This document shows, one piece after another, positions 1 to 64,000 of a stretch of 64,000 nucleotides of DNA (within the stretch, counting starts at the first letter, position 1; each line of letters starts with the position of its first letter). The translations under genes were made by a program, and so were the position numbers. The notes beneath the pieces are model-generated. The model was not told where the DNA came from. It saw nothing but the letters and a program-made list of their open reading frames with translations, and searched no databases. This DNA comes from Deltaproteobacteria bacterium (GTDB taxonomy: Bacteria > Myxococcota > Kuafuiibacteriia > Kuafuiibacteriales > Kuafuiibacteriaceae): positions 1 through 64,000 of the forward strand of contig JAVJQW010000006.1 of the NCBI GenBank assembly GCA_040218735.1, read 5' to 3'.

Positions 1-164
1 GAGACGACGCTACCGAGGGCGCAGGTCCTAGCCAGGTGCTGGCCCTCGCGGGCCGCTCGGGGCAAGGGAGGCGCTCCTCGGCAGCTCCGTCACGACCGGT
101 GCGAGTCTATCCCCCCACCGGCAGGAAAAAGGTACAGGGCAAGGGCAAGTTCAAGTTCAAGGGG

Positions 165-190
165 CCGGGCCGACTTCGTCGGCGTCGGCT
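165..190. repeat. REP-like palindromic element / terminator hairpin (gccgac-ttc-gtcggc)
   Basis: Hairpin just downstream of the stop of the minus-strand Ig gene; near-identical to the element at 58550-58611. Confidence 0.45.
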
Positions 191-191
191 G

Positions 192-2861
192 CTACGGCGC
201 GATCCGGTACCGAATCACCAGCCTCGCGCCACCAAGACACGTCTGCACGGCCGTCACGTTGTGGATCCTCAGCGCCCACGTTCCCACCGGGTCCATCGCG
301 TTGAAGTCGTCGAGGGAGTCGAGGCTGGGGTGGAGGGGGGAGATGTGAGGGACCCAGAAGTTGGCGGAGATGACCGCCGACTGATCGAACACGACGGTGA
401 ACAGGCCGTTGAAGTTGAGCGTGTCCCAATCCGTGATGTCGATCAGCCGAACGGAGGTGCCCGCCTTGTCCAACCACAGCCAGAGGTAAGGCGTGAGGAC
501 GCCGAACCCCCACGGGGGATGACACGTGGTGCTGTCGTTGAACGAGAAGTCCACCTCGACATCGACATCCGTCACGACGATCGCGACGTCACCGAGGACG
601 GGCGGGACATCGATCGACGCGGCGACGGCCGGTGACGCCATCGGCCCGAATGAGGGAGATGGGCCGAACCACTCCGCCTCGATCACGCCCGAGAGCGACG
701 TCACCGGGAGCGCCGACGTCGTCATCCCGTTCGGCGCCGTCGCGGTCACGTTTGCGAAGCCCTCGGCGACGCCGAGCAAGATACCGCGGCGGCCCACCGA
801 CGAATCGACGCTCGCGACCGCGGGAGTGTCGCTGTTGAACGTCAGCGAGGTCGTGATCGGATGGACGGCGCCGTTCGAGAACGTGCCCGCGACTTCGAGC
901 TGACCTTCCGCGCTCACCACCACGACAGTGCTCGTGCTCGTGAAGTCGAGAGACAGGAGCGTCGCGTTCGCGACGGTGATCGGCGCGGACGCCGACAGCC
1001 CCACGGCGGTCGCGGTGATCGCCGTCGTTCCCGCTCCCTGCGCAGTGAGTCGGCCGAACGTGTTGCCGAGCTGTCCGACCGTAGCCACGGTGGGATCCTG
1101 CACCGTCCAGGTGGTGGCCTCGGTGACGTCCTCCGAGTGGCCGTCGTTGAAGTGCGCCGTCACCTGCAGGGGCGCCGTCGCGAGCGGCGCGAGCGTGGGC
1201 GTCGGCGCGATCTCCAGCGCGACCGGCACCACCGCGACGAAGGCGAGTGACAAGGACCCGGTGCCCCCGCTCGTCCCGATGCCGTGCGTGGGGTGGTAGG
1301 CGTCGACGACGCACGCGCCCGGCGCGACTGCGGTCGCGAGCCCCGAGGCGTCGATCGACGCGAGCCCGGGGGTACACGACAGGGCGACCTCGGTCGTCAC
1401 GTCGCGATCTTGGTCGGTGAAGTGCCCCACGACCGCGAGCTGCAGAGACTCACCGACGAACGCCGTCGTCGCGCTGGACACCACGGTGAGCGCGTTCAGC
1501 TCGGCCGGCGTCACCGTGACCGTCGTCCGCGTCGAGATTCCCGACGCCACGTCCTCGGCGGTCACGAACGTCGACCCCACGGCGACCGGGTTCAGCGTGC
1601 CATTCGTGTCGACCGTCGCGACCGACGGTGTCGCCGAGGACCAAGTCACCTGCTGCGTGACATCCCGCTCCGAGCCGTCGCTGAAGATCCCCGTCGCCGT
1701 GAGCGCGACCGGTGTGCCGAGCGGCGTCGTCGCGCCTTCGATCCGGAGCCACACGAGGACCGCCGGGCCCACGTCGATCTGCACCGGCGCGGAGGTCACG
1801 CCGTCGAGCGTCGCGGCGATTCGCGCGGCTCCGACCCCGACCAAGCGCACGACGCCCTCGTCGACCGTCGCGACGTCGGGTCGGTCGGTCGTCCACGTCG
1901 AATCATCCGTGACGTCGCGGTGGGTGCCGTCGCGAAGCTCGGCGCGCGCTCGCAGCGCGCGGACGTTGCCCACGTAGCCGGGCGCGACGTTCCCGGTGAT
2001 CTCGAGCGATGCGATCGAAGCCGGTACGATCTCCAGGTCGAGCGACGCCGTCTGGTCCGCGTACCGCGCTTCGATGGTGACGGGCCCCTCACCGATCGCT
2101 TCGAGCCAGCCCTCGTTCACCCGTGCGGCCGAGCTCGGACGAACCGACCACGTCGCCTCGCTCGCGACGTCCTCGACGGCGCCGTCGGAGTAGCGCGCTC
2201 GAGCCTCGAGCAAGACGGTTTCGCCCACCTCGACGGCGCTTCGGGTGGAGGTGACGCTGAGGCCTGTCACCGTCGCCGGTAGCACTTCCACCGTAGCGCG
2301 CGCGACGTGGTCGCCGAGGGTCGCCGTGACGTCGGTGCGGCCGACAGCGTCGCCGGTGACGCTTCCGGCATCGACGCTCACAACCTGTGGGTCGTCTACG
2401 CTCCACTGGACCCGCTCGGTGACGTCCTCGGTTCGCTCGTCCGCGTAGGTCGCGATCGCTGTTAGCGTCTCGGTCGTCCCCGCGTGTATCTCGACGGAGC
2501 CCGGCGTGACTTCGAGCCCGACGACCCCGGCCGCCTCGATCTGGACCTCGAGGAGTGCTTCGAGCTCGCCGAGGATCGCTCGGACGTCGGTCCGTCCGGG
2601 CGCGACGGCTTCGAGCTCTGTCGCCGAGACCGTGCGCCACTTCTGCGCGTCGTAGCGCCACTCGACCTCGTTCGTTACGTCGTCCGTCGTGCCGTCGGAC
2701 CGGATCCGCTGCGCGGCGAGTCGGATGTGTTCACCGACGCGCGGCGACGCCGGCGCGATGGAGACCTCCAGCGCCTCCGGGGGCCCGCGCTCGGGGGCTG
2801 CCGGGGCTCCACAGGCCACGAGGCCAGCGATCCCCAGGAACGTGGCGCGCCCGAGTCCCAC
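192..2861 (-). CDS. Big_2 (bacterial Ig-like group 2) repeat lipoprotein with C-terminal proprotein-convertase P-like domain
   Basis: About 8 repeats of the type DVT..V.WS...P.VATV...G...G...ITAT; lipobox GLVAC; C-terminal LDDFNAMDPVGTWALRI. Start uncertain (GTG 2861; ORF open to 2921). Confidence 0.8.
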   Translation of the reverse strand: MGLGRATFLGIAGLVACGAPAAPERGPPEALEVSIAPASPRVGEHIRLAAQRIRSDGTTDDVTNEVEWRYDAQKWRTVSATELEAVAPGRTDVRAILGELEALLEVQIEAAGVVGLEVTPGSVEIHAGTTETLTAIATYADERTEDVTERVQWSVDDPQVVSVDAGSVTGDAVGRTDVTATLGDHVARATVEVLPATVTGLSVTSTRSAVEVGETVLLEARARYSDGAVEDVASEATWSVRPSSAARVNEGWLEAIGEGPVTIEARYADQTASLDLEIVPASIASLEITGNVAPGYVGNVRALRARAELRDGTHRDVTDDSTWTTDRPDVATVDEGVVRLVGVGAARIAATLDGVTSAPVQIDVGPAVLVWLRIEGATTPLGTPVALTATGIFSDGSERDVTQQVTWSSATPSVATVDTNGTLNPVAVGSTFVTAEDVASGISTRTTVTVTPAELNALTVVSSATTAFVGESLQLAVVGHFTDQDRDVTTEVALSCTPGLASIDASGLATAVAPGACVVDAYHPTHGIGTSGGTGSLSLAFVAVVPVALEIAPTPTLAPLATAPLQVTAHFNDGHSEDVTEATTWTVQDPTVATVGQLGNTFGRLTAQGAGTTAITATAVGLSASAPITVANATLLSLDFTSTSTVVVVSAEGQLEVAGTFSNGAVHPITTSLTFNSDTPAVASVDSSVGRRGILLGVAEGFANVTATAPNGMTTSALPVTSLSGVIEAEWFGPSPSFGPMASPAVAASIDVPPVLGDVAIVVTDVDVEVDFSFNDSTTCHPPWGFGVLTPYLWLWLDKAGTSVRLIDITDWDTLNFNGLFTVVFDQSAVISANFWVPHISPLHPSLDSLDDFNAMDPVGTWALRIHNVTAVQTCLGGARLVIRYRIAP

Positions 2862-2944
2862 GAGCCCTACAGTGCCGGCACGCTCGGATCCGTTCAATCG
2901 CCGGTGCGATCGCCAACACACTCGGCCCGGTTGTACGCCCCTCC

Positions 2945-4051
2945 ATGCACGCGAAAATCCTGCTCCTGCCGATAGCGGCCCTCGTTTCCATCCCCGACAC
3001 CGCCGACGCCTGCGGCGGGTTCTTCTGCAGTCAGGCGCCGGTCCTCCAGACGGCCGAGCGCATCGTGTTCGAGGTCGACGTCGAACAGGTCACCGCGTAC
3101 GTGCAGCTGCAGTACGTCGGTGACGACTTCAACTTCGCCTGGATCGTGCCGGTGCCCTCGACCCCGCAGATCGAGGTCGGCGTCGGACAGGCGATGTTCG
3201 ACGCGCTCGACCGGCAGACGCGGCCACAGTTCGTGGCGCAGGCCGCCGTGTTCGCGTCCGACGAGGAGGCTGCCGGCTGCGGCGGCGGAGGGTTCGACGC
3301 GTCGCCGTGGCTGACCTCTCGCTACGTCCCCGCGCCCGAGGTGAACGTCTACGCGCAGGAGCGCGTCGGCCCCTACGACGCTGTGGTGCTCGACGCCGAG
3401 GACGCGCGCGACCTCAACGACTGGCTCGGCATCAACGGGTACACGCTGGTGCAGGGCTCGGATTCGATCGTCCAGGAGTACCTCGACGACGGGATGAAGC
3501 TGCTCGCGCTCAAGCTCGCGCCCGGGGAGGGCGTCGAGGCGATCGAGCCGGTGAAGTTGACCTACGAGAACCGCGACGGGTGCGCACAGATTCCGGTGAA
3601 GCTGACCGCGATCGCGGCGACGCCCGCGCTGCAGATCACCACGTGGGTCTTCGGGCCGGGGCGCGCGGCGCCGATGAACTTCGAGGAGGCCGAGCTCGAC
3701 CTTTCGCGCGCCTTCGACGACGCGAGTTATCGCACCGCGCTCGCCGCGGGTGTGAACGCCGCGCCGAACGGACACGGCGTCGTCACGGAGTACGCGCGGC
3801 CCAGCGCGTACCTCGACGCCGCTGGGGATCCGGAGCTCGAAGCGTTGCTCGCGCGCAACGCTTACGTCACGCGCATCAGCACCGAGCTCGACCCGGCGGA
3901 GATGACCGTCGATCCCGAGTTCACGATCGACGCTTCGCTGCCGGACGTATCGAACGAGATCCAGGGCGGTCGTCGGCTGGCGCTCACGACCAACATGACC
4001 TTCGGTTTCCTCGCCCTGTACCTGCTCGCGCGTCGGCGGTGGTCGCGATGA
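2945..4051 (+). CDS. DUF2330 domain secreted protein
   Basis: Signal peptide, then ACGGFFC...QTAERIVF, FAWIVPVP, VGPYDAVVL, WLGINGY; C-terminal TM segment + RRR. Confidence 0.85.
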   Translation: MHAKILLLPIAALVSIPDTADACGGFFCSQAPVLQTAERIVFEVDVEQVTAYVQLQYVGDDFNFAWIVPVPSTPQIEVGVGQAMFDALDRQTRPQFVAQAAVFASDEEAAGCGGGGFDASPWLTSRYVPAPEVNVYAQERVGPYDAVVLDAEDARDLNDWLGINGYTLVQGSDSIVQEYLDDGMKLLALKLAPGEGVEAIEPVKLTYENRDGCAQIPVKLTAIAATPALQITTWVFGPGRAAPMNFEEAELDLSRAFDDASYRTALAAGVNAAPNGHGVVTEYARPSAYLDAAGDPELEALLARNAYVTRISTELDPAEMTVDPEFTIDASLPDVSNEIQGGRRLALTTNMTFGFLALYLLARRRWSR

Positions 4052-4446
4052 GGCGTTGGGTGTTCGCGCTGCTGTTGTCGTTGTGCGCGTGCGGCGGCGA
4101 GGAGTCGGCGGGCTCGGCGCCGGTCGTCGAGGGCCTCACGCTCTCGCGGACCGACGTGCGGCGCGGCGTGGAGTTCTTCGCGTCCGCGGTGGTGATGGAC
4201 GTGGACGGAGATCTCGACGAGGCCTACGCGACGTTCCAGCTCGACAGCGTCGACGGCGACACTTCGGTCGAGAGCTCGGTGTACCCGTGGGACACGGAGC
4301 CGGGGGCGACACAGATCGACGTGACGGCCGGTCTGACGCTCTTCGGCAACGCGGATCTCGGGGTCTACGAGCTGTTGATGACGGTCGTGGACGACGCAGG
4401 TCACGCCTCGCGGGCCGCACGCGTGCGCCTCGTCGTCGAGCAGTGA
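4048..4446 (+). CDS. hypothetical lipoprotein (Ig-like)
   Basis: ATGA overlap with the upstream stop; MRRWVFALLLSLCACGG lipobox; D.DGD motif. Confidence 0.7.
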   Translation: MRRWVFALLLSLCACGGEESAGSAPVVEGLTLSRTDVRRGVEFFASAVVMDVDGDLDEAYATFQLDSVDGDTSVESSVYPWDTEPGATQIDVTAGLTLFGNADLGVYELLMTVVDDAGHASRAARVRLVVEQ

Positions 4447-4495
4447 GTGCGTTCGGACGCACCGGTGCCCAACCACGTAGAACCGTCGCTAGAGC

Positions 4496-4525
4496 CCCAT
4501 ACGGGCCATTCTTTCGAAATCTGAC
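4496..4525 (-). promoter_or_regulatory. putative ECF sigma promoter GTCAGATT-N14-CGTATGGG, divergent from the sigma gene
   Basis: Same bipartite motif and spacing as the copies at 10308 and 13750. Confidence 0.55.
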
Positions 4526-4564
4526 GCACCAATTTCGAGCCTCGCCGATATATGATCGTCGAGG

Positions 4565-5188
4565 GTGAGGGGCGTCGCGGAGTTGAAACGGGACGAGCGG
4601 GCGATCGTCATCGCCGCGCTCGATGGTGACACCGAGGCCATGCGCCAGCTGGTGTCGATCGTCCGTCCTGTGATTCAGGCCGAGGTCGCGTGGACGCTTC
4701 GGGACCGCGCACCGATCGGTCGCGGGCGAGATCCCAAGCAGGAGGTTCAGGACCTCGTGCAAGACGTCTTCATCGCGCTCCTCGAAAAGGACGGTCACCG
4801 ACTGCGCGCGTGGGATCCGCAGCGCGGCCGAAGCCTCGCGAGCTTCGTGAAGCTGCTCGCGCGTCGTCGAGTGACGGACGCGTTGCGTTCACGCCCGCGT
4901 TCGCCGTGGACCGAAGAACCGGCGGGCCTCGAAGACATCGGTGAGGTCGCCACGCCCAGCCACGCGGATCACGTCGCAGCGCGCATCGCGGTTCAGCGTG
5001 TCGTGTCGAAGCTGCGCGAGACGATGTCGGAACGCAGCACGGAGATCTTCTCCGCGCTGTACCTCGAAGAGGCCACGGTGGAAGAGGTCTGCGAGAGTCA
5101 CGACCTCAGTCGCGACGCACTCTACGCGTGGCGCGCTCGTTTCAAACGAAGCGTGCGTCGTCTGTCGATGTTGTGGGACGCCGAATGA
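4565..5188 (+). CDS. ECF-type RNA polymerase sigma-70 factor
   Basis: Region 2 EVQDLVQDVFIALL...LRAWDPQRGRSLASFV; region 4 LYLEEATVEEVCESHDLSRDALYAWRAR. Confidence 0.85.
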   Translation: MRGVAELKRDERAIVIAALDGDTEAMRQLVSIVRPVIQAEVAWTLRDRAPIGRGRDPKQEVQDLVQDVFIALLEKDGHRLRAWDPQRGRSLASFVKLLARRRVTDALRSRPRSPWTEEPAGLEDIGEVATPSHADHVAARIAVQRVVSKLRETMSERSTEIFSALYLEEATVEEVCESHDLSRDALYAWRARFKRSVRRLSMLWDAE

Positions 5189-5871
5189 TGGTCGCCGCCG
5201 ACAACGGTCCTCCCGAGATCTGGGCGCGGGTTGCCGCTGGCACGGCGACGCCCTCGGAGCTCGCGGCGCTCGAAGCCGAGGCCCAACACGATCCGTCCGT
5301 GCGTGCGATGCTCGAAGCGTGTCGCCCGCCGGGCGCCACCGCGGACGAGCGCCTCGCGGGGAACCTGTCGCGGGGCATACGCCAGCGGAAGGGGCGGTCG
5401 CGTCGTCGCTGGGCCGGGGTGTCGGTCGCGATGGCGGTGGCGGCCTCCGCGGTGCTGTGGATCGCGCTGCCCCCGAAGGAGTCGCTCCCCGCGTACGCCA
5501 TCGAGGTCGGCCGCGGAGAGTCCGAGATGCGCGGCGGCGATGCGCCCGAGCTGACGGAGCTGTTCCCGTCGAGTCGACTTCGTCTCGTGTTGCGGCCTGC
5601 GGCGCCGCCGTCCGGTCGCGTCGTCTTCACCGCGTTCGTCGAAACGGACCAGGGCTTGGAGCCCTGGCCGGCGCCATTGGAGATCTCCGAGCGCGGCGCG
5701 GCACGCCTCGACGAACGCGTGGGGACGCTCTGGCCGAACCGAACGGGTGACCTCACGCTCGTGTTCCTCGTTGGTCGTAGAGCCGCGACGCTCGAGGAGG
5801 CCAAGACGCGATCCACCGAGGTGTGGCGACGCGTCGAGCACCCGATCCGAATCCGCCCGGAGCACGAGTGA
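5185..5871 (+). CDS. putative single-pass membrane anti-sigma factor
   Basis: ATGA overlap with the sigma gene; N-terminal cytoplasmic part, basic patch, TM segment (VSVAMAVAASAVLWIAL), extracytoplasmic beta domain (LPAY...MRG). Confidence 0.65.
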   Translation: MMVAADNGPPEIWARVAAGTATPSELAALEAEAQHDPSVRAMLEACRPPGATADERLAGNLSRGIRQRKGRSRRRWAGVSVAMAVAASAVLWIALPPKESLPAYAIEVGRGESEMRGGDAPELTELFPSSRLRLVLRPAAPPSGRVVFTAFVETDQGLEPWPAPLEISERGAARLDERVGTLWPNRTGDLTLVFLVGRRAATLEEAKTRSTEVWRRVEHPIRIRPEHE

Positions 5872-8351
5872 CGGCGCTTCGATCGACGGTGCTCGTGGCT
5901 GCGCTCGCGGTCGCGCCGGGTTGTCGCTGCGCCGATAATCGCGCGCCGCTCCCGACCCGTTTTGCGGGGTGCAGCCATGTCCTCGACGCGTCGCAGTGCC
6001 TCGTGCCCTCGGAGGGCGCTGACCTGACGCTGTGGACGGCGGCGCCGTGTGGTGTGTTGTTCGCGCCGGACGAGGCGACGAAGTTGGAGGTCGACGGCGG
6101 CTGTCGCGTCGCGCTGACCGCGGTGACCGAGGACGTCGTGCTCGCAACGACGACCTCCGTGTTCACGCTCCGCGTGAGCACTGCGCCGTCACCGACCCAC
6201 GCTGGCGCCGCCCAGAGCGCGCGCGCGCGGGAGCGACTCGGCGCCGGTGACGCCGAGGACGCCGTCGCGTTGTTGGATGCTGCGTCTGCCGCGCACCGCG
6301 CGGAGGGCGTGATCTCGGACGCCGTCCTGGATCTCCAAGCGGCGGCCTACGCGCTCGCGGTGTCGCTGCATCGGCTCGCCGACGCCGAGGCGCGGCTCGA
6401 TGCCGCCGAACCGATGCTCGCCGACTTCCCGGAGGGCGCCGCGGCGCAGCCCTACTACCGGGGGCTCGTCGCGAAGCTCGCGAACGATCCGATCTCCGCG
6501 CAGCACGACTTCGAACGCGCGCGCACGGCGATGCATCGCCTGGGGCTCGCGCGCTTCGCACGCGGCGTGGCGGCGCAGGAGGTGATCGTCCTCCGTTCCG
6601 CAGGTCGAGGTGAGGAGGCGGACGCGCTGCTGGCTTCGCTCGACGACGGCGCGGCCGAAGGCTGCGACCGGGTACGGTTGCTCCAGAACCTGAGCTGGGC
6701 CGCGCTCCTCGACGCCGACGCCCACGGACGGTCACTCCCTGCGGAGGTGCGGGCGAGGCTCGAAGAAGCGAATCGTCTGCAGGCTCGGCACGTCTGCGAT
6801 CGCCTCGCGGACCGCGGGAGCTTGGCGCTCGCGACCGCGCTCGCGGCGCTGCTGACCGACGATATCGTGACGGCGCGTGAAGCGCTCGAACGTGCGCTGG
6901 AGCGTACCCCGGATCCGGAGCTTCGCTACTGGCGCGCGGAGCTGCTCGCGCGCGTCGCCCATGAGCGCGGAGATACGCGCGCCGCGCTCGAACACCTGCG
7001 TCGCGCGGAGGCCGATGCGGAGCGGAGCCTCTTCATGGCGGCGGTGTGGCGCGCGCGGTCGTGGCGAGCGCGGGTGCATCTCGGGGCAGGCGATCGTGTC
7101 GCAGCGATGGACGCGCTCCTCGCAGCGGAGCGCGCGCTCGACGACGAGGTCCTACGGCTCCCGCTGGAAGCGGGCGGGGCCGCGCTGCTCGCGAACCGTC
7201 GTTCGAGCGCGCTCGCGTTGGCGCGGCTTCACCTCGAATCGGGCGAGCTCCATGAGGCGCTGTGCGTGATGCGCGCCGCGCGTGCGCGTCGACTGGTCGA
7301 CGTCGCGCAGACCCGCCGATTGTCGAACCTCACCCGCGCCGAGCGCCTCCGGTGGTACGAGGCGATCGGTGATCTCGCCTCGGCGCGCGCGGAGCTCGCC
7401 GCGAGTGAACGCGGAGCGTGGGACTTGTCCGCCGCGGAGCGAAGCCTCCTCGCCGCCGACCAAGCGGCCCTCCGGGAGCGCATGCGCGGCGCGCTTCGGG
7501 ATGCGATCGCAGTCGTGCAGTCGCGGCCGACGCCGTTTGTGTGTCGACCGCCCGCGCCGGGTGAGCTGGTGCTCGGTGTCTTTCCGCGTGGCGAGGGTTC
7601 GTGGTGGTTCGCAGCCGACGCATCGGGTGTGCAGGTCGTCGATGCGCTGACTGACGCTCCGACGCTGACGCCGTTCGACGAGGTGCTCGAACGCAACGCG
7701 TCCGTACGTGTCCTCGCCGACGGTGCGGCCCGAGCGGTCGACGTCCACCGACTCGAATGGCGCGGCGAACCGCTCGTGGCAAATCGCCCGGTGGTGTACG
7801 GCCTCGACCTCGGGCCGCTCGCGGAGGCGGACGAGGGGCGGCGGGCCGTCGTCGTCGGGGACCCGCGCGGCAACCTGGCGGGTGCCCGCGACGAGCTCGT
7901 GCGCGTGGCGGCTGCACTGGAGGCGTCGGGGTGGACCGTCGAGGTCCTCCGCGATCGCGACGCGACCGTCGAGCGTGTGCGGGACGCGATGCAGGAGGCA
8001 TCGCTGCTGCACTTCGCCGGACACGCGGACAGCCGCGAGCGCGCACCCGACCAGCTGCTGCTCGCCGACGGAGCGCTGACGGTCGAAGACGTCCTCACCG
8101 CCGAGCGCGTCCCGCGCCGCGTCGTGCTCTCGGGGTGTCGGACTTCGCGAGGTTCGAACGGGATCGATGTCGCGCAAGCCTTCTTGCTCGCGGGGGCCGA
8201 ACAGGTCGTCGCATCTTCCGAAGACCTTCCGGACCGATCGACCGCGGCGATGATCGCTGCGCTGTACACGTCGCCGTCGATCGATCTGTTGCGAGGTCTT
8301 CACGACGCGCCGGGCGCCGCACAGAGCCCGCTGCGCGTATGGGTTCGCTGA
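5868..8351 (+). CDS. TPR-CHAT domain (caspase-like) protease, possibly a lipoprotein
   Basis: GTGA overlap; helical TPR-like repeats; CHAT motifs VVGDPRGNLAGA, LLHFAGHA (His) and VVLSGC (Cys); N-terminal hydrophobic stretch ending APGC. Confidence 0.85.
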   Translation: MTALRSTVLVAALAVAPGCRCADNRAPLPTRFAGCSHVLDASQCLVPSEGADLTLWTAAPCGVLFAPDEATKLEVDGGCRVALTAVTEDVVLATTTSVFTLRVSTAPSPTHAGAAQSARARERLGAGDAEDAVALLDAASAAHRAEGVISDAVLDLQAAAYALAVSLHRLADAEARLDAAEPMLADFPEGAAAQPYYRGLVAKLANDPISAQHDFERARTAMHRLGLARFARGVAAQEVIVLRSAGRGEEADALLASLDDGAAEGCDRVRLLQNLSWAALLDADAHGRSLPAEVRARLEEANRLQARHVCDRLADRGSLALATALAALLTDDIVTAREALERALERTPDPELRYWRAELLARVAHERGDTRAALEHLRRAEADAERSLFMAAVWRARSWRARVHLGAGDRVAAMDALLAAERALDDEVLRLPLEAGGAALLANRRSSALALARLHLESGELHEALCVMRAARARRLVDVAQTRRLSNLTRAERLRWYEAIGDLASARAELAASERGAWDLSAAERSLLAADQAALRERMRGALRDAIAVVQSRPTPFVCRPPAPGELVLGVFPRGEGSWWFAADASGVQVVDALTDAPTLTPFDEVLERNASVRVLADGAARAVDVHRLEWRGEPLVANRPVVYGLDLGPLAEADEGRRAVVVGDPRGNLAGARDELVRVAAALEASGWTVEVLRDRDATVERVRDAMQEASLLHFAGHADSRERAPDQLLLADGALTVEDVLTAERVPRRVVLSGCRTSRGSNGIDVAQAFLLAGAEQVVASSEDLPDRSTAAMIAALYTSPSIDLLRGLHDAPGAAQSPLRVWVR

Positions 8352-8363
8352 AAAGGAGTCGTC

Positions 8364-10307
8364 ATGTCTGCCCCTCACGCTCTACGTTTCCGAGTCGTCC
8401 TCGCCGCCTTGCTCGCCGGGGCGTGTACGCAGTCCGCGGAGCCCGTCGCGAGCACGCAGGACGCGGTGAGCACCGCCGCACCGCTGCGCGTCGGGGTGAA
8501 GGCGACGTCCGCCTCCGCGTGCCCGGCGCCGCTCGCTTCGGTCGGGGGCGAGTGGGTGCCGATGCCCGCGTTGCCGTTCCCGCTCGATCGTTTCTGCTCT
8601 TACGCGTGGACCACACCGACGGGCGCGCCCGAGGACGCAGCGTCGCTCGACAACCTGGGCCTTCAGGGGGTGGAGGAGGCGGACGAGGGGCTCGTCGCTT
8701 CGATGAGCGGGCCGCAGGGCGCGTCGACCTCGCTCGACCTTGGCGGCCTCGTGACGTCGATGCGCACGTCGTTGTTCAGCGCGTTTGCGTCTCGCCTCGA
8801 GCTCCCCGCGGCGCCGGTGGTCACGTCCGCGGCGCCGGTCGTTCGCATCGCGTTGGTCGACACCGCGCCGAACGGCACAGGCCCGACGAACTCTCCGCAC
8901 GCGCGTGAGCTCGAAGCGCTCGCGCAGGACATCATCTGCTCCGCGGGCGCGGGCTGCGCCGCCGAGATCGAACGGCACCTCGGGTTGCCTCGACTTCAGG
9001 GCGGCGCGGTGGACCTGGTGCGGGGTGGGTACTTCGGTACGCTGCTCGACGTCGCGCGTGGGATCGTGGAGGCAACGAACGCCGCCGCGAGCTCGACGCC
9101 GCAGCCGTGGATCCTCAACCTCAGCCTCGGTTGGGAGGACGCGAAGATGGATGCGGACCTCCCCGCGTCCTACTTCGATCTCGTCACGCAGGACGACGCG
9201 GCGACGAAGCAGGTGCCGGCTCCGGTGCGCGCGGTCCTCACGGCGCTCACCTACGCGCGCTGCCACGGCGCGTTGATCGTCGCCGCCGCCGGAAACGATC
9301 CGGTGGGACGCGGCCTCTCGACGGGGCCGACCTATCCGGCGGGGTGGTCCGCGCTCCCCGCGCCGACCGTCGCGCAGTGCACGGCGGCGTTCGGTGTCGC
9401 GCACCACGCGGGGGTCGGACCGCTGCTCGTCGCGGCGAGTGGTCTCGCGGACGGTTACAAGCCGGCGCCGAACCAGCGCACGGGCGCGCGCGCCGAGCTC
9501 AACACACCCGCCACCGCGGTCATCGCGACGACGGGCCGGCACGTGCTCACGGGGAGCTCGATCGCGGCGCTGACCGTGTCTGCAGTCGCCGCCACCGTGT
9601 GGGCCGTGAACCCGTCCTGGGGACCTCACGACGTCTACGATCACCTCTACGGCAGCGCACGTCCGATGGGCGTAGCCGCCGAGCTCTGCGGTCCGAACGG
9701 TTGCGGAGGTGCTCGGGTGATCTCGGCGTGCCTCGCGCAGCAGAAGGCGTGCACCGTCACGGGCAACTGTCCGGCGTCGACCTGCAACCTGGCTCCGACG
9801 AACGCGTGGACGGCGGCCATGTTCCAAGCGGGGCGCGACGCGCTCCTGGAGGGGGGCGGGACGTTCGGGTCGCTCGCCGGGGTGTTCACGTCCACGGCGT
9901 CGTTCGGTGGCTCGTGCGGCGCGGCGGAGTTCCTCGCCGTCCCGGGCGCGGAGTGCCCGTACGACGAGCCGCCCGCGTTCGAGAATCAGAGCTCGGGTCC
10001 GCAGCCCGGCACGCCGATCTGTCCGGCGTGTTACGTCACGTACCTCGGCGGCGAGATCTATGTGCACCTGTGGTTGTCGGAGGAGATCCCAGGCAACCAG
10101 GTGTTCGCCCCGATGGTGGTCGTCGAGGACGATCGCGAGCGGAGGAAGTACGTCCTCACCGGTCCGTTACCTCCGGGCGCGTCGGCGATCCTTCACCTCG
10201 GCAACCCCGGTATGGCTCCGCAGCTCACGCGTGCGCACTTCGTCTACGAGCTCGAAGAAAATGCGAAGCGCTACCTGGCGGCCGAACCCATCCTGATCGA
10301 ACAGTGA
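8364..10307 (+). CDS. S8 (subtilisin-like) serine peptidase lipoprotein
   Basis: RBS aaggag; lipobox LAGAC; IALVDT (Asp), SPHA (His), ILNLSLGW, IVAAAGND (oxyanion Asn), LTGSSIAA (Ser); Cys-rich C-terminus PQPGTPICPAC. Confidence 0.75.
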   Translation: MSAPHALRFRVVLAALLAGACTQSAEPVASTQDAVSTAAPLRVGVKATSASACPAPLASVGGEWVPMPALPFPLDRFCSYAWTTPTGAPEDAASLDNLGLQGVEEADEGLVASMSGPQGASTSLDLGGLVTSMRTSLFSAFASRLELPAAPVVTSAAPVVRIALVDTAPNGTGPTNSPHARELEALAQDIICSAGAGCAAEIERHLGLPRLQGGAVDLVRGGYFGTLLDVARGIVEATNAAASSTPQPWILNLSLGWEDAKMDADLPASYFDLVTQDDAATKQVPAPVRAVLTALTYARCHGALIVAAAGNDPVGRGLSTGPTYPAGWSALPAPTVAQCTAAFGVAHHAGVGPLLVAASGLADGYKPAPNQRTGARAELNTPATAVIATTGRHVLTGSSIAALTVSAVAATVWAVNPSWGPHDVYDHLYGSARPMGVAAELCGPNGCGGARVISACLAQQKACTVTGNCPASTCNLAPTNAWTAAMFQAGRDALLEGGGTFGSLAGVFTSTASFGGSCGAAEFLAVPGAECPYDEPPAFENQSSGPQPGTPICPACYVTYLGGEIYVHLWLSEEIPGNQVFAPMVVVEDDRERRKYVLTGPLPPGASAILHLGNPGMAPQLTRAHFVYELEENAKRYLAAEPILIEQ

Positions 10308-10337
10308 GTCAGATCATCGGGGCCCCCCGCGTATGGG
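10308..10337 (+). promoter_or_regulatory. putative ECF sigma promoter GTCAGATC-N14-CGTATGGG
   Basis: Intergenic, 6 nt before ATG 10344; motif repeated at 13750 and 4496. Confidence 0.6.
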
Positions 10338-10343
10338 GCCTCG

Positions 10344-13300
10344 ATGCGCAGACTCACAACGCTCCTCTTACTCACCTTCCCATCCGCAGCGTTCGCCGCG
10401 CCGACCCCGGCGCAGCTCGCGCGAACGCCGGTCGCGATTGCACCACCGCCGTCTTCGGCGCCGTTCACGAACCTCGACAATGTCGAGGGGGACTACGTGA
10501 ACCTCGCACCCGTCCCGGTGCGCCCGATGATCTACGTGAACGACGCCGCCGGGCCGCACGTGTACGCCCTGAACGTGTACCTCAACGCGATTCAGCACCT
10601 CGACGCGACGCAGACGATCGTCCAGTCGTTTCGCACTTTGTCGTCGCCCGTGGCGATCGCGCGCTACGTCGCGCCCTCTGGACCCAACCCGGACCGCTTG
10701 CTCGTCGTCTGCCAGCACGCCGATGCGCTCGCCGTGCACGACCGACAAACCGGGCAGCTCCTGGAGATCGTCTACCTCCCGGCGCAGCCCGCGGACATCG
10801 TCGTCGACGCTGCCAACGCCCGGGCGTTCGTCTCGTCGATCGGTGAGGACGCGGTCGTGGAGATTGATCTGTCCAACCTCACCGCACCCCCGGTTCGCTA
10901 CGCGATCCCGTCGCGCAAGCCGATGTTCCTGTCGATCGCGCCCGGCGGCGAGGTGCTCGTCGCGCCGATGCTCTCGGGCAACAACTCGGGCGTCGACTAC
11001 CTCGCGGACAACAACGGCTCCAAGCAGCACACGCTGAACGCCCACGCGGACACTGGCGGGATCCTCGACCTCGCGGATCCGACCGTCTCCAACGGCGGGC
11101 TCCCCGACGAGGATCTCTTCTTCATCGATCGCGCTGCGGGGGTGGCGCGCCCGGTCGCCCGCGGAACGGGGACCGTGTTGCTCGCGCAGCAGGTCGTGTC
11201 CTCGAGCACCGGCGCGCTGTTCCTGTGGCAGCTCAACGTCGACATGAACAACAAGGATCCGAACAAACAGAGCCGCCCCGCGATCCAAGGGGAGATCGCG
11301 TTCAACCGCGTGACACGGATGCCGATCACCTTGCCGCCGCCCGCGACGCCGCCGACGGCGCAGCCGCAGCACTTCATTCAGCTCGACGACACCAACCCCA
11401 CGCAGCCCGGGATTCAGTACAACCGCGCGCGCTCCGTCGGCCACCCCTACGCGATGCACGTCTCGCCGACGGGTTACGTCCTGATCGCCGGGCTGCTCTC
11501 CGACAACCTCACCATCCTCGACCCCGCGGGGAACTTCGTGATCGAGTGGGACCTCCCGGACGGTTGTGTACCGCGCCAGGTCATGACGGATCTGTCCGAG
11601 CAGGTCATCTACACGTACTGCTCGGGGCTCAACACGATCGACGTCGATCTCCTCGGCGTCCCGCCGACGGACCTGACCTCGTACTCTCTCGGATTCGACC
11701 CGACGCCGACGAACATTCGGATCGGGCGCATCCTCTTCTTCGACGGTTCGTTCTCCGAGCACAACAACGCTTCGTGCGCGACCTGCCACGTGGAGGGTGG
11801 CGTCGACTTCGTCGCGTGGAACCTGAGCGAGCCGCTGTTCGATGAGAAGGGGCCGATGACCACGCAGTCGCTGTTCGCGGTGAATCGCACCGGAACGCCC
11901 TATTGGCGCGGCGCGCAGCTCAACGGGCTCCTCGACTTCAACCAGGCGTTCGTCGATCTCATGGGCGGCACCTCGATGACGCCGGCGCAGTTCGCAGACT
12001 TCGAGGCCTTCGTGCACTCCCTCGAGCCGCCACCCAACCCGTACGAAAACGTCCTACGCGTCGTCGACGACAACATCCAGATCCCCGACGAGCTGAGCGC
12101 CTTCGGCCCGATCCCGAACGGCTCGGCGGTGGCGGGGCAGGGGCTCTTCAACGTCGGCTGCGCGAACTGCCACACGATGCCGGTCGGCGGACGTGACGAC
12201 TCGATGTCGACGGGCGTCGGTTTCGGTGAGTTCCAGCAGAACCGCCACTTCATGAAGGTGGGTACGCTGCTGTCCCTCCCCGAGCGTGGCCTTCAGCCGC
12301 CCGTGCAGGTGAGCTTCCCGAACAACCAGATTCGTGACTTCCCACGCCTCGGCGTCGGGATGGCGCACGCCGGCAACCCCGATAACATCTTCGACTTCCT
12401 GCTCCTGTTCGTCGCGGCCGGGCTCCAGCCGACCGTCGACGTCGCGAATTTCCTCTTCCAATTCGACAACGGGCTCGCGCCCTCCACGCGCATCCCCCTC
12501 AAACTCGACGCGACCACGGCCTCTTGGATCCCAAGCCTCATTCAGGCCTACCAGGAGCCTCAGGCGGCGGCGGGGCACTGCGAGGTGGCGGTGTTCGGCG
12601 AGACGACGATCGGGGGTACGCGCCGCGTCGCGGGGTGGGTTCTCGATACGACGGTGAACCCTCCGCAGTACCTCCGTGACGATGGGGTCGCGCAGCCGCT
12701 GTCGTTCTTCGTGACTCAGGCGGTCGCCGGTGACTGGTTCGTCTTCACGGGAGTTCCGGTGGGTACGGCGCGGACCTTTGCCATCGACTTCGATAACGAC
12801 GATTTGCTGAACGCGCTCGAAGTCACAGGTGGGTTGACCAACCCCGACACCGACGGCGACGGGTGGCTCGACGGTCACGAGGTCAACAACGGCGGGGACG
12901 CCCTGAACCCGGCGATCGGGCCGACGGACATCACGCCGCCCAACTTTGCCTTCACCGCCGCGGCGCCGGCGTGGGTGAACGCCAAGAGCGGTCGACTCGG
13001 TTTTGTGACGGACGAGCTCACGGTGTGGGCGCTCTTCCTGACGCCGCCGGCTGGTTCGGGCCTCCCGACCAAGGTGTTCTTCGATGCGAACCCATCGCGT
13101 CGTCACTCGGTGTTGTTCCGTGACCTCAGACCCAACACGACCTACACGACTCAACTCTGGGTTTTCGACCTCGGCAGCAACATGCCGGCGCAGTCGACCG
13201 CGTTCAACCTGACGACGATGCCGCACTCCGACGGGCCTGCGACGGCGGTCGTCGGCGGCTACACGTGGACGGTGAATCAGCTCTCGCCCACGAGCGGGAC

Positions 13301-13739
13301 GTTCACCGTGGACGTGCAGGTGAACCAGAAGACCTCTCTCGGTACGCCGCTTGCGAACCGCGTCGTCGTGGCGCGGGCCGTCGTGGGGGGCAACGTGGCC
13401 GGTCAGACCGGTGGGCCGGGCATCACGACGCCGCTTCCTCCGGACTTCTGTACGAACGGAGTGCCGTACTCGACGTTGCGCGGGGTGGTCGCGGGGCCGT
13501 ACGTGGTTTCGAAGCCGTCGAACGCCGCGGGTGTCGCGCAGCTTCAGTTCACGTTGTCGGGGATTCAGCTGGGAGACCAGATCGACCTCTCGATCGAAGC
13601 GATCGCGGAGTCGAGTGGGAATGTCTGCGCGGCGGTGCCGAACGCCGAAGACTTCAAGAACCAGGTGGGTAACTTCCCGGTGGGTTGGAGTCTCCCGGAC
13701 ACGCAAGCCAGCTTGCGGAGAAGCTCGACGATCTTCTGA
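10344..13739 (+). CDS. secreted beta-propeller + di-haem cytochrome c (bCcP/MauG-like) protein with Ca-binding DxDxDG repeats and FN3-like domain
   Basis: Signal peptide; YVTN-like propeller; haem motifs SCATCH and GCANCH; KGPMTTQSL...PYWRG; DTDGDGWLDGHE; LRPNTTY. Confidence 0.75.
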   Translation: MRRLTTLLLLTFPSAAFAAPTPAQLARTPVAIAPPPSSAPFTNLDNVEGDYVNLAPVPVRPMIYVNDAAGPHVYALNVYLNAIQHLDATQTIVQSFRTLSSPVAIARYVAPSGPNPDRLLVVCQHADALAVHDRQTGQLLEIVYLPAQPADIVVDAANARAFVSSIGEDAVVEIDLSNLTAPPVRYAIPSRKPMFLSIAPGGEVLVAPMLSGNNSGVDYLADNNGSKQHTLNAHADTGGILDLADPTVSNGGLPDEDLFFIDRAAGVARPVARGTGTVLLAQQVVSSSTGALFLWQLNVDMNNKDPNKQSRPAIQGEIAFNRVTRMPITLPPPATPPTAQPQHFIQLDDTNPTQPGIQYNRARSVGHPYAMHVSPTGYVLIAGLLSDNLTILDPAGNFVIEWDLPDGCVPRQVMTDLSEQVIYTYCSGLNTIDVDLLGVPPTDLTSYSLGFDPTPTNIRIGRILFFDGSFSEHNNASCATCHVEGGVDFVAWNLSEPLFDEKGPMTTQSLFAVNRTGTPYWRGAQLNGLLDFNQAFVDLMGGTSMTPAQFADFEAFVHSLEPPPNPYENVLRVVDDNIQIPDELSAFGPIPNGSAVAGQGLFNVGCANCHTMPVGGRDDSMSTGVGFGEFQQNRHFMKVGTLLSLPERGLQPPVQVSFPNNQIRDFPRLGVGMAHAGNPDNIFDFLLLFVAAGLQPTVDVANFLFQFDNGLAPSTRIPLKLDATTASWIPSLIQAYQEPQAAAGHCEVAVFGETTIGGTRRVAGWVLDTTVNPPQYLRDDGVAQPLSFFVTQAVAGDWFVFTGVPVGTARTFAIDFDNDDLLNALEVTGGLTNPDTDGDGWLDGHEVNNGGDALNPAIGPTDITPPNFAFTAAAPAWVNAKSGRLGFVTDELTVWALFLTPPAGSGLPTKVFFDANPSRRHSVLFRDLRPNTTYTTQLWVFDLGSNMPAQSTAFNLTTMPHSDGPATAVVGGYTWTVNQLSPTSGTFTVDVQVNQKTSLGTPLANRVVVARAVVGGNVAGQTGGPGITTPLPPDFCTNGVPYSTLRGVVAGPYVVSKPSNAAGVAQLQFTLSGIQLGDQIDLSIEAIAESSGNVCAAVPNAEDFKNQVGNFPVGWSLPDTQASLRRSSTIF

Positions 13740-13749
13740 AGATCGGCGC

Positions 13750-13779
13750 GTCGGATCTCATCGATGCACTTCGTATGGG
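13750..13779 (+). promoter_or_regulatory. putative ECF sigma promoter GTCGGATC-N14-CGTATGGG
   Basis: Intergenic, 9 nt before ATG 13789; same motif as 10308. Confidence 0.6.
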
Positions 13780-13788
13780 AGTGCATCG

Positions 13789-14523
13789 ATGCTCAGACAC
13801 AAACTCACTCCACTCACGATTGTCCTCCTCCTCGGTTCGGCCTGTGGTGACCGAGCCGAGGAGGGCTACAGCCGCGACTCCATCGTCGCGGCGACCGACG
13901 CTGCCGCGTTTCAAGGAACGTCCTGCCTCATGGGTACCGACGAGGACGGAGACGGGGTCACGGACTACTTCCTGCTCTCCGCGTCCAACTTCGTCGATGG
14001 CCTGAGCCCCACAAAGTGTTTTGCGGCGGGCGGGACGGTGTTCGAGACACGATGGAGTGACGCGGGGCTCACCGCTGCCCCCGCGGTCGCCGTGCCTCCG
14101 CCCACGACGACGACGTACACCGAGGGCGGGAGCCTCCCGCAGTCCGTCCGGCAGATCATCGCGGCGGCCGGGATTCACAACCGGCCCTACAGCATCCCGA
14201 ACTACGATTGCGATGACTTCGCGAACGACCTGGAGATCCTCCTCACGAACGAGGGCTACAACGCGACCTACACCGAGATCTGCCACGAGGGGCCTCCTCA
14301 GTACTGGCACGCGATCACCGACCTTCACCTCGGCGGTAAGACCTACTGGATCGACGCGATGACCGGTAAGCAGATCAAACTCGACCAGGACGCCGACGGT
14401 GACGTCGAATCGAACAACGCCGGCAAGCCCTGTGCGAGTGACTCCGAGGGGGATTGGGGCATTCGCGTCTGGGACAACCTGGGCGATCGCATCACCGAGC
14501 TCGGCTCTCCGGACTTGCGGTGA
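13789..14523 (+). CDS. lipoprotein with papain/transglutaminase-like domain
   Basis: Lipobox LGSAC; NYDCDDFA (Cys), WHAIT (His), WIDAMTG (Asp); DEDGDG and DQDADG motifs. Confidence 0.65.
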   Translation: MLRHKLTPLTIVLLLGSACGDRAEEGYSRDSIVAATDAAAFQGTSCLMGTDEDGDGVTDYFLLSASNFVDGLSPTKCFAAGGTVFETRWSDAGLTAAPAVAVPPPTTTTYTEGGSLPQSVRQIIAAAGIHNRPYSIPNYDCDDFANDLEILLTNEGYNATYTEICHEGPPQYWHAITDLHLGGKTYWIDAMTGKQIKLDQDADGDVESNNAGKPCASDSEGDWGIRVWDNLGDRITELGSPDLR

Positions 14524-14528
14524 CGGGC

Positions 14529-15110
14529 ATGCGTCGAATCAGCTGGTTGTTCATCTTTGGCATGGCGTGTTCGTGCGCCGGGGCGGAGCACGAGATGTCG
14601 AGCTCCCTGGAGCAGGCGATCGCCGCGCCGGTCGAGGCGTGTGACGACTGCGACGACCCGCCCGCCGACGGCGAGGAGAAGAAGGGCGGCGGCGCCGCCG
14701 TCGGCACGAGCTCTACGGCCGTCACGACGTCTGCGCTCGAGACCGCGAAGGAGAAGGCGTGTGAGGCGTCCAAGAAGACGGTCACGCCGGCGCCCTGTCC
14801 GAATCCGGACAAGTGTGAGGCGGACCGGGTCGAGTACGAGTGCACTTACTCCGACGAGGAGTGCCCGGTCGTATCGACGTTCGATGACGCGCCCGACGAG
14901 TGGGTCGAGGCGTGTGAGGACTCACAGGAGCCGGCCGCGTGGAAGGCGGCGAACTGCAACCTGATGGCGGGGCCGGCGAACAAGTCGCACTTCGCGATTT
15001 GCACCGCGAAGGCGGTGGCGACGGGCACGACGATCTGCGTGCCGAAGAAGGCCTGCGACGCGGTGTTCGAGCCGGTGCAGGCGGAAGGAGCGATCGATGC
15101 TGAAGACTAA
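14529..15110 (+). CDS. Cys-rich hypothetical lipoprotein
   Basis: MRRISWLFIFGMACSC signal; many Cys; paralogue of the next gene. Confidence 0.7.
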   Translation: MRRISWLFIFGMACSCAGAEHEMSSSLEQAIAAPVEACDDCDDPPADGEEKKGGGAAVGTSSTAVTTSALETAKEKACEASKKTVTPAPCPNPDKCEADRVEYECTYSDEECPVVSTFDDAPDEWVEACEDSQEPAAWKAANCNLMAGPANKSHFAICTAKAVATGTTICVPKKACDAVFEPVQAEGAIDAED

Positions 15111-15753
15111 GGGAAGCTGGGTGATCCTGTTGGGCCTCGCGGCGTGCGCGCCGACGGTGGAGGAGAGCGCGCTGACACACGACGAAGTCGCAGCGGTCGA
15201 AGCGGCATGCACCGACGGCTGTGAGAACCAGTCGGATACGGAGGTCGCCGGCGGCAACGGTACGGCGATCGGCGCGACGAAGGCGGCGGCCGTCGCGGCG
15301 GGGATCGCCAACGCGGAAGAAGCGGCGAAGACCGAGGCGCGGAACCGGCTCTCGGTTCCGGAGTGCAAGGGAGATTGCAAGCAGATCGGCGGCGTTCATC
15401 CGGAGGCCGACGTCATCGCCGGGACCTCGACGTGTACGGCGATCTACGAGGCTTGGGACGAGCCTCGCGATCGCGATCGCAACGCCAACAACGTGAGCGA
15501 CTTCTGGGAGGATGCCTGCAACCGGATGGAGAACCGCAACATCATGGATCGCTGTGACCTCGAGGCGACGCAGGACGCGAAGCCCTGGTACGCGCGGTGC
15601 TCGTCGCACGCGCGCGCGACGGCGGTTCGTGTGTGTGTCGACAACCTCTGCGCGTGCGCTCAGATGGACTCGGACATGCAGCTGCTCTGCGAAGCCGCGT
15701 TCGAAGAGGCGGAGTACACCGAAGCGAGTGACTTCAGTCAGCTCGGCGACTGA
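15097..15753 (+). CDS. Cys-rich hypothetical lipoprotein
   Basis: Lipobox LGLAAC; RBS aggag; shares Cys spacing and W..AC with the previous gene. Confidence 0.7.
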   Translation: MLKTKGSWVILLGLAACAPTVEESALTHDEVAAVEAACTDGCENQSDTEVAGGNGTAIGATKAAAVAAGIANAEEAAKTEARNRLSVPECKGDCKQIGGVHPEADVIAGTSTCTAIYEAWDEPRDRDRNANNVSDFWEDACNRMENRNIMDRCDLEATQDAKPWYARCSSHARATAVRVCVDNLCACAQMDSDMQLLCEAAFEEAEYTEASDFSQLGD

Positions 15754-18019
15754 GCGAGAGGGTGCTCCACGTGGGGCTCAGCTTCACGGGGATCGACACG
15801 GCGCCGCTTTCGTCGGCTTCGACTTCGCCGGCTTCGGCGCCGTGTCGCCACCGCACCGGCTCCCGCGGGCGGAGCCAGAAACGACGGACCCGTCGCGGCG
15901 TGGCGATCACTTCGACGGACGCCTCCGCGCGGAGCTTCACCTCGAAGCGATCGATCGTGTCGACGAGGGAGCGGCTGTCCCAGCGAAGCCCGCGGTTGAG
16001 GGTGCCGGTTCGGTCGCCACCCCAGCCTTGGTCACCGACGACCTCGAGCTCCCCGGCGTAGCCGCGGTCCGGATCGAACGCACGTGAGCCGTCGCCTTCG
16101 GGGTCGCCGGGATCATCGTCGTGGGACGCTTCGCTGAACGCGACGAAGGCGCGGTCGCGCGTGATGCGGGTGATGGGATCCGTCGCGGGGTCCCAGTCGT
16201 CTTCCCACCACTTTGCGCCGAGCACCGGGTCGGGCGGACCGTGCGCACCTTCGTCCCACGCTGCGTAGTGGCCGACGCGTTCCTGTTGCGCGGCTTCGTA
16301 GTAGCCGAGGCCGACCACGGGGCTGCGGAAGAGGACGGCGCCGAAGTGAATGATCGGATCGTCCTTGCCGTGACGCGTGAGGAAGAACTGGTTCCTTGCC
16401 TCTGGTGACTCGACGAGGAGCCTGGGGATGTCGATGAGATCCCACGCGGGCGACGGCGGGCCCCAGAGCCCGCTGAGCTGCTCGCGTCGCGAAGGGCGAT
16501 GCAGCCGCGGGACCATCTGCCCCATCGTGCCGTAGGCGTACGCGAAGTGCCGCGCGTAGAAGGCGCCGATCGTGACCGCGCCGGCGCCGCCCATGGACGG
16601 TCCGAAGATGTAGACGCGGTTCGGATCGATCCCCTCGAAGCGCTTCAGGACGAACGCGACGAGGTGCAGCACACGTCGCGCAGTGTACGGCGTGAGTCGC
16701 CCGGACGGATCCTGCTTGCCCCACCAGTACGTCTGGTCCTCGTCGTGCGGGTAGAGCCCGAAGAGGTCGCCGCGGCCGCCGCGGTAGGGACGCCCGCCGA
16801 AGCCGTGCAGATAGACACGCAGCGGGCGCCCGCCGTCGGTGTCGTGCGGAACGACGAGGCGCGCCTCGTAGGTGCGTCCGTCGGGGTCGAGGAAGCGGTC
16901 GGTGTACTGCGCGAGGACGACGCGATCGTGGTCTTCTTGTTTCGAGCGCGACACGACCTTGGGTTGCGGGAGGCGGACGTCGTCGCTCACGACGAACTTC
17001 GCGGCGGCGGTGGAAGTCACCGTCCCGTCGGACGCCGCGAACGTCGCGACGTACGTTCGGCCGCCTTGGATGAAGTCGGGCGTGAAGCGTACGCGCTCGC
17101 CGTCGAACGTGGCGCCCGGGGGGAGGTCGACCGCGAAGTAGCGGAGCGCGTCGCCATCGGGGTCGTGGGCTTCGACTTCGACTTCCCTCGTCTTCTGCTC
17201 CGCCGCTTCGACGATCCGCGGCGCGACGATCGGCGGTGAGTTGCCAATCTCGATCTGCGCGGTGGTCGGCCCCAGACGAAGTGCGTAGGTGCCCCTCGGG
17301 CGGGCGACGAGCTTCACCGCGACCCGGTTGTGCGCGAGGACTTCGATCGCCACGTCGACGCCGTCGTACGTCCCGGTCAGGCCGTGCCAGAGGTTGGCGC
17401 CGTTCAGCACGACCTTCGTTGCTCGGCCGCCTCCGAGCGGGACCATCGGCGGATCTACGCGCGGCGTCGGCGGCTCCCGCAGCGCGACGATCTCGATCGC
17501 GCGCGTCGCGGTGTCCGTGCCGTCGGTGGCGGTCAGCTTCACGGTCCAGGTCCGGTCTTCGTCGGGCGCCGTTACGGAGAAGCCCGCGTCGGTCCTCTCG
17601 GCGCCGTCGATCCGTAGCTGCACGGCGTCCCCATCCGGGTCGACGGTCGACACACGCGCGACGAACGACGCCCCCGCGCGCACGATGTGTCGCTCGGCGG
17701 CGATGATCCTTGGCGGTGCGTTCAACACGACGAGCTCTCGCGCGGCGCTCTCGCCGTCCTTGGAACGGACGACGACCGGGTATCGTCCGCGCTTCAGGCC
17801 GTCGACGCGCGCTTCGAGCACGTCGTCACCGACGCGCTTCGCCGCGACGACCTCGCCGCCGATCGAAACCACGGCGTCGTCGTCGAAGTGTTCGCCGACG
17901 ATACGCACCACCGACGCACGTCCCCCGGGGACGGCGGCGGGTTCCAGCGTTTGGATCTGCGGCGCGTGGCGACAGCCCGCGAACAGCAACGGCAGCGCCC
18001 AGGCGAGGCGTCGCATCAC
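15734..18019 (-). CDS. IPT/TIG + Ig-domain lipoprotein with C-terminal alpha/beta hydrolase (esterase/peptidase)
   Basis: Lipobox FAGC; IPT domain; DPDGD Ig repeats; [25 protein letters not shown] (GxSxG), HGKDD, WDEGAH. Confidence 0.75.
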
Positions 18020-18606
18020 TCGCCGATCTGGATGGGGGACTCGTAGTCGACCGGGTGCACGAGCGCGCGGTAGTGCGCGGCGTCAGCCTCCGAGAAGCAG
18101 CAGAACACGACGCGCGCGGGGGTGCTCTCGCGGCCGAGGAACGCTCGCACGTGGCCTACGGCGATCTGCGCCGCGCGCTCCTTCGGAAAGCCGTAGACGC
18201 CGGTGCTGATCGCCGGGAACGCGATGGAGGTGACGCCGTGGTCCCGCGCGAGCTCGAGCGACGCCTGGTAACACTGCGACAGCTGGTTGTCCTCGAGGCG
18301 GTACCCGAGCGGCTCCGTCCCGTCGGCGCGCGGGTCGGTCCCCCAGACCGGCCCGACGGTGTGGATGATGTGGCGGATGCCGCGCGCTTCGAGGTCGAAG
18401 GCGGGCGTGATCTTCGCTTCACCCGTCGGGCAGCCGCCGAGCGTTCGGTTGTGCGCGAGGAGGTCGGGGCCGGCGGCGTCATGGATCGCGCCGTCGACAC
18501 CGCCGCCGCCGAGTAGGGACTCGTTGGCGGCGTTCACGATCGCGTCGATTTCGAGCTGGGTGATGTCCCCGACGACGACGTCGACGCGATCGAGCCACTC
18601 GTTCAT
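18016..18606 (-). CDS. ymdB: macro domain O-acetyl-ADP-ribose deacetylase (YmdB-like)
   Basis: [51 protein letters not shown]. Confidence 0.9.
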
Positions 18607-19460
18607 GCCGCGGCTTGGTGTACCACGATTTGGTTGAACGGGATCTCGATGTCGGCCTTCTCGAGCTCCTCGTAGATCGCCTTCCGCACGTTGTGGGTCA
18701 TCGGGATGAAGTCGTCCGGCTCCGCCCAAGGGAGGACGAGGAAGTCGAGTGAGCTCGCACCGAAGCCGACGAACGCGACCGCCGGCGCCGGATCCTTCAG
18801 GACCAGCTCCGCGCGATCGGCGGCCGCTTGGAGCGCCTTCATCGCCTTCTCGAGATCGACACCGTACGCGACGCCGATCGAGATCTGCGCGCGGCGCCGA
18901 CCGAGGACGCTGTAGTTCGTGATGTTGCCCCCCGTGACGGAGGCGTTGGGGACGATGATCTTGTGGTTGTCGAGCGTCGTGAGCGTCGTGGTGAACAGCC
19001 CGATGTCCGTCACCTTGCCGGCCTCGCCGGCGACCGAGACGACGTCGCCGAGGTTGATCGGTCGGAAGAAGAGGATGAGCACGCCGCTCGCGAAGTTCGC
19101 GAGGCTGCCCTGCAGCGCGAGACCCACGGCCAGGCCGGCGGACGCAAAGACCGCGACGAGGCTGGTGGTCTGGATGCCGACCTCACCGAGGGCCGCAATC
19201 ACCGTCGCGGCGAGGACCGAGTAACGCGCGATGGAGGCGAAGAAGCGAACGAGCGCTTCGTCGACCTTGGCACGACGGGCCGCGTTGAGCGTGAGTTTGT
19301 GCGCCCACCGGCTCGCGATCCAGCCGACGACGAAGATGACGATCCCCATCAGGATCGAACTCACGAACGGCCAGGCGATGTCGTAGTAGGTCTTCAGTTC
19401 TTCGAGCTCGACGTGTTCCACGGTGACCGGGCTTAGACCAAGAACCGGGGTTAAAGTCAT
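18603..19460 (-). CDS. mscS: small-conductance mechanosensitive channel
   Basis: [44 protein letters not shown]. Confidence 0.9.
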
Positions 19461-19642
19461 GTCTGCGGCAGCCGAACTTGATGACGAGGTGGGTTGAATC
19501 TCTGGTCGGGATCGACAATGCGAAGGGCGCGGGGTGAGGGCGAGGCGTACATCGTCCTCGACGTTGCGCAGCTCGAGATGTGTGGTGGTGACGTGGCTCG
19601 GTGTTTCGCGAATCTGGGCTGTGATACCAGCGAAGGAGAGGG

Positions 19643-20455
19643 ATGGGGATGCACAGACGAGAGATGTTCGATCGATTCTGCGAGCGTGTGGCGAGCGGAG
19701 CGCCGATCTTCGGAATCACTTCCGCCATGGCGTCGCCCGTCGCGACCGAGATTCACGGCCACGCGGGCGCTGACTTCGTCATCATCGACAACGAGAGCGT
19801 CGCGCTGAACCCGGAGCGCCTCGAAGAGCTCGTTCGCGCCGCGGAGTGCGCCGACACGATCGCGTTCGTGAAGGTCGAGAGCAACGACAAGCTCCCGATC
19901 GCCGCCGCGCTGAACTCGGGGGCGCCGATCGTGGGTGTGCCGCACGTGTGCAACGGGGCCGACCTCCAGAAGGCCGTCGACGGTGCGTTCTACCCGCCGA
20001 TTGGCCAGCGCGGGCTCTGCAGCGTGTCGCGCGCGAACCGGTACGGCGTCGGCAAGATGTCCGAGCTCGTGGAGTGGACGAACTCGAAGGCGTGGCTCGT
20101 CCCGATCGTCGAAGACGCCGAGGCGCTCGACAACCTCGACGACATCGTGGCGCACGACAGCGTCCAGCTCATCGAGTACGGACCGGTCGACATGTCGCGC
20201 TCGATGGGTTTGCCGCCCGACGCGGGGCTCGCAAACGGGCCGGTGGCCGAGGGCATGTACAAACTCGTGGAGGTCGCGAAGAAGTACGGCAAGCAGGTCA
20301 TGTCCGTGCCGATTCACCCGGAGATCACGGCTGAGAACGAGGGCGCGTGGATTCAGGAGAACCTCATCGGCAAGGGTGTGAACGTCGTCTTCTTCCGGCC
20401 CGACTCGCTGCTGCTCGGCGCGGTGTCGCGGCGAATCATGAGCCTGAAGGACTGA
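19643..20455 (+). CDS. HpcH/HpaI family aldolase
   Basis: GADFVIIDNE, YPPIGQRG, IVEDAEALDNLDDI, YGPVDMSRSMG; RBS aaggag. Confidence 0.85.
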   Translation: MGMHRREMFDRFCERVASGAPIFGITSAMASPVATEIHGHAGADFVIIDNESVALNPERLEELVRAAECADTIAFVKVESNDKLPIAAALNSGAPIVGVPHVCNGADLQKAVDGAFYPPIGQRGLCSVSRANRYGVGKMSELVEWTNSKAWLVPIVEDAEALDNLDDIVAHDSVQLIEYGPVDMSRSMGLPPDAGLANGPVAEGMYKLVEVAKKYGKQVMSVPIHPEITAENEGAWIQENLIGKGVNVVFFRPDSLLLGAVSRRIMSLKD

Positions 20456-20459
20456 CGTC

Positions 20460-21593
20460 TTGGCTTCTTCGAACGACCGGCCGCTCTACACCTTCCAGTA
20501 CGAAGACCCGGAGGGGTGGGGCGGTGTGTTGGTGATCGATCGCCTGGTGAACGGCTGCGCCGCCGGCGGCGTGCGCGTCACACCGCACGTCGACGCCGAC
20601 GAGGTGCGGCGCCTCGCGCGTGGAATGACGCTGAAGAGCGCTTCGCTCGGGCTGGGCATCGGCGGCGCGAAGGTCGGCGTGCGTACGGATCCGCGCGCAC
20701 CGAACCGCATGGATCGCGTGAAGAAGTTCTTCGAGCAGATCCGATTCTTCTGCGAGACCAACTACGGCTTCGGGCCGGACATCAACACCACGAGCGCCGA
20801 GGTCGACGAGGTCGCCGAGCACCTGAAGCTCGGCTTCCGCCTCGGCGTGCTCGCGCCGGATCAGGACCGCGAAGCCGCCGCGAAGCGCTACAACGACGGG
20901 TTCGCGTTGCCGTACGCGGGCTCGACGATCGGCGACATGAAGACGGCGATCGGCGCGCTCGCCGCGGTCGAAGAAGCCGCCGCGCAGATCGACGCCGCCT
21001 CACCGCGCGTGGCCATTCAGGGGTTCGGCGCGGTCGGCGCGACGCTCGGACAGCTCGTCGTGGAGCGAGGTTTTTCGCTCGTCGGTGTCAGCGACGCGGG
21101 CGGGGCGTACCTGAAGGGCGATGGCCTCGACGTCACTGCGCTCCGCGCCGCCGTGGATCCGGCGAAGCGCATCGTCGACCGAGCGAAGCTTCCGCCGGGT
21201 GTGGAGGTCGTGGACAACGCAAAGCTCCTCGCGCTGCCCTGCGACGTCCTCGTGCTCGCCGCGACGAAGGACGCGATCCACGCGGACAACGTCGGTGCGG
21301 TACAGGCGCGCGCGGTCGTCGAAGCGGGCAACATCGGCGTCACCGCGGACGCCTTGGTCGCGCTCCACGGCGCCGGCGTGCCGGTGGTGCCGGACTTCGT
21401 CGCGAGCGCCGGCGCGATCACGATGGCGTGCGGGACGATCCGGTTGGGCTTCGACACGAAGGACCCGAACAAACTCGCAGATCAGATCGGGTCGCGGATT
21501 CGCCAGGCCGTGAAGACGGCGTTCGAAGCGGGACGGGAGCGGAACGTGCCGTTGCGCGGGGCGCTGCTCGACCGCATGGCCGAGCAGATCTAG
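20460..21593 (+). CDS. Glu/Leu/Phe/Val dehydrogenase family protein
   Basis: AGGVR, LARGMTLK, GGAK, GPD, VAIQGFGAVG, VVEAGN, VPDFVASAG. Confidence 0.85.
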   Translation: MASSNDRPLYTFQYEDPEGWGGVLVIDRLVNGCAAGGVRVTPHVDADEVRRLARGMTLKSASLGLGIGGAKVGVRTDPRAPNRMDRVKKFFEQIRFFCETNYGFGPDINTTSAEVDEVAEHLKLGFRLGVLAPDQDREAAAKRYNDGFALPYAGSTIGDMKTAIGALAAVEEAAAQIDAASPRVAIQGFGAVGATLGQLVVERGFSLVGVSDAGGAYLKGDGLDVTALRAAVDPAKRIVDRAKLPPGVEVVDNAKLLALPCDVLVLAATKDAIHADNVGAVQARAVVEAGNIGVTADALVALHGAGVPVVPDFVASAGAITMACGTIRLGFDTKDPNKLADQIGSRIRQAVKTAFEAGRERNVPLRGALLDRMAEQI

Positions 21594-21602
21594 CCACGAG
21601 CC

Positions 21603-24600
21603 CTAACGCCGACGCCTCAGCAAGAGGGCCGCGCAGAGGGACAGCGCCCACCAGCCTCCGGACGTTCGCGTCGTTGCGGTGCAGCCGCACGCGTTCACGG
21701 TTTCGAGCGTCTTGATCTCGTCCGTCGGCGCCACGCCCGGGTCGACGCGGATCGTCACGTCCGCGAGATCCATCCCGCCGCGACCGTCCGCGACCTCGAC
21801 GCGGAACTCGAACGTCGCCGACTCCGTGACCTCGGGGGCGACGAAGGACGCCTGCGCCGATTCGCTGTTGGTGAGCTCCACGGTCACGCCGCCGAGCTGC
21901 GTCCAGCGGAACGTGAGCGGGTCGCCGTCGGGATCCGTCGAGGCGCTCGCGTCGAGCACCACCGTGCTCCCGACGCCGACGCTGCGGTCCGAGCCCGCGT
22001 TGGCGACGGGCGGCTCGTTGAGCTGCGGGCTGTCCTCGGGCTCGACCGTGATCGTGACGTCGTCCGTCGCGGTGCCGCCGTTGCCGTCGTCGACGGAGAG
22101 GCGCAGCACGAGCGCGGTGGAGGCCTCGACCGTCGGCGCGACGAACGTCGGCGTCGCCGCGTCGGAGGCGTCGAGCGTGACGTCGCCCATCGCGACACGC
22201 CACGCAAACGTCAGCGTGTCGCCTTCCGGATCCGAGCTGCCGCTGCCGTCGAGCTGCACCGTCGCGCCGGAGCGTACGACCTGGTCGGCGCCCGCGTTCG
22301 CGACCGGCGGCATGTTCGGCGGGCCGACGGTGGTCGGATCGAGGTCGACCTCGAAGGACGCCTGGCGCACCTCGCCGACCTCGCCGGACTGCACGTCGAT
22401 CACCCGCACCGTCCAGCGCCCGGCGGCCTGCTCACCCGTGAAGACGAGCGTGTCGTCGTCGTAGGAGCGCAGGTCCGGGTAGATGCCGTAGATGTCGCGG
22501 CGCGTGGAGGTGTCTTCGGTCTCCAGCGTGACGGTCTGGTCCGTCGGCGACGTCAGCTCGATCCGCACGTGCCCGCGCGCGCGGTGTTTGACGTCGATGT
22601 AGAGCCGGACCGCGCGGACTTCGCCGTTGGCCTGCACGTCGAACGGGAGCTCGAGTCCGGCCGGATCGTCGTCCGGGATCGTGAGCGGCTGCCCCGTCGG
22701 GATGAAGTCGATGCGCTCCATCGAACGCTGAATCGGGTAGTCCGACGCGAGCACGAAGCCCTGCACGAACAGGTCGGGGTCGGTGATCGACGAGGCGCTT
22801 ACGATGACGCCCCAGGTGCCGGCCTCGGGGCTGTCGACGACGACCTGCTCGACGTTGTCGAGGTTGTTGACGCCCGTCGTGGCGTCGTCGAACGGGTTCG
22901 CGGGGTCGAGCACGAAGGGGCGGAACGACTGACCGCTCGGCGCGACGAGCTCCATGTCGAGGTCGTTGAGGAGGCGCCGCTCTTCGGCGCTGTTGAAGAA
23001 CGCGTCGAGCCAGCTGAGCGTGACCTTGAGGTTCGGCGCGTTGGCCGGGACGTCGACGCCGAAGATCATCTGCTCTTTGTCGCGCACCGCGCCGCGCGCG
23101 AGGCGTGTGCCCGGGTCGGCGGCGTCCGCGATGATGAGGTCGGCCGCGGCGCGTGCGTCCGCGTTGCCCCAGCCGAAGCGGTAGTCCGGGCCAGGGTGGA
23201 ACACGTCGACCGCGGTGTGGATCATGATCGCGCGCGACATGTCGGGCGCCCAGCGGCGACCGTTGTTCTCGCGTTTGTAGAGCTGCGAGAGCAGCGCGAG
23301 CATGCCGGTCACGGACGGCGCCGACATGCTGGTGCCGCTCGTCGTGCCGTACTGGTTGCCCGGGTAAGTCGACGTGAGGTTCTGGCCGTTCGCGCAGATG
23401 TCCGGCTTCACGCGGCCGTCGTTCGTGGGGCCGCGCGACGAGAAGCTCGACAGGTCGCCATCGTCTTGGGTCGCGCCGACGACGAGCGCGTTCTTCGCGG
23501 TCGAGTCCGGGGACAGCGAGTCGAAGCCGTAGCGCTCGTCGACGATCTCACTCTGCTGTCCGCTGTTGCCCGCAGACTTCACGGGGAGGAGCAGGAGGTC
23601 GCGCGAGTCGAGGTCGAACTCGAGCGCGACCTGGTTGTAGCCGCCGAACTGATTCACGCTCGAACCCCACGAGTGGTTGTCGTGCTCGTGGTAGAACTCG
23701 TGCTTCGCGACGCGGCGCTCGCCGGTCGGGTTGCCGAAGAACTCGAACGCCACCATCGTAGCCTCCGGCGCGTAGCCGCGGTGCTCGGGGTTCAGGACGC
23801 CGCCGCCGAGGATCGTCCCCGCGGTGTGGGTCGCGTGGGAGCTGACCTGGCCCTGCTCGTAGTTCTGCACGCGGCCTTCGAAGTCAGGGTGGTCCGAGTC
23901 GACGCGACCGCCGTCCCAGTGACCGACGACGACGCCGGTGCCGTCGAGCCCGTACGGCGCGGCGACGAGGTCGACGGCGTTGGAGAGCTGCCGGCTCGCG
24001 AGGTTGTCGAGCTTCTTCGGGTAGTCGAAGCCGATCGACGCGACGTACGGCGACGCCATGAGGCGTTCGAGCAGGAGGTTATCACCGAGGTTGATCGTGC
24101 TCTCCTCGGCGACGGGGGCGTCGAGGTCCGTGGGGAGGCGCAGACCTTCGAGGCGGTCGGCGCCGAGCAACGCGGTGAGCTCTCGGCGGGTCGTCTTCGG
24201 ATAGACCGCGACCCAGAGGGGGTGCGGCAGCGACTCGACCGGTCCGATCCACCCGAGGAGGTCGTGTTCGACGCGATCGATCGGTGCGGCGTCGGCGGTG
24301 CCGACGACGTTCGGCTGCGCGCGCAGCCAGGCCGACGCCTCGGGCGTGTTGGTCGTGCGGAGGAACGTGTAGGCCTTCTTGCCCGCGATCCCGAGGTACC
24401 TCAGGCCGACGTCCTCCGCGGCGCGGACCTGCGCGCGGGTGAGCGCGCGGTCGGTGAAGACGTAGAACGCCTCCTTCTCGGCGGGCAGCGGGACGGCCGA
24501 GTCCTCGGTCACGGTGCGGCCGGGGAATCGAACCTCGGCGGCGACGGCGACGTTACAGGACAGGACCAGTGCGACGGTGAGGCAGCGTTGCAGCACGTAT

Positions 24601-24665
24601 CCAGAATGATCGATGAGCCCCCCCGAACAAAACCGGTCGAATGTCGTGTAGGGCGTTCTTTTCAT
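21603..24665 (-). CDS. S8 serine peptidase with P-domain, PKD-like repeats and MYXO-CTERM-like tail
   Basis: WDGG (Asp), HATHTAGTI (His), SGTSMSAP (Ser), SSRGPTNDGRVKPDI, NNLDNVEQV, PVANAG repeats, ACGC...WWALSLCAALLLRRRR. Confidence 0.9.
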   Translation of the reverse strand: MKRTPYTTFDRFCSGGLIDHSGYVLQRCLTVALVLSCNVAVAAEVRFPGRTVTEDSAVPLPAEKEAFYVFTDRALTRAQVRAAEDVGLRYLGIAGKKAYTFLRTTNTPEASAWLRAQPNVVGTADAAPIDRVEHDLLGWIGPVESLPHPLWVAVYPKTTRRELTALLGADRLEGLRLPTDLDAPVAEESTINLGDNLLLERLMASPYVASIGFDYPKKLDNLASRQLSNAVDLVAAPYGLDGTGVVVGHWDGGRVDSDHPDFEGRVQNYEQGQVSSHATHTAGTILGGGVLNPEHRGYAPEATMVAFEFFGNPTGERRVAKHEFYHEHDNHSWGSSVNQFGGYNQVALEFDLDSRDLLLLPVKSAGNSGQQSEIVDERYGFDSLSPDSTAKNALVVGATQDDGDLSSFSSRGPTNDGRVKPDICANGQNLTSTYPGNQYGTTSGTSMSAPSVTGMLALLSQLYKRENNGRRWAPDMSRAIMIHTAVDVFHPGPDYRFGWGNADARAAADLIIADAADPGTRLARGAVRDKEQMIFGVDVPANAPNLKVTLSWLDAFFNSAEERRLLNDLDMELVAPSGQSFRPFVLDPANPFDDATTGVNNLDNVEQVVVDSPEAGTWGVIVSASSITDPDLFVQGFVLASDYPIQRSMERIDFIPTGQPLTIPDDDPAGLELPFDVQANGEVRAVRLYIDVKHRARGHVRIELTSPTDQTVTLETEDTSTRRDIYGIYPDLRSYDDDTLVFTGEQAAGRWTVRVIDVQSGEVGEVRQASFEVDLDPTTVGPPNMPPVANAGADQVVRSGATVQLDGSGSSDPEGDTLTFAWRVAMGDVTLDASDAATPTFVAPTVEASTALVLRLSVDDGNGGTATDDVTITVEPEDSPQLNEPPVANAGSDRSVGVGSTVVLDASASTDPDGDPLTFRWTQLGGVTVELTNSESAQASFVAPEVTESATFEFRVEVADGRGGMDLADVTIRVDPGVAPTDEIKTLETVNACGCTATTRTSGGWWALSLCAALLLRRRR

Positions 24666-24763
24666 TGGAATCTTTCGAATGGTCCGTTGCGGGCGGACGT
24701 TGTGGGACGACTCGTTACATTCTAGCGGGACGAACGTCGCGGTTCCCTTGCAGGTGGTCGCAA

Positions 24764-24790
24764 GCAACGGTGGCGGCGGCGCGCCGATAA
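24764..24790 (+). promoter_or_regulatory. sigma28/FliA-like promoter GCAACGG-N12-GCCGATAA
   Basis: Perfect GCCGATAA -10 element 9 nt before the ATG; identical motif at 42691-42717. Confidence 0.6.
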
Positions 24791-24799
24791 GCCGTGTCG

Positions 24800-25618
24800 A
24801 TGAAAACCGACCCCAAGGGTCGAAGGTGGGTGCGTCTCGACCAGTTCGGGGAACTCCTGAGGGCACCCGACGCCGAGCGGGGCGCGCAGACGCCGCCGAT
24901 GCCGCCGGTCCGCGGTGCGGACGCCGAAAAGGTGCGCACGGTCACGGATCCGCCGGTCGTGGGCCTACCGCAGCTCGGCGCGATGACCTGGACCGACGCG
25001 GACGTCGCGTCGACGGACTTCGCGAAGTACCGCGTCGGCTTCAACAACCGGGCGCTGCTGTCGCCGATCGTCGCCGATCTGAACGCGCGCTTCGGTACGA
25101 AGATCTCCTACCGCTACGCCCCGGTGCTCGAGGCATTCGGTCCGCCGCACAAGAGCGGCGTCGGGTTCGCGGACAGCACCAACATGGCGATCGGCGAGAA
25201 GGCGATCGACAAACTCGTCGAGCCCTTCGAAGCGCCGCGTGACCGCCAGGCGATCGCGACGTTCGCGGTGGCGCACGAGTTCTTCCACGCGCTGCTGAAA
25301 CACGCGCACCTCCTCGACTTCGGCTCCTCCCCGAAGGGCTACCGCATCGCGTGGGGCGACAAGTACCGGCAGATGTTCGAGCTGCAGGTCGACTACCTCG
25401 CGGCGCGCTACCTGAAGTCGCTCGGACTCCCGCTCGACGCCGTCATCACGATGTTCGAGACCGGTGACTTCGAGCCCTCCGAAGACTACCCCTCGGGAGA
25501 GGTGCGCGCCGACAACGTGCGAATCGCGTTCGACGAAGCGTTTCGGTTGGAGCTGTTCGACAACGACGTCGTGGCCTGCCTGGACTTCCTCGACACGATC
25601 GCAATGAATCGCGACTGA
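24800..25618 (+). CDS. M48-like zinc metalloprotease domain protein
   Basis: FAVAHEFFH (HExxH), downstream ELQVDYLA, DYPSGEVR. Confidence 0.65.
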   Translation: MKTDPKGRRWVRLDQFGELLRAPDAERGAQTPPMPPVRGADAEKVRTVTDPPVVGLPQLGAMTWTDADVASTDFAKYRVGFNNRALLSPIVADLNARFGTKISYRYAPVLEAFGPPHKSGVGFADSTNMAIGEKAIDKLVEPFEAPRDRQAIATFAVAHEFFHALLKHAHLLDFGSSPKGYRIAWGDKYRQMFELQVDYLAARYLKSLGLPLDAVITMFETGDFEPSEDYPSGEVRADNVRIAFDEAFRLELFDNDVVACLDFLDTIAMNRD

Positions 25619-25619
25619 C

Positions 25620-26810
25620 CTAGACCACCTGCACGATCGCCGCGATCCCCTGGCCGCCGCCGACACACAGCGTGCACAGGCCGTAGCCGCCGCCGAGGGT
25701 GGCGAGCTGCGACAGCGCGGAGATGACGAGGCGGGTGCCGGTCGCGCCCATCGGGTGGCCGAGCGCGATCGCGCCGCCCTGTTGGTTGACGCGGTCGCGC
25801 TTCAGGCCGAGCGCGCGCTCGACGGCGATGTACTGGACCGTGAACGAGTCGTTGATCTCGATGACGTGTATGTCGTCGAGCTTCAGGTTCGCGCGGGACA
25901 GCGCGAGCCTCGTCGCTTCGATCGGGCCTTCGCCCATCAGCTTGGGATCCACGCCGACGACCGCGGAGGCGACGAGACGCCCGATCGGGATGCGGTCGTC
26001 CGCCTTCGCGCGCGCGCCCGTGCTCATCACCACCGCGGCGCCCGCGTCGTTGAGGCCGCTGGAGTTGCCGGCGGTGACCACGCCGTCGCGACCGTAGAGG
26101 CCGGGGAGGGGAGCGAGCGACTCGCGCGTGGTGTCGGGGCGCAGGTTCTCGTCGACTTCGATCTTCCGTTCGCCGCGTCGCGACTTCTCGAGCACCGGGA
26201 CGATCTCCCACGCGAGCCGGCCCTCGTCCTGGGCCTTCTTCGCGCGCGACTGACTCCACACCGCGGCTTCGTCGGCTTCGGCACGGTCGATGCCGCGTTC
26301 CTTCGCGAGGTGCTCGACCGTCTCGCCGATCGAGCAGCCCGCCTTCGGGTCGTAGAGCGCCGAGAAGAGCATGTCGTCGACGTCGCTCTTGATCATGCGC
26401 CAGCCGGTACGCACGCCGCGCATCGCGTACGGCGTCATGCTCATATTCTCGGCGCCGCCCGCGAGCACGACCTCGGCTTCGCCGGCGCGGATGGTCTTGG
26501 CGCCTTCGCAGATCGCGTCGAGGCCAGACGCACACGCGCGGTTGAGCGTGAGCGCCGGCGCCTTCACCGGCGCACCCGCGCCGAGGCCGACGTGGCGCGC
26601 GAGGTAGGCGGCGTCCTTCGACGACTGGATGACGTTGCCGAAGTACACCGCGTCGACCGTCGAGGGATCGATGCTCGTTCGTTCGAGCGCGCCACGCGCC
26701 GCGATGGTCCCGAGCTGGGTCGCGGAGTGGTTCTTCAGGCTGCCGAGGAACTTCCCGATGGGGGTGCGCGCCGCGCCGCGGAACACGATGTCGTCGTCTG
26801 CGTAGGTCAT
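25620..26810 (-). CDS. acetyl-CoA C-acyltransferase (thiolase)
   Basis: ARTPIGKF, NRACASG, VTAGNSSGLNDAG, GGAIALGHPMGATG, CVGGGQG. Confidence 0.92.
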   Translation of the reverse strand: MTYADDDIVFRGAARTPIGKFLGSLKNHSATQLGTIAARGALERTSIDPSTVDAVYFGNVIQSSKDAAYLARHVGLGAGAPVKAPALTLNRACASGLDAICEGAKTIRAGEAEVVLAGGAENMSMTPYAMRGVRTGWRMIKSDVDDMLFSALYDPKAGCSIGETVEHLAKERGIDRAEADEAAVWSQSRAKKAQDEGRLAWEIVPVLEKSRRGERKIEVDENLRPDTTRESLAPLPGLYGRDGVVTAGNSSGLNDAGAAVVMSTGARAKADDRIPIGRLVASAVVGVDPKLMGEGPIEATRLALSRANLKLDDIHVIEINDSFTVQYIAVERALGLKRDRVNQQGGAIALGHPMGATGTRLVISALSQLATLGGGYGLCTLCVGGGQGIAAIVQVV

Positions 26811-28462
26811 TCGTGAAGCTCCGTCTTCGACTGCACGATCCGAAAGCGCTGCGCGACGAACGCGAGGTCCGTCAGGCACGCGTTGCCGGCCGGGTTGAGG
26901 CCCGTGACGTGGTAGTCCGAGTAGGCCGCCGTATAGTTCAGCGGCGCGTGGTGGAGGAGGTTGATGCCGACGGAGGCGCCCGCCGCGAAGAACGCGTCTT
27001 CGATGCGCTCGGCGAACGCGCTGTCGGTCGAGTAAGCGTAGGAGGCGATCGCGCCGAAACGTTTGGCCTCGGAGGTCGCGGCGGCGAGCGCGACTTCGCG
27101 ATCTTCGACCGGGATCAGGAACGCGATCGGCCCGAAGTGCTCCTCCCGATGGAGCGCCGCGTCGACCGCGTCCTCGATCAGCAGCGGCGTCCGCGTTCGC
27201 GCCTGCGGATACTCCGGGTGCGCGTACGAGGCCGACCGTCGTAGCACCTGTGAAGACTCCGCGAGGGCATCGACGCGCGTCGCAGTCGCCGGGCTGTGCA
27301 GCGCGCCGCAGACCCCCGCCGCGACGCGCGGGTCCTCGACGACACGATCGATCGCGGCGACGAGCCTCGCCCGCACGTCCTCGTACGGCACTGGCCCGTC
27401 CGCGCTCTGCACCGTCCGCGGCACGAACACGTTCTGCGGCGTCGTACACATCTGTCCCGAGAATAGACACAGCGACCGCGCGAGCGCGTCGAGCGTCGCG
27501 TCGAGATCCCGAACGGAGTCGAACACGACGCTGTTGCACCCCGCCGTCTCCGTGAACACCAGCCGGTCCGCGCGTGACTCCAGCTTCGCGCCGTACGTCG
27601 GGCTCCCCGTGAAGTCGACGATCACACACGCCTCGTGATCCACCAGCGCGTCCGTGATCGGCGCCGATGTGTGGTCGGGCGCGAGCACGACGAGGTTCGG
27701 ATCGAAGCCCGCGTCGCGCAGCACACCGCGGATGATCTGCACCGCGCGCGCGACCGGAAGCACCGTCGCCGGGTGCGGCTTCACCACGACAGGATTGCCC
27801 GTCGCGAGGTTCGCGAAGATCGCGGGGTACGCGTTCCACGCGGGGTAGCTCCCGCAGGTGATCACCACCGCGACGCCGCGCGGGACGAGCCGGTAACGTT
27901 TGTCGAGCCGCACCTCGTGGGGGCCGAAGCGCCGTTCGAAGCGCGCCTCGCGCACGACGTCGGCCATCGCGCGTCGCGCGTAGACGACCGCCTCCAGCCC
28001 GCGGTCGAGGGAGTTCGCGCCGCTCCCCGCGAAGGCCATCATGAAGGCCTGCCCGGTGGTGTGCATGGTCGCGAACGTGTTCTCGAAGATCGCCGCGGCG
28101 AGCCGGTCGAGCGATTCGAGGCACACCCCCAGGCGGTCCTCGGCGCTCGCGGCGCGCCACGCCGGCCACGCCGCCTCGACGGACGCGAAGATCGATGGCA
28201 CCGACGGGAACGCGTACGCCACGCCGATCGGTTCGCCGTCGAACGGCGAGACCTCATCCGCGACTTCGAACGACCCCGCCGGACCCGTGTCCTCCAGCCG
28301 CCCCCCGCGCACGGCTTCGAACCAAGCGAGGCCCTTGGCCTTGGCGCCCTCGGGGTGCAGCCGTCCGCTCGGTGATTCGATGAACGGCGTGTGCGCGGTG
28401 CGCGCGCGACACGCGGCGTCGGCGGCGTCGAGGCGTTCGCGGTGGCGTTCGTAGAGGCTCAT
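26807..28462 (-). CDS. paaN: phenylacetate degradation aldehyde dehydrogenase PaaN-like
   Basis: MHTTGQAFMMAF, LATGNPVVVKPHP, DFTGSPTYG, LFSGQMCTTPQN, YSDYHVTGLNPAGNA. Confidence 0.85.
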   Translation of the reverse strand: MSLYERHRERLDAADAACRARTAHTPFIESPSGRLHPEGAKAKGLAWFEAVRGGRLEDTGPAGSFEVADEVSPFDGEPIGVAYAFPSVPSIFASVEAAWPAWRAASAEDRLGVCLESLDRLAAAIFENTFATMHTTGQAFMMAFAGSGANSLDRGLEAVVYARRAMADVVREARFERRFGPHEVRLDKRYRLVPRGVAVVITCGSYPAWNAYPAIFANLATGNPVVVKPHPATVLPVARAVQIIRGVLRDAGFDPNLVVLAPDHTSAPITDALVDHEACVIVDFTGSPTYGAKLESRADRLVFTETAGCNSVVFDSVRDLDATLDALARSLCLFSGQMCTTPQNVFVPRTVQSADGPVPYEDVRARLVAAIDRVVEDPRVAAGVCGALHSPATATRVDALAESSQVLRRSASYAHPEYPQARTRTPLLIEDAVDAALHREEHFGPIAFLIPVEDREVALAAATSEAKRFGAIASYAYSTDSAFAERIEDAFFAAGASVGINLLHHAPLNYTAAYSDYHVTGLNPAGNACLTDLAFVAQRFRIVQSKTELHE

Positions 28463-28917
28463 GTTCCGTTCCTCGCTCGCGACCAGCGCAGCTCGTAACG
28501 ATGTGTCCCGGCGCGCCCTTCGACCTCGTAGCGCAAGACGAGTTGCGGGCCGTCGAACGCGGCGCGACGCTCGAGTGTCGTCCCGACCAGCGTCGGCACC
28601 AACGACATCTCGACGTGGTGCCGCACGAGGTCCCCGTCGATCGCGTAGGTCCCGGCGTAGCTCGTGTAGCCGTCGAACGCGCGCGCCTTGTCTTCGGCGG
28701 GCGCGCGGTGGACGCGCTCCAGCGTCGCCGCGGTGAAGTCACCGCGCGGCGCCTTGCTCAATACCGCAGAGACCCGCCCGTCCACGTAGAGCAAGCTGCC
28801 TTGCGCCGCCTCGCCGTACGGATGCACCGTGCGTCCGTCGGCGCGATGCACCACGAACGCGTCGAGGGTCCACGCGCCTTCGATTCGTGCCGGGTCCAAA
28901 GCGTCAGTACCAGCCAC
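28459..28917 (-). CDS. lipocalin-like domain protein
   Basis: GAWTL, HPYGEAAQGSLLY, YTSYAGTY, HHVEMSLVP; overlaps both neighbours. Confidence 0.8.
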   Translation of the reverse strand: MAGTDALDPARIEGAWTLDAFVVHRADGRTVHPYGEAAQGSLLYVDGRVSAVLSKAPRGDFTAATLERVHRAPAEDKARAFDGYTSYAGTYAIDGDLVRHHVEMSLVPTLVGTTLERRAAFDGPQLVLRYEVEGRAGTHRYELRWSRARNGT

Positions 28918-30388
28918 GGCCGCTCACGAACGTGGAGTGGAACCCGGCCGGGACCCGCGCCGGGAGCTTCACGCGCGCCAGCGGGCCGGCCGCGATGTCC
29001 TTCGCGTCGAAGACGAGGCATGCGCTGCTCCAGTCGGTGGCGTCGGTCGCGATGGTGACGAGGTAGCCGTCGTCCTCCTCCGTCGCGCCGTCCCTCGGCG
29101 CAAACGCGGCCTCGCTCCCGAACACGCCCGGCGCGTAGTCGTAGCGACCGTCGACGGCGCCGCGTTCGAGGTCGTAGCGCAGCAGGCCGTCGAAGGTCGC
29201 GGGGATCTCGAACGGGATGCGCGACAGGTACGCGTAGCGGTTCTTCGTCCCGAGGCGGCGCTCGTCGATCATCGGGAACTCTGCGTTCTCTTCGTCGAGC
29301 GGGCCCTCTTCGACGGCGCCGGTCTCGAGATCGAAGGACCAGCGATACAGATTCGCCTGGAGCTTCAGCCCGGAGAGCATCGCGGCGATCTTGCCGTCGC
29401 GCGGGTCGGGTTTCAGGGTCGGGTCCGTGGTGCGGCAGCCGATCATCACGACCTTGTCGCCGTCCTCCCAACAGTTGACGACGTGCAGCATGTAGCAGGG
29501 CTCGCACTCGAACCACCGCACGTCGGCGTCGCCGCCGAAGCGCGGGATGATGCCGTAGCGTGTGGGGACGTCCGGGTGGAACAGCGGGATGCGCTTGCCG
29601 GTCTTCGCGAACAGCTCGGGGTCGAAGAACACCGGGAAGTCGTGCAGCACGGAGTAGCGCGGCGTGATGCCGAGGTCGTGCGGGCGACGCGGGCCGGGGA
29701 GCGTGATGTCCGTGAGGTGCAGCGCGCCGTCCGTCTTCAGCACGCCGTACTGCATGTATGGCGCGGCGTTGCCGTAGTTGAAGAACACGAAGTCACCCGT
29801 CGCCGGGTCGACCTTCGAGTGCGCGCTGATCCGCTTCGGGAGCTTCGTCGCGCGGCCGGTCGCCTCCACGGTCTCGAGCGTCCGGGGGTCGAGCGTGTAC
29901 GCGCGCCCCGACTCGTACCAGAGCGCGACGACGCGATCGTCGAGGAAGAGCAGGTCCGTGTTGGCGGTGTCCTTGATCGGGCCGAGCGGTAGCGAGAAGT
30001 CGAACGGGCCGAGGACGCCCGGCCACACCGCTTCGTTCTTCTCCTGCTCGAGCTGCTTCCCCGCGGTGTCGACCCAGCGGCTCGCGTAGCGCGCGCGACC
30101 GTCCTCGAACCAGACCCCCTGCACGAGGCCGTCACCGTCGAACCAGTGGTAGCGGTTCGTCGGGGCGAAGCGGTTGTTGGGGCCGTTGCGGAAGTAGGCG
30201 CCGAAGAGGTCGCGCGGGAGCTCCCCCTCGATCGCGGGGGCGTCGTCCATGGTGGTCTTCGTCACCGGCGCGAACAGGCCGTGCAGGTACGGGTTGTCGA
30301 TCGCATCGATCCACGCCGGGGCGTCCGTGGGCCGCGCGCCCCCCGGGTTGAGGGCCTTGGCGTAGCGCTGCGTGATCTCCAGGGTCAT
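28904..30388 (-). CDS. carotenoid/lignostilbene cleavage dioxygenase family protein
   Basis: NPYLHGLFAP, GAYFRNGPN, HWFDGDG, SAHSKVDP, HDLGIT, MLHVVNCWE, EFPMID, GSEAAFAPR, PAGFHSTF. Confidence 0.92.
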   Translation of the reverse strand: MTLEITQRYAKALNPGGARPTDAPAWIDAIDNPYLHGLFAPVTKTTMDDAPAIEGELPRDLFGAYFRNGPNNRFAPTNRYHWFDGDGLVQGVWFEDGRARYASRWVDTAGKQLEQEKNEAVWPGVLGPFDFSLPLGPIKDTANTDLLFLDDRVVALWYESGRAYTLDPRTLETVEATGRATKLPKRISAHSKVDPATGDFVFFNYGNAAPYMQYGVLKTDGALHLTDITLPGPRRPHDLGITPRYSVLHDFPVFFDPELFAKTGKRIPLFHPDVPTRYGIIPRFGGDADVRWFECEPCYMLHVVNCWEDGDKVVMIGCRTTDPTLKPDPRDGKIAAMLSGLKLQANLYRWSFDLETGAVEEGPLDEENAEFPMIDERRLGTKNRYAYLSRIPFEIPATFDGLLRYDLERGAVDGRYDYAPGVFGSEAAFAPRDGATEEDDGYLVTIATDATDWSSACLVFDAKDIAAGPLARVKLPARVPAGFHSTFVSGRGWY

Positions 30389-30489
30389 CACCGTCCCGTC
30401 TACCAAGTTTTTCGGCCGGCGGCCCGAGTCGGGCGGCCCAACTTGGGCCGATCGCCCAGTCTCAGGCCCCCGAGACGCGTCCTCGGGCC

Positions 30490-30505
30490 TGGCACCGAAC
30501 CTGCT
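30490..30505 (+). promoter_or_regulatory. sigma54 (-24/-12) promoter TGGCACCGAACCTGCT
   Basis: TGGCAC with exact GG-N10-GC spacing, intergenic, 12 nt before ATG 30518. Confidence 0.55.
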
Positions 30506-30517
30506 CTGAGGCCCCGT

Positions 30518-31861
30518 ATGGTCCAGGCTCCCAAGCTCCAAACCCCGATCTCCATGGGCGGCACCGCCACCCTGTCCCGGCAGCGCGAGGGCTGGCTGTG
30601 GAACATCGCGAAGCGCGCGCTCCCCGAGGGCAGCAGTGACGCGGATGTCCTGCACTACATGCGGTTCCTCGCCGCGAAGAACGGGCTCGAGCTCGACGCC
30701 AACAACAACCTCGCCAACACCGCGGCCAACCGAGCCCGGATGAACAAGCCGATCCAGGTCGCGAAGTACGAGGCGCCGACCAAGGAGGCCTTCTCGAAGG
30801 GCGCGCGTTTGTACCCGGGCATGAGCGGTCCGGTGGTGACGGCGCTGAAGAAGCAGCTCCAGCAGGTCGACCCGAAGCTGAAGCTTCCGGAGGGGGACGT
30901 CTACGACGCCGCGACGAAGGACGCACTGCAAGCCGAGTTGCAGAAGCGGGGCGTGCGCGTACGCCGCGACGGGGCGGTGCGGTTCGATGCGACGTCGAAG
31001 ATCGCCTCAACGCCGACCGACACGGTGGAGCGGAAGACGACGCCCGCAGACAAGGCGCCGAAGGTCGAGGAGAAGCCGGCGAACCGCAACGCGACGATCA
31101 ACACGCTCGAGACCAACGCGGAGTTCGCGAAGCTCGACCCGCGCAAGCAGCGCCTCGTGCGGCGCTCGATGCAGAACGCACCCGAGGACGCGCAGAAACG
31201 CATCGCCGACGTCGCTTCGCAGCCGACGTTCGCGCGGCTGCAGACCGGCTACCAGCAGAAGGTCCTCGACCTCGCGAAGGCCGAAGACGCCGCGGCGAAC
31301 GCGCTCGCGGAGAAGATGGTGAAGTCCGACGAGTTCGTGCAGGCGGACGGCAACGTGAAGTCGCAGATCGCGGAGCTCCTCGAGCAGGACCCGCGCTTCG
31401 CGGCCGACGTGTCGAAGGTCTTGGACATCTCGAACGAGGACGTCGTCGAGGAGCGCGACGCGCAGCTGGAGGCGCTCGCGAAGCTCGCGATCGGGGGGCC
31501 GACCGCGGAGCGGGAGCCGAAGGACCTCGCCGAGCTGAAGAAGACGAAGCGGTGGGAGAAGCTGTCGCCCGCGTCGAGGAAGGACCTCGAAGCCCGCTTG
31601 CCGACGTACGAGGACCCGAAGGTCGCCGCGAAGCTCGCGGTGACGGACGGCTTCGACAAACTCTACGGCTCGGAGCGTGAGCAGGTGTTGTTCCTCGCCG
31701 ACGGCGCGAAGGCGCCGCTCGCTTCGGTGCTCGAGCAGCTGGTGGCGTCGAAGGCGTTCTTCGCCGCGTCGCCCATCGCGCGCACGAAGCTGCTCACGGA
31801 CCTGGAGAAGTCGCCGAAGGACGCGGCGGCGATCTGGAAGGCCTTCGTCGAGGGGCGGTAG
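30518..31861 (+). CDS. peptidoglycan-binding domain protein with helical repeats
   Basis: LYPGMSGPVVTALKKQL...GDVYDAATKDAL (PG_binding_1-like); strongly biased codon usage. Confidence 0.65.
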   Translation: MVQAPKLQTPISMGGTATLSRQREGWLWNIAKRALPEGSSDADVLHYMRFLAAKNGLELDANNNLANTAANRARMNKPIQVAKYEAPTKEAFSKGARLYPGMSGPVVTALKKQLQQVDPKLKLPEGDVYDAATKDALQAELQKRGVRVRRDGAVRFDATSKIASTPTDTVERKTTPADKAPKVEEKPANRNATINTLETNAEFAKLDPRKQRLVRRSMQNAPEDAQKRIADVASQPTFARLQTGYQQKVLDLAKAEDAAANALAEKMVKSDEFVQADGNVKSQIAELLEQDPRFAADVSKVLDISNEDVVEERDAQLEALAKLAIGGPTAEREPKDLAELKKTKRWEKLSPASRKDLEARLPTYEDPKVAAKLAVTDGFDKLYGSEREQVLFLADGAKAPLASVLEQLVASKAFFAASPIARTKLLTDLEKSPKDAAAIWKAFVEGR

Positions 31862-31864
31862 CCG

Positions 31865-34800
31865 ATGTCGATCACCAAGCTGAAGCAACGTTGGCAGCGG
31901 CTGGCGTCCGAGACGAAGAAGGTCGCGGAGCCGAAGAAGAAGGCGGAGACGAAGCCCACGAAGAAGCCCGAGGGCGACACCGTGGCGAAGGCGCCGACCG
32001 AGGAAGAGGCGGCGAAGAAACGCGCGACGGAGTCGGTGTCGCCGCCGTCGAAGGTGCCGCCCGAGGCGACGATCGATCCCGAGCGGAAGAGGAAGATCGA
32101 CGAACACCGCGACATGGAGGTGTGGCCGGCCGAGATGAAGCGGCGCGTGCCGGACCTCGACACGAACCGCGTCGTCGACACGCTGAAGGGGAAGTCACCG
32201 CTGGGTGAGCTGAGCGACGCCGAGAAGCAGTACTACCTCGACGGGGCGATCGACACGATGACCGACCTCGGTGATCGGGACAGACGGGCCACGAACTACA
32301 CGGCGATCCGGAAGCTGAGGGAGGCGGCCGAGAAGGACCCGTCGATCGCGGGCGCGGTGAGTGAAGCGTACGCGCGCCGCGCGGTTCGTATGCAGCGTGG
32401 GTTCGACAACGGGAAGCCGGCGTACCCCGACGAGCGGGCGCTGGCGGCGACCTTCGGGACCGAGGCGGTGCTCGCCGCCGGAAACACGGCGAACCGCGCG
32501 CGGCTGATCGAGCGGCTGGGGCCCGAGGACACGCAGCGGCTCGGACGCACGCTCGATCGCAAACCCACCGAGCCGACCGACGGCGGCGACATGATGCTGG
32601 GGGGGAGCTCGAACTACGCGGAGATCGATGTGGCCGAGACGCGGCTCCTCGCCGCGCAGGCGGCGAAGCTCGCGGTGGATCCGGCGCGGCTCGACGAGGA
32701 GGGGGCGCGCTTCGATCGTGTGCTGGCGACTTCGCAGGGGCAGGACCTCTTTCGTCACGACTTCTCGGCGGAGCAGAAGTACGTGCACGCCGGGCTCGTG
32801 TTGAGTCGGTCGGACTGGGACGCGGACCTGTTCACGAAGACGGAGTCGGCGTTCGACAACCCGGACGTCGCGCGCGCGCTCGCGGCGCCGCAGATGAAGG
32901 CGTACGTGACGCAGCGGGGAGACCGCCCGCAGCCCCTCGCCGGCGACAACCTGGAGAACACGGTCGGGTTTGCGTTCGGGATGAAACCCAAGGGGGGTGA
33001 AGGCACGAACTTCTACACCGACGCGACGAGCGCGAAGATCATCGCGCCGGTCGCGGAGCAAATCCGCGCGGTGGGTGGTGACCGGCCCGAGGTGACGGTG
33101 CTGCCCGTTCAGCTCACGTCGAAGGACACCGGCGCGGTGCAGCTGAAGTTGTTTCGCGTGCAGGACGCGAAGACCGGGGCGGATCGGTTCGTCGACAACC
33201 TCGGCCGCAAGTACGACTCGTTCGCGGACTGGAAGGCGAACAACAAACTCCCGCCGGGGACGATGACGTTCCCCCCGAACGGGCACCTCACGCCCGACGC
33301 GAAGACCGAGGTCGCGGCGACGCCCGCGGTCGTCGACACGCCGGGCGAGCACGTCACGCGCGCGCTGGACTGGGCGGCGCTGGTCGGCGGGACCGTGGCG
33401 GGTGGTGCGGTGATCGTCGGGAGCGGCGGGACGATGGCGCCCATCGTGATGGCGGGCGCGGCGGCGTGGGGGGCCTACCGGAACATCGATACCCTCGCGG
33501 ACCGCAGCCGGCACGGGCAGTCGATCGATCCGCTCGCGAGCCCCCAGGCGCGCGCGGAGTGGTTGGGCCTCACGGCGAACGTGCTCGGGTTCGCGTCGAT
33601 TCCGATGATCGGTGCGGCGTCGAGGTTCGCGCGACTCGCGCCGACGGTGTCGAGGATGAACACCGCGGCGAACGTCGCGGACGCCGCGACGGCGATCGAC
33701 ACCGCGACCCAGCTCGTGGACAACTGGGACGAACTGTCGGCCGACGAGCGCGCGATGGCGGCGCTGTCGATCGGGTACTGGGGTGCGAACGCGATGGGGC
33801 GCACGCGGCTCGTCGAGCGCACCGACGATCTGTACAGCGTGAACAGCCTGAAGAAGGGGCTCGAGACGGCGCGGTACGAGCTGGGGGCGCCGCTCGCTTC
33901 GCGCACGATGAAGTGGGCCGATATGACGCCCGCGCAGCGTCAGGCGGAGCTGAAGGCGATGTACCCGGACGCGAAGGAGCTGCAGCAGCTTACACCCGAG
34001 CAGCTCCGCGAAACGTTCGGTGATGGTCCGTACCATCCGAGCCTCGGCACGCTGGGGCACGTGCCGGGCTTCGCTTCGTACGTGCGGTCGAACCCGTCGA
34101 CGGCCAAGAAGATCTACGACGCGACGTCGATCGTGGACGTGTCGGACGTCGTGGATCTGAAGCGCCCCGACTTCGTGGCCGCGGCTCAGCGTGCGTCGCG
34201 GATCGTCCCGACGACGAGCAAGATCAAGATCGGGTCCTCCGACGCCGAGTACTACGTGGCGGTGGCGCCCGAATCGGCGACGTCGCGGGTCCCGGCGCTC
34301 CAGCTGAAGCCGCCGTGGTCCTTGGATCACAACGGGGCGATGATGAAGAAGGGGCTCGTCCTCGGGGAGGACGGGAAGATGAAGTGGGAGGCGTCGAACG
34401 AGACGCGCGCCTTCGTGCCGATTCGACCCGAGCAGCTCGTCGTCGATCCGAAGACGGGGCGGACGGTTCAGAACATGCGCGAGGTCGCGGTGTTCTCGGG
34501 GCACGGGAGCCCTTACGGGTTCGAGGGTGTCCCTACCGAGGACGCCGCGAAGACGATGGCGCAACAGATCTTGCGCTACGAGAAGCAGAACCCGAACGCG
34601 ACGCGGTTGAAGTACGTCGCGCTGATGTCGTGCTCGCAAGGCAACCGCAGGGGGCCGTTCTTCGGGGACACCAACGCGATGGACTTCGAGCGCACGCTCA
34701 ACCGCGAGCTCGCTGCGGCGGGGCGCGAGCCCGTGGGTGTCCTCGCGTCGGAGCGCCCCGGGCTCCTCTTGGCGAACACGCAGAACGTGTGGGTCGAGAC

Positions 34801-35038
34801 CACGTGGTCGAAGTACAACAAGAAGTGGGCTCGGGACGCGCGCTTCGTGCCGACGGAGGCGCAGATGTACCGGCTCTCTCCCCAGGAGAATCGTTACCTC
34901 CTCGTCGGCGGCGCGATCGGCGCGACCGTGGGGGGTGCAGGTACGCTGGGCGTTGGTCTGGGGACGTACGCCTACGTCCGGCACCAGCAGGAGCAGGCGG
35001 AGCAGCGTCGGCGGGAGCAGCGTCAGCGGATGCGTTGA
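31865..35038 (+). CDS. DUF4781-like domain protein with C-terminal clan-CD (C80/caspase-like) protease-like domain
   Basis: VTVLPV..LFRV..FVDNLGRKYDSFADWKANNKLPPG, hydrophobic hairpin, DRSRHGQSI; later FSGHGS and LMSCSQG; C-terminal TM segment. Confidence 0.7.
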   Translation: MSITKLKQRWQRLASETKKVAEPKKKAETKPTKKPEGDTVAKAPTEEEAAKKRATESVSPPSKVPPEATIDPERKRKIDEHRDMEVWPAEMKRRVPDLDTNRVVDTLKGKSPLGELSDAEKQYYLDGAIDTMTDLGDRDRRATNYTAIRKLREAAEKDPSIAGAVSEAYARRAVRMQRGFDNGKPAYPDERALAATFGTEAVLAAGNTANRARLIERLGPEDTQRLGRTLDRKPTEPTDGGDMMLGGSSNYAEIDVAETRLLAAQAAKLAVDPARLDEEGARFDRVLATSQGQDLFRHDFSAEQKYVHAGLVLSRSDWDADLFTKTESAFDNPDVARALAAPQMKAYVTQRGDRPQPLAGDNLENTVGFAFGMKPKGGEGTNFYTDATSAKIIAPVAEQIRAVGGDRPEVTVLPVQLTSKDTGAVQLKLFRVQDAKTGADRFVDNLGRKYDSFADWKANNKLPPGTMTFPPNGHLTPDAKTEVAATPAVVDTPGEHVTRALDWAALVGGTVAGGAVIVGSGGTMAPIVMAGAAAWGAYRNIDTLADRSRHGQSIDPLASPQARAEWLGLTANVLGFASIPMIGAASRFARLAPTVSRMNTAANVADAATAIDTATQLVDNWDELSADERAMAALSIGYWGANAMGRTRLVERTDDLYSVNSLKKGLETARYELGAPLASRTMKWADMTPAQRQAELKAMYPDAKELQQLTPEQLRETFGDGPYHPSLGTLGHVPGFASYVRSNPSTAKKIYDATSIVDVSDVVDLKRPDFVAAAQRASRIVPTTSKIKIGSSDAEYYVAVAPESATSRVPALQLKPPWSLDHNGAMMKKGLVLGEDGKMKWEASNETRAFVPIRPEQLVVDPKTGRTVQNMREVAVFSGHGSPYGFEGVPTEDAAKTMAQQILRYEKQNPNATRLKYVALMSCSQGNRRGPFFGDTNAMDFERTLNRELAAAGREPVGVLASERPGLLLANTQNVWVETTWSKYNKKWARDARFVPTEAQMYRLSPQENRYLLVGGAIGATVGGAGTLGVGLGTYAYVRHQQEQAEQRRREQRQRMR

Positions 35039-35096
35039 TCGATGCGCCTCGAAATGGCGGCGTTACACCTCGGGCTTCGCGGGCCTCTCACCCTTC

Positions 35097-35573
35097 ATGA
35101 AACGAAGTGTCCTCCTACCCGTCGCTGCGTTCGGCCTCTCCTTCGTCACCGCGTTACCGATGATCGCGGACGCCTATATCGGGCGCGCGGGGCAGGCGTG
35201 CCGGCCGATCGACGACACGCCGGACGTCACGCAGGCGGCGACCGGCTGGAGGAACCTCGGCTCGATCCAGCGCGTGATCATCTGCCCGATCGACTCGAAC
35301 GGGGCTTCGATCCAGTCCCTGTGGATGACGGTGCTGGACAACAATTCGAGCCAGGAGGTGTACGCCGCGGCGACGTGGCGGAGCTGGTCCGGCTACTCTG
35401 GCGGGTCGTCGTTCCTCAGCCCGGTGACTTCGGCGGGGTACACCGGCACGGGGTCGTGGTCCGTAAACCAGGTGCACGTCGACGTGCTGAACAACGCGTC
35501 GTACTCCGGGTACCGAATGCTGTACGTGTATCTGCAGCCGTACACCGCGTTCTACGGGATCGAGATCTTCTGA
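35097..35573 (+). CDS. hypothetical secreted protein
   Basis: Signal peptide MKRSVLLPVAAFGLS...ADA; GQAC...ICPI; beta-rich. Confidence 0.7.
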   Translation: MKRSVLLPVAAFGLSFVTALPMIADAYIGRAGQACRPIDDTPDVTQAATGWRNLGSIQRVIICPIDSNGASIQSLWMTVLDNNSSQEVYAAATWRSWSGYSGGSSFLSPVTSAGYTGTGSWSVNQVHVDVLNNASYSGYRMLYVYLQPYTAFYGIEIF

Positions 35574-36145
35574 TGCTCCTCCGATCGGTCCTGACGATCG
35601 TGGCGGCCACCGGTGCGGGGGCCCTCGCGGCGCTGGCCGTGGTGGAGCTGCGTGCGCCGACGACGCCGGCGCCGCGCGAGGTTCGCGTGACGGAGCGGGT
35701 CGAGGTGACCCACGATGTCGTGCGCGACGACCCGCGCGTTGGTCCGCTGATCGCGCGCAGTCGCGACGTGGAAGCTCGACTGGAGGCGCTCGAGAGCGCT
35801 CCCGCCGTCGAGGCGCGCGACGCCGTTCGACGGGAGGACGACGCAAGGAGCCACGCCGCCCGTGTGCGTCTGCAGGCGGACCACGAAGCGTCGCACGTGG
35901 ACGGGACGTGGGCGTCGGCGACGCGCTACGCGATCGAAGAGACGCTCGACGGCCGGACGAAGGCGAGGCTCGAGACCGTGGACTGTCGGAGCGACTCCTG
36001 CGCCGCTCGCGTGGCCTACGACTCGGAGGCCGACGCCCTCGACGACGCGATGGCGCTCGTCGTCGCCGACTACGGTGTGCCGTGCAACAAGCAGTTCTGG
36101 GTGGAGGGGCCGACGGTCGAGCTGTGGCTCTACGGGTGTGAGTGA
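35573..36145 (+). CDS. hypothetical membrane-anchored protein (D..WA...CR..C type)
   Basis: TGATG overlap; N-terminal TM segment, coiled coil, DGTWA...VDCRSDSC. Confidence 0.65.
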   Translation: MLLRSVLTIVAATGAGALAALAVVELRAPTTPAPREVRVTERVEVTHDVVRDDPRVGPLIARSRDVEARLEALESAPAVEARDAVRREDDARSHAARVRLQADHEASHVDGTWASATRYAIEETLDGRTKARLETVDCRSDSCAARVAYDSEADALDDAMALVVADYGVPCNKQFWVEGPTVELWLYGCE

Positions 36146-36187
36146 CGTCGCACACCCCCCTCGACACACGGCGCGTACACGTGTGGG

Positions 36188-37213
36188 GTGTCGCGCGTCG
36201 TGCGGGTGTGCCTCTTCCTCGTCGGTCTGTTGTTCGCGACGACCGCGAACGCCGAAGAGGTGCGCCGCGCGTGGGCCGGCGGATCGATGCGCGACGTCCC
36301 GCGCGAGGTGGAGGGCCCCGCCGCTTGGGTGCCGACCGCGACGATCACCGACTACGGGTACGACCGTCGACTGAAGGGGTGGCTCCCGGTTGATCTCGTG
36401 ACATGGCCGGTGCAACCGGCGATCGGTGATCGAAGCTACGCCGTGGGCGCGCGTGTCGAGGTGCTGCGGATGCGCTGCTTCGTCGACGAGCGGAGGCGTC
36501 GACGTGTTCGCTGCGAAGACGGTCGGACCCCGCCGCCGGTGCTGCTCGCGGAGCCGTTCGGCGCCGAACGCTCGGAGGTATTACCGCCGCTCCTGACGCA
36601 GTGCTACGACGTTCACGTCGTCGGCCCGACGCCGGCGGAGATCCGCAAGGCGACTTCGATCCTCTCGCGGGGGCGCACGCTGACAGAGGTGCCGTTCCTG
36701 AAGGGCGACCGATTCGTGCACATCGTCGTCTACCGCACCCACTGGGAGCGCGAGACGATCCGGCTGAAGAACAAGAAGCGCGAGGTCGACGTGCACGAAC
36801 GCGTCGAGGCCGTGCTGGTCGACCACGCGCCGCGGGTGAAGTCTGCAAAGGTCGGCCTCACCCGGATCGTTCCGCTCGCGGCAGGTGAGGTCGAGCCAGC
36901 GTTCGAGGCGCTCGTGCTTCGCCGCCAGTGGTTCCCGGGCCGCGAAGCGTACGTCGCGCGGCGACTGGAGCATGTCGACGTTCGCGGATTGCCGCCCACG
37001 GAGCGCGCGGTCGTCGAGTACGACCGGGTCGTCGAGCACCTCGCAATCGGCAACACCGCGCGCGCGGCAGCGGCTTTGTTGCGCTTGGAGTCGGGGCTCG
37101 ACGGGGTCTCTTCCGACGTTCGCGCGATGATCGACTCGCAGCTCCCTCGGATGCGCGCGATCGCTCGTGGCGAGCGGCTGCTCTACCACCCCTGCACCGG
37201 GAGGCCGTGGTGA
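36188..37213 (+). CDS. hypothetical secreted protein
   Basis: Signal peptide ending ANA; paralogue of the next gene. Confidence 0.6.
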   Translation: MSRVVRVCLFLVGLLFATTANAEEVRRAWAGGSMRDVPREVEGPAAWVPTATITDYGYDRRLKGWLPVDLVTWPVQPAIGDRSYAVGARVEVLRMRCFVDERRRRRVRCEDGRTPPPVLLAEPFGAERSEVLPPLLTQCYDVHVVGPTPAEIRKATSILSRGRTLTEVPFLKGDRFVHIVVYRTHWERETIRLKNKKREVDVHERVEAVLVDHAPRVKSAKVGLTRIVPLAAGEVEPAFEALVLRRQWFPGREAYVARRLEHVDVRGLPPTERAVVEYDRVVEHLAIGNTARAAAALLRLESGLDGVSSDVRAMIDSQLPRMRAIARGERLLYHPCTGRPW

Positions 37214-38235
37214 GGCGTGCGCTGTGGTTCTGTGTCGCGTCGTTCGCCTGTGCGACGCCCGTGACACCAGAGACGCCTCGGCCGCCGCAGGAGTCCGCGA
37301 CGCCGAGCGCCAACGAGCGCGACGCGTGGGTCGCCTCGATCGCCACGACGAACGAGCGGTTCTGGGTCGAGGAGAGGGCGGTGCTATTCGCGCGTACCGC
37401 GACCGCCGGTGCGTTCGACGTCGCGCCGCGAATCACGCCGGGGGTTCGCGTCGAGCTGCGTCTGGTGTCGTGTGAGCTCCCGCCCCCGGGGAAGCGTGCG
37501 GCCATTCGCTGTCGCGACGGTCTCAGCGAACGGCCGATCGCAAACGACGATCTGTTTGCGCCGTGGTTGAAGACGCTCGAGGGCTGCCATGATGTCCAGC
37601 GTACGCAGAGCGATGCCGCCACGCGGAAGGCCATCGCGCGCTCGATCGAGGCGAGCGGGCGCTCGGGGCTCGAGGTCGAAGGGGAGGGCGCCATCACGGT
37701 CGTGGAGGTCGTGCGGCCGATCCTCTCGCGGGAGCGTGCGAACGAATGCTCGGGTGTGAAACACCGCCCGTGTGATCCGGTCTCGAGCTGGCCTACCGAG
37801 AACGTCGGCTACTTCTACACGCGCTCCTACGAGCTCGTCGGGCCGCGCGGCGCGGGCCCCCTCGCTTATCCGTACGAGCTCACGAGCGCGATGATCGGCT
37901 TCCCGATCGCGGGCGCGCGGCGCGACGGTTGGTTCGTCCCCGACGCGGGGTTCGATCGCCCGAAGGCGTCGGGGCGCCTCGACCGCGTGCTTGCCTACGA
38001 ACCGCCCGACGACGACGCCCGGCTCGCCGCCGCGCTCTACGCAGCGTCGGTGGCCGTGGAGGAGGAGGACGACTGCGCAAGCCAACTTGCGCAGCGCTTC
38101 CTCGACGAGCTCGCGCGCCGCCCGATCGCGGAAGTGCACTTCGAGCTCCGCCGCCACGCGCTCATATCGCGCGACGCGATGAAGCTGATCGCGTCGGGGC
38201 TGCGCTCCGCGCGTCGACCGTGCCCGAAGGACTAA
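37210..38235 (+). CDS. hypothetical lipoprotein
   Basis: GTGA overlap; ASFAC lipobox; paralogue of the previous gene. Confidence 0.6.
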   Translation: MRRALWFCVASFACATPVTPETPRPPQESATPSANERDAWVASIATTNERFWVEERAVLFARTATAGAFDVAPRITPGVRVELRLVSCELPPPGKRAAIRCRDGLSERPIANDDLFAPWLKTLEGCHDVQRTQSDAATRKAIARSIEASGRSGLEVEGEGAITVVEVVRPILSRERANECSGVKHRPCDPVSSWPTENVGYFYTRSYELVGPRGAGPLAYPYELTSAMIGFPIAGARRDGWFVPDAGFDRPKASGRLDRVLAYEPPDDDARLAAALYAASVAVEEEDDCASQLAQRFLDELARRPIAEVHFELRRHALISRDAMKLIASGLRSARRPCPKD

Positions 38236-39083
38236 GACGGCTGCTGGAGGGCGTCGGTCGCGTCGACGCCGAGGACGCGTTTGCCCACGTGTTTGGCGAC
38301 GGTCTGGTACGCGTCGACCGAGAGGCGTTTGAGCGCCCACACCGGCATGACGTGGCTCGCGGGGGACGTGACCACGGCCTTGTTCTTCTGGATGCCGGTC
38401 ACGATATCGGCGGCGACGGACTCCGCGGTGGCGCCGTGTTTGGCGTACAGCTCCATCGTCTTTTCGCGCTGGGCTTCGGCGGCGCCGGTCACGGGTGACG
38501 CACGGACGATGTCGGTTTGGATGAGGCCGGGGCAGACGACGGTGACGCCGATGCCGTGGGGTTCGAGCTCGGCGCGGATGGACTCCGAGATGCCGACGAC
38601 CGCGAACTTCGTCGCGCAGTAGGGCGCCATGCCGGGGACGGCGATCAGGCCGAGGCCGGACGACGTGTTCACGATGTGGCCGCCACTGCCCTGCGCGATC
38701 ATGCGCGGGACGAAGGTGTGGATGCCGTAGATCGTGCCCCACAGGTTGATGCCGATGACACGCTCCCAGTCTTCGATGCGCGTCTCGTGCGCGAGCGCGG
38801 CGTGGCCGATGCCGGCGTTGTTGTGGAGGATGTCGACGCGCCCGGACTCGGCGTAGACGGCGTCGGCGAGGGCCATGATCGCTTCGTGTTTCGAGCAGTC
38901 GACCGCGTGGGCCCACGCGTTGCGGCCCGTCGCGCGCACCTCGGTCGCGACCTGCTCGGCGCGCTCGGGGTCGATGTCGACGACGTGCACGTGCACACCT
39001 TCGCGCGCGAGGCGGAGCGCCGTGGCGCGCCCGATTCCGGAGCCGGCGCCGGTGATGACTGCGATCTTGTCTTTGAGGTTCAT
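38232..39083 (-). CDS. short-chain dehydrogenase/reductase
   Basis: VITGAGSGIG, NNAG, YCATK. Confidence 0.92.
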   Translation of the reverse strand: MNLKDKIAVITGAGSGIGRATALRLAREGVHVHVVDIDPERAEQVATEVRATGRNAWAHAVDCSKHEAIMALADAVYAESGRVDILHNNAGIGHAALAHETRIEDWERVIGINLWGTIYGIHTFVPRMIAQGSGGHIVNTSSGLGLIAVPGMAPYCATKFAVVGISESIRAELEPHGIGVTVVCPGLIQTDIVRASPVTGAAEAQREKTMELYAKHGATAESVAADIVTGIQKNKAVVTSPASHVMPVWALKRLSVDAYQTVAKHVGKRVLGVDATDALQQPS

Positions 39084-39688
39084 GGCGTTCCTTGGGGCTC
39101 GAGGCCGTAGCGCTCGAGGATTTGCTGAAGCGTCTGCATGAGCATGCCGATCAGCGTTTCGATGAGTTGCTCGCGTTCGATGTCGCGGTGCTCGAGCCAG
39201 TCGAGGCTCGCGGCTTCCACCGCGCCGATCCACGCGCGGGCGAGGTTCCTGAGATCCGGGACGGGGGTTTCGAAGCCGGCGTCGGAGAGCATTCGGTCGG
39301 CGATGCGACGGCGGCTCTGGTCGATGATCGCGGCGACCTCCGGGTCGACGCCGATGCCGCTGGAGAGCAGCGACTGGTACGCGCCGGCGCGCGCTTCGAC
39401 GAAGTCGAGGTAGCGGTTGAGCCCCTGGTAGGCGCGCTCGAGCGGGGGGAGCTCCTTGTCGGGCTGGACGGCGGCGTCGAACAGCTCGGCGCCGGCGCGG
39501 ACGCACTCGACGTAGAAGTTCCGCTTGTTCGAGAAGTAGTGGTAGAGCAGCCCCTTCGAGATGCCGGCGCGCTGCGCGATCTCGTCGATCGAGACGTCCT
39601 CGTAGCTCTTCTCCCCGAAGATCTCGATCCCCAGCGTGAGGAGCTGGTCTTTGCGCTCGTCGACCTGGAGTCGATTGCGGGTCGCCAT
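39080..39688 (-). CDS. TetR/AcrR family transcriptional regulator
   Basis: HTH SIDEIAQRAGISKGLLYHYFSNK. Confidence 0.92.
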   Translation of the reverse strand: MATRNRLQVDERKDQLLTLGIEIFGEKSYEDVSIDEIAQRAGISKGLLYHYFSNKRNFYVECVRAGAELFDAAVQPDKELPPLERAYQGLNRYLDFVEARAGAYQSLLSSGIGVDPEVAAIIDQSRRRIADRMLSDAGFETPVPDLRNLARAWIGAVEAASLDWLEHRDIEREQLIETLIGMLMQTLQQILERYGLEPQGTP

Positions 39689-39709
39689 GGCTGGTTTCTT
39701 TCCCACGCT

Positions 39710-39760
39710 ATTGACTCCAGTTCAATTAGCACCCTACAGTGCTATTGAATGAAGTTCAAC
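39710..39760. promoter_or_regulatory. two TetR-type operators ATTGA-N7-TCAA overlapping a sigma70 promoter (TTGACT-N18-TACAGT)
   Basis: attgactccagttcaat (39710-39726) and attgaatgaagttcaac (39744-39760) between the divergent tetR and hydrolase genes. Confidence 0.65.
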
Positions 39761-40567
39761 AAGAAGATCACGCCCCGCCGCATGGACTTCGAGTTAGACG
39801 AGAACGCGATTCCGCGGTGGTGGTTCGCGGACAATCCGCTCATGACGCACTACGCGAACGGGCTGAACCTGGTGTTCCCAGAGGGGGAGCGCTTCTTCAT
39901 CCGGAGCGTCGCGCACTACCTCGACCAGCTCGACGACGAAGAGCTGAAGTCGCGCGCTCGCGCGTTCTTCGCGCAGGAGGCGTCGCACGGTCGCGAGCAC
40001 ACGCACTCGTTCGAGATGTTGGAGCGCCAGGGCTTCAAGCTGTCGAAGTACCTCCGCTTCTACGAGAAGCGCGCGGTACCGACGCTCGAGAAGTTGTTCC
40101 CGCCGGCCTTCCGTCTCGCGACCACGGCTGCGCTCGAGCACCTCACCGCAACGCTCGGTGAGCGCGCGCTCGCCGACGACGTGTTGGATCTCGCGCACCC
40201 CGCGATGCGGGATCTGTTGCGTTGGCACGCGGCCGAGGAGATCGAGCACAAGTCCGTCGCGTACGACGTCTTCCAGACGGTCGACGGCCGCTACTGGGTC
40301 CGCATCTTCGGCATGACGTTCGGCCTCGCGACGCTGATGCTCTTCTGGACGATCGGCGCGCGCATGCTGCTCGCGCAAGAGAAGTTGACGCGCAAGGAGA
40401 AGCGCTACTTCGCGAAGCGCATCCCGAAGAACCGCAGGAACGAGACGCGCAAGCTCTTCCGCCGCGCCTTCATCGACTACCTGCGCCGAGACTTCCACCC
40501 CGACGACCGCGACGACTACCACCTCGCCGCGGAGTACCTCGAGGGGATCGGGCGCCTCGCGGCCTGA
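39749..40567 (+). CDS. predicted metal-dependent hydrolase
   Basis: FPEGERFFI, QEASHGREH, EH, WHAAEEIEHKSVAYDV, YLRRDFHP. Confidence 0.88.
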   Translation: MKFNKKITPRRMDFELDENAIPRWWFADNPLMTHYANGLNLVFPEGERFFIRSVAHYLDQLDDEELKSRARAFFAQEASHGREHTHSFEMLERQGFKLSKYLRFYEKRAVPTLEKLFPPAFRLATTAALEHLTATLGERALADDVLDLAHPAMRDLLRWHAAEEIEHKSVAYDVFQTVDGRYWVRIFGMTFGLATLMLFWTIGARMLLAQEKLTRKEKRYFAKRIPKNRRNETRKLFRRAFIDYLRRDFHPDDRDDYHLAAEYLEGIGRLAA

Positions 40568-42682
40568 TCAAACCCGTGTTTCGAGGCTCTCCCAGGCGCT
40601 CGCGTTCGTCAGGAAGGTGGCCCGAGCGCGGAGCTGCTCCAGGATGCGCTCCTTGGTCCATCGGGGGCCCGTCTCGTCGAGGCGGTCATCTGTCAGATCG
40701 GCGTAGACGGCAGCCTCCTCGAAGAAGGTGAACAGCCCATCGTCGATCAGCTTCTGGGCTTCTCGCTGCATCTCTTCAGGCGTCGCCGAGAAGACCGGGT
40801 GGCTTTCGCCAATCTGACCTTTGAGGTGCGCCAGGAATCCCGCGACGTGCGGGTCGCAGTCGAAGTGCCGTGCCTCCTTGGCGCGACCACGGGGAGTCGA
40901 GTGGATCGTCCCGCCGAAGTCGATGAAGCAGACGCCGTCCAGCCCACGAAGCAAGCTCTGCGGGCCATCCATGTTGGAGGTGACGAGATCGAGGAGCAGC
41001 GCGCGCAGCATCAGGGGGCGCGCTTCGGGGTGGTCGACGAGGAGCTTCGTGATGGCGGCCTCGTTGGTTTCTCGTCCGTTCCAAGAGCTGCTGACCTCCT
41101 CCGCGTTCGGTATCTCGGGAATGGCGACGCCGGCACCGTGCTCCTTGACGAGACAGCGCTGAACTTCGGTCGCGGGAAGGCCGCATCGTCTCCAGAGGTA
41201 CGAGCCGAAGAGCTCCGCTTGAAGTTGTCTCGGCGGGCCGAGCTTCACCAGGTGCCGCTTCCTGTTCGCGGTGTACCATCCCGCGCCCGCCCGGTTGAGG
41301 ACGGTGTAGCCCTGCGGCTTGTCGGCTTCCTTGATGGGGTGCAGGAACGACACATACGGTGCCGGTCCGGTCAGGGTCAGAGTGCGGGAGACGTCGCGGA
41401 AGTCCAGTGTCGCCTGGGCGTGCTTCTCTCGCTCCAAGAGAGAAGCCTTGATCTCGGCCACGGAGATGTCTTCGAGGTCGGCGACCCGATCACCGACGGC
41501 CAGGTCGACGCCGTTGGTCCAATACAGGTCCACGCCGTTGTCGTTCGCGATTCTGCGCGCCGTGGCCTCGACGTCAGTTCCCGCGAGTCGCTTCTCGACC
41601 ACCAGAGCCTGGATGTCCTGGTCCAGCTCGACAGGCCCGTGGACCTGCACCTCGAAGTACATCTGCTCCGGGTGGTCCTGCACGCGCGACGCGCGCCCGA
41701 TCGCGATCTCGAGCATGGCCATCAGCTTGTTGTCGGGGAGCGCCAGCAACACGTGATGCGGATGTTCGAAGGTTCCGATCTCGTCTGGGCCCAAGTGGAG
41801 CGAATCGGTGTGCGAGATCGTCGATCGGGCGCGAACGCTCGGCTCGAGGACCAGGTGTGACAGACCGTAGCCGGGAGCCCCACCGAAAGCCGCGAGCTCG
41901 CCGTTGAGGGCTCCGTAGATGGGGCGCTCGTGTGGGACGAGCTCATGCTCATGGTAGGCGCCGCGGAACAGCCTCTTCTCGACGTTGTCACGAGACCCGC
42001 CAGCTTCGCCACCGGACGCGACGGGTGAGCCACTCACCTTGGTTTCGAACTGCGTTCGATACCGGCCTTGATGCTCCAACCCGTCGATCATGGGCGTGTC
42101 GTTCACGACGCGTTCGGGGTGAAGGTTCACCGTGATCGGTGCTGTGCGTTGCACGAACGTGATCAGCCGATCGAGGTCCGCGCTCGAGTAACCCAGTCCC
42201 AACACTCTCGTTCGGAGCTTGGGGGCGCCCGCCTCTGCGAGTGGCTTCGCGGCCGCGGACACCAAGTCCAGCGCGTTCTTCTGCGTTTGGTTGAGACGGC
42301 GCCGTTCGTTCCGAGACTTGAAGCGGGGAAGGATCCGAAGAGGAGCCTCACTCTTCTTCTTGGGTCGCCCAACCGCCGGGAGGGGTGTCGAGGAAGACCC
42401 GGCCGCGATCTTCAGAGCGCGGACGGGGTTGGGTGCCAAGAGCCGAATCGCGCCGCTGAGACTGTTCCACTCGTAGTGAGACGCAGTGTATTGCGTCTGC
42501 TCCGCGAGCGACCGAAGCCCCGGGGTGACGTCGAGGCCTGGGTGCTGGAGGATGTCGTCGAGGATCGTGACCAACGCCTCTTTGTCGGGCACATCCGATT
42601 GCGCGACGCCGAACCTCTCGAGAGCGGCGGCGAGACCCGTGGTGCCGAGGAGGTCGTTGCGCGTCAGACCGACTCCCCCCAT
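40568..42682 (-). CDS. DUF3626-like domain fused to a HipA/PI3-4-kinase-like domain
   Basis: TVNLHP, GRYRTQFET, ERPIYGALN, GGAPGYG, YFEVQVHG; then LVK..AELFGSYLWRRCGLP...LDLVTSNMD...FIDFGG. Confidence 0.7.
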   Translation of the reverse strand: MGGVGLTRNDLLGTTGLAAALERFGVAQSDVPDKEALVTILDDILQHPGLDVTPGLRSLAEQTQYTASHYEWNSLSGAIRLLAPNPVRALKIAAGSSSTPLPAVGRPKKKSEAPLRILPRFKSRNERRRLNQTQKNALDLVSAAAKPLAEAGAPKLRTRVLGLGYSSADLDRLITFVQRTAPITVNLHPERVVNDTPMIDGLEHQGRYRTQFETKVSGSPVASGGEAGGSRDNVEKRLFRGAYHEHELVPHERPIYGALNGELAAFGGAPGYGLSHLVLEPSVRARSTISHTDSLHLGPDEIGTFEHPHHVLLALPDNKLMAMLEIAIGRASRVQDHPEQMYFEVQVHGPVELDQDIQALVVEKRLAGTDVEATARRIANDNGVDLYWTNGVDLAVGDRVADLEDISVAEIKASLLEREKHAQATLDFRDVSRTLTLTGPAPYVSFLHPIKEADKPQGYTVLNRAGAGWYTANRKRHLVKLGPPRQLQAELFGSYLWRRCGLPATEVQRCLVKEHGAGVAIPEIPNAEEVSSSWNGRETNEAAITKLLVDHPEARPLMLRALLLDLVTSNMDGPQSLLRGLDGVCFIDFGGTIHSTPRGRAKEARHFDCDPHVAGFLAHLKGQIGESHPVFSATPEEMQREAQKLIDDGLFTFFEEAAVYADLTDDRLDETGPRWTKERILEQLRARATFLTNASAWESLETRV

Positions 42683-42690
42683 ACGCTGGG

Positions 42691-42717
42691 TTATCGGCGT
42701 AGCTCGGAATCCGTTGC
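42691..42717 (-). promoter_or_regulatory. sigma28/FliA-like promoter GCAACGG-N12-GCCGATAA
   Basis: Identical to the motif at 24764; 8 nt before ATG 42682. Confidence 0.6.
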
Positions 42718-42848
42718 GAGGACGAGGGTTGTCGCTGATCGAAGCTGAGATGGGGCCCTACGCCGCCGTTTCCGACGTAGGTGTTGCCGATGCAGGCGAT
42801 GAGGTGTTGCTCGCCAGCGCCGTGCTTCGAAGGCGGAGACCGATGAAT

Positions 42849-43622
42849 TCAGGTCGCGGCGATCTGGAACACCTGCGACTCGAGCACCGTCTCGAAGCCG
42901 AGGTGCTCGAGCATCGGCGCCGACGTCGCTTCGCGCGCCTGGGTCGCGGCCAACGTCAGGCCTTGCTCCGCCAGGAAGCGCAGGCGGGACGCGATGAGGG
43001 CGCGGTAGACGCCGCGACCCCGGAACGCTTCGAGGACCTGCGCGCCCATGAGGAAGCCGTAGCCGTCGCGGAGGACGAGCGCGGTGGTCGCGACGATCGC
43101 GCCGTCGATGCGCGCCGCGAAGAAGTGTCCGACGCGGTCCTCGACGTTCATCGCCGCGACGTGATCGGCGACCAGCGGCGCCTCCTGATCGCGAGGTAGC
43201 CCCCAGCCAGCGGCGAAGACGCGGACGTACTCGTCGAGGCAGTCGCGATCGACCGTGACGATCTCGACGCCGCCGGGCACCTCGATCCGGTGCGACGTCG
43301 ACGTCACCATCCCGCGCATCTCGAACGCGTCGAAGCCGCGTCGCTTCAAGCGCGCCGAGAGATCGGTCGGGCGCGTCCACGGCCCGACGCGCCACTTGAA
43401 CGTGAGGCCGTGCGCGCCGTAGGTCGCGAGGGCCTCGTCGATGCACCGCTCGCCGTCGTCGACCTGTGAGTACGCGATCTCATTGAGCACGCCGCCGGGG
43501 GCGGAGGGGGTGACGAGCTGATACCAACCGGGGCGCTCGATGACCTGGGTGTCGGGGCGTCGCAGCAGTCCGGGGCCCATCGGTCCGAAGATCACGGCGC
43601 GTCGTTTGTGCTCCAGGTCCAT
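42849..43622 (-). CDS. GNAT family N-acetyltransferase
   Basis: AQVLEAFRGRGVYRAL (motif A), TSAPMLEHLGF. Confidence 0.85.
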   Translation of the reverse strand: MDLEHKRRAVIFGPMGPGLLRRPDTQVIERPGWYQLVTPSAPGGVLNEIAYSQVDDGERCIDEALATYGAHGLTFKWRVGPWTRPTDLSARLKRRGFDAFEMRGMVTSTSHRIEVPGGVEIVTVDRDCLDEYVRVFAAGWGLPRDQEAPLVADHVAAMNVEDRVGHFFAARIDGAIVATTALVLRDGYGFLMGAQVLEAFRGRGVYRALIASRLRFLAEQGLTLAATQAREATSAPMLEHLGFETVLESQVFQIAAT

Positions 43623-43647
43623 GCCGCGGTGATGCTACGAGACTTGG

Positions 43648-44538
43648 TCAGAGCGCGTAACCGAGCCCCAAGCCCAAAGTGGCCCCGAGGCCGCTGACGC
43701 CGAGCGTCGGGGATTCGTCGACGTACGCAACGAAGCCGCGCAGGGACGTGTCGGCCTGCACGGAAGCCAACGCACGGAGGGTGGTCGAGAAGCTGTACTC
43801 GACCTCGGCGCGAACGCCGGCCCGCACGAACAGGCCGCGGTCGCTCCCGGTGCCGACGGTGGTGCGCGACGACGACCCGGTCGCGATCGCGAGCCCAACG
43901 TCGGCCGCCGGTCCGAGCCCGACGCGGAGGGCATCGCTTCGGTAGGTATACTGAAGCGAAAGCAGCGCGTGGGCGACGTCGAGTCGAATCTCTCCGAGGG
44001 CCACGGAACGTCCCGCGCGTTGCCAGCCGAGGTCGACGGTCGCGGTCAGCCACGGCGTCGGCGCGACGTCCCCGCCCAGCGCGACGCCGAGCGCCCAGGC
44101 CTCACTCGATGCGAGCCTGCGTCCGACCCCGAACCCCCGTACGCCGACGTCCAACGGCGCTTCTTCCGCGGGAGGCGCGGGGGCCTCGACGGCCACCTTG
44201 GGCCCCGGCGGAGGGCCCTTCAGCCGGGCGCGGACCGACTCCCCGATCGCGAGCGCGGCGGTCCGCATGCGGGCGTCGGCCTCGACCGTTCGAAGGTCGA
44301 GCGCTACGCGGTCGGGTGGTTCGTCCGGACCGTAGTCGACGAGCGCGACGACGTCCGAGCGCTTCGCGTCACACGCCTCGAGCGTGAGCACGACTCGCAC
44401 CGAGGACGGCGCCGAACGAAGCTCGATCCCCACCAAGCGCTCGAGCTCTTCGCCCGCGTCGGGCGGACACGCGGGCGCGCTCCACGCGACGTCGGCCGCG
44501 AACAGCAGGACGGAGACGAGCGGGACGGCCGGGATCAA
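43648..44538 (-). CDS. hypothetical outer-membrane beta-barrel-like protein (ECF-FecR operon)
   Basis: Signal peptide, CP...C N-domain, Pro linker, amphipathic strands ending LGLGLGYAL. Confidence 0.6.
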   Translation of the reverse strand: MIPAVPLVSVLLFAADVAWSAPACPPDAGEELERLVGIELRSAPSSVRVVLTLEACDAKRSDVVALVDYGPDEPPDRVALDLRTVEADARMRTAALAIGESVRARLKGPPPGPKVAVEAPAPPAEEAPLDVGVRGFGVGRRLASSEAWALGVALGGDVAPTPWLTATVDLGWQRAGRSVALGEIRLDVAHALLSLQYTYRSDALRVGLGPAADVGLAIATGSSSRTTVGTGSDRGLFVRAGVRAEVEYSFSTTLRALASVQADTSLRGFVAYVDESPTLGVSGLGATLGLGLGYAL

Positions 44539-46310
44539 CGTTTCTTCGACCAGCGCCGAACGAGCGCCGCGCGGCGTCCGGTCGGGTAGCGCTCGAAGTA
44601 AGCGTCGGCCGCGGCCTTCGCACCTGCGTAGTCTTCGGCGCGGTAGAAGGCCTCGACGCGGCGCGCGTGGGCGTCTTCGAGCAGCGGCTTGGGCACACGC
44701 CGGGCGATGGCTTCGTCGAACGCGGTGAGGGCGCGACGCGGGTGCGCGAGATCGTCGAGCTCGACGGTCCCGAGCATGAACGCAGCGAGCCCGCCCTGCG
44801 GATGCGGGGGCTGCTGCGCGAGGATCGCCGACAGCAGCTTCACCGCGGTCTTGAAGTCACCTGCGCGCCGGGCGTCGTCGGCCGCCTCGAGCGAGGCCGG
44901 CGGCGAGGGGGCCGGCGGCGAGGTCGAGGTAGCGCCCGCGTCGCGATGGCTCGGCGTCTTCGCAGCGGCGCCCTGGCGCGAGGCGGCGTGCGCTCGCGTC
45001 GGCGATCGCGGCGCGCCAGGGGCGTCGTCCTCGCGGCCTTCGTTTGAAGCCGGCTTCGTCCCGCCGGAGGCGAGCGGCGCTCTTGGCGGCGTCGCAGTCG
45101 CTCTCGACGACGCGGTGGGCGCGCGCGACGGGGAGGATCGGGGTGACGCGGATGCTCCCGGCGCCGTGGCCGCCGTCGGCGACGCGGATGCCGCGAGCGA
45201 CGCGACAGTTCCTGCCGAAGCGGCCGAACCTCGCGACGCGACCGAACCTGGCGACACGGCGGAACCAGCCGACGCGCCCGAACCCGACGAGGCGACCGAA
45301 CCTGGCGACGCGGCCGAACCCGACGAGGCGACCGAACCTGGCGACGCGACCGAACCCGACGAGGCGACCGAACCTGGCGACGCTGCGGAACCCGACGAGG
45401 CGACCGAACCTGGCGACGCGACCGAACCTGGCGACGCGACCGAACTTGGCGACGCGACCGAACCCACCGACGCGCCCGAACCAGCCGACGCGACCGAACC
45501 CGACGACGCGACCGACCCCGCCGACGCGGAGCCCCCCCGCGACGCGGCCGTCCCGGGCGCCGCGGCCGGGCCGCGCCACTCAGCGGATCCCGGCGCGTCG
45601 TCCGGGGCCTCCCACGAGCCGCCGCGCGCCTCGCCGGCCGCCGCCTCCCCGTCCATCCGAGCCATCGAGCTCGAACGTGCGTCGAGCGCGCCCTCCCCGC
45701 GAGACGACGACGAAGCGGTCTTCACGCGGGGCGCTCCCCCGTCGCGCTGGACCGCGACGCTCTCGCCCGCCTTCAGGTGACGCACGCGATCCGGCAGGCG
45801 CTCGCCGCGGACGAGCACTTCGCCGCGTTCGACGTGCACCGTCACCGAGGCGTCGGTCCGCGCGATCGAAAAGCGCGTCCCGATCACCTCGACGGTCACG
45901 AGTCCGCACTCGATGGACCAGCGTCGGGGCCCCTTCGGTTTCACGTCGAAGGTCGCGACCCCGCGCTCCAGGTGGAACACCACCGACCGCGGCTCCAACA
46001 CCAAGGGCGCCAGCCGCGCCCCCGGCGCGATCTCGACGGACGACCCGTCCGAGTACCGCGTCGTGACCGGGGCGGTCGTCGCTTCGACGGCGACGGGCTG
46101 CGCGCCGTCTTGCGTGCGCAGCGCTTCGCGTTCGTCGAGCCGCAGGTACAGCGCACCGGCGAGGATGAAGAGCCCCGCCGCCATCGCCCACTGCGCGCGC
46201 ACCCACGTCGACCTCGGGCGCTGCTCACCCATCCGCGGCATCGCGCGACGGACGAGCGCCTCGTCGACTTCTTCCTTCAACAGATCGCGGACCGGCACGG
46301 GGAGCTTCAC
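44535..46310 (-). CDS. FecR-domain anti-sigma factor with Ser-rich repeat linker and C-terminal TPR
   Basis: TM segment; SDGSSV, LERGVATFDV, VEVIGTRFSI, VHVERGEVLV; C-terminal ADDARRAG...YFERYPTG; overlaps the sigma stop. Confidence 0.85.
   Translation of the reverse strand: MKLPVPVRDLLKEEVDEALVRRAMPRMGEQRPRSTWVRAQWAMAAGLFILAGALYLRLDEREALRTQDGAQPVAVEATTAPVTTRYSDGSSVEIAPGARLAPLVLEPRSVVFHLERGVATFDVKPKGPRRWSIECGLVTVEVIGTRFSIARTDASVTVHVERGEVLVRGERLPDRVRHLKAGESVAVQRDGGAPRVKTASSSSRGEGALDARSSSMARMDGEAAAGEARGGSWEAPDDAPGSAEWRGPAAAPGTAASRGGSASAGSVASSGSVASAGSGASVGSVASPSSVASPGSVASPGSVASSGSAASPGSVASSGSVASPGSVASSGSAASPGSVASSGSGASAGSAVSPGSVASRGSAASAGTVASLAASASPTAATAPGASASPRSSPSRAPTASSRATATPPRAPLASGGTKPASNEGREDDAPGAPRSPTRAHAASRQGAAAKTPSHRDAGATSTSPPAPSPPASLEAADDARRAGDFKTAVKLLSAILAQQPPHPQGGLAAFMLGTVELDDLAHPRRALTAFDEAIARRVPKPLLEDAHARRVEAFYRAEDYAGAKAAADAYFERYPTGRRAALVRRWSKKR
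45205..45530. repeat. intragenic 18-bp degenerate tandem repeat (gcgaccgaacc[tc]g[ga]cga[cg]) encoding (S[SP]GS[VA]A)n
   Basis: Roughly 17 units visible directly in the sequence; boundaries approximate. Confidence 0.85.
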
Positions 46311-46903
46311 CACGACGCACCCTCCTCCGCCATCGACACGTGCCGGGCCACGTGCTCCTGCGCGCGTTTGATTCGGCGCTTTGCCGTCGCGAGCGAGCAC
46401 GACGTCATCCGCGCGACGTCCTCCAGACGCTCGCCTTCGACGTAGCGCAACGTCCACGCGATGCGGTCGGCCGCGGAGAGGCGCGCCAACGTTCGATCCA
46501 AGAGCGCCAGCTCCGCCCGCTGCTCGGCGGTCGCGTCCGTCGTCGCGAGCGCGGCGAGGCCCTCACTGCGCGGTTGGTACAGGCCCAGGAGCCGACGCAG
46601 CTTCCGACGCCGCAGCGCATCGTGCGCGCGCCGCACGGCGATCTGCATGAGCCACGCTTCGAAGGCGTTCGGGTTCTTCAGCCGGTGAAGCTTCGCGTAA
46701 GCGACCAGGAAGGTGTCCTGCGCGAGGTCCGCCGCCTCTTCGGGATCGCCGAGCAGGCGCGTCAGGCGCCGGATCACCGGCCGGACGTACCGCCCGAACA
46801 GCGCCTCCCGTGCCCACCGATCCCCCTTGCTCGCGAGGAGCACGAGCTCTCCGTCATCGCGTCCGGCGTCGGCGCGCGACGGGATGATTTGGGCGGCACG
46901 CAT
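46307..46903 (-). CDS. ECF RNA polymerase sigma-70 factor
   Basis: AADLAQDTFL, FEAWLMQIA, YVEGERLEDVARMTSCSLATAKRRI. Confidence 0.92.
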   Translation of the reverse strand: MRAAQIIPSRADAGRDDGELVLLASKGDRWAREALFGRYVRPVIRRLTRLLGDPEEAADLAQDTFLVAYAKLHRLKNPNAFEAWLMQIAVRRAHDALRRRKLRRLLGLYQPRSEGLAALATTDATAEQRAELALLDRTLARLSAADRIAWTLRYVEGERLEDVARMTSCSLATAKRRIKRAQEHVARHVSMAEEGASW

Positions 46904-46918
46904 GCGTGGTCTCTTATC

Positions 46919-46945
46919 GACGAACGGCGGGCCCAAAACGGCTCA
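46919..46945 (-). promoter_or_regulatory. putative autoregulatory ECF promoter TGAGCCG-N16-CGTC
   Basis: Same motif and spacing as the divergent copy at 46980. Confidence 0.6.
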
Positions 46946-46979
46946 CACGCGGGTAGTCTTTCTCAGGAGCCTACCGCAT

Positions 46980-47006
46980 TGAGCCGGTTCGACCGGGTCG
47001 TCCGTC
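46980..47006 (+). promoter_or_regulatory. putative ECF promoter TGAGCCG-N16-CGTC
   Basis: 10 nt before GTG 47017; twin of the 46919-46945 motif. Confidence 0.6.
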
Positions 47007-47016
47007 TTCTCCCATC

Positions 47017-48465
47017 GTGAACAGGCACTTCTACCCTCGGGCTCTCCTCCTCGGCGCGCTGCTCGCGACCGCCTGCGCCGAACAGACCTTCGAAGCGCTC
47101 TCCTCGCCGCCTCCGATCGAGATCGACGCCACGGATCTCCCGGTCAGCGTCGATGCCGGCGCGACCGTCGCGATCGAGATCCGCGCGAAGGGCGGCGAGG
47201 GCCTCCACACGTGGCGCGTCGCGGAGGGGGCGCTCCCGCCGGGGTTGGGCCTCATGACCGACGGCAGCGCCAAAGCCGTGATCGCCGGGACGTCGGAACG
47301 TCCCTCGGTCACCACCGCGTACGACGCGACGATCGAAGTCGAGGATGTCTACGGCAACACCGGGCGCACCGAGTTTCGGCTGATGGTCTCGGTGGGCCTG
47401 ACGCCGTCGACGCTACAGATCGTCACCGCGACCGTCGCGTCGGGCCGGGTGGGCGAGGCGTACCTCGAGCAGATCGACGCGCAGGGCGGGACGAGCCAAG
47501 GGTACACGTGGTCCGTGGTGGCGGGGGCCCTCCCGTCCGGTCTCTCGTTGACGAGCACCGGCGCGCCCTCGGGGCTCGTGATCGGCGTCCCCACGCAGAC
47601 CGGCACCGTGACCGCGCGCGTGCGTGTCACCGACTCCGGCGCCAACACCGACGAGCGCGACTTCACGTTCATCATCCGCGGCCGCGATCTCTACGTCGCG
47701 ACGTCGACGCTCAGCCTCGCGTGTACGTCCTCTTCCACGACCTACCTCGAGAACCTCGAAGCGCGCGGCGGTACCGGCACCGGCTACACGTGGTCGATCG
47801 CGAGCGGCGCGCTCCCGCCCGGCCTCTCGCTGACGATCGACGGCATCATCTGGGGCCAGGTCGCGGGGAGCGGCACGTACAACTTCGTGGCGCGCGTCGA
47901 GGACAGCGCCGGCGCCAGCGCGACGCGGGCGCTCGCGATCCGCGTCTCCTGCGGCGTCATGATCCTCGACTCGAACCTCGGCGCGACGACCACGACGCGG
48001 CTCTTCGAGTATCAACTCACCGCGACCGGGGGCATCCCGCCCTATAGCTGGCTGCCCGGCGCGGAGGGCACGCCGTCCGGACTGCAGCTACTCCCGAACG
48101 GTTTGCTCCGAGGGGTGCCGACGACGACCGGGACCGTCGCGTTCGCCGTCACCGTCCAGGATTCGGCGGGCAACTACGACGTCGAGACGCTCCACCTCCA
48201 GGTCGTCGGTCCGGTCCGGATCCGGACGTCGTCCGTGGCGGATGGTTACCTCGGCGTGCCGTATTACGCGCCGCTGTCGGCGACGGGTGGTCTGCAGCCC
48301 TACGAATGGTCGGGCTGGGAGGTCCCGCCGGGCTACCAGATACTGAGCAGCGGAGCGATCGCCGGGACGGCGACCGCGTCGACCGGCTACTACCTCGCGG
48401 TGGTCTTCGTGCACGACCACTTGCAGCAGGTCGCGTCCGCGACGGTGAGCATCCGCGTGTACTGA
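47017..48465 (+). CDS. putative Ig-domain (He_PIG-like) repeat lipoprotein
   Basis: Lipobox LATAC; five repeats of A.GG...YTWS...GALP.GL.L...G.I.G.P. Confidence 0.85.
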   Translation: MNRHFYPRALLLGALLATACAEQTFEALSSPPPIEIDATDLPVSVDAGATVAIEIRAKGGEGLHTWRVAEGALPPGLGLMTDGSAKAVIAGTSERPSVTTAYDATIEVEDVYGNTGRTEFRLMVSVGLTPSTLQIVTATVASGRVGEAYLEQIDAQGGTSQGYTWSVVAGALPSGLSLTSTGAPSGLVIGVPTQTGTVTARVRVTDSGANTDERDFTFIIRGRDLYVATSTLSLACTSSSTTYLENLEARGGTGTGYTWSIASGALPPGLSLTIDGIIWGQVAGSGTYNFVARVEDSAGASATRALAIRVSCGVMILDSNLGATTTTRLFEYQLTATGGIPPYSWLPGAEGTPSGLQLLPNGLLRGVPTTTGTVAFAVTVQDSAGNYDVETLHLQVVGPVRIRTSSVADGYLGVPYYAPLSATGGLQPYEWSGWEVPPGYQILSSGAIAGTATASTGYYLAVVFVHDHLQQVASATVSIRVY

Positions 48466-48472
48466 GCGCGCT

Positions 48473-48919
48473 CTACTTCCAGGCTTCGTACTTCTTCGCC
48501 GACTCCGGCCCCGCGAAGACTTGCAACCCCACCATCTCGGCGTCGCCGTTTTGGAACGTCACCTCCGCGTTGGCCGGCATGTAGATCGTGTCACCCACCC
48601 CGATCTCGCTGGCGACGCCGTCGATCGTGATCGTGCCGCTCCCCGCGAGGACGTGGATGAACTCTTCGCTCGCGTCGCGGTGCACGGGGACCTTCGCGCC
48701 GGCCTGCATCGTGAGGTGACCGACGTACGCGTTCGCGCCGCGCGCGAGGTGACGAATGGTCGCGGTCTTCGGCGGCGCCATGCCCGAGGGGGCCGCGTCG
48801 AGCTTGACGATGGTGGGTGCCATCGACGGCGCGTCGGACGCCGTCGCCGAGACGGCGGCGGTCGCGCAAGCGCCGAGGAGGAAACAGAAACAGCCGGTGA
48901 CGAGGTGCGAGTGCTCCAT
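48473..48919 (-). CDS. cupin domain protein (secreted/lipoprotein)
   Basis: PVHRDASEEFIHVLAGSG, GDTIYMPAN; N-terminal LLGAC. Confidence 0.85.
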   Translation of the reverse strand: MEHSHLVTGCFCFLLGACATAAVSATASDAPSMAPTIVKLDAAPSGMAPPKTATIRHLARGANAYVGHLTMQAGAKVPVHRDASEEFIHVLAGSGTITIDGVASEIGVGDTIYMPANAEVTFQNGDAEMVGLQVFAGPESAKKYEAWK

Positions 48920-48948
48920 GACTCGCCAGTGCTCGCACGAGCCGGGGG

Positions 48949-49905
48949 TCAGTTCAACGCCGCCTCGAACGCCTCGTACGCCTCGCGCGCGTCCTCGAGC
49001 AGCTCGTCGATCGTGTCGAACGTGCCGATCAGGTCGATCGTCGTGGGGTTGGTGAGCTCGGGGTCGGTGATGTTGTCGATCATGCGGTGTCCCAGTTCGT
49101 CAGCGGCCTGGAGGATGCGCGTCAGGCGCAGCTCGTCCGGCTCGTCTTCGTCGAGTGGTTTGAGAGGGGCGTGGTGGTCGAGGATCGCCGCGACGACGCG
49201 GTGGTCGAACGCCCAAGTGCGCGCGATGAGGCCGGAGAAGCCGGCGTGGAGCTCGTCGGCCGCGCGCATGAGCATCGATGCGCTCGGCGCGCCGCGGTCC
49301 TTGGAGGTCTCCGCGGACTGGCCGCCCGCGATCGCGTAGACGAACACCCGACCGAAGTCGTGGAGCAGGCCGACGGTGAACGCCTCGGCGCTCGCCGAAG
49401 GGAGCAGCGTGTCGGCGACGAGCTGCGCGTTGACCGCGGTCGCGAGCGAGTGACGGAACACTTCGCGGGCCTGCGTGCGGTAGCCGATCGAGTTGAACAG
49501 CGAAGCCTTCGCGACGATCGCCGTCACCCAGGCGACGGACTTCTGCATCCCCACGCGCACGACCGCCTCGTCGATGTGCTCGATGCGGTGGCGGCCCGCG
49601 AAGAACGCGGAGTTCGCGAGCCCGATGAACTGCGCGGCGATCACTGGGTTGTGGCGGATCGCCCGGGCGAGGTCGCGCGGGCCCGCGTTGGGATCGCTGA
49701 GGACGAGCCGCACGCGAGCGAGGTCTTCGGGGAGCTGCGGCGGCTCGAGGCCGGTGCCGCGCGCGGCGCACCGTAGCTCTTCGAGGAACGCAGGATCGTC
49801 CGGGTGTGTGGCGGCTTGCTCGAGGGCGTCGATGGCCGAGTCGAGCTGCGTGCGAATCGGCTCGACGTCGTCCGTCGGCTCACAGGCCACGAGAGGGGCG
49901 GTCAT
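48949..49905 (-). CDS. HDOD domain protein
   Basis: PPQLP, LANSAFF, AVVRVG, RHSLATA, AFTVGLLHDFGR, TWAF..VVAAILDHH. Confidence 0.88.
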   Translation of the reverse strand: MTAPLVACEPTDDVEPIRTQLDSAIDALEQAATHPDDPAFLEELRCAARGTGLEPPQLPEDLARVRLVLSDPNAGPRDLARAIRHNPVIAAQFIGLANSAFFAGRHRIEHIDEAVVRVGMQKSVAWVTAIVAKASLFNSIGYRTQAREVFRHSLATAVNAQLVADTLLPSASAEAFTVGLLHDFGRVFVYAIAGGQSAETSKDRGAPSASMLMRAADELHAGFSGLIARTWAFDHRVVAAILDHHAPLKPLDEDEPDELRLTRILQAADELGHRMIDNITDPELTNPTTIDLIGTFDTIDELLEDAREAYEAFEAALN

Positions 49906-49912
49906 ACCCCCC

Positions 49913-49939
49913 TCATCGGCCTTGATGGCGAGAATTCGA
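49913..49939 (-). promoter_or_regulatory. sigma28-like promoter TCGAATT-N12-GCCGATGA
   Basis: 7 nt before the HDOD ATG; weaker match to the 24764/42691 motif. Confidence 0.4.
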
Positions 49940-49998
49940 CCCCGAGGTTCAGTTGTTTCGTGACGAGACGTGGGGCGGTGTGGTTGTCGATCCCCGCT

Positions 49999-51402
49999 TT
50001 GAGTGAGGCTCCCCGGCACAGCTCGGCCTTCCGCTTCCGCCGCGTCCTGAACTGGTTCCCGCTCGGGCTCGCCTACGCGTTCCTCTACATGGGGCGCTAC
50101 AACCTGACGGTCGCGAAGAACGCCCTCGGCGACCTCATGACGAAGGCCGAGTTCGGAGAGATCTTCGGGGTCGGGGCGCTCGTCTACGGCTTTGCTTTTG
50201 TCATCAACGGGCCGCTCACCGACCGGCTCGGCGGGCGCTTCTCGATGCTCGTGGGTGTGCTCGGCGCGCTCATCATGAACGCCGCGATGGGGGGGGTCCT
50301 GTACGGGCGCGAACACTGGGGGCTCGACCTGCCGATCGGCCTCACGTTCACGTTCCTCTACGCCGGCAACATGTACTTCCAGTCGTTCGGCGCCGTCGCG
50401 ATCGTGACGACGAAGGCACCGTGGTTCCACGTCCGCGAGCGCGGGACGTTCTCCACCATCTTCGGCGTGATGATCTCACTCGGCGTGTACTTCGCGTTCC
50501 AGTGGGGCGGGGCGCTCGTCGCGGCGACACGGGCGAAGGTCGACGGCGACATCCCGTGGTTCGGCGACCTCGCGCAGCTCCTCCTCGGCGTCGGCAACTC
50601 GGGCGTCGATCAGAACTGGTGGCTGTTCTTCACCCCCGCGCTCATCCTCGCGTTCTTCTGGGTCGTGATGTTCATGTTCCTGAGGAACACGCCTTCGGAC
50701 GCGGGTTTCGAGGACTTCGACACCGGTGAGGAGTCCGTCAGCGACGACGGCGAGCGGCTCCCCGTCGCCGTCATCTTCCGCAAGATCATGACCCACCCCG
50801 TCCTGGTGGTCATCTGCGGCATCGAGTTCTGCAGCGGCATCCTGAGGAATGGCGTCATGCAGTGGTACCTGATCTTCGCGAAGGAGACGGGCATCCGCGG
50901 CAACTTCTTCGTCCCCGACAACTGGGGCACGGTGCTCCTCTTCGCGGGTCTCGCCGGCTCGTTCCTCACCGGGTGGGCCTCCGACCGGTTCTTCTCGTCA
51001 CGGCGCGCGCCGATGGGCGGGATCCTGTACGGGCTGATGCTCGCGTCGACGGTGCTGATGTGCTTCACGCTCGGCGGGAGCTACTGGCTCGTCGGCAGCG
51101 CGGTGGTGCTGGTGTCGATGGCGGTGATCGGTGTCCACGGCATCATGTCCGGCACGTCGACGGTTGACTTCGGCGGCGCCAAGAACGCGGGCGCCGCGGT
51201 GGGCATCGTGGACGGGCTCGTCTACCTCGGCACCGGCCTGCAGTCCTTCGCGGCCGGGTACATGACCCCCACCGGTGACGCCGCCAAGGACCCCGCGAAC
51301 TGGGTGGGCTGGCCGGCGTTCCTGGTGCCGTTTGCGCTGATCGGGGTGCTCCTCTCCCTCAAGATCTGGAACGCCGCGCCGCGCTCGAAATCCGCACATT
51401 AG
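49999..51402 (+). CDS. MFS transporter, GlpT/OPA-like
   Basis: YMGRYN, GPLTDRLGGR, PWFHVRERGTF, GWASDRFFSSRRAP, DFGGAKNAGAAVGIVDG; start uncertain (49978 or 49999). Confidence 0.88.
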   Translation: MSEAPRHSSAFRFRRVLNWFPLGLAYAFLYMGRYNLTVAKNALGDLMTKAEFGEIFGVGALVYGFAFVINGPLTDRLGGRFSMLVGVLGALIMNAAMGGVLYGREHWGLDLPIGLTFTFLYAGNMYFQSFGAVAIVTTKAPWFHVRERGTFSTIFGVMISLGVYFAFQWGGALVAATRAKVDGDIPWFGDLAQLLLGVGNSGVDQNWWLFFTPALILAFFWVVMFMFLRNTPSDAGFEDFDTGEESVSDDGERLPVAVIFRKIMTHPVLVVICGIEFCSGILRNGVMQWYLIFAKETGIRGNFFVPDNWGTVLLFAGLAGSFLTGWASDRFFSSRRAPMGGILYGLMLASTVLMCFTLGGSYWLVGSAVVLVSMAVIGVHGIMSGTSTVDFGGAKNAGAAVGIVDGLVYLGTGLQSFAAGYMTPTGDAAKDPANWVGWPAFLVPFALIGVLLSLKIWNAAPRSKSAH

Positions 51403-51474
51403 CCCGGTTCTGAAAAAAGGCTTCAACGAAGCCGGGGTCGTGCCGACCTGAAACGTTCGAAAGTGAGGCACGAC

Positions 51475-51825
51475 ATGGCCGAATCAGCGGGCATCATCGG
51501 AAAAGGCATTCGAATCAAGGGCGAGCTCTCCGGCACCGGCGAGCTGGTCGTCGCGGGTGAGATCGACGGGCGCATCGACCTGTCGGACCACCTCAAGGTC
51601 GACGAGAGCGGCGTCGTGAACGCGGAGATCTCCGCGAAGCAGCTGACGGTCTTCGGCAAGGCGTCGGGCGACATGACGGCCAACGAGAAGATCGAGGTCA
51701 AGGCGTCGGCCACCGTCATCGGCGACGTGAAGACGCCCAGCATCATGATCGAAGACGGCGCGACCTTCCGCGGCAACGTGCACATGGACGTGCAGCTGCC
51801 CGAGGGTGTCGGGAGGCGGAGCTGA
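51475..51825 (+). CDS. bactofilin (polymer-forming cytoskeletal protein)
   Basis: IIGKGIRIKGEL...IEDGATFRGNVHM. Confidence 0.9.
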   Translation: MAESAGIIGKGIRIKGELSGTGELVVAGEIDGRIDLSDHLKVDESGVVNAEISAKQLTVFGKASGDMTANEKIEVKASATVIGDVKTPSIMIEDGATFRGNVHMDVQLPEGVGRRS

Positions 51826-52139
51826 TGGCTACGAAGACGACCATCGGCACCTCCATCACGATCGACGGCACGATCACGAGCAAGGACGACATCGTCGTGC
51901 ACGGCAAGATGCAAGGTAAGTTGACGACGTCCCGCGACGTGAAGATCGCCAAGGAAGGCACGCTCGAAGCGGACGTCGACGCGAAGACGGTTCAGATCGT
52001 CGGCGCCCTGCGCGGCGGCATCCAGGCCAGCGGCAAGGCGGTCATCGAGCCCGACGGCAAGATGATCGGCGACATCAAGGCTCCGCGGATCCTGATCGCG
52101 GACGGCGCTCGGTTCACCGGGCACATCGACATGGGGTGA
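51825..52139 (+). CDS. bactofilin
   Basis: TIGTSITIDGTI...GDIKAPRILIADGARFTGHIDM; TGATG overlap. Confidence 0.9.
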   Translation: MATKTTIGTSITIDGTITSKDDIVVHGKMQGKLTTSRDVKIAKEGTLEADVDAKTVQIVGALRGGIQASGKAVIEPDGKMIGDIKAPRILIADGARFTGHIDMG

Positions 52140-52648
52140 GCGAGATGACGAACACGAAGAAACGAAACACGCTGACCCCGACCGAGATCGGGGCCGAGAC
52201 CAAGGTCCAGGGCCGCATCTTCGGTGAAGAGGACCTGTCGATCCTCGGGCACGTCCTCGGCAACATCACCATCCTCGGCACCGTCGACGTCGCGGACGGC
52301 GGCATCGTCGAGGCCGACGTCGAGGCGACGAAGGTCGTCGTGTCCGGCGTGGTCGTCGGGAACGTGACCGCGACCGAGGCGCTGATCATCGAGTCCACCG
52401 GCCGCGTCGTCGGTGAGCTGTCCGCCCCGACGCTCCGCATCGTGCAGGGCGCGCAGTACTCCGGCCGCCTCGACGTGGGGCGCATGGAGACGAAGGCGAC
52501 GGCCGAGCCGAAGACCGACACCAAGACCGAGACGACCCACGAAGAGCAGACGAAGAGCGAAGATCTCCCCGCGCCGGTTCCGCTGGCCGAGGCGCGTCGT
52601 GACCGCGACCGCCCGACCAAGCGCGTGCTCGTGAAGAAGCGCGCGTAG
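52136..52648 (+). CDS. bactofilin with C-terminal tail (BacP-like)
   Basis: IGAETKVQGRI...GAQYSGRLDV followed by a disordered tail ending KRVLVKKRA. Confidence 0.85.
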   Translation: MSEMTNTKKRNTLTPTEIGAETKVQGRIFGEEDLSILGHVLGNITILGTVDVADGGIVEADVEATKVVVSGVVVGNVTATEALIIESTGRVVGELSAPTLRIVQGAQYSGRLDVGRMETKATAEPKTDTKTETTHEEQTKSEDLPAPVPLAEARRDRDRPTKRVLVKKRA

Positions 52649-52757
52649 GGGCCGGACTCCGACGAAGAGTGTGTGCATGGTGCGGGTGCGTCGCGAATGG
52701 ATTCGCGGCGCGCCCGTTTCCCCTTACGTTCTCACTTCGCTGCTAAGCTCCCTGAAC

Positions 52758-53672
52758 GTGAGCGTCACCCAACACCACGAACCCGCCTGCGACCCTTGCT
52801 CCGATTCCCACGTCGTCGCCCTGAAGATCGCGGCGCGCGAGCGTGACATCGGCGCGTTCACCGTCGCGCGCATCCTCCCGTCGGCGCGGCGGCGGCTCGT
52901 CGGCCCGTTCATCTTCTTCGATCACATGGGCCCCGCCGAGCTTCCGCCCGGCGTCGGGATGAACGTGCGACCGCACCCGCACATCGGGCTCGCCACGGTG
53001 ACGTACCTGTTCGAGGGTGAGATCCACCACCGCGACAGCCTCGGCTTCTCGCAGCCGATCCGCCCCGGCGCGATCAACTGGATGACGGCGGGCCGCGGCA
53101 TCGTGCACTCGGAGCGAAGCAGCCCCGAAGTAACGGCCGCCGCGGCGCGCGTGCACGGCATTCAGCTCTGGGTCGCGCTCCCCAAGGAACACGAAGAAGC
53201 CGAGCCGGCGTTCGTACATCACCCGGCCGACACCATCCCGGCCGTCGAGCTCGACGGTGTGAAGCTGCGCTTGCTGATCGGTTCCGCGTACGGGGTCGCG
53301 TCGCCCGTGCAGACGCTCGCCCCCATGATCTACGCCGAGGTGATCCTCGAGCCGGGGGCATCAGTCGCGCTCCCCGACGTGGAGGAGCGCGCGGCGTACG
53401 TCGTGACGGGGGCGCTCCAGGCCGGCGACGAAACGGGCGCGGCCCGCGAGATGCTGGTGTTCGAACCCGGCGCGGTCACCGTGCGCGCGGGGGAGGAGGG
53501 CGCGCACGTGATGTTGATCGGCGGCCCGCCGATCGATGGCGAGCGCCACATCTTCTGGAACTTCGTCTCCAGCTCCAAGGCGCGCATCGAACGCGCGAAG
53601 TCCGAGTGGCGCGACGAGAAGTTCCCGCTCGTACCGGGCGACGACGCCGAACGCATCCCGCTCCCCGAGTAA
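52758..53672 (+). CDS. pirin family protein
   Basis: VGPFIFFDHMGP, RPHPHIGLATVTYLF, WMTAGRGIVHSE, QLWVALP, WNFVSS. Confidence 0.92.
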   Translation: MSVTQHHEPACDPCSDSHVVALKIAARERDIGAFTVARILPSARRRLVGPFIFFDHMGPAELPPGVGMNVRPHPHIGLATVTYLFEGEIHHRDSLGFSQPIRPGAINWMTAGRGIVHSERSSPEVTAAAARVHGIQLWVALPKEHEEAEPAFVHHPADTIPAVELDGVKLRLLIGSAYGVASPVQTLAPMIYAEVILEPGASVALPDVEERAAYVVTGALQAGDETGAAREMLVFEPGAVTVRAGEEGAHVMLIGGPPIDGERHIFWNFVSSSKARIERAKSEWRDEKFPLVPGDDAERIPLPE

Positions 53673-53746
53673 CACGCTGCCCCTTCAAATCCTCCCGTCC
53701 TTACGGTCCTTCCGATCGGTGGTCCTCGGCGGCGACCTGGCGGACA

Positions 53747-54415
53747 ATGCCGGACGTGTCCGGTCCGGAAGACGTCGCGAACCCGTTTGCCGCGCCCGAA
53801 GCCGCGGAGGCGATCGCGCCCGGGACCGATCTGTACGGGTACGAGGCGCCGCGCACCGCGGTCGTCGGAGGGCTCTACGCGTGCGCGGTGGTCAACACCC
53901 TGACGCTGATTCCGATCATCGCGATGAACGAGCGCATCTCCGATCCGATGTCGCTCCTCGACGGAAGCCCGCTGGCCATCGCGTACCTCGCGACGTCGAT
54001 GCTCGGCGGGCTCATCTTCTACGTGACCGTCGTCCTCTGGGCCCGCTGGGTCATGCGCGCCGCCCGCAACCTGCGGGCGTTCTCCCCCGACGGCTACTTC
54101 GCGTTCACGCCCGGCTCCCACGTGTGGTGGTACATCGTGCCGTTCCTCTCGCTGTGGAAACCGCTGGAAGGCATGCGTGAGATCGAGACGGTCTCGCTGA
54201 TGAGCGCCGACATCGCAGACGTCCCGAGGACGAGCCCCGTCGGCATATGGTGGGCGCTGTGGATCGGTCAGATCTTCATGAGCATGATCGTGAGCTGGTC
54301 GAACCTGTGGTGGATGATGATCGCCGGAGGGCTCACCGCGGCGAGCGCGGCCCTCGCCGCGGCCCGCGTGGTGAAGTACATCAACCGCCTGCAGGAGGCG
54401 CGCGCGACGCGCTGA
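53747..54415 (+). CDS. DUF4328-like membrane protein
   Basis: NPFAAP; W..RA.RNL; TPG...WWYIVPFLSLWKP...REI; WWALW. Confidence 0.75.
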   Translation: MPDVSGPEDVANPFAAPEAAEAIAPGTDLYGYEAPRTAVVGGLYACAVVNTLTLIPIIAMNERISDPMSLLDGSPLAIAYLATSMLGGLIFYVTVVLWARWVMRAARNLRAFSPDGYFAFTPGSHVWWYIVPFLSLWKPLEGMREIETVSLMSADIADVPRTSPVGIWWALWIGQIFMSMIVSWSNLWWMMIAGGLTAASAALAAARVVKYINRLQEARATR

Positions 54416-54455
54416 CCAGCGCGCCCGCGTCACCGCACGTCGAGGCCCGCCCCGA

Positions 54456-55199
54456 TCAGCGCGCGTCCAAGCCGCGCTCGATCTCCTGGGCGATCGCGCC
54501 GACCGCCGCGAGGGGGCTGCCGATCGCGGAGGGGGCCTTGGTGATCGGGCGCCCGATCACGAGGTAGTCGGCGCCGTCGCGGATCGCCTCGAACGGGGTC
54601 GCCGTCGCCTTCTGGTCGTGCGTGCGGGCCCACTCGGGCCGGATGCCGGGGACCACCTTCAGCATCTTGCGCCCGTCGGCGGTGGTCATCGGGTGGTCCT
54701 TCAGGATCTCGAGCTCCAGCGGCGAGCAGACGACGCCGGCCATGTTGCACTCGCCCGCCCAGGTCGCGAAGCGCTTCACGACGGTCTTGCGATCGGCGCC
54801 GTACATCTCTTCGCACTCGGCGTCGGACAGCGACGTGAGCGCGGTGATTGCGAGGGGCTTCGCGCCGTTCGGTCCGCACGCTTCGACGGCGGCCTTCATC
54901 GCGACGCGCCCGCCGCTCGCGTGCACGGAGATGAACTCGATGCCCGGGAGCTCGTTCGAGTTCTTCGCGGCGGAGGCGACGGTGAGCGGGATGTCGTGGA
55001 ACTTGGCGTCGTAGAAGAACTTCGCGTTGGAGTGTTTCTTCAGGATCTGCGCGAACACCGCGGGGCCGGAGTTGGCGAGCATCTGCAGCCCGATCTTGAA
55101 GAGCCCGACGGCGTCCCCGATCTCCAGGGCGATGAGCAGGGCCTGCTCGATCCGGTCGACGTCGATGGCGAGGATGATGCGGTCGGAGGCCTTGTCCAT
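54456..55199 (-). CDS. pyrF: orotidine-5'-phosphate decarboxylase
   Basis: ILAIDV, FKIG, DAKFHDIP, SVHASGG, VPGIRP, DQK, GADYLVIGRPIT. Confidence 0.95.
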   Translation of the reverse strand: MDKASDRIILAIDVDRIEQALLIALEIGDAVGLFKIGLQMLANSGPAVFAQILKKHSNAKFFYDAKFHDIPLTVASAAKNSNELPGIEFISVHASGGRVAMKAAVEACGPNGAKPLAITALTSLSDAECEEMYGADRKTVVKRFATWAGECNMAGVVCSPLELEILKDHPMTTADGRKMLKVVPGIRPEWARTHDQKATATPFEAIRDGADYLVIGRPITKAPSAIGSPLAAVGAIAQEIERGLDAR

Positions 55200-55250
55200 G
55201 GCGTGTTCTCGCGCCCCTATAACACACTCGTGTGCTAGTCTCCGCCGCCC

Positions 55251-56846
55251 ATGAGCGACACCGGTGACCGGATGCAGAAGATCGTCTCGCTGTGCAAACG
55301 GCGAGGGTTCGTGTTCCAGAGCAGCGAGATCTACGGCGGCCTGAAGAGCGCGTACGACTACGGTCCGATGGGCGTGGAGCTCAAGCGCAACCTCATGAAC
55401 GAGTGGTGGCGCGACATGGTGCACACCCGCGAGGACGTGGTCGGGCTCGACGCCTCCATCATGATGCACTCCGACGTCTGGCGCGCGTCCGGACACCTCT
55501 CCTCGTTCTCGGACCCGCTCGTCGACTGCAAGGTGTGTGGGGAGCGCTTCCGCGCCGACAAGGCGCCGCGCGCCGAGGCGGGGGCGGACGCGCCGATCGA
55601 GCTCGCCGACAAGGGGCGCGCGAAGACGGCGCTCGAGAAGGTCGAGAAGACGCTCGGCGTCACGCTGGAGCGCAAGGGCAAGACCCTCCACGGCGCGAAG
55701 GCGACGGACCGCGGCTACGTCTGCGCGAACTGCGGGTCGCCGTTCCTCTCGGAGGAGCGCCAGTTCAACCTGATGTTCCGCACCAACATCGGCGCGGTCG
55801 ACCCGATCGGTCGCGCGACGGAGGACGTCCTCGCGTTGGTCGAGAAGGCGAAGGCCGGCGAGGTCGACCTCGCGGCGGAGCTGAAGAACGTCCTCGCGTC
55901 GGCGGTGACCGACTCGGCGGTGTACCTGCGGCCGGAGACCGCGCAGGCGATGTTCGTGAACTTCATGAACGTCGCGCAGAGCGCAAACGTGAAGGTGCCG
56001 TTCGGCATCGCGCAGATGGGGAAGAGCTTCCGGAACGAGGTGACGGTCGAGCACTTCATCTTCCGCTCGTGTGAGTTCGAGCAGATGGAGATGGAGTTCT
56101 TCTGCCGCCCCGGCGACGGCCCGAAGTACATGGACTACTGGAAGGAGCAGCGCCTGAGCTGGTGGCGCTCGATCGGGTTGTCGAACGACAACCTGCGCTT
56201 CCGCAAACACGACGATGACGAGCTCGCGCACTACTCCGACGGTTGTTACGACGTGGAGTACAACTTCCCGTGGGGCTGGGACGAGCTCGAGGGCATCGCG
56301 AGCCGCACGAACTACGATCTGAACGCCCACGCGGTGGGGTCGGGGAAGAAGCTCAACTACTTCGAGCCGGAGACCGAGGATCCCGACACCGGCAAGAAGG
56401 GCTGGCGGTACGTGCCGCACGTCGTCGAGCCGGCGGCGGGGGCGACGCGCGGGATGCTCGCGGTGCTGTGTGACGCGTTCGACGACAGCGAGGTCGCCGA
56501 GGAGGGCAAGCCGCAGCGCACGGTGCTCCGGTTCAAGCCGCGCCTCGCGCCGATCAAGGCGGCGGTGTTGCCGCTGGTGAAGAAGGACGGGATGCCGGAG
56601 GCCGCGCGAGCGATCGCGGACGCGTTCTTCAAGGCGGGCATCAACGCGAGCTACGACGAGACCCACGCGATCGGTAAGCGCTACGCGCGCCACGACGAGA
56701 TCGGGACGCCGTACTGCCTGACCGTCGACGGCCAGACGAAGGAAGACGAGACCGTCACGATCCGCTACCGCGACACACGCGAGCAGGAGCGCATCCCGGT
56801 GCAGCAGGCGGTCGAGGTCGTGAAGAAGGCGCTGGCCGAAGACTGA
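55251..56846 (+). CDS. glyQS: glycine--tRNA ligase (alpha2 homodimeric type)
   Basis: KRRGFVFQSSEIYGG, YLRPETAQ, GKSFRNE, EFEQMEME, ELEGIASR, IGKRYARHDEIGTP. Confidence 0.95.
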   Translation: MSDTGDRMQKIVSLCKRRGFVFQSSEIYGGLKSAYDYGPMGVELKRNLMNEWWRDMVHTREDVVGLDASIMMHSDVWRASGHLSSFSDPLVDCKVCGERFRADKAPRAEAGADAPIELADKGRAKTALEKVEKTLGVTLERKGKTLHGAKATDRGYVCANCGSPFLSEERQFNLMFRTNIGAVDPIGRATEDVLALVEKAKAGEVDLAAELKNVLASAVTDSAVYLRPETAQAMFVNFMNVAQSANVKVPFGIAQMGKSFRNEVTVEHFIFRSCEFEQMEMEFFCRPGDGPKYMDYWKEQRLSWWRSIGLSNDNLRFRKHDDDELAHYSDGCYDVEYNFPWGWDELEGIASRTNYDLNAHAVGSGKKLNYFEPETEDPDTGKKGWRYVPHVVEPAAGATRGMLAVLCDAFDDSEVAEEGKPQRTVLRFKPRLAPIKAAVLPLVKKDGMPEAARAIADAFFKAGINASYDETHAIGKRYARHDEIGTPYCLTVDGQTKEDETVTIRYRDTREQERIPVQQAVEVVKKALAED

Positions 56847-56847
56847 C

Positions 56848-57846
56848 GTGCGGGCCGCGCGCATCCATTCGTACGGGCCGCCCGACGTCCTGAAGATCGA
56901 CGACGTCGCGGTGCCGACGGCGGGGCCGAACGACGTGTTGATCGAGGTGCACGCGTCGAGCGTGAACCCGGTCGACACGAAGATCCGGTCGGGCGCGCAG
57001 CGCGGTGTGATTCGCTACGCGCTGCCGCACACGCTCGGGCTCGACGTGAGCGGCGTCGTCACCGAGGTGGGCGCGAACGTGACGGACTTCGAGGTGGGCG
57101 ACGAGGTCGTCAGCTCGCCGACGCACAAACGCCCGGGCTGTTACGCCGAGCACGTCGCGATCGATGCGAGCGCGGTGGCGAAGAAGGCACCGTCGTTGTC
57201 GCACCACGAAGCGGCGTCGATCCCGTTGGTCGCGTTGACCGCGTGGCAGGGGCTGGTCGACTTCGGTGGCGTGCGGGAGGGCGACAAGGTCTTCGTGCAG
57301 GCTGGGAGCGGTGGCGTCGGCTCGGTCGCGATTCAGATCGCGAAGCACTTCGGCGCGTACGTCGCGACGACGTGCAGCACGAGGAACGTGGAGCTCGTGA
57401 CTTCGCTGGGCGCGGACGAGGTCATCGACTACACGAAGGCGGACTACGCCGAGGTGCTCTCGGACTACGACATCGTCGTCGACAACCTCGGCTACGAGCA
57501 CCTGCCGAAGGCGCGCGGTGTCCTGAAGCGTGGCGGTCGGCTCGCGATGAACGTCGGCGGGATCCCGGGCGCGACGAAGAAGTATGGGCCGAACCTCGGC
57601 GCGGTCGCGGCGATCGGGGGTGCGGTACGGTTCATCGTGGCGTCGCGGCTCTTTCACGGCGTTCGGGCGCGCAACGTGCTGCGCCCCAGCGACGGCGGAC
57701 GTCTCGCGCAGATCATGGCGCTGTGTGAAGAGGGCGCGATCCGGCCGACGATCGACTCGGTGGTGCCGCTCGATCAGATCGCCGACGCGCACGCCAAGAG
57801 CGAGACGGGCCGCGCGCGCGGCAAGATCGTCATCGCGGTGAAGTAG
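56848..57846 (+). CDS. NADP-dependent oxidoreductase (MDR/quinone reductase-like)
   Basis: SVNPVD, LGLDVSG, AGSGGVGSVAIQIAK, LGADEVIDY, GRARGKIV. Confidence 0.9.
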   Translation: MRAARIHSYGPPDVLKIDDVAVPTAGPNDVLIEVHASSVNPVDTKIRSGAQRGVIRYALPHTLGLDVSGVVTEVGANVTDFEVGDEVVSSPTHKRPGCYAEHVAIDASAVAKKAPSLSHHEAASIPLVALTAWQGLVDFGGVREGDKVFVQAGSGGVGSVAIQIAKHFGAYVATTCSTRNVELVTSLGADEVIDYTKADYAEVLSDYDIVVDNLGYEHLPKARGVLKRGGRLAMNVGGIPGATKKYGPNLGAVAAIGGAVRFIVASRLFHGVRARNVLRPSDGGRLAQIMALCEEGAIRPTIDSVVPLDQIADAHAKSETGRARGKIVIAVK

Positions 57847-57971
57847 GCCGTGTGTGTCAGCGCGCACGTTTCGCCGAACGTGCATGTTCGCTGTAGGAAG
57901 GGCGTCTCGAAACCAAACCTGGGAGGCGCCGCCGCACTTCGTCGGCGGCCAAGAAGAAAGATTTGTCGATT

Positions 57972-58547
57972 ATGCACGCCATCAAAGATTCACGTTCTCT
58001 CCTCATCGCCACACTGTTCTCGGCGACCGCGTTTGCCTGCGGCGGCGGCACCTCGTTCTCCGCCGGTGTCGACGGCAACAAGCAGGTGAAGGACCTCACG
58101 GACTCCGACGCGCAGACGCTCTGCAAGGCCGCCGAGGAGACGGCGAACGACTTCTTCGACGACAACAAGGACGGCTTCTGCAAGTTCAGCGGCGCGTTCG
58201 CGGGCATCTTCGCGGGCAGCCTCGGCGGCGACGCGCAGTCGACCTGCGAGATGGCCGTGACCCAGTGCGAGAGCCAGGCGTCTACGGAGCCCGCGATGTG
58301 CGAGCCGATGGTCACCGACTGCGAAGCCACGATCGCGGAGATCGAAGCCTGCTACAACGACTCGCTCGACGTCGCCGCCGACCTCCTCGACAAGTTCGCC
58401 GGGAAGTCCTGCGCGGACCTCATCGCCGACGAGAGCTCGCTGAACATCACCGCGGACACGCCGGCATCCTGCGTGGCGCTGGAAGAGAAGTGTCCGTCGC
58501 TCGAGTTCGGGAACGTCTCGGTGGGGACGAGCAGCACGGCGGGCTGA
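57972..58547 (+). CDS. Cys-rich hypothetical lipoprotein
   Basis: AFACGGG lipobox; L.D.DAQTLC; CEATIAEIEAC. Confidence 0.75.
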   Translation: MHAIKDSRSLLIATLFSATAFACGGGTSFSAGVDGNKQVKDLTDSDAQTLCKAAEETANDFFDDNKDGFCKFSGAFAGIFAGSLGGDAQSTCEMAVTQCESQASTEPAMCEPMVTDCEATIAEIEACYNDSLDVAADLLDKFAGKSCADLIADESSLNITADTPASCVALEEKCPSLEFGNVSVGTSSTAG

Positions 58548-58549
58548 CA

Positions 58550-58611
58550 AGCCGACGCCTGACGAAGTCAGCCGACGGCGCCAAGGGAGCCGGCTGACTT
58601 CGTCAGCGGCT
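58550..58611. terminator. inverted repeat between convergent genes (bidirectional terminator / paired REP-like units)
   Basis: 16-bp perfect inverted repeat ctgacgaagtcagccg (58559-74) / cggctgacttcgtcag (58591-606). Confidence 0.65.
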
Positions 58612-58619
58612 GGGCTGCC

Positions 58620-59399
58620 TCAAAGATCCGTGGGGGCGCGGTCGAGGACATCCTCTTCCGCCATGAACACCGTGGGCTCGGCCCACCCATCCGGGACCTC
58701 GCCGTCGTCTCCGAGCAGCACGGTCTGCGGCGTCTTCGTCGGCAGGCCGGTGCGCGGCATCGAGGGATCGATGCGCTTGGGGAGCATCATCTCCACGGCG
58801 TCCGCGAACAGGCGCGCCTCCTTCGCCGCGACGCTGCGCGGCGCGATCGACACGACGGGCACGCCTTCGATCATCGCGCGCTCGTGCTGCGGGCGATCCG
58901 ACAGCGCGACGTTCATCAGCCAGTCGCGCGGCACGAGGCTCGCGCCGGCGAGGCGGGTGGTGCCGCGCGGGCCGCGCGTCCAGAAGACGCCGACGCGCAA
59001 CCACGGGCGGAGGCGCTGCGCTTCTTGAGCGAGCGCGAGCGTCGGGGTGAGGGTGTCGGTCGAGAGCACGCCCGGTATCACCGGGATGAGCACGACGTCC
59101 GACGCCATCATCGCGTTCCACTGCTTTTCTCGATCCATCGACGGCGTGTCGACGATGCCGACGTGGCCGCTCTGTTCGATGTGCTCGAGGAGCAGGTCGG
59201 GGCGAAGCAGCGCGCCGGCGAGCGCTTCGACGTGCACGTCGCACTGCGTTTCGAGCGCCCATCGCGTCGCGGCGCGGAAGGGATCACCGTCGATGAGGTC
59301 GACGCCTCGGCCACGCCGCGCAAGCTCGCCTGCGAGCGTGATGGTCGTGAGTGACTTGCCCGAACCCCCCTTGAGCCCGACGACCGCGATGACCGGCAT
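58620..59399 (-). CDS. ParA family ATPase (orphan)
   Basis: Deviant Walker A LKGGSGKS, LIDGDP, IVDTP, SDVVLIPV. Confidence 0.85.
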   Translation of the reverse strand: MPVIAVVGLKGGSGKSLTTITLAGELARRGRGVDLIDGDPFRAATRWALETQCDVHVEALAGALLRPDLLLEHIEQSGHVGIVDTPSMDREKQWNAMMASDVVLIPVIPGVLSTDTLTPTLALAQEAQRLRPWLRVGVFWTRGPRGTTRLAGASLVPRDWLMNVALSDRPQHERAMIEGVPVVSIAPRSVAAKEARLFADAVEMMLPKRIDPSMPRTGLPTKTPQTVLLGDDGEVPDGWAEPTVFMAEEDVLDRAPTDL

Positions 59400-59443
59400 G
59401 CACGGTCATGTTGCAGACAACCCGGACCTCTACGCAAGACAGT

Positions 59444-59920
59444 TCAGCGACCGAATTTCTTCCACGCGTCCGGCAACGGCGCGTTCAGCAACCTCTCTGC
59501 GGAACCACCATCGAGCAGAACGAACTTCAACGTCGCCTGACATGCCACTTCTTCGTTCTGACTGATCATGACCTCGACCTCGATCACGCGGCGGTTCGCG
59601 TTCACGACGCGCCCATGGCCCACCGTCTCGACGCCGATGCGCACGGGACGCTTCAGGCGGCACTCGGCGTGCGTCGTGAAACCGAACTTGCCGAGCTTCT
59701 CGATGATCGCCCACGCCGCGACTTCGTCCGCTAGCGTCATGACCAGGCCGCCGTGCATGACACCCGGCGGTCCCTGGTAGCGATCGTCGGGGACGAACCG
59801 CGTCACGACCCCGCCATCCTCGCGCTCGAACGCGAGGCGAAAGCCGATCGGGTGCGCGGGCGCGCAGCCGAAACACGGTTGGTCTTCACCGAAGAGGCGG
59901 CCGTCGAGGGGCTCGTTCAT
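59444..59920 (-). CDS. PaaI-family (hotdog) thioesterase
   Basis: CFGC..HPIG, YQGPPGVMHGGLVMTLADE. Confidence 0.88.
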   Translation of the reverse strand: MNEPLDGRLFGEDQPCFGCAPAHPIGFRLAFEREDGGVVTRFVPDDRYQGPPGVMHGGLVMTLADEVAAWAIIEKLGKFGFTTHAECRLKRPVRIGVETVGHGRVVNANRRVIEVEVMISQNEEVACQATLKFVLLDGGSAERLLNAPLPDAWKKFGR

Positions 59921-60002
59921 GCTCCGGCCGTAACAAGCCGCCCGCTCCGCGGCGACCCGAGAATTGACATGGAAACGTTTGTTCAGTATCTCGGTCCTCA
60001 GG

Positions 60003-60620
60003 ATGGTCCTCGCCCAGCGCTCCCTGTTCGGGACGAATGACGCACCCCGCATCGATCGCCGCCTCACGGGGCTCCGTCGCGTCGAGCTCGGCGACGGCGC
60101 CTGGATCGATCACCTGCCCGGGTGGGTCGAGGGGCACGCCGTGCTGTTCGACGCGCTGCGCACCGCGATGCAGTGGCGTACGGCGAAGCGGCCCATGTAC
60201 GACCGCATCGTCGACGTCCCGCGGATGCTCGCGTCCGTCCCGGACGACGGCGTGCCGCCGCCGGTGGTCGACGACATCGCGCTCGCGCTCTCGGCGCAGT
60301 ACGGGCTCCTCTTCGAGTTCGTGCACATGGCGCTGTACCGCGACGGCCAGGACAGCGTCGCGATGCATGCCGACCACGTCCTCTTCGACACGATCGTCCC
60401 GATCGTCTCCGTGGGTACGCCGCGCAAGTTCGTGCTGAAGCCGGCGAACGGCGGACCGTCACGCGCGCTCACGCTGGGGTGGGGCGATCTGCTGGTCATG
60501 GGCGGGACGTGTCAGTCCACGTGGATGCACGGCGTCCCCAAGACCAAACGCCACGCCGACCCGCGCATCAGCATCATGTTCCGCACCCAAGCGAGTCGGG
60601 TAGGCCAACGCCAAGACTGA
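60003..60620 (+). CDS. AlkB-like 2OG-Fe(II) dioxygenase
   Basis: MYDRIVDVPR, LYRDGQDSVAMHAD, GDLLVMGG, WMHGVPK, RISIMFR. Confidence 0.88.
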   Translation: MVLAQRSLFGTNDAPRIDRRLTGLRRVELGDGAWIDHLPGWVEGHAVLFDALRTAMQWRTAKRPMYDRIVDVPRMLASVPDDGVPPPVVDDIALALSAQYGLLFEFVHMALYRDGQDSVAMHADHVLFDTIVPIVSVGTPRKFVLKPANGGPSRALTLGWGDLLVMGGTCQSTWMHGVPKTKRHADPRISIMFRTQASRVGQRQD

Positions 60621-60642
60621 GCCGGCCGGCGCTACCGGAGGA

Positions 60643-61311
60643 CTAACGGCCCGTGAAGCCCTTCACCGCGTCGAGGATCTCCTGGCCGTCGGCGTTTTCG
60701 TTCCCCGACGGGGTGCCGTGCGTGGAGATGTACTCGATGACCATCGTGTCGCGCGGGACGATCAGGTCGAAGCCCCGGCCGATCGCAAACGGCGAGTTGT
60801 CGAACGCGCGCGCGACGGGCGCGGTCTCGCCGTCACCGACGCAGACCCCGCGGTCCGCGCCGAACCCGCGAATCGTGTCGTAGCAGCTCTGCGCCGTGCC
60901 CGGCTGCGAACGTGAGTTCGCCTCGAGCACCCAGATGATCCCGGCGCCCGCGGCTTCGATTTGATCGTCGTACTCGGCCACCGACCTGGCGTGCCTGATA
61001 CAGGCGCTTCACCAGGCCGGGACGGACACGAACAACAGGACGTCGAACGGGCTCCAGTCCATGTCGTCGTCGGTGTCACAGTGCGCGTGTTCGAGGTCGA
61101 GCGCGGTCATCGCCTGGTCTTCGAGCGCGCGCGCGCTCGCCCAGCGATAGGGCCAGATCACCTGGTCCTCGGTCATCGGCTCGATCGCGCCGTCCGGATA
61201 GGCGCACGCTCCGGTGCGGGGGCCGCCGTCGCGCACGATGGCGTCCGCGGGGATGCCGTTCTGTCCGCAGGCGAAGCCGACCAGCGAGGTCAGCGCGATC
61301 CACCACCGCAT
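60643..61311 (-). CDS. probable selenocysteine-containing thioredoxin-fold (TlpA/redoxin-like) lipoprotein, UxxC motif
   Basis: ORFs 61009-61329 and 60643-60981 are in one frame separated by a single TGA (61011-61009): LLFVSVPAW-TGA-SACIRHARSVAEY; lipobox VGFAC. Confidence 0.8.
60977..61008 (-). promoter_or_regulatory. putative bacterial SECIS element
   Basis: Directly 3' of the UGA: ...GCCA-GGUCGG-UGGC hairpin with a G-led loop about 23 nt after the UGA, reminiscent of the CAGGUC loop of the E. coli fdhF SECIS. Confidence 0.55.
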
Positions 61312-61376
61312 CGGCGGCAAGCGTGCCACGGCGAGCGGTTCATTGGCCAGTTGGGGGATGTTAGAACGGCGGTCCC

Positions 61377-62249
61377 GTGTCCCACGCCGTCGACAGCCCG
61401 TACCTAGTCCCCTTCGACGAGAGGTTCGACCTCGACCAGGCGCAGACCGCGCCCCCGAAGGACGCGCCGAAGAAGAAGGCGCTCGAGGACCAGCTCGACG
61501 ATCACGTCGATCGCCTCGCGAAGATCCAACGCAAGCTCTACGCCGACGACCGCTTCTCCGTCCTCGCGGTCTTCCAGGCGATGGACGCCGCCGGCAAGGA
61601 CAGCACGATCCGGAAGGTCTTCTCCGGCGTGAACCCCGCCGGCTTCCAGGTGACGCCGTTCAAGAAACCGTCGTCGACGGAGCTCGACCACGACTTCCTC
61701 TGGCGCACCACCCTCGCGCTCCCCGAGCGCGGCCGGATCGGCGTCTTCAACCGCAGCTACTACGAAGAGGTCCTCGTCGTACGCGTGCACCCGAAGATCC
61801 TCGAGTACCAGCGCCTCCCGAACGTCGACGCGTCCACGATTTGGGACGAGCGCTTCGCGTCGATCGCCGACTTCGAAAAACACCTCGCGCGCAACGGCAC
61901 CGTCGTCGTGAAGTTCTTCCTCAACGTCTCCAAGGACGAGCAGAAGGCGCGCTTCCTCGCGCGTCTCGACGACCCGAAGAAGAACTGGAAGTTCTCCGAG
62001 GGCGACCTCGACGAGCGCGAGCACTGGGCCGACTACCAGGCCGCGTACCAGGACGCCCTGCGGCGCACGTCGCGTCCGAACGCCCCGTGGTACTGCATCC
62101 CGGCCGACGACAAACCGTTCATGCGTGCCACGGTCGCGTCGATCCTCGCGGACACGATCGAGGGACTCCCCCTGCGTTGGCCGGAGCTGTCCGCCGAAGA
62201 GGAGGCGAAGGTGCCCCAATGGCGGGCCCGCCTCGACGCCGACCGGTAA
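61377..62249 (+). CDS. ppk2: polyphosphate kinase 2 family protein
   Basis: FQAMDAAGKDSTI, FKKPS..ELDHDFLWR, IGVFNRSYYEEVL, KKNWKFS, APWYCIPADDK. Confidence 0.92.
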   Translation: MSHAVDSPYLVPFDERFDLDQAQTAPPKDAPKKKALEDQLDDHVDRLAKIQRKLYADDRFSVLAVFQAMDAAGKDSTIRKVFSGVNPAGFQVTPFKKPSSTELDHDFLWRTTLALPERGRIGVFNRSYYEEVLVVRVHPKILEYQRLPNVDASTIWDERFASIADFEKHLARNGTVVVKFFLNVSKDEQKARFLARLDDPKKNWKFSEGDLDEREHWADYQAAYQDALRRTSRPNAPWYCIPADDKPFMRATVASILADTIEGLPLRWPELSAEEEAKVPQWRARLDADR

Positions 62250-62305
62250 GGGATACCTAAAAGCCCTTGGAACGGGGTCCGCGGCGGTGCTACGAACGCG
62301 CCACC

Positions 62306-63736
62306 GTGGAGTTCCCGACGATCAAGTTCGTCTACTTCGCGCTCATCACGCTGACGATCAGCTGGCTCCTCTTCCAGAAGCGCACGGTCCAGAAGGTCTT
62401 CCTCCTCGCGGCGTCGTACTACTTCGCGTGGCAGTGGAAGCCGCTGTTCCTCGGCGTCATCGTCTTCTCGTCGCTGATGAACTACGGCTTCGGCCGCGCG
62501 CTCACCGCGATGCGCGGCCACCCGAAGCGGCAAGCCGTGTTGACGGTGGGGCTCGTCGCGAACCTCGGCGTCCTCGGGTTCTTCAAGTACTACGGCTTCT
62601 TCATCGAGAACCTGCAGAACCTCACCGACCTGCTCGGCCTGTCGGTGCACCTGCCGATCCTCGAGGTGCTCGTCCCGTTCGGGATCAGCTTCTACACGTT
62701 CCAGGGGATGTCGTACCTGGTCGACACCCACCGCGACCAGGCGGTGCAGCCTCAGACGCTGCTCGACTGGATGCTGTTCATCAGCTTCTTCCCGCAGCTC
62801 GGGGCCGGGCCCATCTGCCGCTCCCACGAGCTGCTCCCCCAGCTGCACGCCCCCGCGCCCGCGCGCATCGAGCGGCTCTCCGAGGCGGTCGCGCTGATCG
62901 GCACCGGCCTCTTCAAGAAGATGGTGATGGCGACCTACCTCGCGTCGCACACCACCACGGACGCGTTCCTGTTCCCGAAGAACTGGTCGACCGTCGAGCT
63001 CGTGCTCGCGACCTACGCGTACACCGCGCAGGTGTACCTCGACTTCTCGGGCTACACCGACATCGCGCGCGGCGTCGGGCTGCTGTTCGGCTTCGACATC
63101 CCCGAGAACTTCAACTACCCGTACCGCGCGACGAACATCGGCGACTTCTGGCGCCGGTGGCACATCACGTTCTCCACCTGGCTGCGGCACTACATCTACT
63201 TCCCGCTCGGCGGCTCGCGGAAGGGGAAGCTGCGCACGTACTTCAACCTGATGGTCACGTTCGTCTCGTGCGGCATCTGGCACGGGGCGTCGTGGGGTTA
63301 CATCATCTGGGGCGGTCTGCACGGCATCGGGCTGACCGTGTACAAGGCGTCGCTCGACATCCGGCGTGACCTCGGCATGAAGGCCGAGGGGCCCTGGCCG
63401 TGGTGGTGGTCCGTCATGGGTTGGTTCATGACGCTGTCGTTCTGCGCGTTCGCGCGCATCTTCTTCAAGACGCCGGACCTCGTCACTGCGTTCGACTTCT
63501 GGGGGGTGCTGTTCTCGTTCACCGGTCGGGGCGCGGGCCTCGACGTCGGCGTGTTGTTCCTGACCTTCCTCACCATCTTCATGAACTTCTACGGGCGCCC
63601 GGTGTTCGACGCGCTCGTCAACCTCCACGACAAGATCCCCGCCATCGCGCGCCCCGTCGCGTGGGCGGCGATGATGCTCGCGCTGTTCACGCTCAAACCC
63701 GAGGGCATGGCGGCGACGATCTACTTCTCCTTCTGA
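62306..63736 (+). CDS. MBOAT family O-acyltransferase (AlgI-like)
   Basis: PFGISFYTFQ, SFFPQL.AGPI, DFSGYTDIA, ENFNYPY, FWRRWHIT.S.W..YIY, GIWHGA. Confidence 0.92.
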   Translation: MEFPTIKFVYFALITLTISWLLFQKRTVQKVFLLAASYYFAWQWKPLFLGVIVFSSLMNYGFGRALTAMRGHPKRQAVLTVGLVANLGVLGFFKYYGFFIENLQNLTDLLGLSVHLPILEVLVPFGISFYTFQGMSYLVDTHRDQAVQPQTLLDWMLFISFFPQLGAGPICRSHELLPQLHAPAPARIERLSEAVALIGTGLFKKMVMATYLASHTTTDAFLFPKNWSTVELVLATYAYTAQVYLDFSGYTDIARGVGLLFGFDIPENFNYPYRATNIGDFWRRWHITFSTWLRHYIYFPLGGSRKGKLRTYFNLMVTFVSCGIWHGASWGYIIWGGLHGIGLTVYKASLDIRRDLGMKAEGPWPWWWSVMGWFMTLSFCAFARIFFKTPDLVTAFDFWGVLFSFTGRGAGLDVGVLFLTFLTIFMNFYGRPVFDALVNLHDKIPAIARPVAWAAMMLALFTLKPEGMAATIYFSF

Positions 63737-64000
63737 TGTCTCCCGGTAGCCGCCCCGTCCGTCCGCTCGTGCTCCAGATCAGCGTCTGGGTGGCCGTGCT
63801 CTTCCTGTCGCTCTACGGCGCCGGGCACGTGCGCGACGAGATCACCAAGAGCGACGAGCTGTCGCAGTACGAGTGGCTCACCGACCTCGCGACGTCCGCG
63901 ATGAAGCTCGGCGACACCGTCGGCCTCACCGCGCTCGACACTGAGCTGCAGGGGCTCCGCAAGAAGATCAACGCGCCCTACACCGTGCTCGAGGCGGAGG
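63736..64000 (+). CDS. partial CDS, probable partner of the MBOAT gene (AlgJ/DUF459-like, by context only)
   Basis: TGATG overlap, N-terminal TM segment, open to the window end. Confidence 0.5.
   Translation, partial: MSPGSRPVRPLVLQISVWVAVLFLSLYGAGHVRDEITKSDELSQYEWLTDLATSAMKLGDTVGLTALDTELQGLRKKINAPYTVLEAE

Follow-up and report, generated by a model that had tools for sequence, protein, structure and literature searches.

The cassette described here occupies positions 4565 to 10307 of the window, the whole 64,000-nucleotide stretch of DNA that was analysed. Four genes on the plus strand encode an ECF-type sigma factor, a single-pass transmembrane (TM) protein, a TPR-CHAT protease, and a peptidase of the S8 (subtilase) family. 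The features of these genes are as follows.

4565–5188, plus strand: ECF-type sigma factor, 207 aa; start approximate by some codons
5185–5188, plus strand: ATGA overlap of the sigma and TM protein genes, read in the sequence
5185–5871, plus strand: single-pass TM protein, predicted anti-sigma factor, 228 aa
5212–5382, plus strand: cytoplasmic helices of the TM protein, aa 10–66, predicted by AlphaFold2
5413–5469, plus strand: TM helix, approximately aa 77–95
5494–5853, plus strand: periplasmic Ig-like β-sandwich of the TM protein, aa 104–223, predicted by AlphaFold2
5868–5871, plus strand: GTGA overlap of the TM protein and TPR-CHAT genes, read in the sequence
5868–8351, plus strand: TPR-CHAT protease, lipoprotein-like, 827 aa; β-sandwich at aa 30–105, TPR-like α-solenoid at aa 112–550, CHAT domain at aa 566–826 (PF12770, E 1.2e-21)
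5922–5924, plus strand: Cys19, end of the putative signal and lipobox of TPR-CHAT, read from the sequence
8022–8024, plus strand: His719 of TPR-CHAT, in LLHFAGHA
8136–8138, plus strand: Cys757 of TPR-CHAT, in VVLSGCRT
8352–8363, plus strand: 12-nt spacer between TPR-CHAT and S8, AAAGGAGTCGTC, with an AAGGAG-like ribosome site
8364–10307, plus strand: S8 subtilase, lipoprotein-like, 647 aa
8424–8426, plus strand: Cys21, putative lipobox cysteine of S8, read from the sequence
8859–8861, plus strand: Asp166 of S8, kept in 54 of 56 family members
8898–8900, plus strand: His179 of S8, kept in 56 of 56
9294–9296, plus strand: Asn311 (oxyanion) of S8, kept in 56 of 56
9558–9560, plus strand: Ser399 of S8, kept in 56 of 56

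The spacing of the genes is as the first-pass annotation had described it, with two overlaps and a 12-nt gap before the S8 gene. The ATG of the TM protein at 5185 lies inside the ATGA that also holds the sigma stop codon (5186–5188), and the GTG of TPR-CHAT at 5868 lies inside the GTGA that holds the stop codon of the TM protein (5869–5871). The database copy of TPR-CHAT (P0001, 827 aa) uses the same start codon.

The sigma factor matches TIGR02937 (sigma70-ECF) over residues 25–198 with 46.9 bits against a cut-off of 42.9, and Sigma70_r2 with 28.5 bits against a cut-off of 24 (E 1.3e-6). It has the profile of an ECF (group IV) sigma factor with regions 2 and 4 only, where region 4 is detected solely through TIGR02937 and through HTH matches at 165–195. 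A set of 79 related loci from Acidobacteriota and Myxococcota was compared, and 63 of them contain a homologue with 27–52% identity. The family is divergent, as Sigma70_r2 is reached by 21 of its 61 members and Sigma70_r4_2 by 9 (E ≤ 1e-3). The sole match of the family profile in the PDB is sigma-ShbA (9ISN/9M84, ECF40; E 1.5e-11), with no match to DdvS at E ≤ 1e-3; by profile comparison, the window's sigma factor is not of the DdvS kind. No promoter dyad is shared upstream of the sigma genes (best 6/62, control maximum 13/79), and autoregulation of the sigma factor is consequently unsupported.

The TM protein is likely the membrane anti-sigma partner of this sigma factor. Its gene directly follows the sigma gene and encodes a single TM helix, which is the placement of a class I anti-sigma factor. 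A homologue lies directly 3′ of the sigma gene in all 63 sigma-bearing loci, and homologues occur in 67 of the 79 loci overall. In the AlphaFold2 model (mean pLDDT 82.5), N-terminal helices are predicted at residues 10–18, 23–33, 37–46, and 51–66 (pLDDT about 85–95), followed by the one TM helix and the β-sandwich. The binding supposed in the first-pass annotation is also what structure prediction returns for the sigma/TM protein pair. The predicted complex scores 0.73, against 0.00 for the best of three controls. Of 157 solved complexes, 116 come up to the mark attained by this pair, as do 2 of 215 mismatched pairs, and the pair may also pass since sigma/anti-sigma complexes are abundant among solved structures. 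The runs share at least 80% of contacts, with a partner pLDDT of at least 79, and the predicted contacts fall on sigma residues 18–46, 57–76, and 92–100, with confident contacts to region 2 only. The side of the TM protein predicted to bind the sigma factor is its set of N-terminal cytoplasmic helices.

The identification of the TM protein as an anti-sigma factor is strengthened by this predicted binding and by fusions in relatives (below), but it comes with no named family and no zinc motif. The protein has no Pfam or NCBIfam match, none of 64 members of its family matches an anti-sigma Pfam family, and the family profile finds nothing significant in the PDB. The window's copy lacks an HxxxCxxC zinc motif and any zf-HC2 or RskA profile match, and Foldseek returns generic Ig/filamin-like folds only. 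Separately, the Atlas feature neighbours of the protein include some clusters with 63% zf-HC2 members, which is a lead only.

The TPR-CHAT protein begins with a lipoprotein-like N-terminus, VTALRSTVLVAALAVAPGC. Its His-Cys dyad is intact, as first noted: His719 and Cys757, together with Cys35, Cys44, Cys266, and Cys310, do not vary in any of the 37 aligned relatives. The AlphaFold2 model has a mean pLDDT of 89.2 and a pTM of 0.88. The best Foldseek matches of this model in the PDB are to DdvA (8RW5 and 8ROT, E 6.6e-13 and 1.8e-12), followed by Csx29 and then separase, and a profile search of the PDB also returns DdvA (E 9.3e-11). Because the global TM-scores are low (0.24–0.26, with an rmsd of 28–29 Å and 18–19% identity), this kinship is one of domains only.

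The S8 subtilase likewise has a lipoprotein-like N-terminus, MSAPHALRFRVVLAALLAGAC. It matches PF00082 with an E value of 5.3e-8 (33 bits, cut-off 21.8), with coverage limited to the profile's C-terminal two thirds, and also matches sphericase (1EA7, E 2.5e-4). The protein has the Asp-His-Ser triad and oxyanion Asn of peptidase family S8, with the catalytic His in an unusual SPHA context, and eight of its cysteines are invariant or nearly so among 56 family members. The lipoprotein-like N-termini reported earlier for both proteases are borne out, and with the conserved cysteines they make export of TPR-CHAT and S8 plausible. Both enzymes look exported as far as sequence can tell, and their catalytic residues are conserved.

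The earlier description of the cassette as CRISPR-independent holds within the window. Pfam finds no cas or defence family among seven proteins of the cassette area and 41 further ORFs of the window, and the window contains no CRISPR-like array. PADLOC, run on 19 window ORFs, finds no defence family apart from a weak subtilase/IetS match, which corresponds to an unrelated S8 protein at 21606–24866. The window showed no gene for a site-2 protease.

The genes of the cassette are co-conserved, as the first-pass reading implied. The sigma-TM pair is present in 57 of the 62 loci with at least 2.5 kb of sequence upstream of the CHAT gene; it is colinear with that gene in 47, divergent in 6, convergent downstream in 3, and downstream on the same strand in 1. 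The CHAT gene stands without the pair in the other 5 testable loci. Of the 72 loci with enough downstream DNA, 51 have the S8 gene immediately 3′ of the CHAT gene, including 32 of 33 from Acidobacteriota, and 16 lack it; at one locus, from Sorangium, a trypsin-like gene takes its position. Where both flanks are available (58 loci), the full four-gene cassette stands colinear in 36; among the loci labelled Acidobacteriota, this holds for 24 of 25. Each of the remaining flanking gene families is confined to 9 of the 79 loci at most, and the window's own neighbours (a MauG-like protein, a DUF2330 protein, and a small lipoprotein) occur in none of them. Because the arrangement recurs in 79 loci of two phyla, it is beyond chance.

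In some relatives the second and third genes of the cassette are joined. Six of the 154 family proteins carry the whole TM-protein module at the N-terminus of TPR-CHAT (E 7e-23 to 3e-51 by hmmsearch), which indicates that the two proteins are functionally tied. The same fusion is seen at locus L052, where the gene follows that of a canonical ECF sigma factor and the cytoplasmic part of the protein carries an HxxxCxxC motif (HLVLCPQC) in a position equivalent to that of the TM protein.

The closest solved system is DdvS/DdvA of Myxococcus xanthus, an ECF sigma factor and a transmembrane anti-sigma factor with a periplasmic TPR-CHAT (8ROT, 8RW5; PMC11506125, PMC6061681, in the sections drawn on here). 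According to the same sections of PMC11506125, a CHAT-mediated site-1 cut of DdvA followed by RseP has already been proposed, RseP cleavage has been shown for a truncated DdvA protein, RseP stays blocked for as long as the bulky TPR-CHAT is in place, and the DdvA operon includes a C25-type peptidase. The authors' search placed fused DdvA-like forms in Myxococcota and one Comamonas, and Table S7 also lists DdvA-like genes without CBASS or CRISPR-Cas flanks (PMC11506125, in part). The window shares with this system an ECF-type sigma factor followed by a single-pass membrane partner, an apparently exported TPR-CHAT with a His-Cys dyad, an additional peptidase gene downstream, and the same proposed logic of a CHAT site-1 cut followed by intramembrane proteolysis; moreover, where relatives of the window's pair are fused, the architecture of DdvA results. 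In contrast to DdvA, the anti-sigma factor and TPR-CHAT of the window are two genes with a stop codon between them, and TPR-CHAT starts with a lipoprotein-like signal of its own. In the cytoplasmic domain there is neither a CHCC/HxxxCxxC zinc motif nor a Pfam match, and an Ig-like domain follows the TM helix. Furthermore, the peptidase encoded downstream is an S8 and not a C25 enzyme, the sigma family has no match to DdvS, no CBASS or CRISPR-Cas lies near the cassette, and the cassette occurs in both Acidobacteriota and Myxococcota, unlike the fused forms returned by the authors' search. As DdvA is the closest solved structure, the cassette is probably a split, S8-bearing, defence-island-independent variant of the DdvS/DdvA-type switch.

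The first-pass annotation had instead drawn its analogy to Csx29. In type III-E craspase, Cas7-11/gRAMP is associated with Csx29, a TPR-CHAT protease that cleaves Csx30 (PMC10028731, PMC11506125, both in part). The window's protein does share the TPR-CHAT fold and dyad with craspase (Foldseek 8EEY_B, E 4.3e-12; other entries 1e-10 to 1e-9), and the target of the protease controls a sigma factor in craspase and would do so here, but DdvA is ahead of Csx29 by both profile and Foldseek. Unlike the cytoplasmic, RNA-guided craspase, the window's protease appears to be exported and is accompanied by no cas gene, and its presumed substrate is a membrane protein. Membership in type III-E craspase was rejected, as there is no Cas7-11/gRAMP association and no CRISPR array in the window.

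A similar neighbourhood is also described for ECF54 of the Actinobacteria, in which a subtilase and a TPR/CHAT protein accompany the ECF sigma factor and the +1 gene encodes a carboxypeptidase-regulatory-like protein (PMC7826278, PMC8999054, in the sections drawn on here). In those sections, ECF54 is 100% actinobacterial and without a putative anti-sigma factor, and its proteolytic control is proposed from context alone. By this description, both groups place an ECF sigma factor beside a +1 β-sandwich protein, a subtilase, and a TPR-CHAT protein. The cassette differs from ECF54 in gene order (ECF54 has the subtilase before CHAT), in its hosts (Myxococcota and Acidobacteriota), and in its +1 protein, which has no CarboxypepD_reg match and is predicted to bind the sigma factor. 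With the DdvA model and the ECF54 neighbourhood already published, the idea is less new than first assumed.

In canonical regulated intramembrane proteolysis, of the RseA/DegS/RseP type, a periplasmic first cut licenses the later ones. The cassette is predicted to share with RseA a single-pass anti-sigma factor with a cytoplasmic sigma-binding domain; it differs in that the first cut would fall to a caspase-like cysteine protease whose gene is part of the cassette itself, with an S8 protease beside it. This pathway is also summarised for anti-sigma factors in PMC11506125 (in part). The proposed mechanism would proceed as follows. First, the 228-aa anti-sigma factor would keep the sigma factor at the membrane through its cytoplasmic helical domain, and its periplasmic Ig-like domain would sit with the lipoprotein TPR-CHAT. 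Next, a cue from outside the cytoplasm, most likely a protein that binds to the TPR solenoid, would activate the His-Cys protease, which would remove or damage the periplasmic part of the anti-sigma factor (site-1 cleavage). Finally, intramembrane and cytoplasmic proteases would finish the anti-sigma factor and free the sigma factor. The S8 lipoprotein would be a frequent, dispensable accessory that may mature or activate CHAT or make a second cut. Inferred in this scheme are the cut made by CHAT, the cue that triggers it, the sequence of steps, the part played by a site-2 protease, and the regulon. The proteolytic switch first proposed for the locus is supported in part, by the co-conserved unit, the predicted binding, the apparent export, the intact catalytic sites, and the fusions, and DdvA is a closer analogue than the Csx29 chosen at first. 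Taken whole, the reading of the four genes as one operon-like signalling cassette, a DdvS/DdvA-type switch in split form, is evenly balanced between being right and wrong.

A gene that shares a transcript with a sigma/anti-sigma pair may be a target of the pair rather than its regulator, and the genes that follow an ECF/anti-sigma pair are often under its control. TPR-CHAT and S8 might accordingly be regulon products of an ordinary sigma/anti-sigma pair, that is, envelope or surface proteases made in response, while the periplasmic Ig-like domain of the anti-sigma factor senses alone. ECF regulators and targets are hard to distinguish from context (PMC7826278, in part). In several Myxococcota loci (10/62) the sigma-TM pair and the CHAT gene point away from or towards each other, and hence are not in one operon, and S8 is missing from the 16 loci noted above. 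This explanation is nevertheless rather unlikely: a pure target fits poorly with relatives in which the TM protein and TPR-CHAT are one polypeptide, with the start/stop overlaps in the window, and with DdvA, an anti-sigma factor whose sensor domain is its TPR-CHAT (PMC11506125, in part).

It was also considered that the subtilase is the site-1 protease and TPR-CHAT mainly a ligand sensor or shield on the periplasmic domain of the anti-sigma factor. Ligand would then make TPR-CHAT expose the anti-sigma factor to S8, leaving the His-Cys dyad for self-processing or another substrate. Serine site-1 proteases are the textbook case of anti-sigma cleavage (DegS on RseA). This alternative is also aided by the intact, conserved triad of S8, by its frequent position directly downstream of the CHAT gene, above all in Acidobacteriota, and by the blocking of RseP by TPR-CHAT in DdvA (PMC11506125, in part). 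It is improbable, as 16 of 72 loci dispense with S8 whereas the CHAT dyad is invariant in all 37 aligned relatives, and as the second protease is interchangeable, with a C25 type in the DdvA operon (PMC11506125, in part) and a trypsin-like type at one Sorangium locus in its place. Least of all would we expect there to be no switch, with a TM protein that is not an anti-sigma factor and a co-inherited envelope protease system beside an unrelated regulator, a view that the missing family assignment and the missing zinc motif of the window's copy favour. Against it stand the unvarying position of the TM gene after the sigma gene, the predicted binding with clean controls, and the fused L052 protein, whose gene follows that of an ECF sigma factor and which has HxxxCxxC at the corresponding place.

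Beyond the split DdvS/DdvA-type switch, a wider and speculative reading, one we would not expect to hold in full, takes the cassette as a widespread, self-contained periplasmic two-protease cascade that destroys a new, zinc-free class of anti-sigma factors, with the TPR solenoid as a receptor for foreign protein. On one reading of its order, S8 would mature TPR-CHAT; on the other, CHAT would fire first and S8 after. If this were true, the foreign protein sensed at the envelope would come from phage, prey, or a competitor. The periplasmic sensor/protease unit also appears to be portable between unrelated sigma/anti-sigma pairs, which is suggested by the fusion to a canonical ECF/ZASD pair at L052. 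Transmembrane caspase-like signalling would then be a general means of transcription control in Myxococcota and Acidobacteriota, and would not be peculiar to one Myxococcus defence island.

The cassette consists of four genes on the forward strand, at the positions assigned to them in the first-pass annotation.

Features of the cassette in the window
4565-5188, + strand: ECF-type sigma factor gene, 207 aa (curated ECF model TIGR02937, 46.9 bits against a cut-off of 42.9; Sigma70_r2, 28.5 against 24)
5185-5188, + strand: ATGA overlap of the sigma and TM protein genes (seen in the sequence)
5185-5871, + strand: TM protein gene, 228 aa, one hydrophobic helix (no Pfam or NCBIfam match)
5868-5871, + strand: GTGA overlap of the TM protein and TPR-CHAT genes (seen in the sequence)
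5868-8351, + strand: TPR-CHAT protein gene, 827 aa (CHAT domain PF12770, E 1.2e-21)
8364-10307, + strand: S8 subtilase gene, 647 aa (Peptidase_S8, E 5.3e-8, matching the C-terminal two thirds of the profile)

The two overlaps are present as that annotation described them, as is the 12-nt gap between the TPR-CHAT and S8 genes, which contains an AAGGAG-like ribosome site. The His-Cys motifs it reported for the CHAT domain are real (His719 in LLHFAGHA and Cys757 in VVLSGCRT), and the catalytic residues of both the TPR-CHAT protein and the S8 are intact. At the N-terminus of each protease, a few basic residues and a hydrophobic run lead up to a Cys (...LAVAPGC19 in the TPR-CHAT protein and ...LLAGAC21 in the S8). 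These N-termini are read as lipoprotein-like, in agreement with the earlier description, and both proteases are predicted to be exported.

The four-gene arrangement is confirmed and is far from a chance association. One genome per species was scanned with a 9-sequence TPR-CHAT alignment, and this gave 79 loci, labelled as Acidobacteriota (36, mostly Thermoanaerobaculia and Holophagales), Myxococcota (29), 'Deltaproteobacteria' (9) and other (5). Searches with the window proteins (tblastn) recovered the sigma factor in 63/79 loci, the S8 in 60/79 and the TM protein in 25/79, and iterated profiles built on the loci raised the TM protein to as many as 67/79 and the S8 to 62/79 while leaving the sigma factor at 63/79. 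The window's own neighbors, namely a MauG-like protein, a DUF2330 protein and a small lipoprotein, were each found by tblastn in 0/79 loci. The TM gene directly follows the sigma gene in all 63 sigma-bearing loci. Where at least 2.5 kb is available upstream of the CHAT gene, the sigma, TM and CHAT genes are colinear and adjacent in 47/62 loci; in the remaining 15 the sigma-TM pair is divergent (6), convergent downstream (3), downstream on the same strand (1) or missing (5), so that the genes do not form one operon in the 10 loci with an otherwise oriented pair. Where at least 2.2 kb is available downstream (72 loci), the S8 gene immediately follows the CHAT gene in 51 and has another position in 5; the other 16 have none. 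The exact four-gene order of the window recurs in 36 of the 58 loci with both flanks (Acidobacteriota 24/25, Myxococcota 7/21, 'Deltaproteobacteria' 3/9, other 2/3). As a control, 833 flanking ORFs were clustered with the four families removed, and no family was found in more than 9/79 loci; the scanned flanking families include kinases, histidine kinases and assorted unrelated enzymes. The surroundings thus vary while the cassette itself is self-contained, with the sigma-TM-CHAT trio as its core and the S8 as a frequent fourth member. Thus, the gene neighborhood is conserved across two phyla, in keeping with the linkage envisaged at first. Cultured carriers include Pyxidicoccus caerfyrddinensis CA032A, which has the full cassette (L034), and Sorangium sp. 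So ce1335, in which the cassette lacks the S8 (L039:11626-13278). A gene for a trypsin-like peptidase is located ~0.9 kb downstream of the Sorangium CHAT gene, and this peptidase may be a replacement second protease.

The role of the TM protein has been probed by profile searches, structure prediction and the search for fusions. Its 64 aligned members share a cytoplasmic N-terminal region, one TM helix and a periplasmic domain of ~130 residues, with a conserved cytoplasmic pattern (RW..L..G.L...E...L......A.EAFRPLG). No anti-sigma family of Pfam is matched by any of the 64, and the TM-protein profile has no significant match in the PDB (best E 0.085). In the AlphaFold2 model (mean pLDDT 82.5), helices at residues 10-18, 23-33, 37-46 and 51-66 precede a TM helix (81-94), and residues 104-223 form a confident beta-sandwich; with this model Foldseek returns only generic Ig/filamin-like sandwiches (E ~3e-4), which are uninformative on function. 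Feature neighbors of the TM protein in the Atlas belong to the two phyla of the cassette and are clusters without a name; lower neighbors (score 0.94) include clusters with zf-HC2 in 63% of members, which serves as a lead only. The sigma family is itself divergent, as Sigma70_r2 is detected in 21/61 and Sigma70_r4_2 in 9/61 members of the family alignment (E <= 1e-3), and the sole PDB match to its profile is Streptomyces sigma-ShbA (ECF40); DdvS of Myxococcus xanthus is not matched by this profile. Prediction of a complex between the sigma alignment and residues 1-72 of the TM protein gave a score of 0.73, while the best of three controls scored 0.00. This mark is reached by 116/157 solved complexes and 2/215 mismatched pairs, a calibration that is rough here as our own alignments were used. 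At least 80% of contacts agree between runs, the partner pLDDT is at least 79, and the confident contacts fall on sigma residues 18-46, 57-76 and 92-100, corresponding to region 2. The complex model supports binding of the sigma factor by the TM protein, as the first-pass annotation had supposed, and part of this result may be owed to likeness to solved sigma/anti-sigma complexes.

Fusions provide a further line of evidence. The TM-protein module in its entirety is fused to the N-terminus of TPR-CHAT in 6 of 154 family proteins (P0005, P0057, P0120, P0122, P0128 and P0133; hmmsearch E 7e-23 to 3e-51), a fusion first hinted at by a pairwise alignment to P0005 (E 0.002). This count leaves out the long 'fused' ORFs of eight loci (L004, L007, L010, L020, L034, L035, L047 and L055), which are over-extension artefacts in GC-rich DNA; they were rejected because their upstream segments read the TM gene in the wrong frame, and a signal peptide marks where each genuine protein begins. 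An Acidobacteriota contig (L052, 948-7206) encodes a canonical ECF sigma factor (948-1595), a 1164-aa fusion protein (1614-5108) and the family's S8 (~5566-7206). Its sigma factor is of a different kind from that of the window, with matches to Sigma70_r2, r4_2 and Sigma70_ECF, and in the fusion an HxxxCxxC motif (HLVLCPQC) precedes a TM helix, which is followed by the same Ig-like domain as in the window's TM protein and then by TPR-CHAT. HxxxCxxC is the signature of zinc anti-sigma factors. The motif is likened here to the CHCC center described for DdvA (PMC11506125). The Ig-like and TPR-CHAT periplasmic unit can therefore be attached to a textbook sigma/anti-sigma pair, and it seems to be portable between different pairs. 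The L052 arrangement is the strongest argument for an anti-sigma role of the window's TM protein, a role also indicated by its position (after the sigma gene in 63/63 loci, with a start/stop overlap in the window), the complex prediction and the other fusions.

A HMMER search with the TPR-CHAT protein against 1.84 billion representatives retrieved 2752 proteins with E <= 1e-3, of which 1535 reach E <= 1e-10 and 809, each representing a cluster, reach E <= 1e-30. Nearly all members of the 154-protein sample have a signal- or lipobox-like N-terminus followed by a conserved beta domain (..VEyAGC..V..GPvC); 94/154 match a loose lipobox pattern of our own, which is indicative only, and 0/154 contain HxxxCxxC within the first 120 residues. 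In a 37-sequence alignment His719, Cys757 and Cys35/44/266/310 are invariant, and the conserved cysteine pairs would fit an oxidizing, extracytoplasmic location. The structural model (mean pLDDT 89.2, pTM 0.88) comprises a beta-sandwich (30-105), a solenoid (112-550) and the CHAT domain (566-826). In Foldseek comparisons with the PDB, DdvA is the top match (8RW5, E 6.6e-13; 8ROT_A, E 1.8e-12; 18-19% identity), followed by Csx29 and other craspase TPR-CHATs (E 4e-12 to 1e-9) and then separases, with global TM-scores that are all low (0.24-0.39), as is usual for long flexible solenoids. The data-availability passage of PMC11506125 identifies 8ROT and 8RW5 as DdvA-DdvS. The same ranking is obtained with a TPR-CHAT profile (DdvA, E 9.3e-11; Csx29-type, ~2e-5 to 6e-5; separase, ~1e-3); single-sequence PDB searches with the TPR-CHAT protein or the sigma factor gave nothing useful, and matches came only with profiles. 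The outline of the earlier interpretation stands, given the co-conservation, the fusions and the predicted sigma binding, with cleavage of the anti-sigma as its presumed key step, but its chosen analogue is not the closest: DdvA is nearer by both profile and fold, and the best analogue of the cassette is DdvS/DdvA rather than the type III-E craspase.

PMC11506125 describes DdvA of Myxococcus xanthus as a transmembrane anti-sigma factor whose zinc domain is cytoplasmic and whose TPR-CHAT is periplasmic, and its authors showed that DdvA becomes exposed to RseP once the TPR-CHAT is removed. A first cut of DdvA in trans by the CHAT dyad is their proposal, beyond their means to test, and an earlier paper had already raised the idea (PMC6061681); CHAT-mediated self-cleavage is not demonstrated because the trigger is not known. 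After ddvS and ddvA, their operon includes an unknown gene and one for a C25-type peptidase (PMC11506125), which parallels the S8 of the cassette. In contrast to DdvS/DdvA, the cassette encodes the anti-sigma and TPR-CHAT as two genes, its TM protein lacks the zinc motif, its second protease is an S8 instead of a C25 peptidase, its sigma factor does not match DdvS, and it adjoins no defense system. A second precedent, purely bioinformatic and likened to the cassette by description, is the neighborhood of ECF54 in Actinobacteria, which contains a carboxypeptidase-regulatory-like protein (+1), a subtilase and TPR/CHAT, with no anti-sigma factor recognized (PMC7826278); control of ECF54 by proteolysis has been suggested from gene context (PMC8999054). 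In the covered text of the ECF classification supplement (PMC7826278), 'CHAT' appears solely under ECF54, and its descriptions of the Myxococcales groups ECF210 and ECF216 mention neither CHAT nor subtilase. Table S7 of PMC11506125 lists fused DdvA-like proteins, and its covered text makes no mention of Acidobacteria, lipoproteins or subtilisin. A full-text literature search returned only papers on DdvA, craspase and ECF classification or review, with no description of the split cassette; a prior one is possible, as the classification supplement was covered partly.

The window DNA has a G+C content of ~70%. Upstream of the cassette are the gene for a Big_2 surface protein, on the opposite strand, the gene for a DUF2330 protein, and a small ORF with lipoprotein-like features, and directly 3' of it (10344-13739) is a gene for an 1131-aa protein that starts with a signal-peptide-like segment and carries a di-haem domain of the MauG/cytochrome c peroxidase-like type, which adjoins the cassette in 0/79 related loci. 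Family scans detected no cas or defense family among the 7 proteins around the cassette or 41 further window ORFs, and the window contains no CRISPR-like array; the description 'CRISPR-independent' therefore holds for these 64 kb. PADLOC gave no match on the cassette or 15 neighboring ORFs apart from one weak subtilase/IetS-like match, to a 1087-aa secreted-type S8 (21606-24866, - strand) that has a proprotein-convertase P-domain and PKD/REJ-like domains and is not related to the cassette S8. Elsewhere, a second ECF sigma gene (46307-46936) is followed by a gene for a 640-aa protein (44535-46457), together spanning 44535-46936 on the - strand and probably forming another sigma/anti-sigma pair. 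An 18/36-nt tandem repeat (45197-45565, ~18 copies) codes for the middle of the 640-aa protein, which accordingly consists of GSVAS(S/P) repeats; the C-terminal part of the protein is TPR-like in appearance. Three consecutive bactofilin genes (120, 104 and 170 aa) lie at 51463-52645. A gene of the carotenoid-oxygenase (RPE65) family, whose product is extended by 220 aa at the N-terminus (28907-30931, - strand), precedes lipocalin-like and aldehyde dehydrogenase genes in the same orientation, and together they may form a small apocarotenoid operon.

Due to the kinship of its TPR-CHAT protein to DdvA, the co-conservation and the fusions, it is proposed that the cassette is a DdvA-like regulated-proteolysis switch, a reading whose chances we regard as about even. 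In the switch that we infer, with its proteolytic steps, cue and regulon, the sigma factor would be held by the TM protein, whose Ig-like domain would in turn dock onto the lipoprotein TPR-CHAT. The CHAT dyad would be activated by a cue in the periplasm, probably a protein that binds to the solenoid; the periplasmic part of the anti-sigma would be cut, downstream proteases would complete its removal, and the sigma factor would be freed. The S8 would have an accessory role, either in maturing the CHAT protease or in making an additional cut. Counted against the switch are the absence of the S8 from 16/72 loci, the CHAT genes that lack a sigma-TM pair (5/62), the otherwise oriented pairs (10/62), the TM protein belonging to no known anti-sigma family, and the lack of a shared promoter motif, as the best -35/-10-like dyad upstream of 62 sigma genes occurs in 6/62 while the maximum in the coding-region control is 13/79. 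Two other arrangements of the same parts are each rather improbable. The proteases could be outputs of the sigma factor and not its regulators, a reading to be set beside the fusions that place the TM-protein module and TPR-CHAT in one polypeptide. Alternatively, the cut could be made by the S8, with the TPR-CHAT serving as sensor or shield; the S8 lies directly downstream of the CHAT gene in most loci and is missing from others, and the CHAT dyad is invariant in the 37-sequence alignment. That there is no switch at all is very unlikely.

The DdvA-like switch is of interest as DdvA is the only studied anti-sigma factor with a periplasmic TPR-CHAT, and its central step, CHAT self-cleavage as the first cut, is the one left undemonstrated (PMC11506125). 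In the split cassette the presumed protease and the presumed substrate are separate proteins, and cleavage in trans is therefore directly testable with active-site mutants. The picture is also widened, in that the TPR-CHAT family is large, the cassette occurs in two phyla and in variable genomic contexts without defense genes, and it has an anti-sigma-like family of its own, not named before, as well as its own S8. If the mechanism is true, caspase-like proteases would be a further general means of starting the regulated proteolysis of anti-sigma factors, beside DegS-type and self-cleaving mechanisms.

Follow-up and report, generated by a model that had tools for sequence, protein, structure and literature searches.

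An in-frame TGA read as a probable selenocysteine codon in predicted lipid-anchored, thioredoxin-fold proteins of marine-type myxobacteria

The window analysed here comprises the first 64,000 nucleotides of contig JAVJQW010000006.1. On its minus strand lies a gene whose in-frame TGA is, judging from comparison of homologous sequences, almost certainly the selenocysteine (Sec) codon of a redox protein that marine-type myxobacteria would export and anchor by lipid. We are highly confident of the reading as a whole, namely a selenoprotein in which UGA 61011..61009 would be recoded by means of a SECIS-like hairpin to give an exported, lipid-anchored redox protein of thioredoxin fold. Selenoproteins with a UxxC motif and a thioredoxin fold are more common in bacteria than any other kind. 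Within this well-known group the family is new or unannotated, the catalogued families having been compared with it by description. More tentatively, we propose that neither a paper nor a curated model has previously covered this family of lipid-anchored extracytoplasmic enzymes from Nannocystaceae-like Myxococcota, found mostly in marine or aquatic metagenomes, almost obligately Sec-containing and carrying Arg-Gly instead of a cis-Pro.

Read on the minus strand, the site is ccg gcc tgg TGA agc gcc tgt atc, in the protein context VLLFVSVPAW-U-SAC. The preliminary description had pointed out that this TGA stands where the first Cys of a WCxxC motif belongs, after VLLFVSV, and there we also find it. 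Two ORFs of the same frame (61329..61009 and 60981..60643 in the ORF list) are split by the TGA alone, and with TGA read as U no other stop interrupts the frame between 61329 and the TAG listed in Table 1. The joined protein of 222 residues proposed earlier is obtained from the ATG at 61311, with MRWWIALTSLVGFAC as its N-terminus and Sec as residue 101. Translation might instead begin at a GTG at 61329, but the N-terminus of the closest orthologue, MRGWIAMMSLLGFAC, supports the ATG. Two first-position changes (61314 and 61317) are seen in other strains immediately 5' of this ATG. Since the three bases of the TGA codon are identical in contigs of three other studies (X2 record 1, X5 record 8 and X6 record 13), an assembly error at this codon is rejected.

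Table 1. Features of the predicted selenoprotein gene, in window coordinates.
Feature	Position	Strand	Remarks and basis
Whole gene, predicted Sec lipoprotein with a thioredoxin-fold domain	60643..61311	minus	222 codons plus TAG 60645..60643
Predicted signal peptide with lipobox-like end MRWWIALTSLVGFA-C	61267..61311	minus	Cys15 predicted lipidation site; read from sequence
Predicted mature thioredoxin-fold domain, 187 residues, CAYP... to ...FTGR	60646..61206	minus	alignment A1, AF2, Foldseek, VIA
Cys1 of the domain, C-x-Y-P motif	61204..61206	minus	invariant; also in distant Cys relatives
Cys43, HC-D motif	61078..61080	minus	invariant; also in distant Cys relatives
UGA read as selenocysteine, residue 101 of the protein, 66 of the domain	61009..61011	minus	conserved TGA, contig agreement
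Cys of the U-x-x-C motif, domain residue 69 (Cys104 of the protein)	61000..61002	minus	invariant
SECIS-like hairpin GGC-A-CGCC AGGUC GGUG-GCC	60976..60995	minus	loop 60987..60983; folding, covariation
Cys108	60883..60885	minus	invariant; specific to the Sec clade and P0004
Cys122, CVGD motif	60841..60843	minus	invariant; specific to the Sec clade and P0004
Arg-Gly, domain residues 144-145	60772..60777	minus	invariant; Phe/Tyr-cis-Pro in distant Cys relatives

The preliminary description had proposed looking for homologues with TGA or Cys at this position, and both kinds were found. TGA occupies the same codon in 58 of 58 homologous loci; removal of identical proteins left 50 rows, and these gave 39 distinct 45-mers 3' of the TGA, which we count as distinct sequences. 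The ten close homologues come from 7 of 61 related genomes and each contains a single TGA, always in the same column; these ten places are the only strong matches across 401 genomes of the phylum. The site is also TGA in every locus recovered from genome_contigs (29/29) and from metagenomes (19/19). Cultured species are among the carriers, for instance Enhygromyxa salina (orthologues L073 and L088) and Plesiocystis pacifica (orthologue L064). As the patterns used for the contig and metagenome searches carried Cys, not TGA, at the site, these counts were not favoured by the search. Invariant residues lie on either side of the TGA in alignment A1 (ten members). A TGA-bearing paralogue, 47% identical to the window gene, is present in the same genome, and of the seven genomes with the gene, three (G000, G011 and G049) contain two family copies each. 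A word-index search with the single protein returned only two fragments; profile searches were needed. In 7 of the 10 family genes first examined the real stop codon is TGA; thus, TGA is not globally reassigned in these organisms.

Against the 39 distinct TGA forms, the Sec clade has one known Cys form, P0004 (NCBI MEO1268513.1), a full-length protein of 247 aa that reads IPAW-C-PDC and scores 250.7 bits. A further 51 matches among the best 150 representatives are distant CxxC forms, almost all of them WCxxC. P0004 and the distant WCxxC relatives together provide the Sec/Cys pair by which bacterial selenoproteins are recognised. The distant relatives are about 20-31% identical to the Sec family (24-31% in 11 of the 12 places of the genome search) and are lipoproteins that carry Big_2, further C-terminal domains or both (L024-L026 of the source genome itself; P0016, P0019, P0123 and others). 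They share with it lipoprotein-type leaders and the motifs C-x-Y-P, H-C, W-C-x-x-C, VGD and VVR-x-SDM, but differ in having Cys for Sec, in keeping the cis-Pro as [FY]-P-[TSA], in usually carrying extra domains and in lacking Cys108, Cys122 and the hairpin (0/11). The Sec forms with Arg-Gly and the Cys relatives with cis-Pro form a natural system in which the advantage of Sec over Cys could be studied in an extracytoplasmic setting.

The machinery for Sec insertion, which the preliminary description had suggested looking for, is complete in the source genome: selB (341 bits), selA (493 bits), selD (326 bits) and the tRNA-Sec gene selC (70.4 bits) all score over their curated cut-offs. Moreover, selD of this genome has its own in-frame TGA and is thus a selenoprotein itself. 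Among the seven genomes that carry the gene, six have selB, and the seventh, G001, is 75% complete; conversely, nine of the ten genomes of the taxonomic family without selB are without the gene, the same incomplete G001 being the exception.

A hairpin begins 13 nt 3' of the UGA. Counting the U of UGA as nt 1, it spans nt 17-36 and consists of seven pairs, one bulged A and a 5-nt loop. The hairpin that the preliminary description had drawn here, GCCA-GGUCGG-UGGC, does exist, although its extent was underestimated, the actual stem being larger. RNAalifold predicts it independently, with 70 of 70 cells paired in the first ten sequences, and in these the pair 17-36 is G-C in five and C-G in five. 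All 31 distinct Sec members, but none of 11 distant Cys relatives, have a hairpin of 6 bp or more whose loop is centred on nt 25-29, the mean folding energy being -11.1 kcal/mol in the former and -5.6 in the latter. Three hairpin architectures (5' bulge, 3' bulge and perfect helix) are found at this one place, with compensatory changes between them, and additional double changes in the stem occur in three loci (L075, L099 and L105).

According to PMC13188914, a bacterial SECIS has an apical loop of 3-9 nt, an upper stem of 4-16 bp, G in the first two loop positions, a distance of 16-37 nt from the UGA and an MFE <= -7.5 kcal/mol. As we coded these constraints, the window hairpin lies within all of them (spacing 21 nt, 4-bp upper stem plus three pairs, -10.6 kcal/mol), so it stands at the SECIS distance claimed for it at the outset. 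Loop size, loop G and spacing (21-22 nt) are passed by 39 of 39 distinct family sequences and the energy limit by 38, the exception being L065 with -6.6 kcal/mol. Under the same coding, 32 of the 39 pass every constraint drawn from that text; six of the other seven fall short on contiguous stem length, owing to the bulge, and L065 on energy.

The folding energy of the single window sequence is not significant (z -0.19; 88 of 200 shuffles fold as well). When synonymous codons were resampled, the native mean was -11.14 kcal/mol compared with an expected -10.13, a gain of only about 1 kcal/mol; the native mean was attained in 2 of 200 replicates, and of 30 sequences taken singly 1 fell below 0.05, a marginal outcome. 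The covariation comes from few pairs, five of the seven being invariant in the first ten sequences and the tree forcing just one or two independent pair switches on well-supported branches. The case for the hairpin is therefore made by its fixed position, its covariation and its absence from the Cys relatives, rather than by its energy. An Rfam scan of 60900-61060 with E up to 10 gave no match.

The N-terminal part of the protein was originally read as a lipoprotein signal. Its lipobox-like end has Gly at -3, which is non-canonical, and putative leaders of the same type recur throughout the family: by pattern, 25 of 31 distinct members have a hydrophobic stretch and then [A/G/S]-C upstream of the domain, and four further leaders (L032, L023, L070 and L071) were recognised by eye in upstream sequence. 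The product would thus be exported by a lipoprotein-type signal peptide and anchored through lipid at Cys15, with a short linker joining the anchor to a single thioredoxin-fold domain.

In the AF2 model the protein forms one domain across the TGA site (mean pLDDT 93.2, pTM 0.91), with a strand at domain residues 56-63, U66, and a helix at 67-78. This is a thioredoxin-like fold in which helix 1 begins with the redox motif. Foldseek against the PDB gave at least 500 matches at E up to 0.001. The best structural match is 4nmu_B (Z 14.9, rmsd 2.4, 140/140 residues), and ResA (Z 13.5-14.0) and the peroxiredoxins AhpC, TSA1/2 and LsfA (Z 13.5-14.2) also scored high. Model and structural matches agree with the redoxin-like features that the preliminary description had read in the frame. 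By sequence the resemblance is faint. Pfam PF08534 (Redoxin) stays below threshold with 17.1 bits against a cut-off of 26.6 (E 0.0049), and PF00578 (AhpC-TSA) reaches 12.6 bits against a cut-off of 26, with E 0.13 for the window protein and 0.0012 for P0004; no NCBIfam family, selenoprotein models included, was matched at E up to 10; and the PDB searched by sequence contained no significant match, the best being Asp f3 (E 0.063).

We propose that SelB and Sec-tRNA(Sec), recruited by the hairpin in the coding sequence 13 nt past the UGA, would recode UGA 61011..61009 to Sec during translation. In the folded protein Sec101 and Cys104 (W-U-S-A-C) would lie where the beta strand gives way to helix 1, the site at which redox-active residues are classically found. 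The protein would then most likely act as an extracytoplasmic thiol/selenol-disulfide oxidoreductase cycling between selenolate/thiol and selenenylsulfide, and would resemble the TlpA/ResA/CcmG-type reductases with Sec as the attacking residue. What the analysis shows are the recoding signals, the conservation, the fold and the Sec machinery; the redox chemistry, the direction of electron flow and the substrate are, like export and lipidation, what we infer. Cys43 is the likely disulfide partner of Cys1. With the TlpA/ResA/CcmG-type proteins (PDB 4nmu, 1st9, 1su9), which provide its best structural match, the window protein shares a helix 1 that opens with W-C/U-x-x-C and, by prediction, an extracytoplasmic membrane anchor; it differs from them in its low identity (10-12%), in having Sec for the first Cys and in its family being without the cis-Pro. 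The preliminary description had suspected this last absence: in sequence alignments an invariant Arg-Gly takes the place of the TlpA-type cis-Pro loop, opposite the [FY]-Pro of the Cys relatives. With the cis-Pro absent, the protein may act unlike a canonical TlpA-type reductase, and the aligned Arg-Gly may point to chemistry that departs both from the disulfide reduction of classical TlpA-type proteins and from that of classical peroxiredoxins (Prx).

It could be argued that the protein is a genuine selenoprotein that works like a peroxidase on the cell surface, where it would reduce peroxides or a different small oxidant, with Sec or Cys104 as the attacking residue and Arg144 as the analogue of the catalytic Arg of Prx. 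We consider this unlikely, yet it is the alternative that survives best. AhpC, TSA1/2 and LsfA are among the best structural matches and the peroxiredoxins in general (AhpC, TSA, BCP, AhpE) tie in structural score with the TlpA-like group; moreover, there is a weak AhpC-TSA match, and the only sequence alignment to a PDB entry, that to Asp f3, puts U66 on Thr and C69 on the peroxidatic Cys. The catalytic Arg of Prx occupies the cis-Pro position. In the window family an invariant Arg-Gly replaces the cis-Pro, near the start of the strand after the active-site loop, and the Prx of the source genome have an Arg immediately ahead of the same strand (RSVFIVD, RSVFVIN and RKTYVID). However, the motif is UxxC and not TxxC: Prx have P-x-x-x-T-x-x-C where this family has P-A-W-U-S-A-C, with Sec at the place of the Prx Thr. 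Moreover, Arg144 aligns one residue ahead of the cis-Pro position, at least in the sequence alignments, and the Pfam score lies below threshold. Finally, hhalign to the Prx of the genome gives E 0.13, weaker than the 0.0029 obtained with its TlpA-like proteins, in alignments that covered the active-site region only (probabilities 0.4 and 10.6, respectively) and did not reach the region of Arg144.

Far less probable is that translation ends at the UGA, leaving a lipoprotein of about 100 residues alone and, 3' of it, a separate gene or untranslated sequence. Gene callers give exactly such halves. Among the best 150 representatives 67 end in ...PAW by pattern and eight more on inspection, and 120 of the 120 matches listed are C-terminal pieces of 105-123 aa, which is the splitting by standard pipelines that the preliminary description had anticipated; several family genes do use UGA as an ordinary stop. 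Nevertheless, both halves are predicted to fold into a single compact domain, whose active site is built from the strand ahead of the TGA and the helix behind it, and the Cys forms are continuous proteins. The codons from the TGA to the first 3' start (U-S-A-C-I-R-H-A-R-S) are also conserved, with Cys invariant and His nearly so, and the position of the TGA has not drifted in 39 distinct sequences.

Slightly less probable still is selenium-free read-through by a near-cognate Trp or Cys tRNA or a suppressor, or else a decaying pseudogene or an assembly error: a public gene call (P0037) does have W at the site, its caller having assumed TGA = Trp, but the homologous residue in natural continuous forms is Cys and never Trp, the gene co-occurs with selB, the hairpin is conserved, the identical placement of the TGA in all 58 loci rules out decay, and the contigs from three other studies have the same bases there. 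We reject TGA = Trp, a pseudogene, a sequencing error and a division into two genes.

Returning to the selenoprotein reading, UxxC families are already catalogued as the Sec-containing 'Prx-like thiol:disulfide oxidoreductase', 'thiol-disulfide isomerase-like' and 'Redoxin family' proteins (PMC13188914 Table 1; PMC2398784 Table 2), the last two being represented by MGB1650493.1 and HEU0032618.1, respectively. As described in those tables and the accompanying text, they share with the window clade a thioredoxin/redoxin fold, Sec as the first member of the redox pair, Cys homologues and a SECIS just 3' in the coding sequence; the window clade differs in having Arg-Gly for cis-Pro, four extra invariant Cys and almost always Sec. 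The GOS family 'Prx-like 3' was assigned to pfam08534 with an e-value >0.001, paralleling the weak PF08534 likeness found here. Its two printed examples start with lipoprotein-like leaders but read ...FASW-U-GDCQAH and, compared by eye, diverge downstream. The GOS 2008 supplementary sequences contain no match to PAWU, PAFU, AWUPAC, AWUSAC or FVSIP, and RGFD occurs in them only in unrelated proteins, in the context FYARGFDK.

A Pfam scan of 68 flanking ORFs from 16 family loci, together with five window ORFs, revealed no conserved gene neighbour, nor any cytochrome-maturation or Sco-type gene near the family loci. Without a conserved partner gene, function cannot be read from the operon. CorA, methyltransferase and trypsin neighbours recur solely at L066 and L075, two loci that are close relatives. 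A check of sequencing runs listed no RNA run containing the stretch, a blank without evidential weight.

In the searchable literature, large-genome Myxococcota are not mentioned together with selenoproteins, and the window family would add to them a predicted extracytoplasmic, lipid-anchored selenoprotein. The public gene calls seen for the family are all half-proteins, and 19 of the 19 names given are "hypothetical protein", including that of an entry from a cultured Pseudenhygromyxa strain. In the profile search the C-terminal half alone accounts for 150 clusters at 90% identity, and a family model with Sec at the site would mend well over 100 database entries.

The minus-strand gene at window positions 61311..60643 is almost certainly a genuine, conserved selenoprotein gene. 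Its kind is ordinary, but it is unusual in its near-obligate use of Sec, its predicted lipoprotein anchor and the replacement of the cis-Pro by Arg-Gly. The TGA, at 61011..61009, lies in the stretch ccg gcc tgg TGA agc gcc tgt atc of that strand. As the preliminary description stated, the frame is otherwise open: this codon alone divides ORF 61329..61009 from the same-frame ORF 60981..60643, and when TGA is read as U the frame runs down to a TAG at 60645..60643. Translation starting at the ATG at 61311 yields a protein of 222 residues that begins with MRWWIALTSLVGFAC and carries Sec at residue 101, within VLLFVSVPAW-U-SAC. Contigs from three other studies show no differences at 61009-61011, thus the TGA is not an assembly error. 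G+C around the gene is ~68-69%, the same as in the surrounding sequence. Near-identical strains from three other studies (X5, X6 and X7) have G>C at both 61314 and 61317. Were translation to begin at the GTG at 61329, both substitutions would fall on a first codon position and turn Pro into Ala, so the ATG at 61311 is weakly preferred as the start.

The genome (11.6 Mb, 70 contigs, 96% complete) holds the machinery that the proposal called for: selA (493 bits), selB (341 bits, on the window's own contig), selD (326 bits) and tRNA-Sec (70.4 bits against a gathering score of 47). The selD gene has a TGA of its own in frame, at the canonical ...LSGG-U-AAKLG... site; SelD is thus a selenoprotein as well, and the genome makes use of its Sec system. 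The 60 nt after the selD TGA form a longer stem-loop, of -23.6 kcal/mol. selB was found in six of the seven carrier genomes of the family gene, the seventh being G001 (75% complete); among the 10 genomes of the taxonomic family that are without selB, the gene is absent from all except G001.

A six-frame search of the genome itself revealed a second copy with one TGA (LLFVSLDAW-U-PDC when translated) and three distant copies with no stops (GAGWCPYC, GAGWCGVC and SAEWCGPC). Across 61 related genomes there are 10 places, spread over 7 genomes, with 46-100% identity and one TGA apiece, the TGA column being identical in 10/10; in 401 genomes of the phylum there were no further matches at E ≤1e-25. 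Scanning 185,579 species genomes gave 29 loci, including Plesiocystis pacifica SIR-1, two Enhygromyxa salina strains and many Myxococcota MAGs, all 29 with TGA at the site; eight of them share the post-TGA 60-mer with loci already known from whole genomes. A metagenome scan added 19 loci (18 caught by pattern, L105 by inspection), again with TGA in 19/19. Since the search patterns carried Cys at the site, no bias toward TGA was possible. Altogether, 50 rows reduce to 39 distinct 45-mers following the TGA.

A Cys form came from a profile search of 1.84 billion representatives, which returned 342 matches at E ≤0.001. Among the best 150 of these 342, 52 have CxxC. One, P0004 (NCBI MEO1268513.1, a "hypothetical protein" of 247 aa from a Myxococcota MAG; 250.7 bits), is full-length, reads IPAW-C-PDC and belongs to the same clade as the window protein, while the other 51 are distant and mostly longer (P0066, among the distant forms, has SCPAC). 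In the same best 150, 67 entries stop exactly at ...PAW or similar by pattern and 8 more on inspection, and C-terminal halves number 15 by pattern plus 6 on inspection. An alignment-based second search gave at least 120 matches, those listed all being pieces of 105-123 aa; 19 of the matches listed are named, each "hypothetical protein", including one from Pseudenhygromyxa sp. WMMC2535. These half-length entries and pieces indicate that public pipelines split the gene, as had been anticipated, and it is mis-annotated wherever we looked. The public gene call P0037 has Trp at the Sec site (...FVSIPAW-W-SACARH...), its caller evidently having used a code in which TGA is Trp; its N-terminal part resembles out-of-frame junk.

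The hairpin noticed at SECIS distance is present and conserved. Counting from the UGA, its stem joins nt 17-19 to 34-36 and nt 21-24 to 30-33, leaving A20 bulged and closing on the loop AGGUC. RNAalifold on ten sequences gave the same structure, with 70/70 cells paired; at pair 17-36 the sequences split evenly, five having G-C and five C-G, and pair 22-32 is G-U, A-U or G-C. Because base 17 falls at the second position of an Arg or Thr codon and base 36 at a synonymous third position of Ala, this covariation ties a protein change to a silent one. Further double changes occur in L075 (C-G to U-A), L099 (G-C to A-U) and L105. Three versions persist across the family: type A with a 5' bulge, type B with a 3' bulge (in Plesiocystis and Enhygromyxa) and type C, a perfect helix with loop CGUGA or CGGGA. 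The tree forces just one or two switches on well-supported branches. In 31/31 distinct members a hairpin with 6 or more base pairs is centred at nt 25-29; 0/11 distant Cys relatives have one. Judged by the constraints published for bacterial SECIS elements, 39/39 distinct sequences have a fitting loop size, loop G and spacing, 38/39 fall within the energy limit and 32/39 comply throughout. The single-sequence folding energy is unremarkable (z = -0.19), and synonymous resampling (native mean -11.14 versus -10.13; 2/200 replicates equally low) shows that hairpin stability mostly follows from amino-acid sequence and codon bias. Rfam has no match to the region.

Pfam gave the window protein a Redoxin match below the cut-off (E 0.0049, 17.1 bits against 26.6) and AhpC-TSA at E 0.13; NCBIfam gave no match. 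The redoxin-like features reported earlier are borne out by the AF2 model of the 187-residue mature domain (pLDDT 93.2, pTM 0.91), in which strand 56-63 leads to U66 and helix 67-78. By Foldseek and VIA-align the domain falls among TlpA/ResA-type thiol-disulfide oxidoreductases and peroxiredoxins (4nmu_B, Z 14.9; ResA and AhpC, ~14; 10-15% identity). Invariant residues include C1, C43, U66, C69, H72, C108, C122, a VGD motif and R144-G145. C1 and C43 are common to distant relatives, C108 and C122 are clade-specific, and the four probably form disulfides. R144-G145 align with the [FY]-Pro of distant Cys relatives, the cis-Pro of the fold; its reported lack is thus correct for the Sec clade, P0004 included. 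Ahead of the domain, most members show a hydrophobic leader that closes with [A/G/S]-Cys; the D/G/T-rich linker behind it differs greatly in length from one member to another. The distant Cys paralogues L024, L025 and L026 (G000:C58, C6 and C1) retain WCxxC and cis-Pro behind Big_2 Ig-like domains, L026 also having a long C-terminal extension; Pfam gives nothing above threshold for the redox domain of this wider lipoprotein family either.

Recoding signals, conservation, fold and machinery together support decoding of the UGA as Sec, in which the ribosome would read it with SelB bound to the hairpin. From its leader, the protein is predicted to be exported and lipid-anchored. We hypothesize, by analogy with its structural neighbours, that Sec101 and Cys104 (whole-protein numbering) form an extracytoplasmic redox pair whose targets would be thiols or disulfides. 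The Arg-Gly and the Prx-like structure suggest a less probable alternative, a peroxidase-like role in which Arg144 might correspond to the Prx Arg.

UxxC thioredoxin-fold selenoproteins, the kind to which this family belongs, are already well known. A 2026 review (PMC13188914) tabulates >100 prokaryotic selenoprotein families, many of them thioredoxin-fold UxxC, including 'Prx-like thiol:disulfide oxidoreductase', 'thiol-disulfide isomerase-like protein' and 'Redoxin family protein'. The GOS paper (PMC2398784) lists 'Prx-like 3', with weak pfam08534 likeness; its two printed examples differ from our family, whose motifs are absent from the GOS sequence file. Literature joining selenoprotein or selenocysteine with Myxococcota, Plesiocystis, Enhygromyxa or myxobacteria yielded nothing relevant. 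Whether the family is truly undescribed is about an even call.

The family gene stands alone. In the window, the genes next to it on either side, PPK2 and the AlkB-like oxygenase, are on the opposite strand, and no window neighbour is obviously linked to it. No relationship connects the neighbours across 16 family loci. The redox- or chalcogen-related neighbours at L068, L085 and L081 are single cases, none conserved across loci.

Locations of window neighbours and of related loci
Feature	Location	Strand	Remark
MBOAT acyltransferase	window 62267-63736	+	
PPK2 (polyphosphate kinase 2)	window 61377-62249	+	
AlkB-like 2OG-Fe(II) oxygenase	window 59964-60620	+	
4HBT thioesterase	window 59444-60067	-	
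ParA/MinD-like ATPase	window 58620-59399	-	
selD (L010)	G000:C18:152317-153240		own genome, outside the window
Second Sec paralogue (L023)	G000:C32:6509-7108		47% identity
Short second match (L029 / L042)	G016:C548:6013-6102		47% identity, no stop
Thiopurine S-methyltransferase ORF	L068:3375-4226		overlaps 3' end of family gene
DsbA-like gene	L085:3525-4229		just downstream of family gene
M48 peptidase with TerB domain	L081:536-1852		upstream of family gene

Genomes G011 and G049 also have two family copies each. The short match in G016 (query residues 39-68) lies near a contig end, just upstream of the family gene; no leader was found for it, and it may reflect a frameshift, a partial duplication or an assembly problem. 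Downstream of its lipobox, L023 has a long D/G/R-rich repeat linker (…GGGAPRDGGGAPRDGGGAPRDGG…), and in L038 / L084 (G049:C21) the linker is ~30 Gly-Asp dipeptides (GDGDGD...), that protein bearing an additional C-terminal tail that ends ...DICE.
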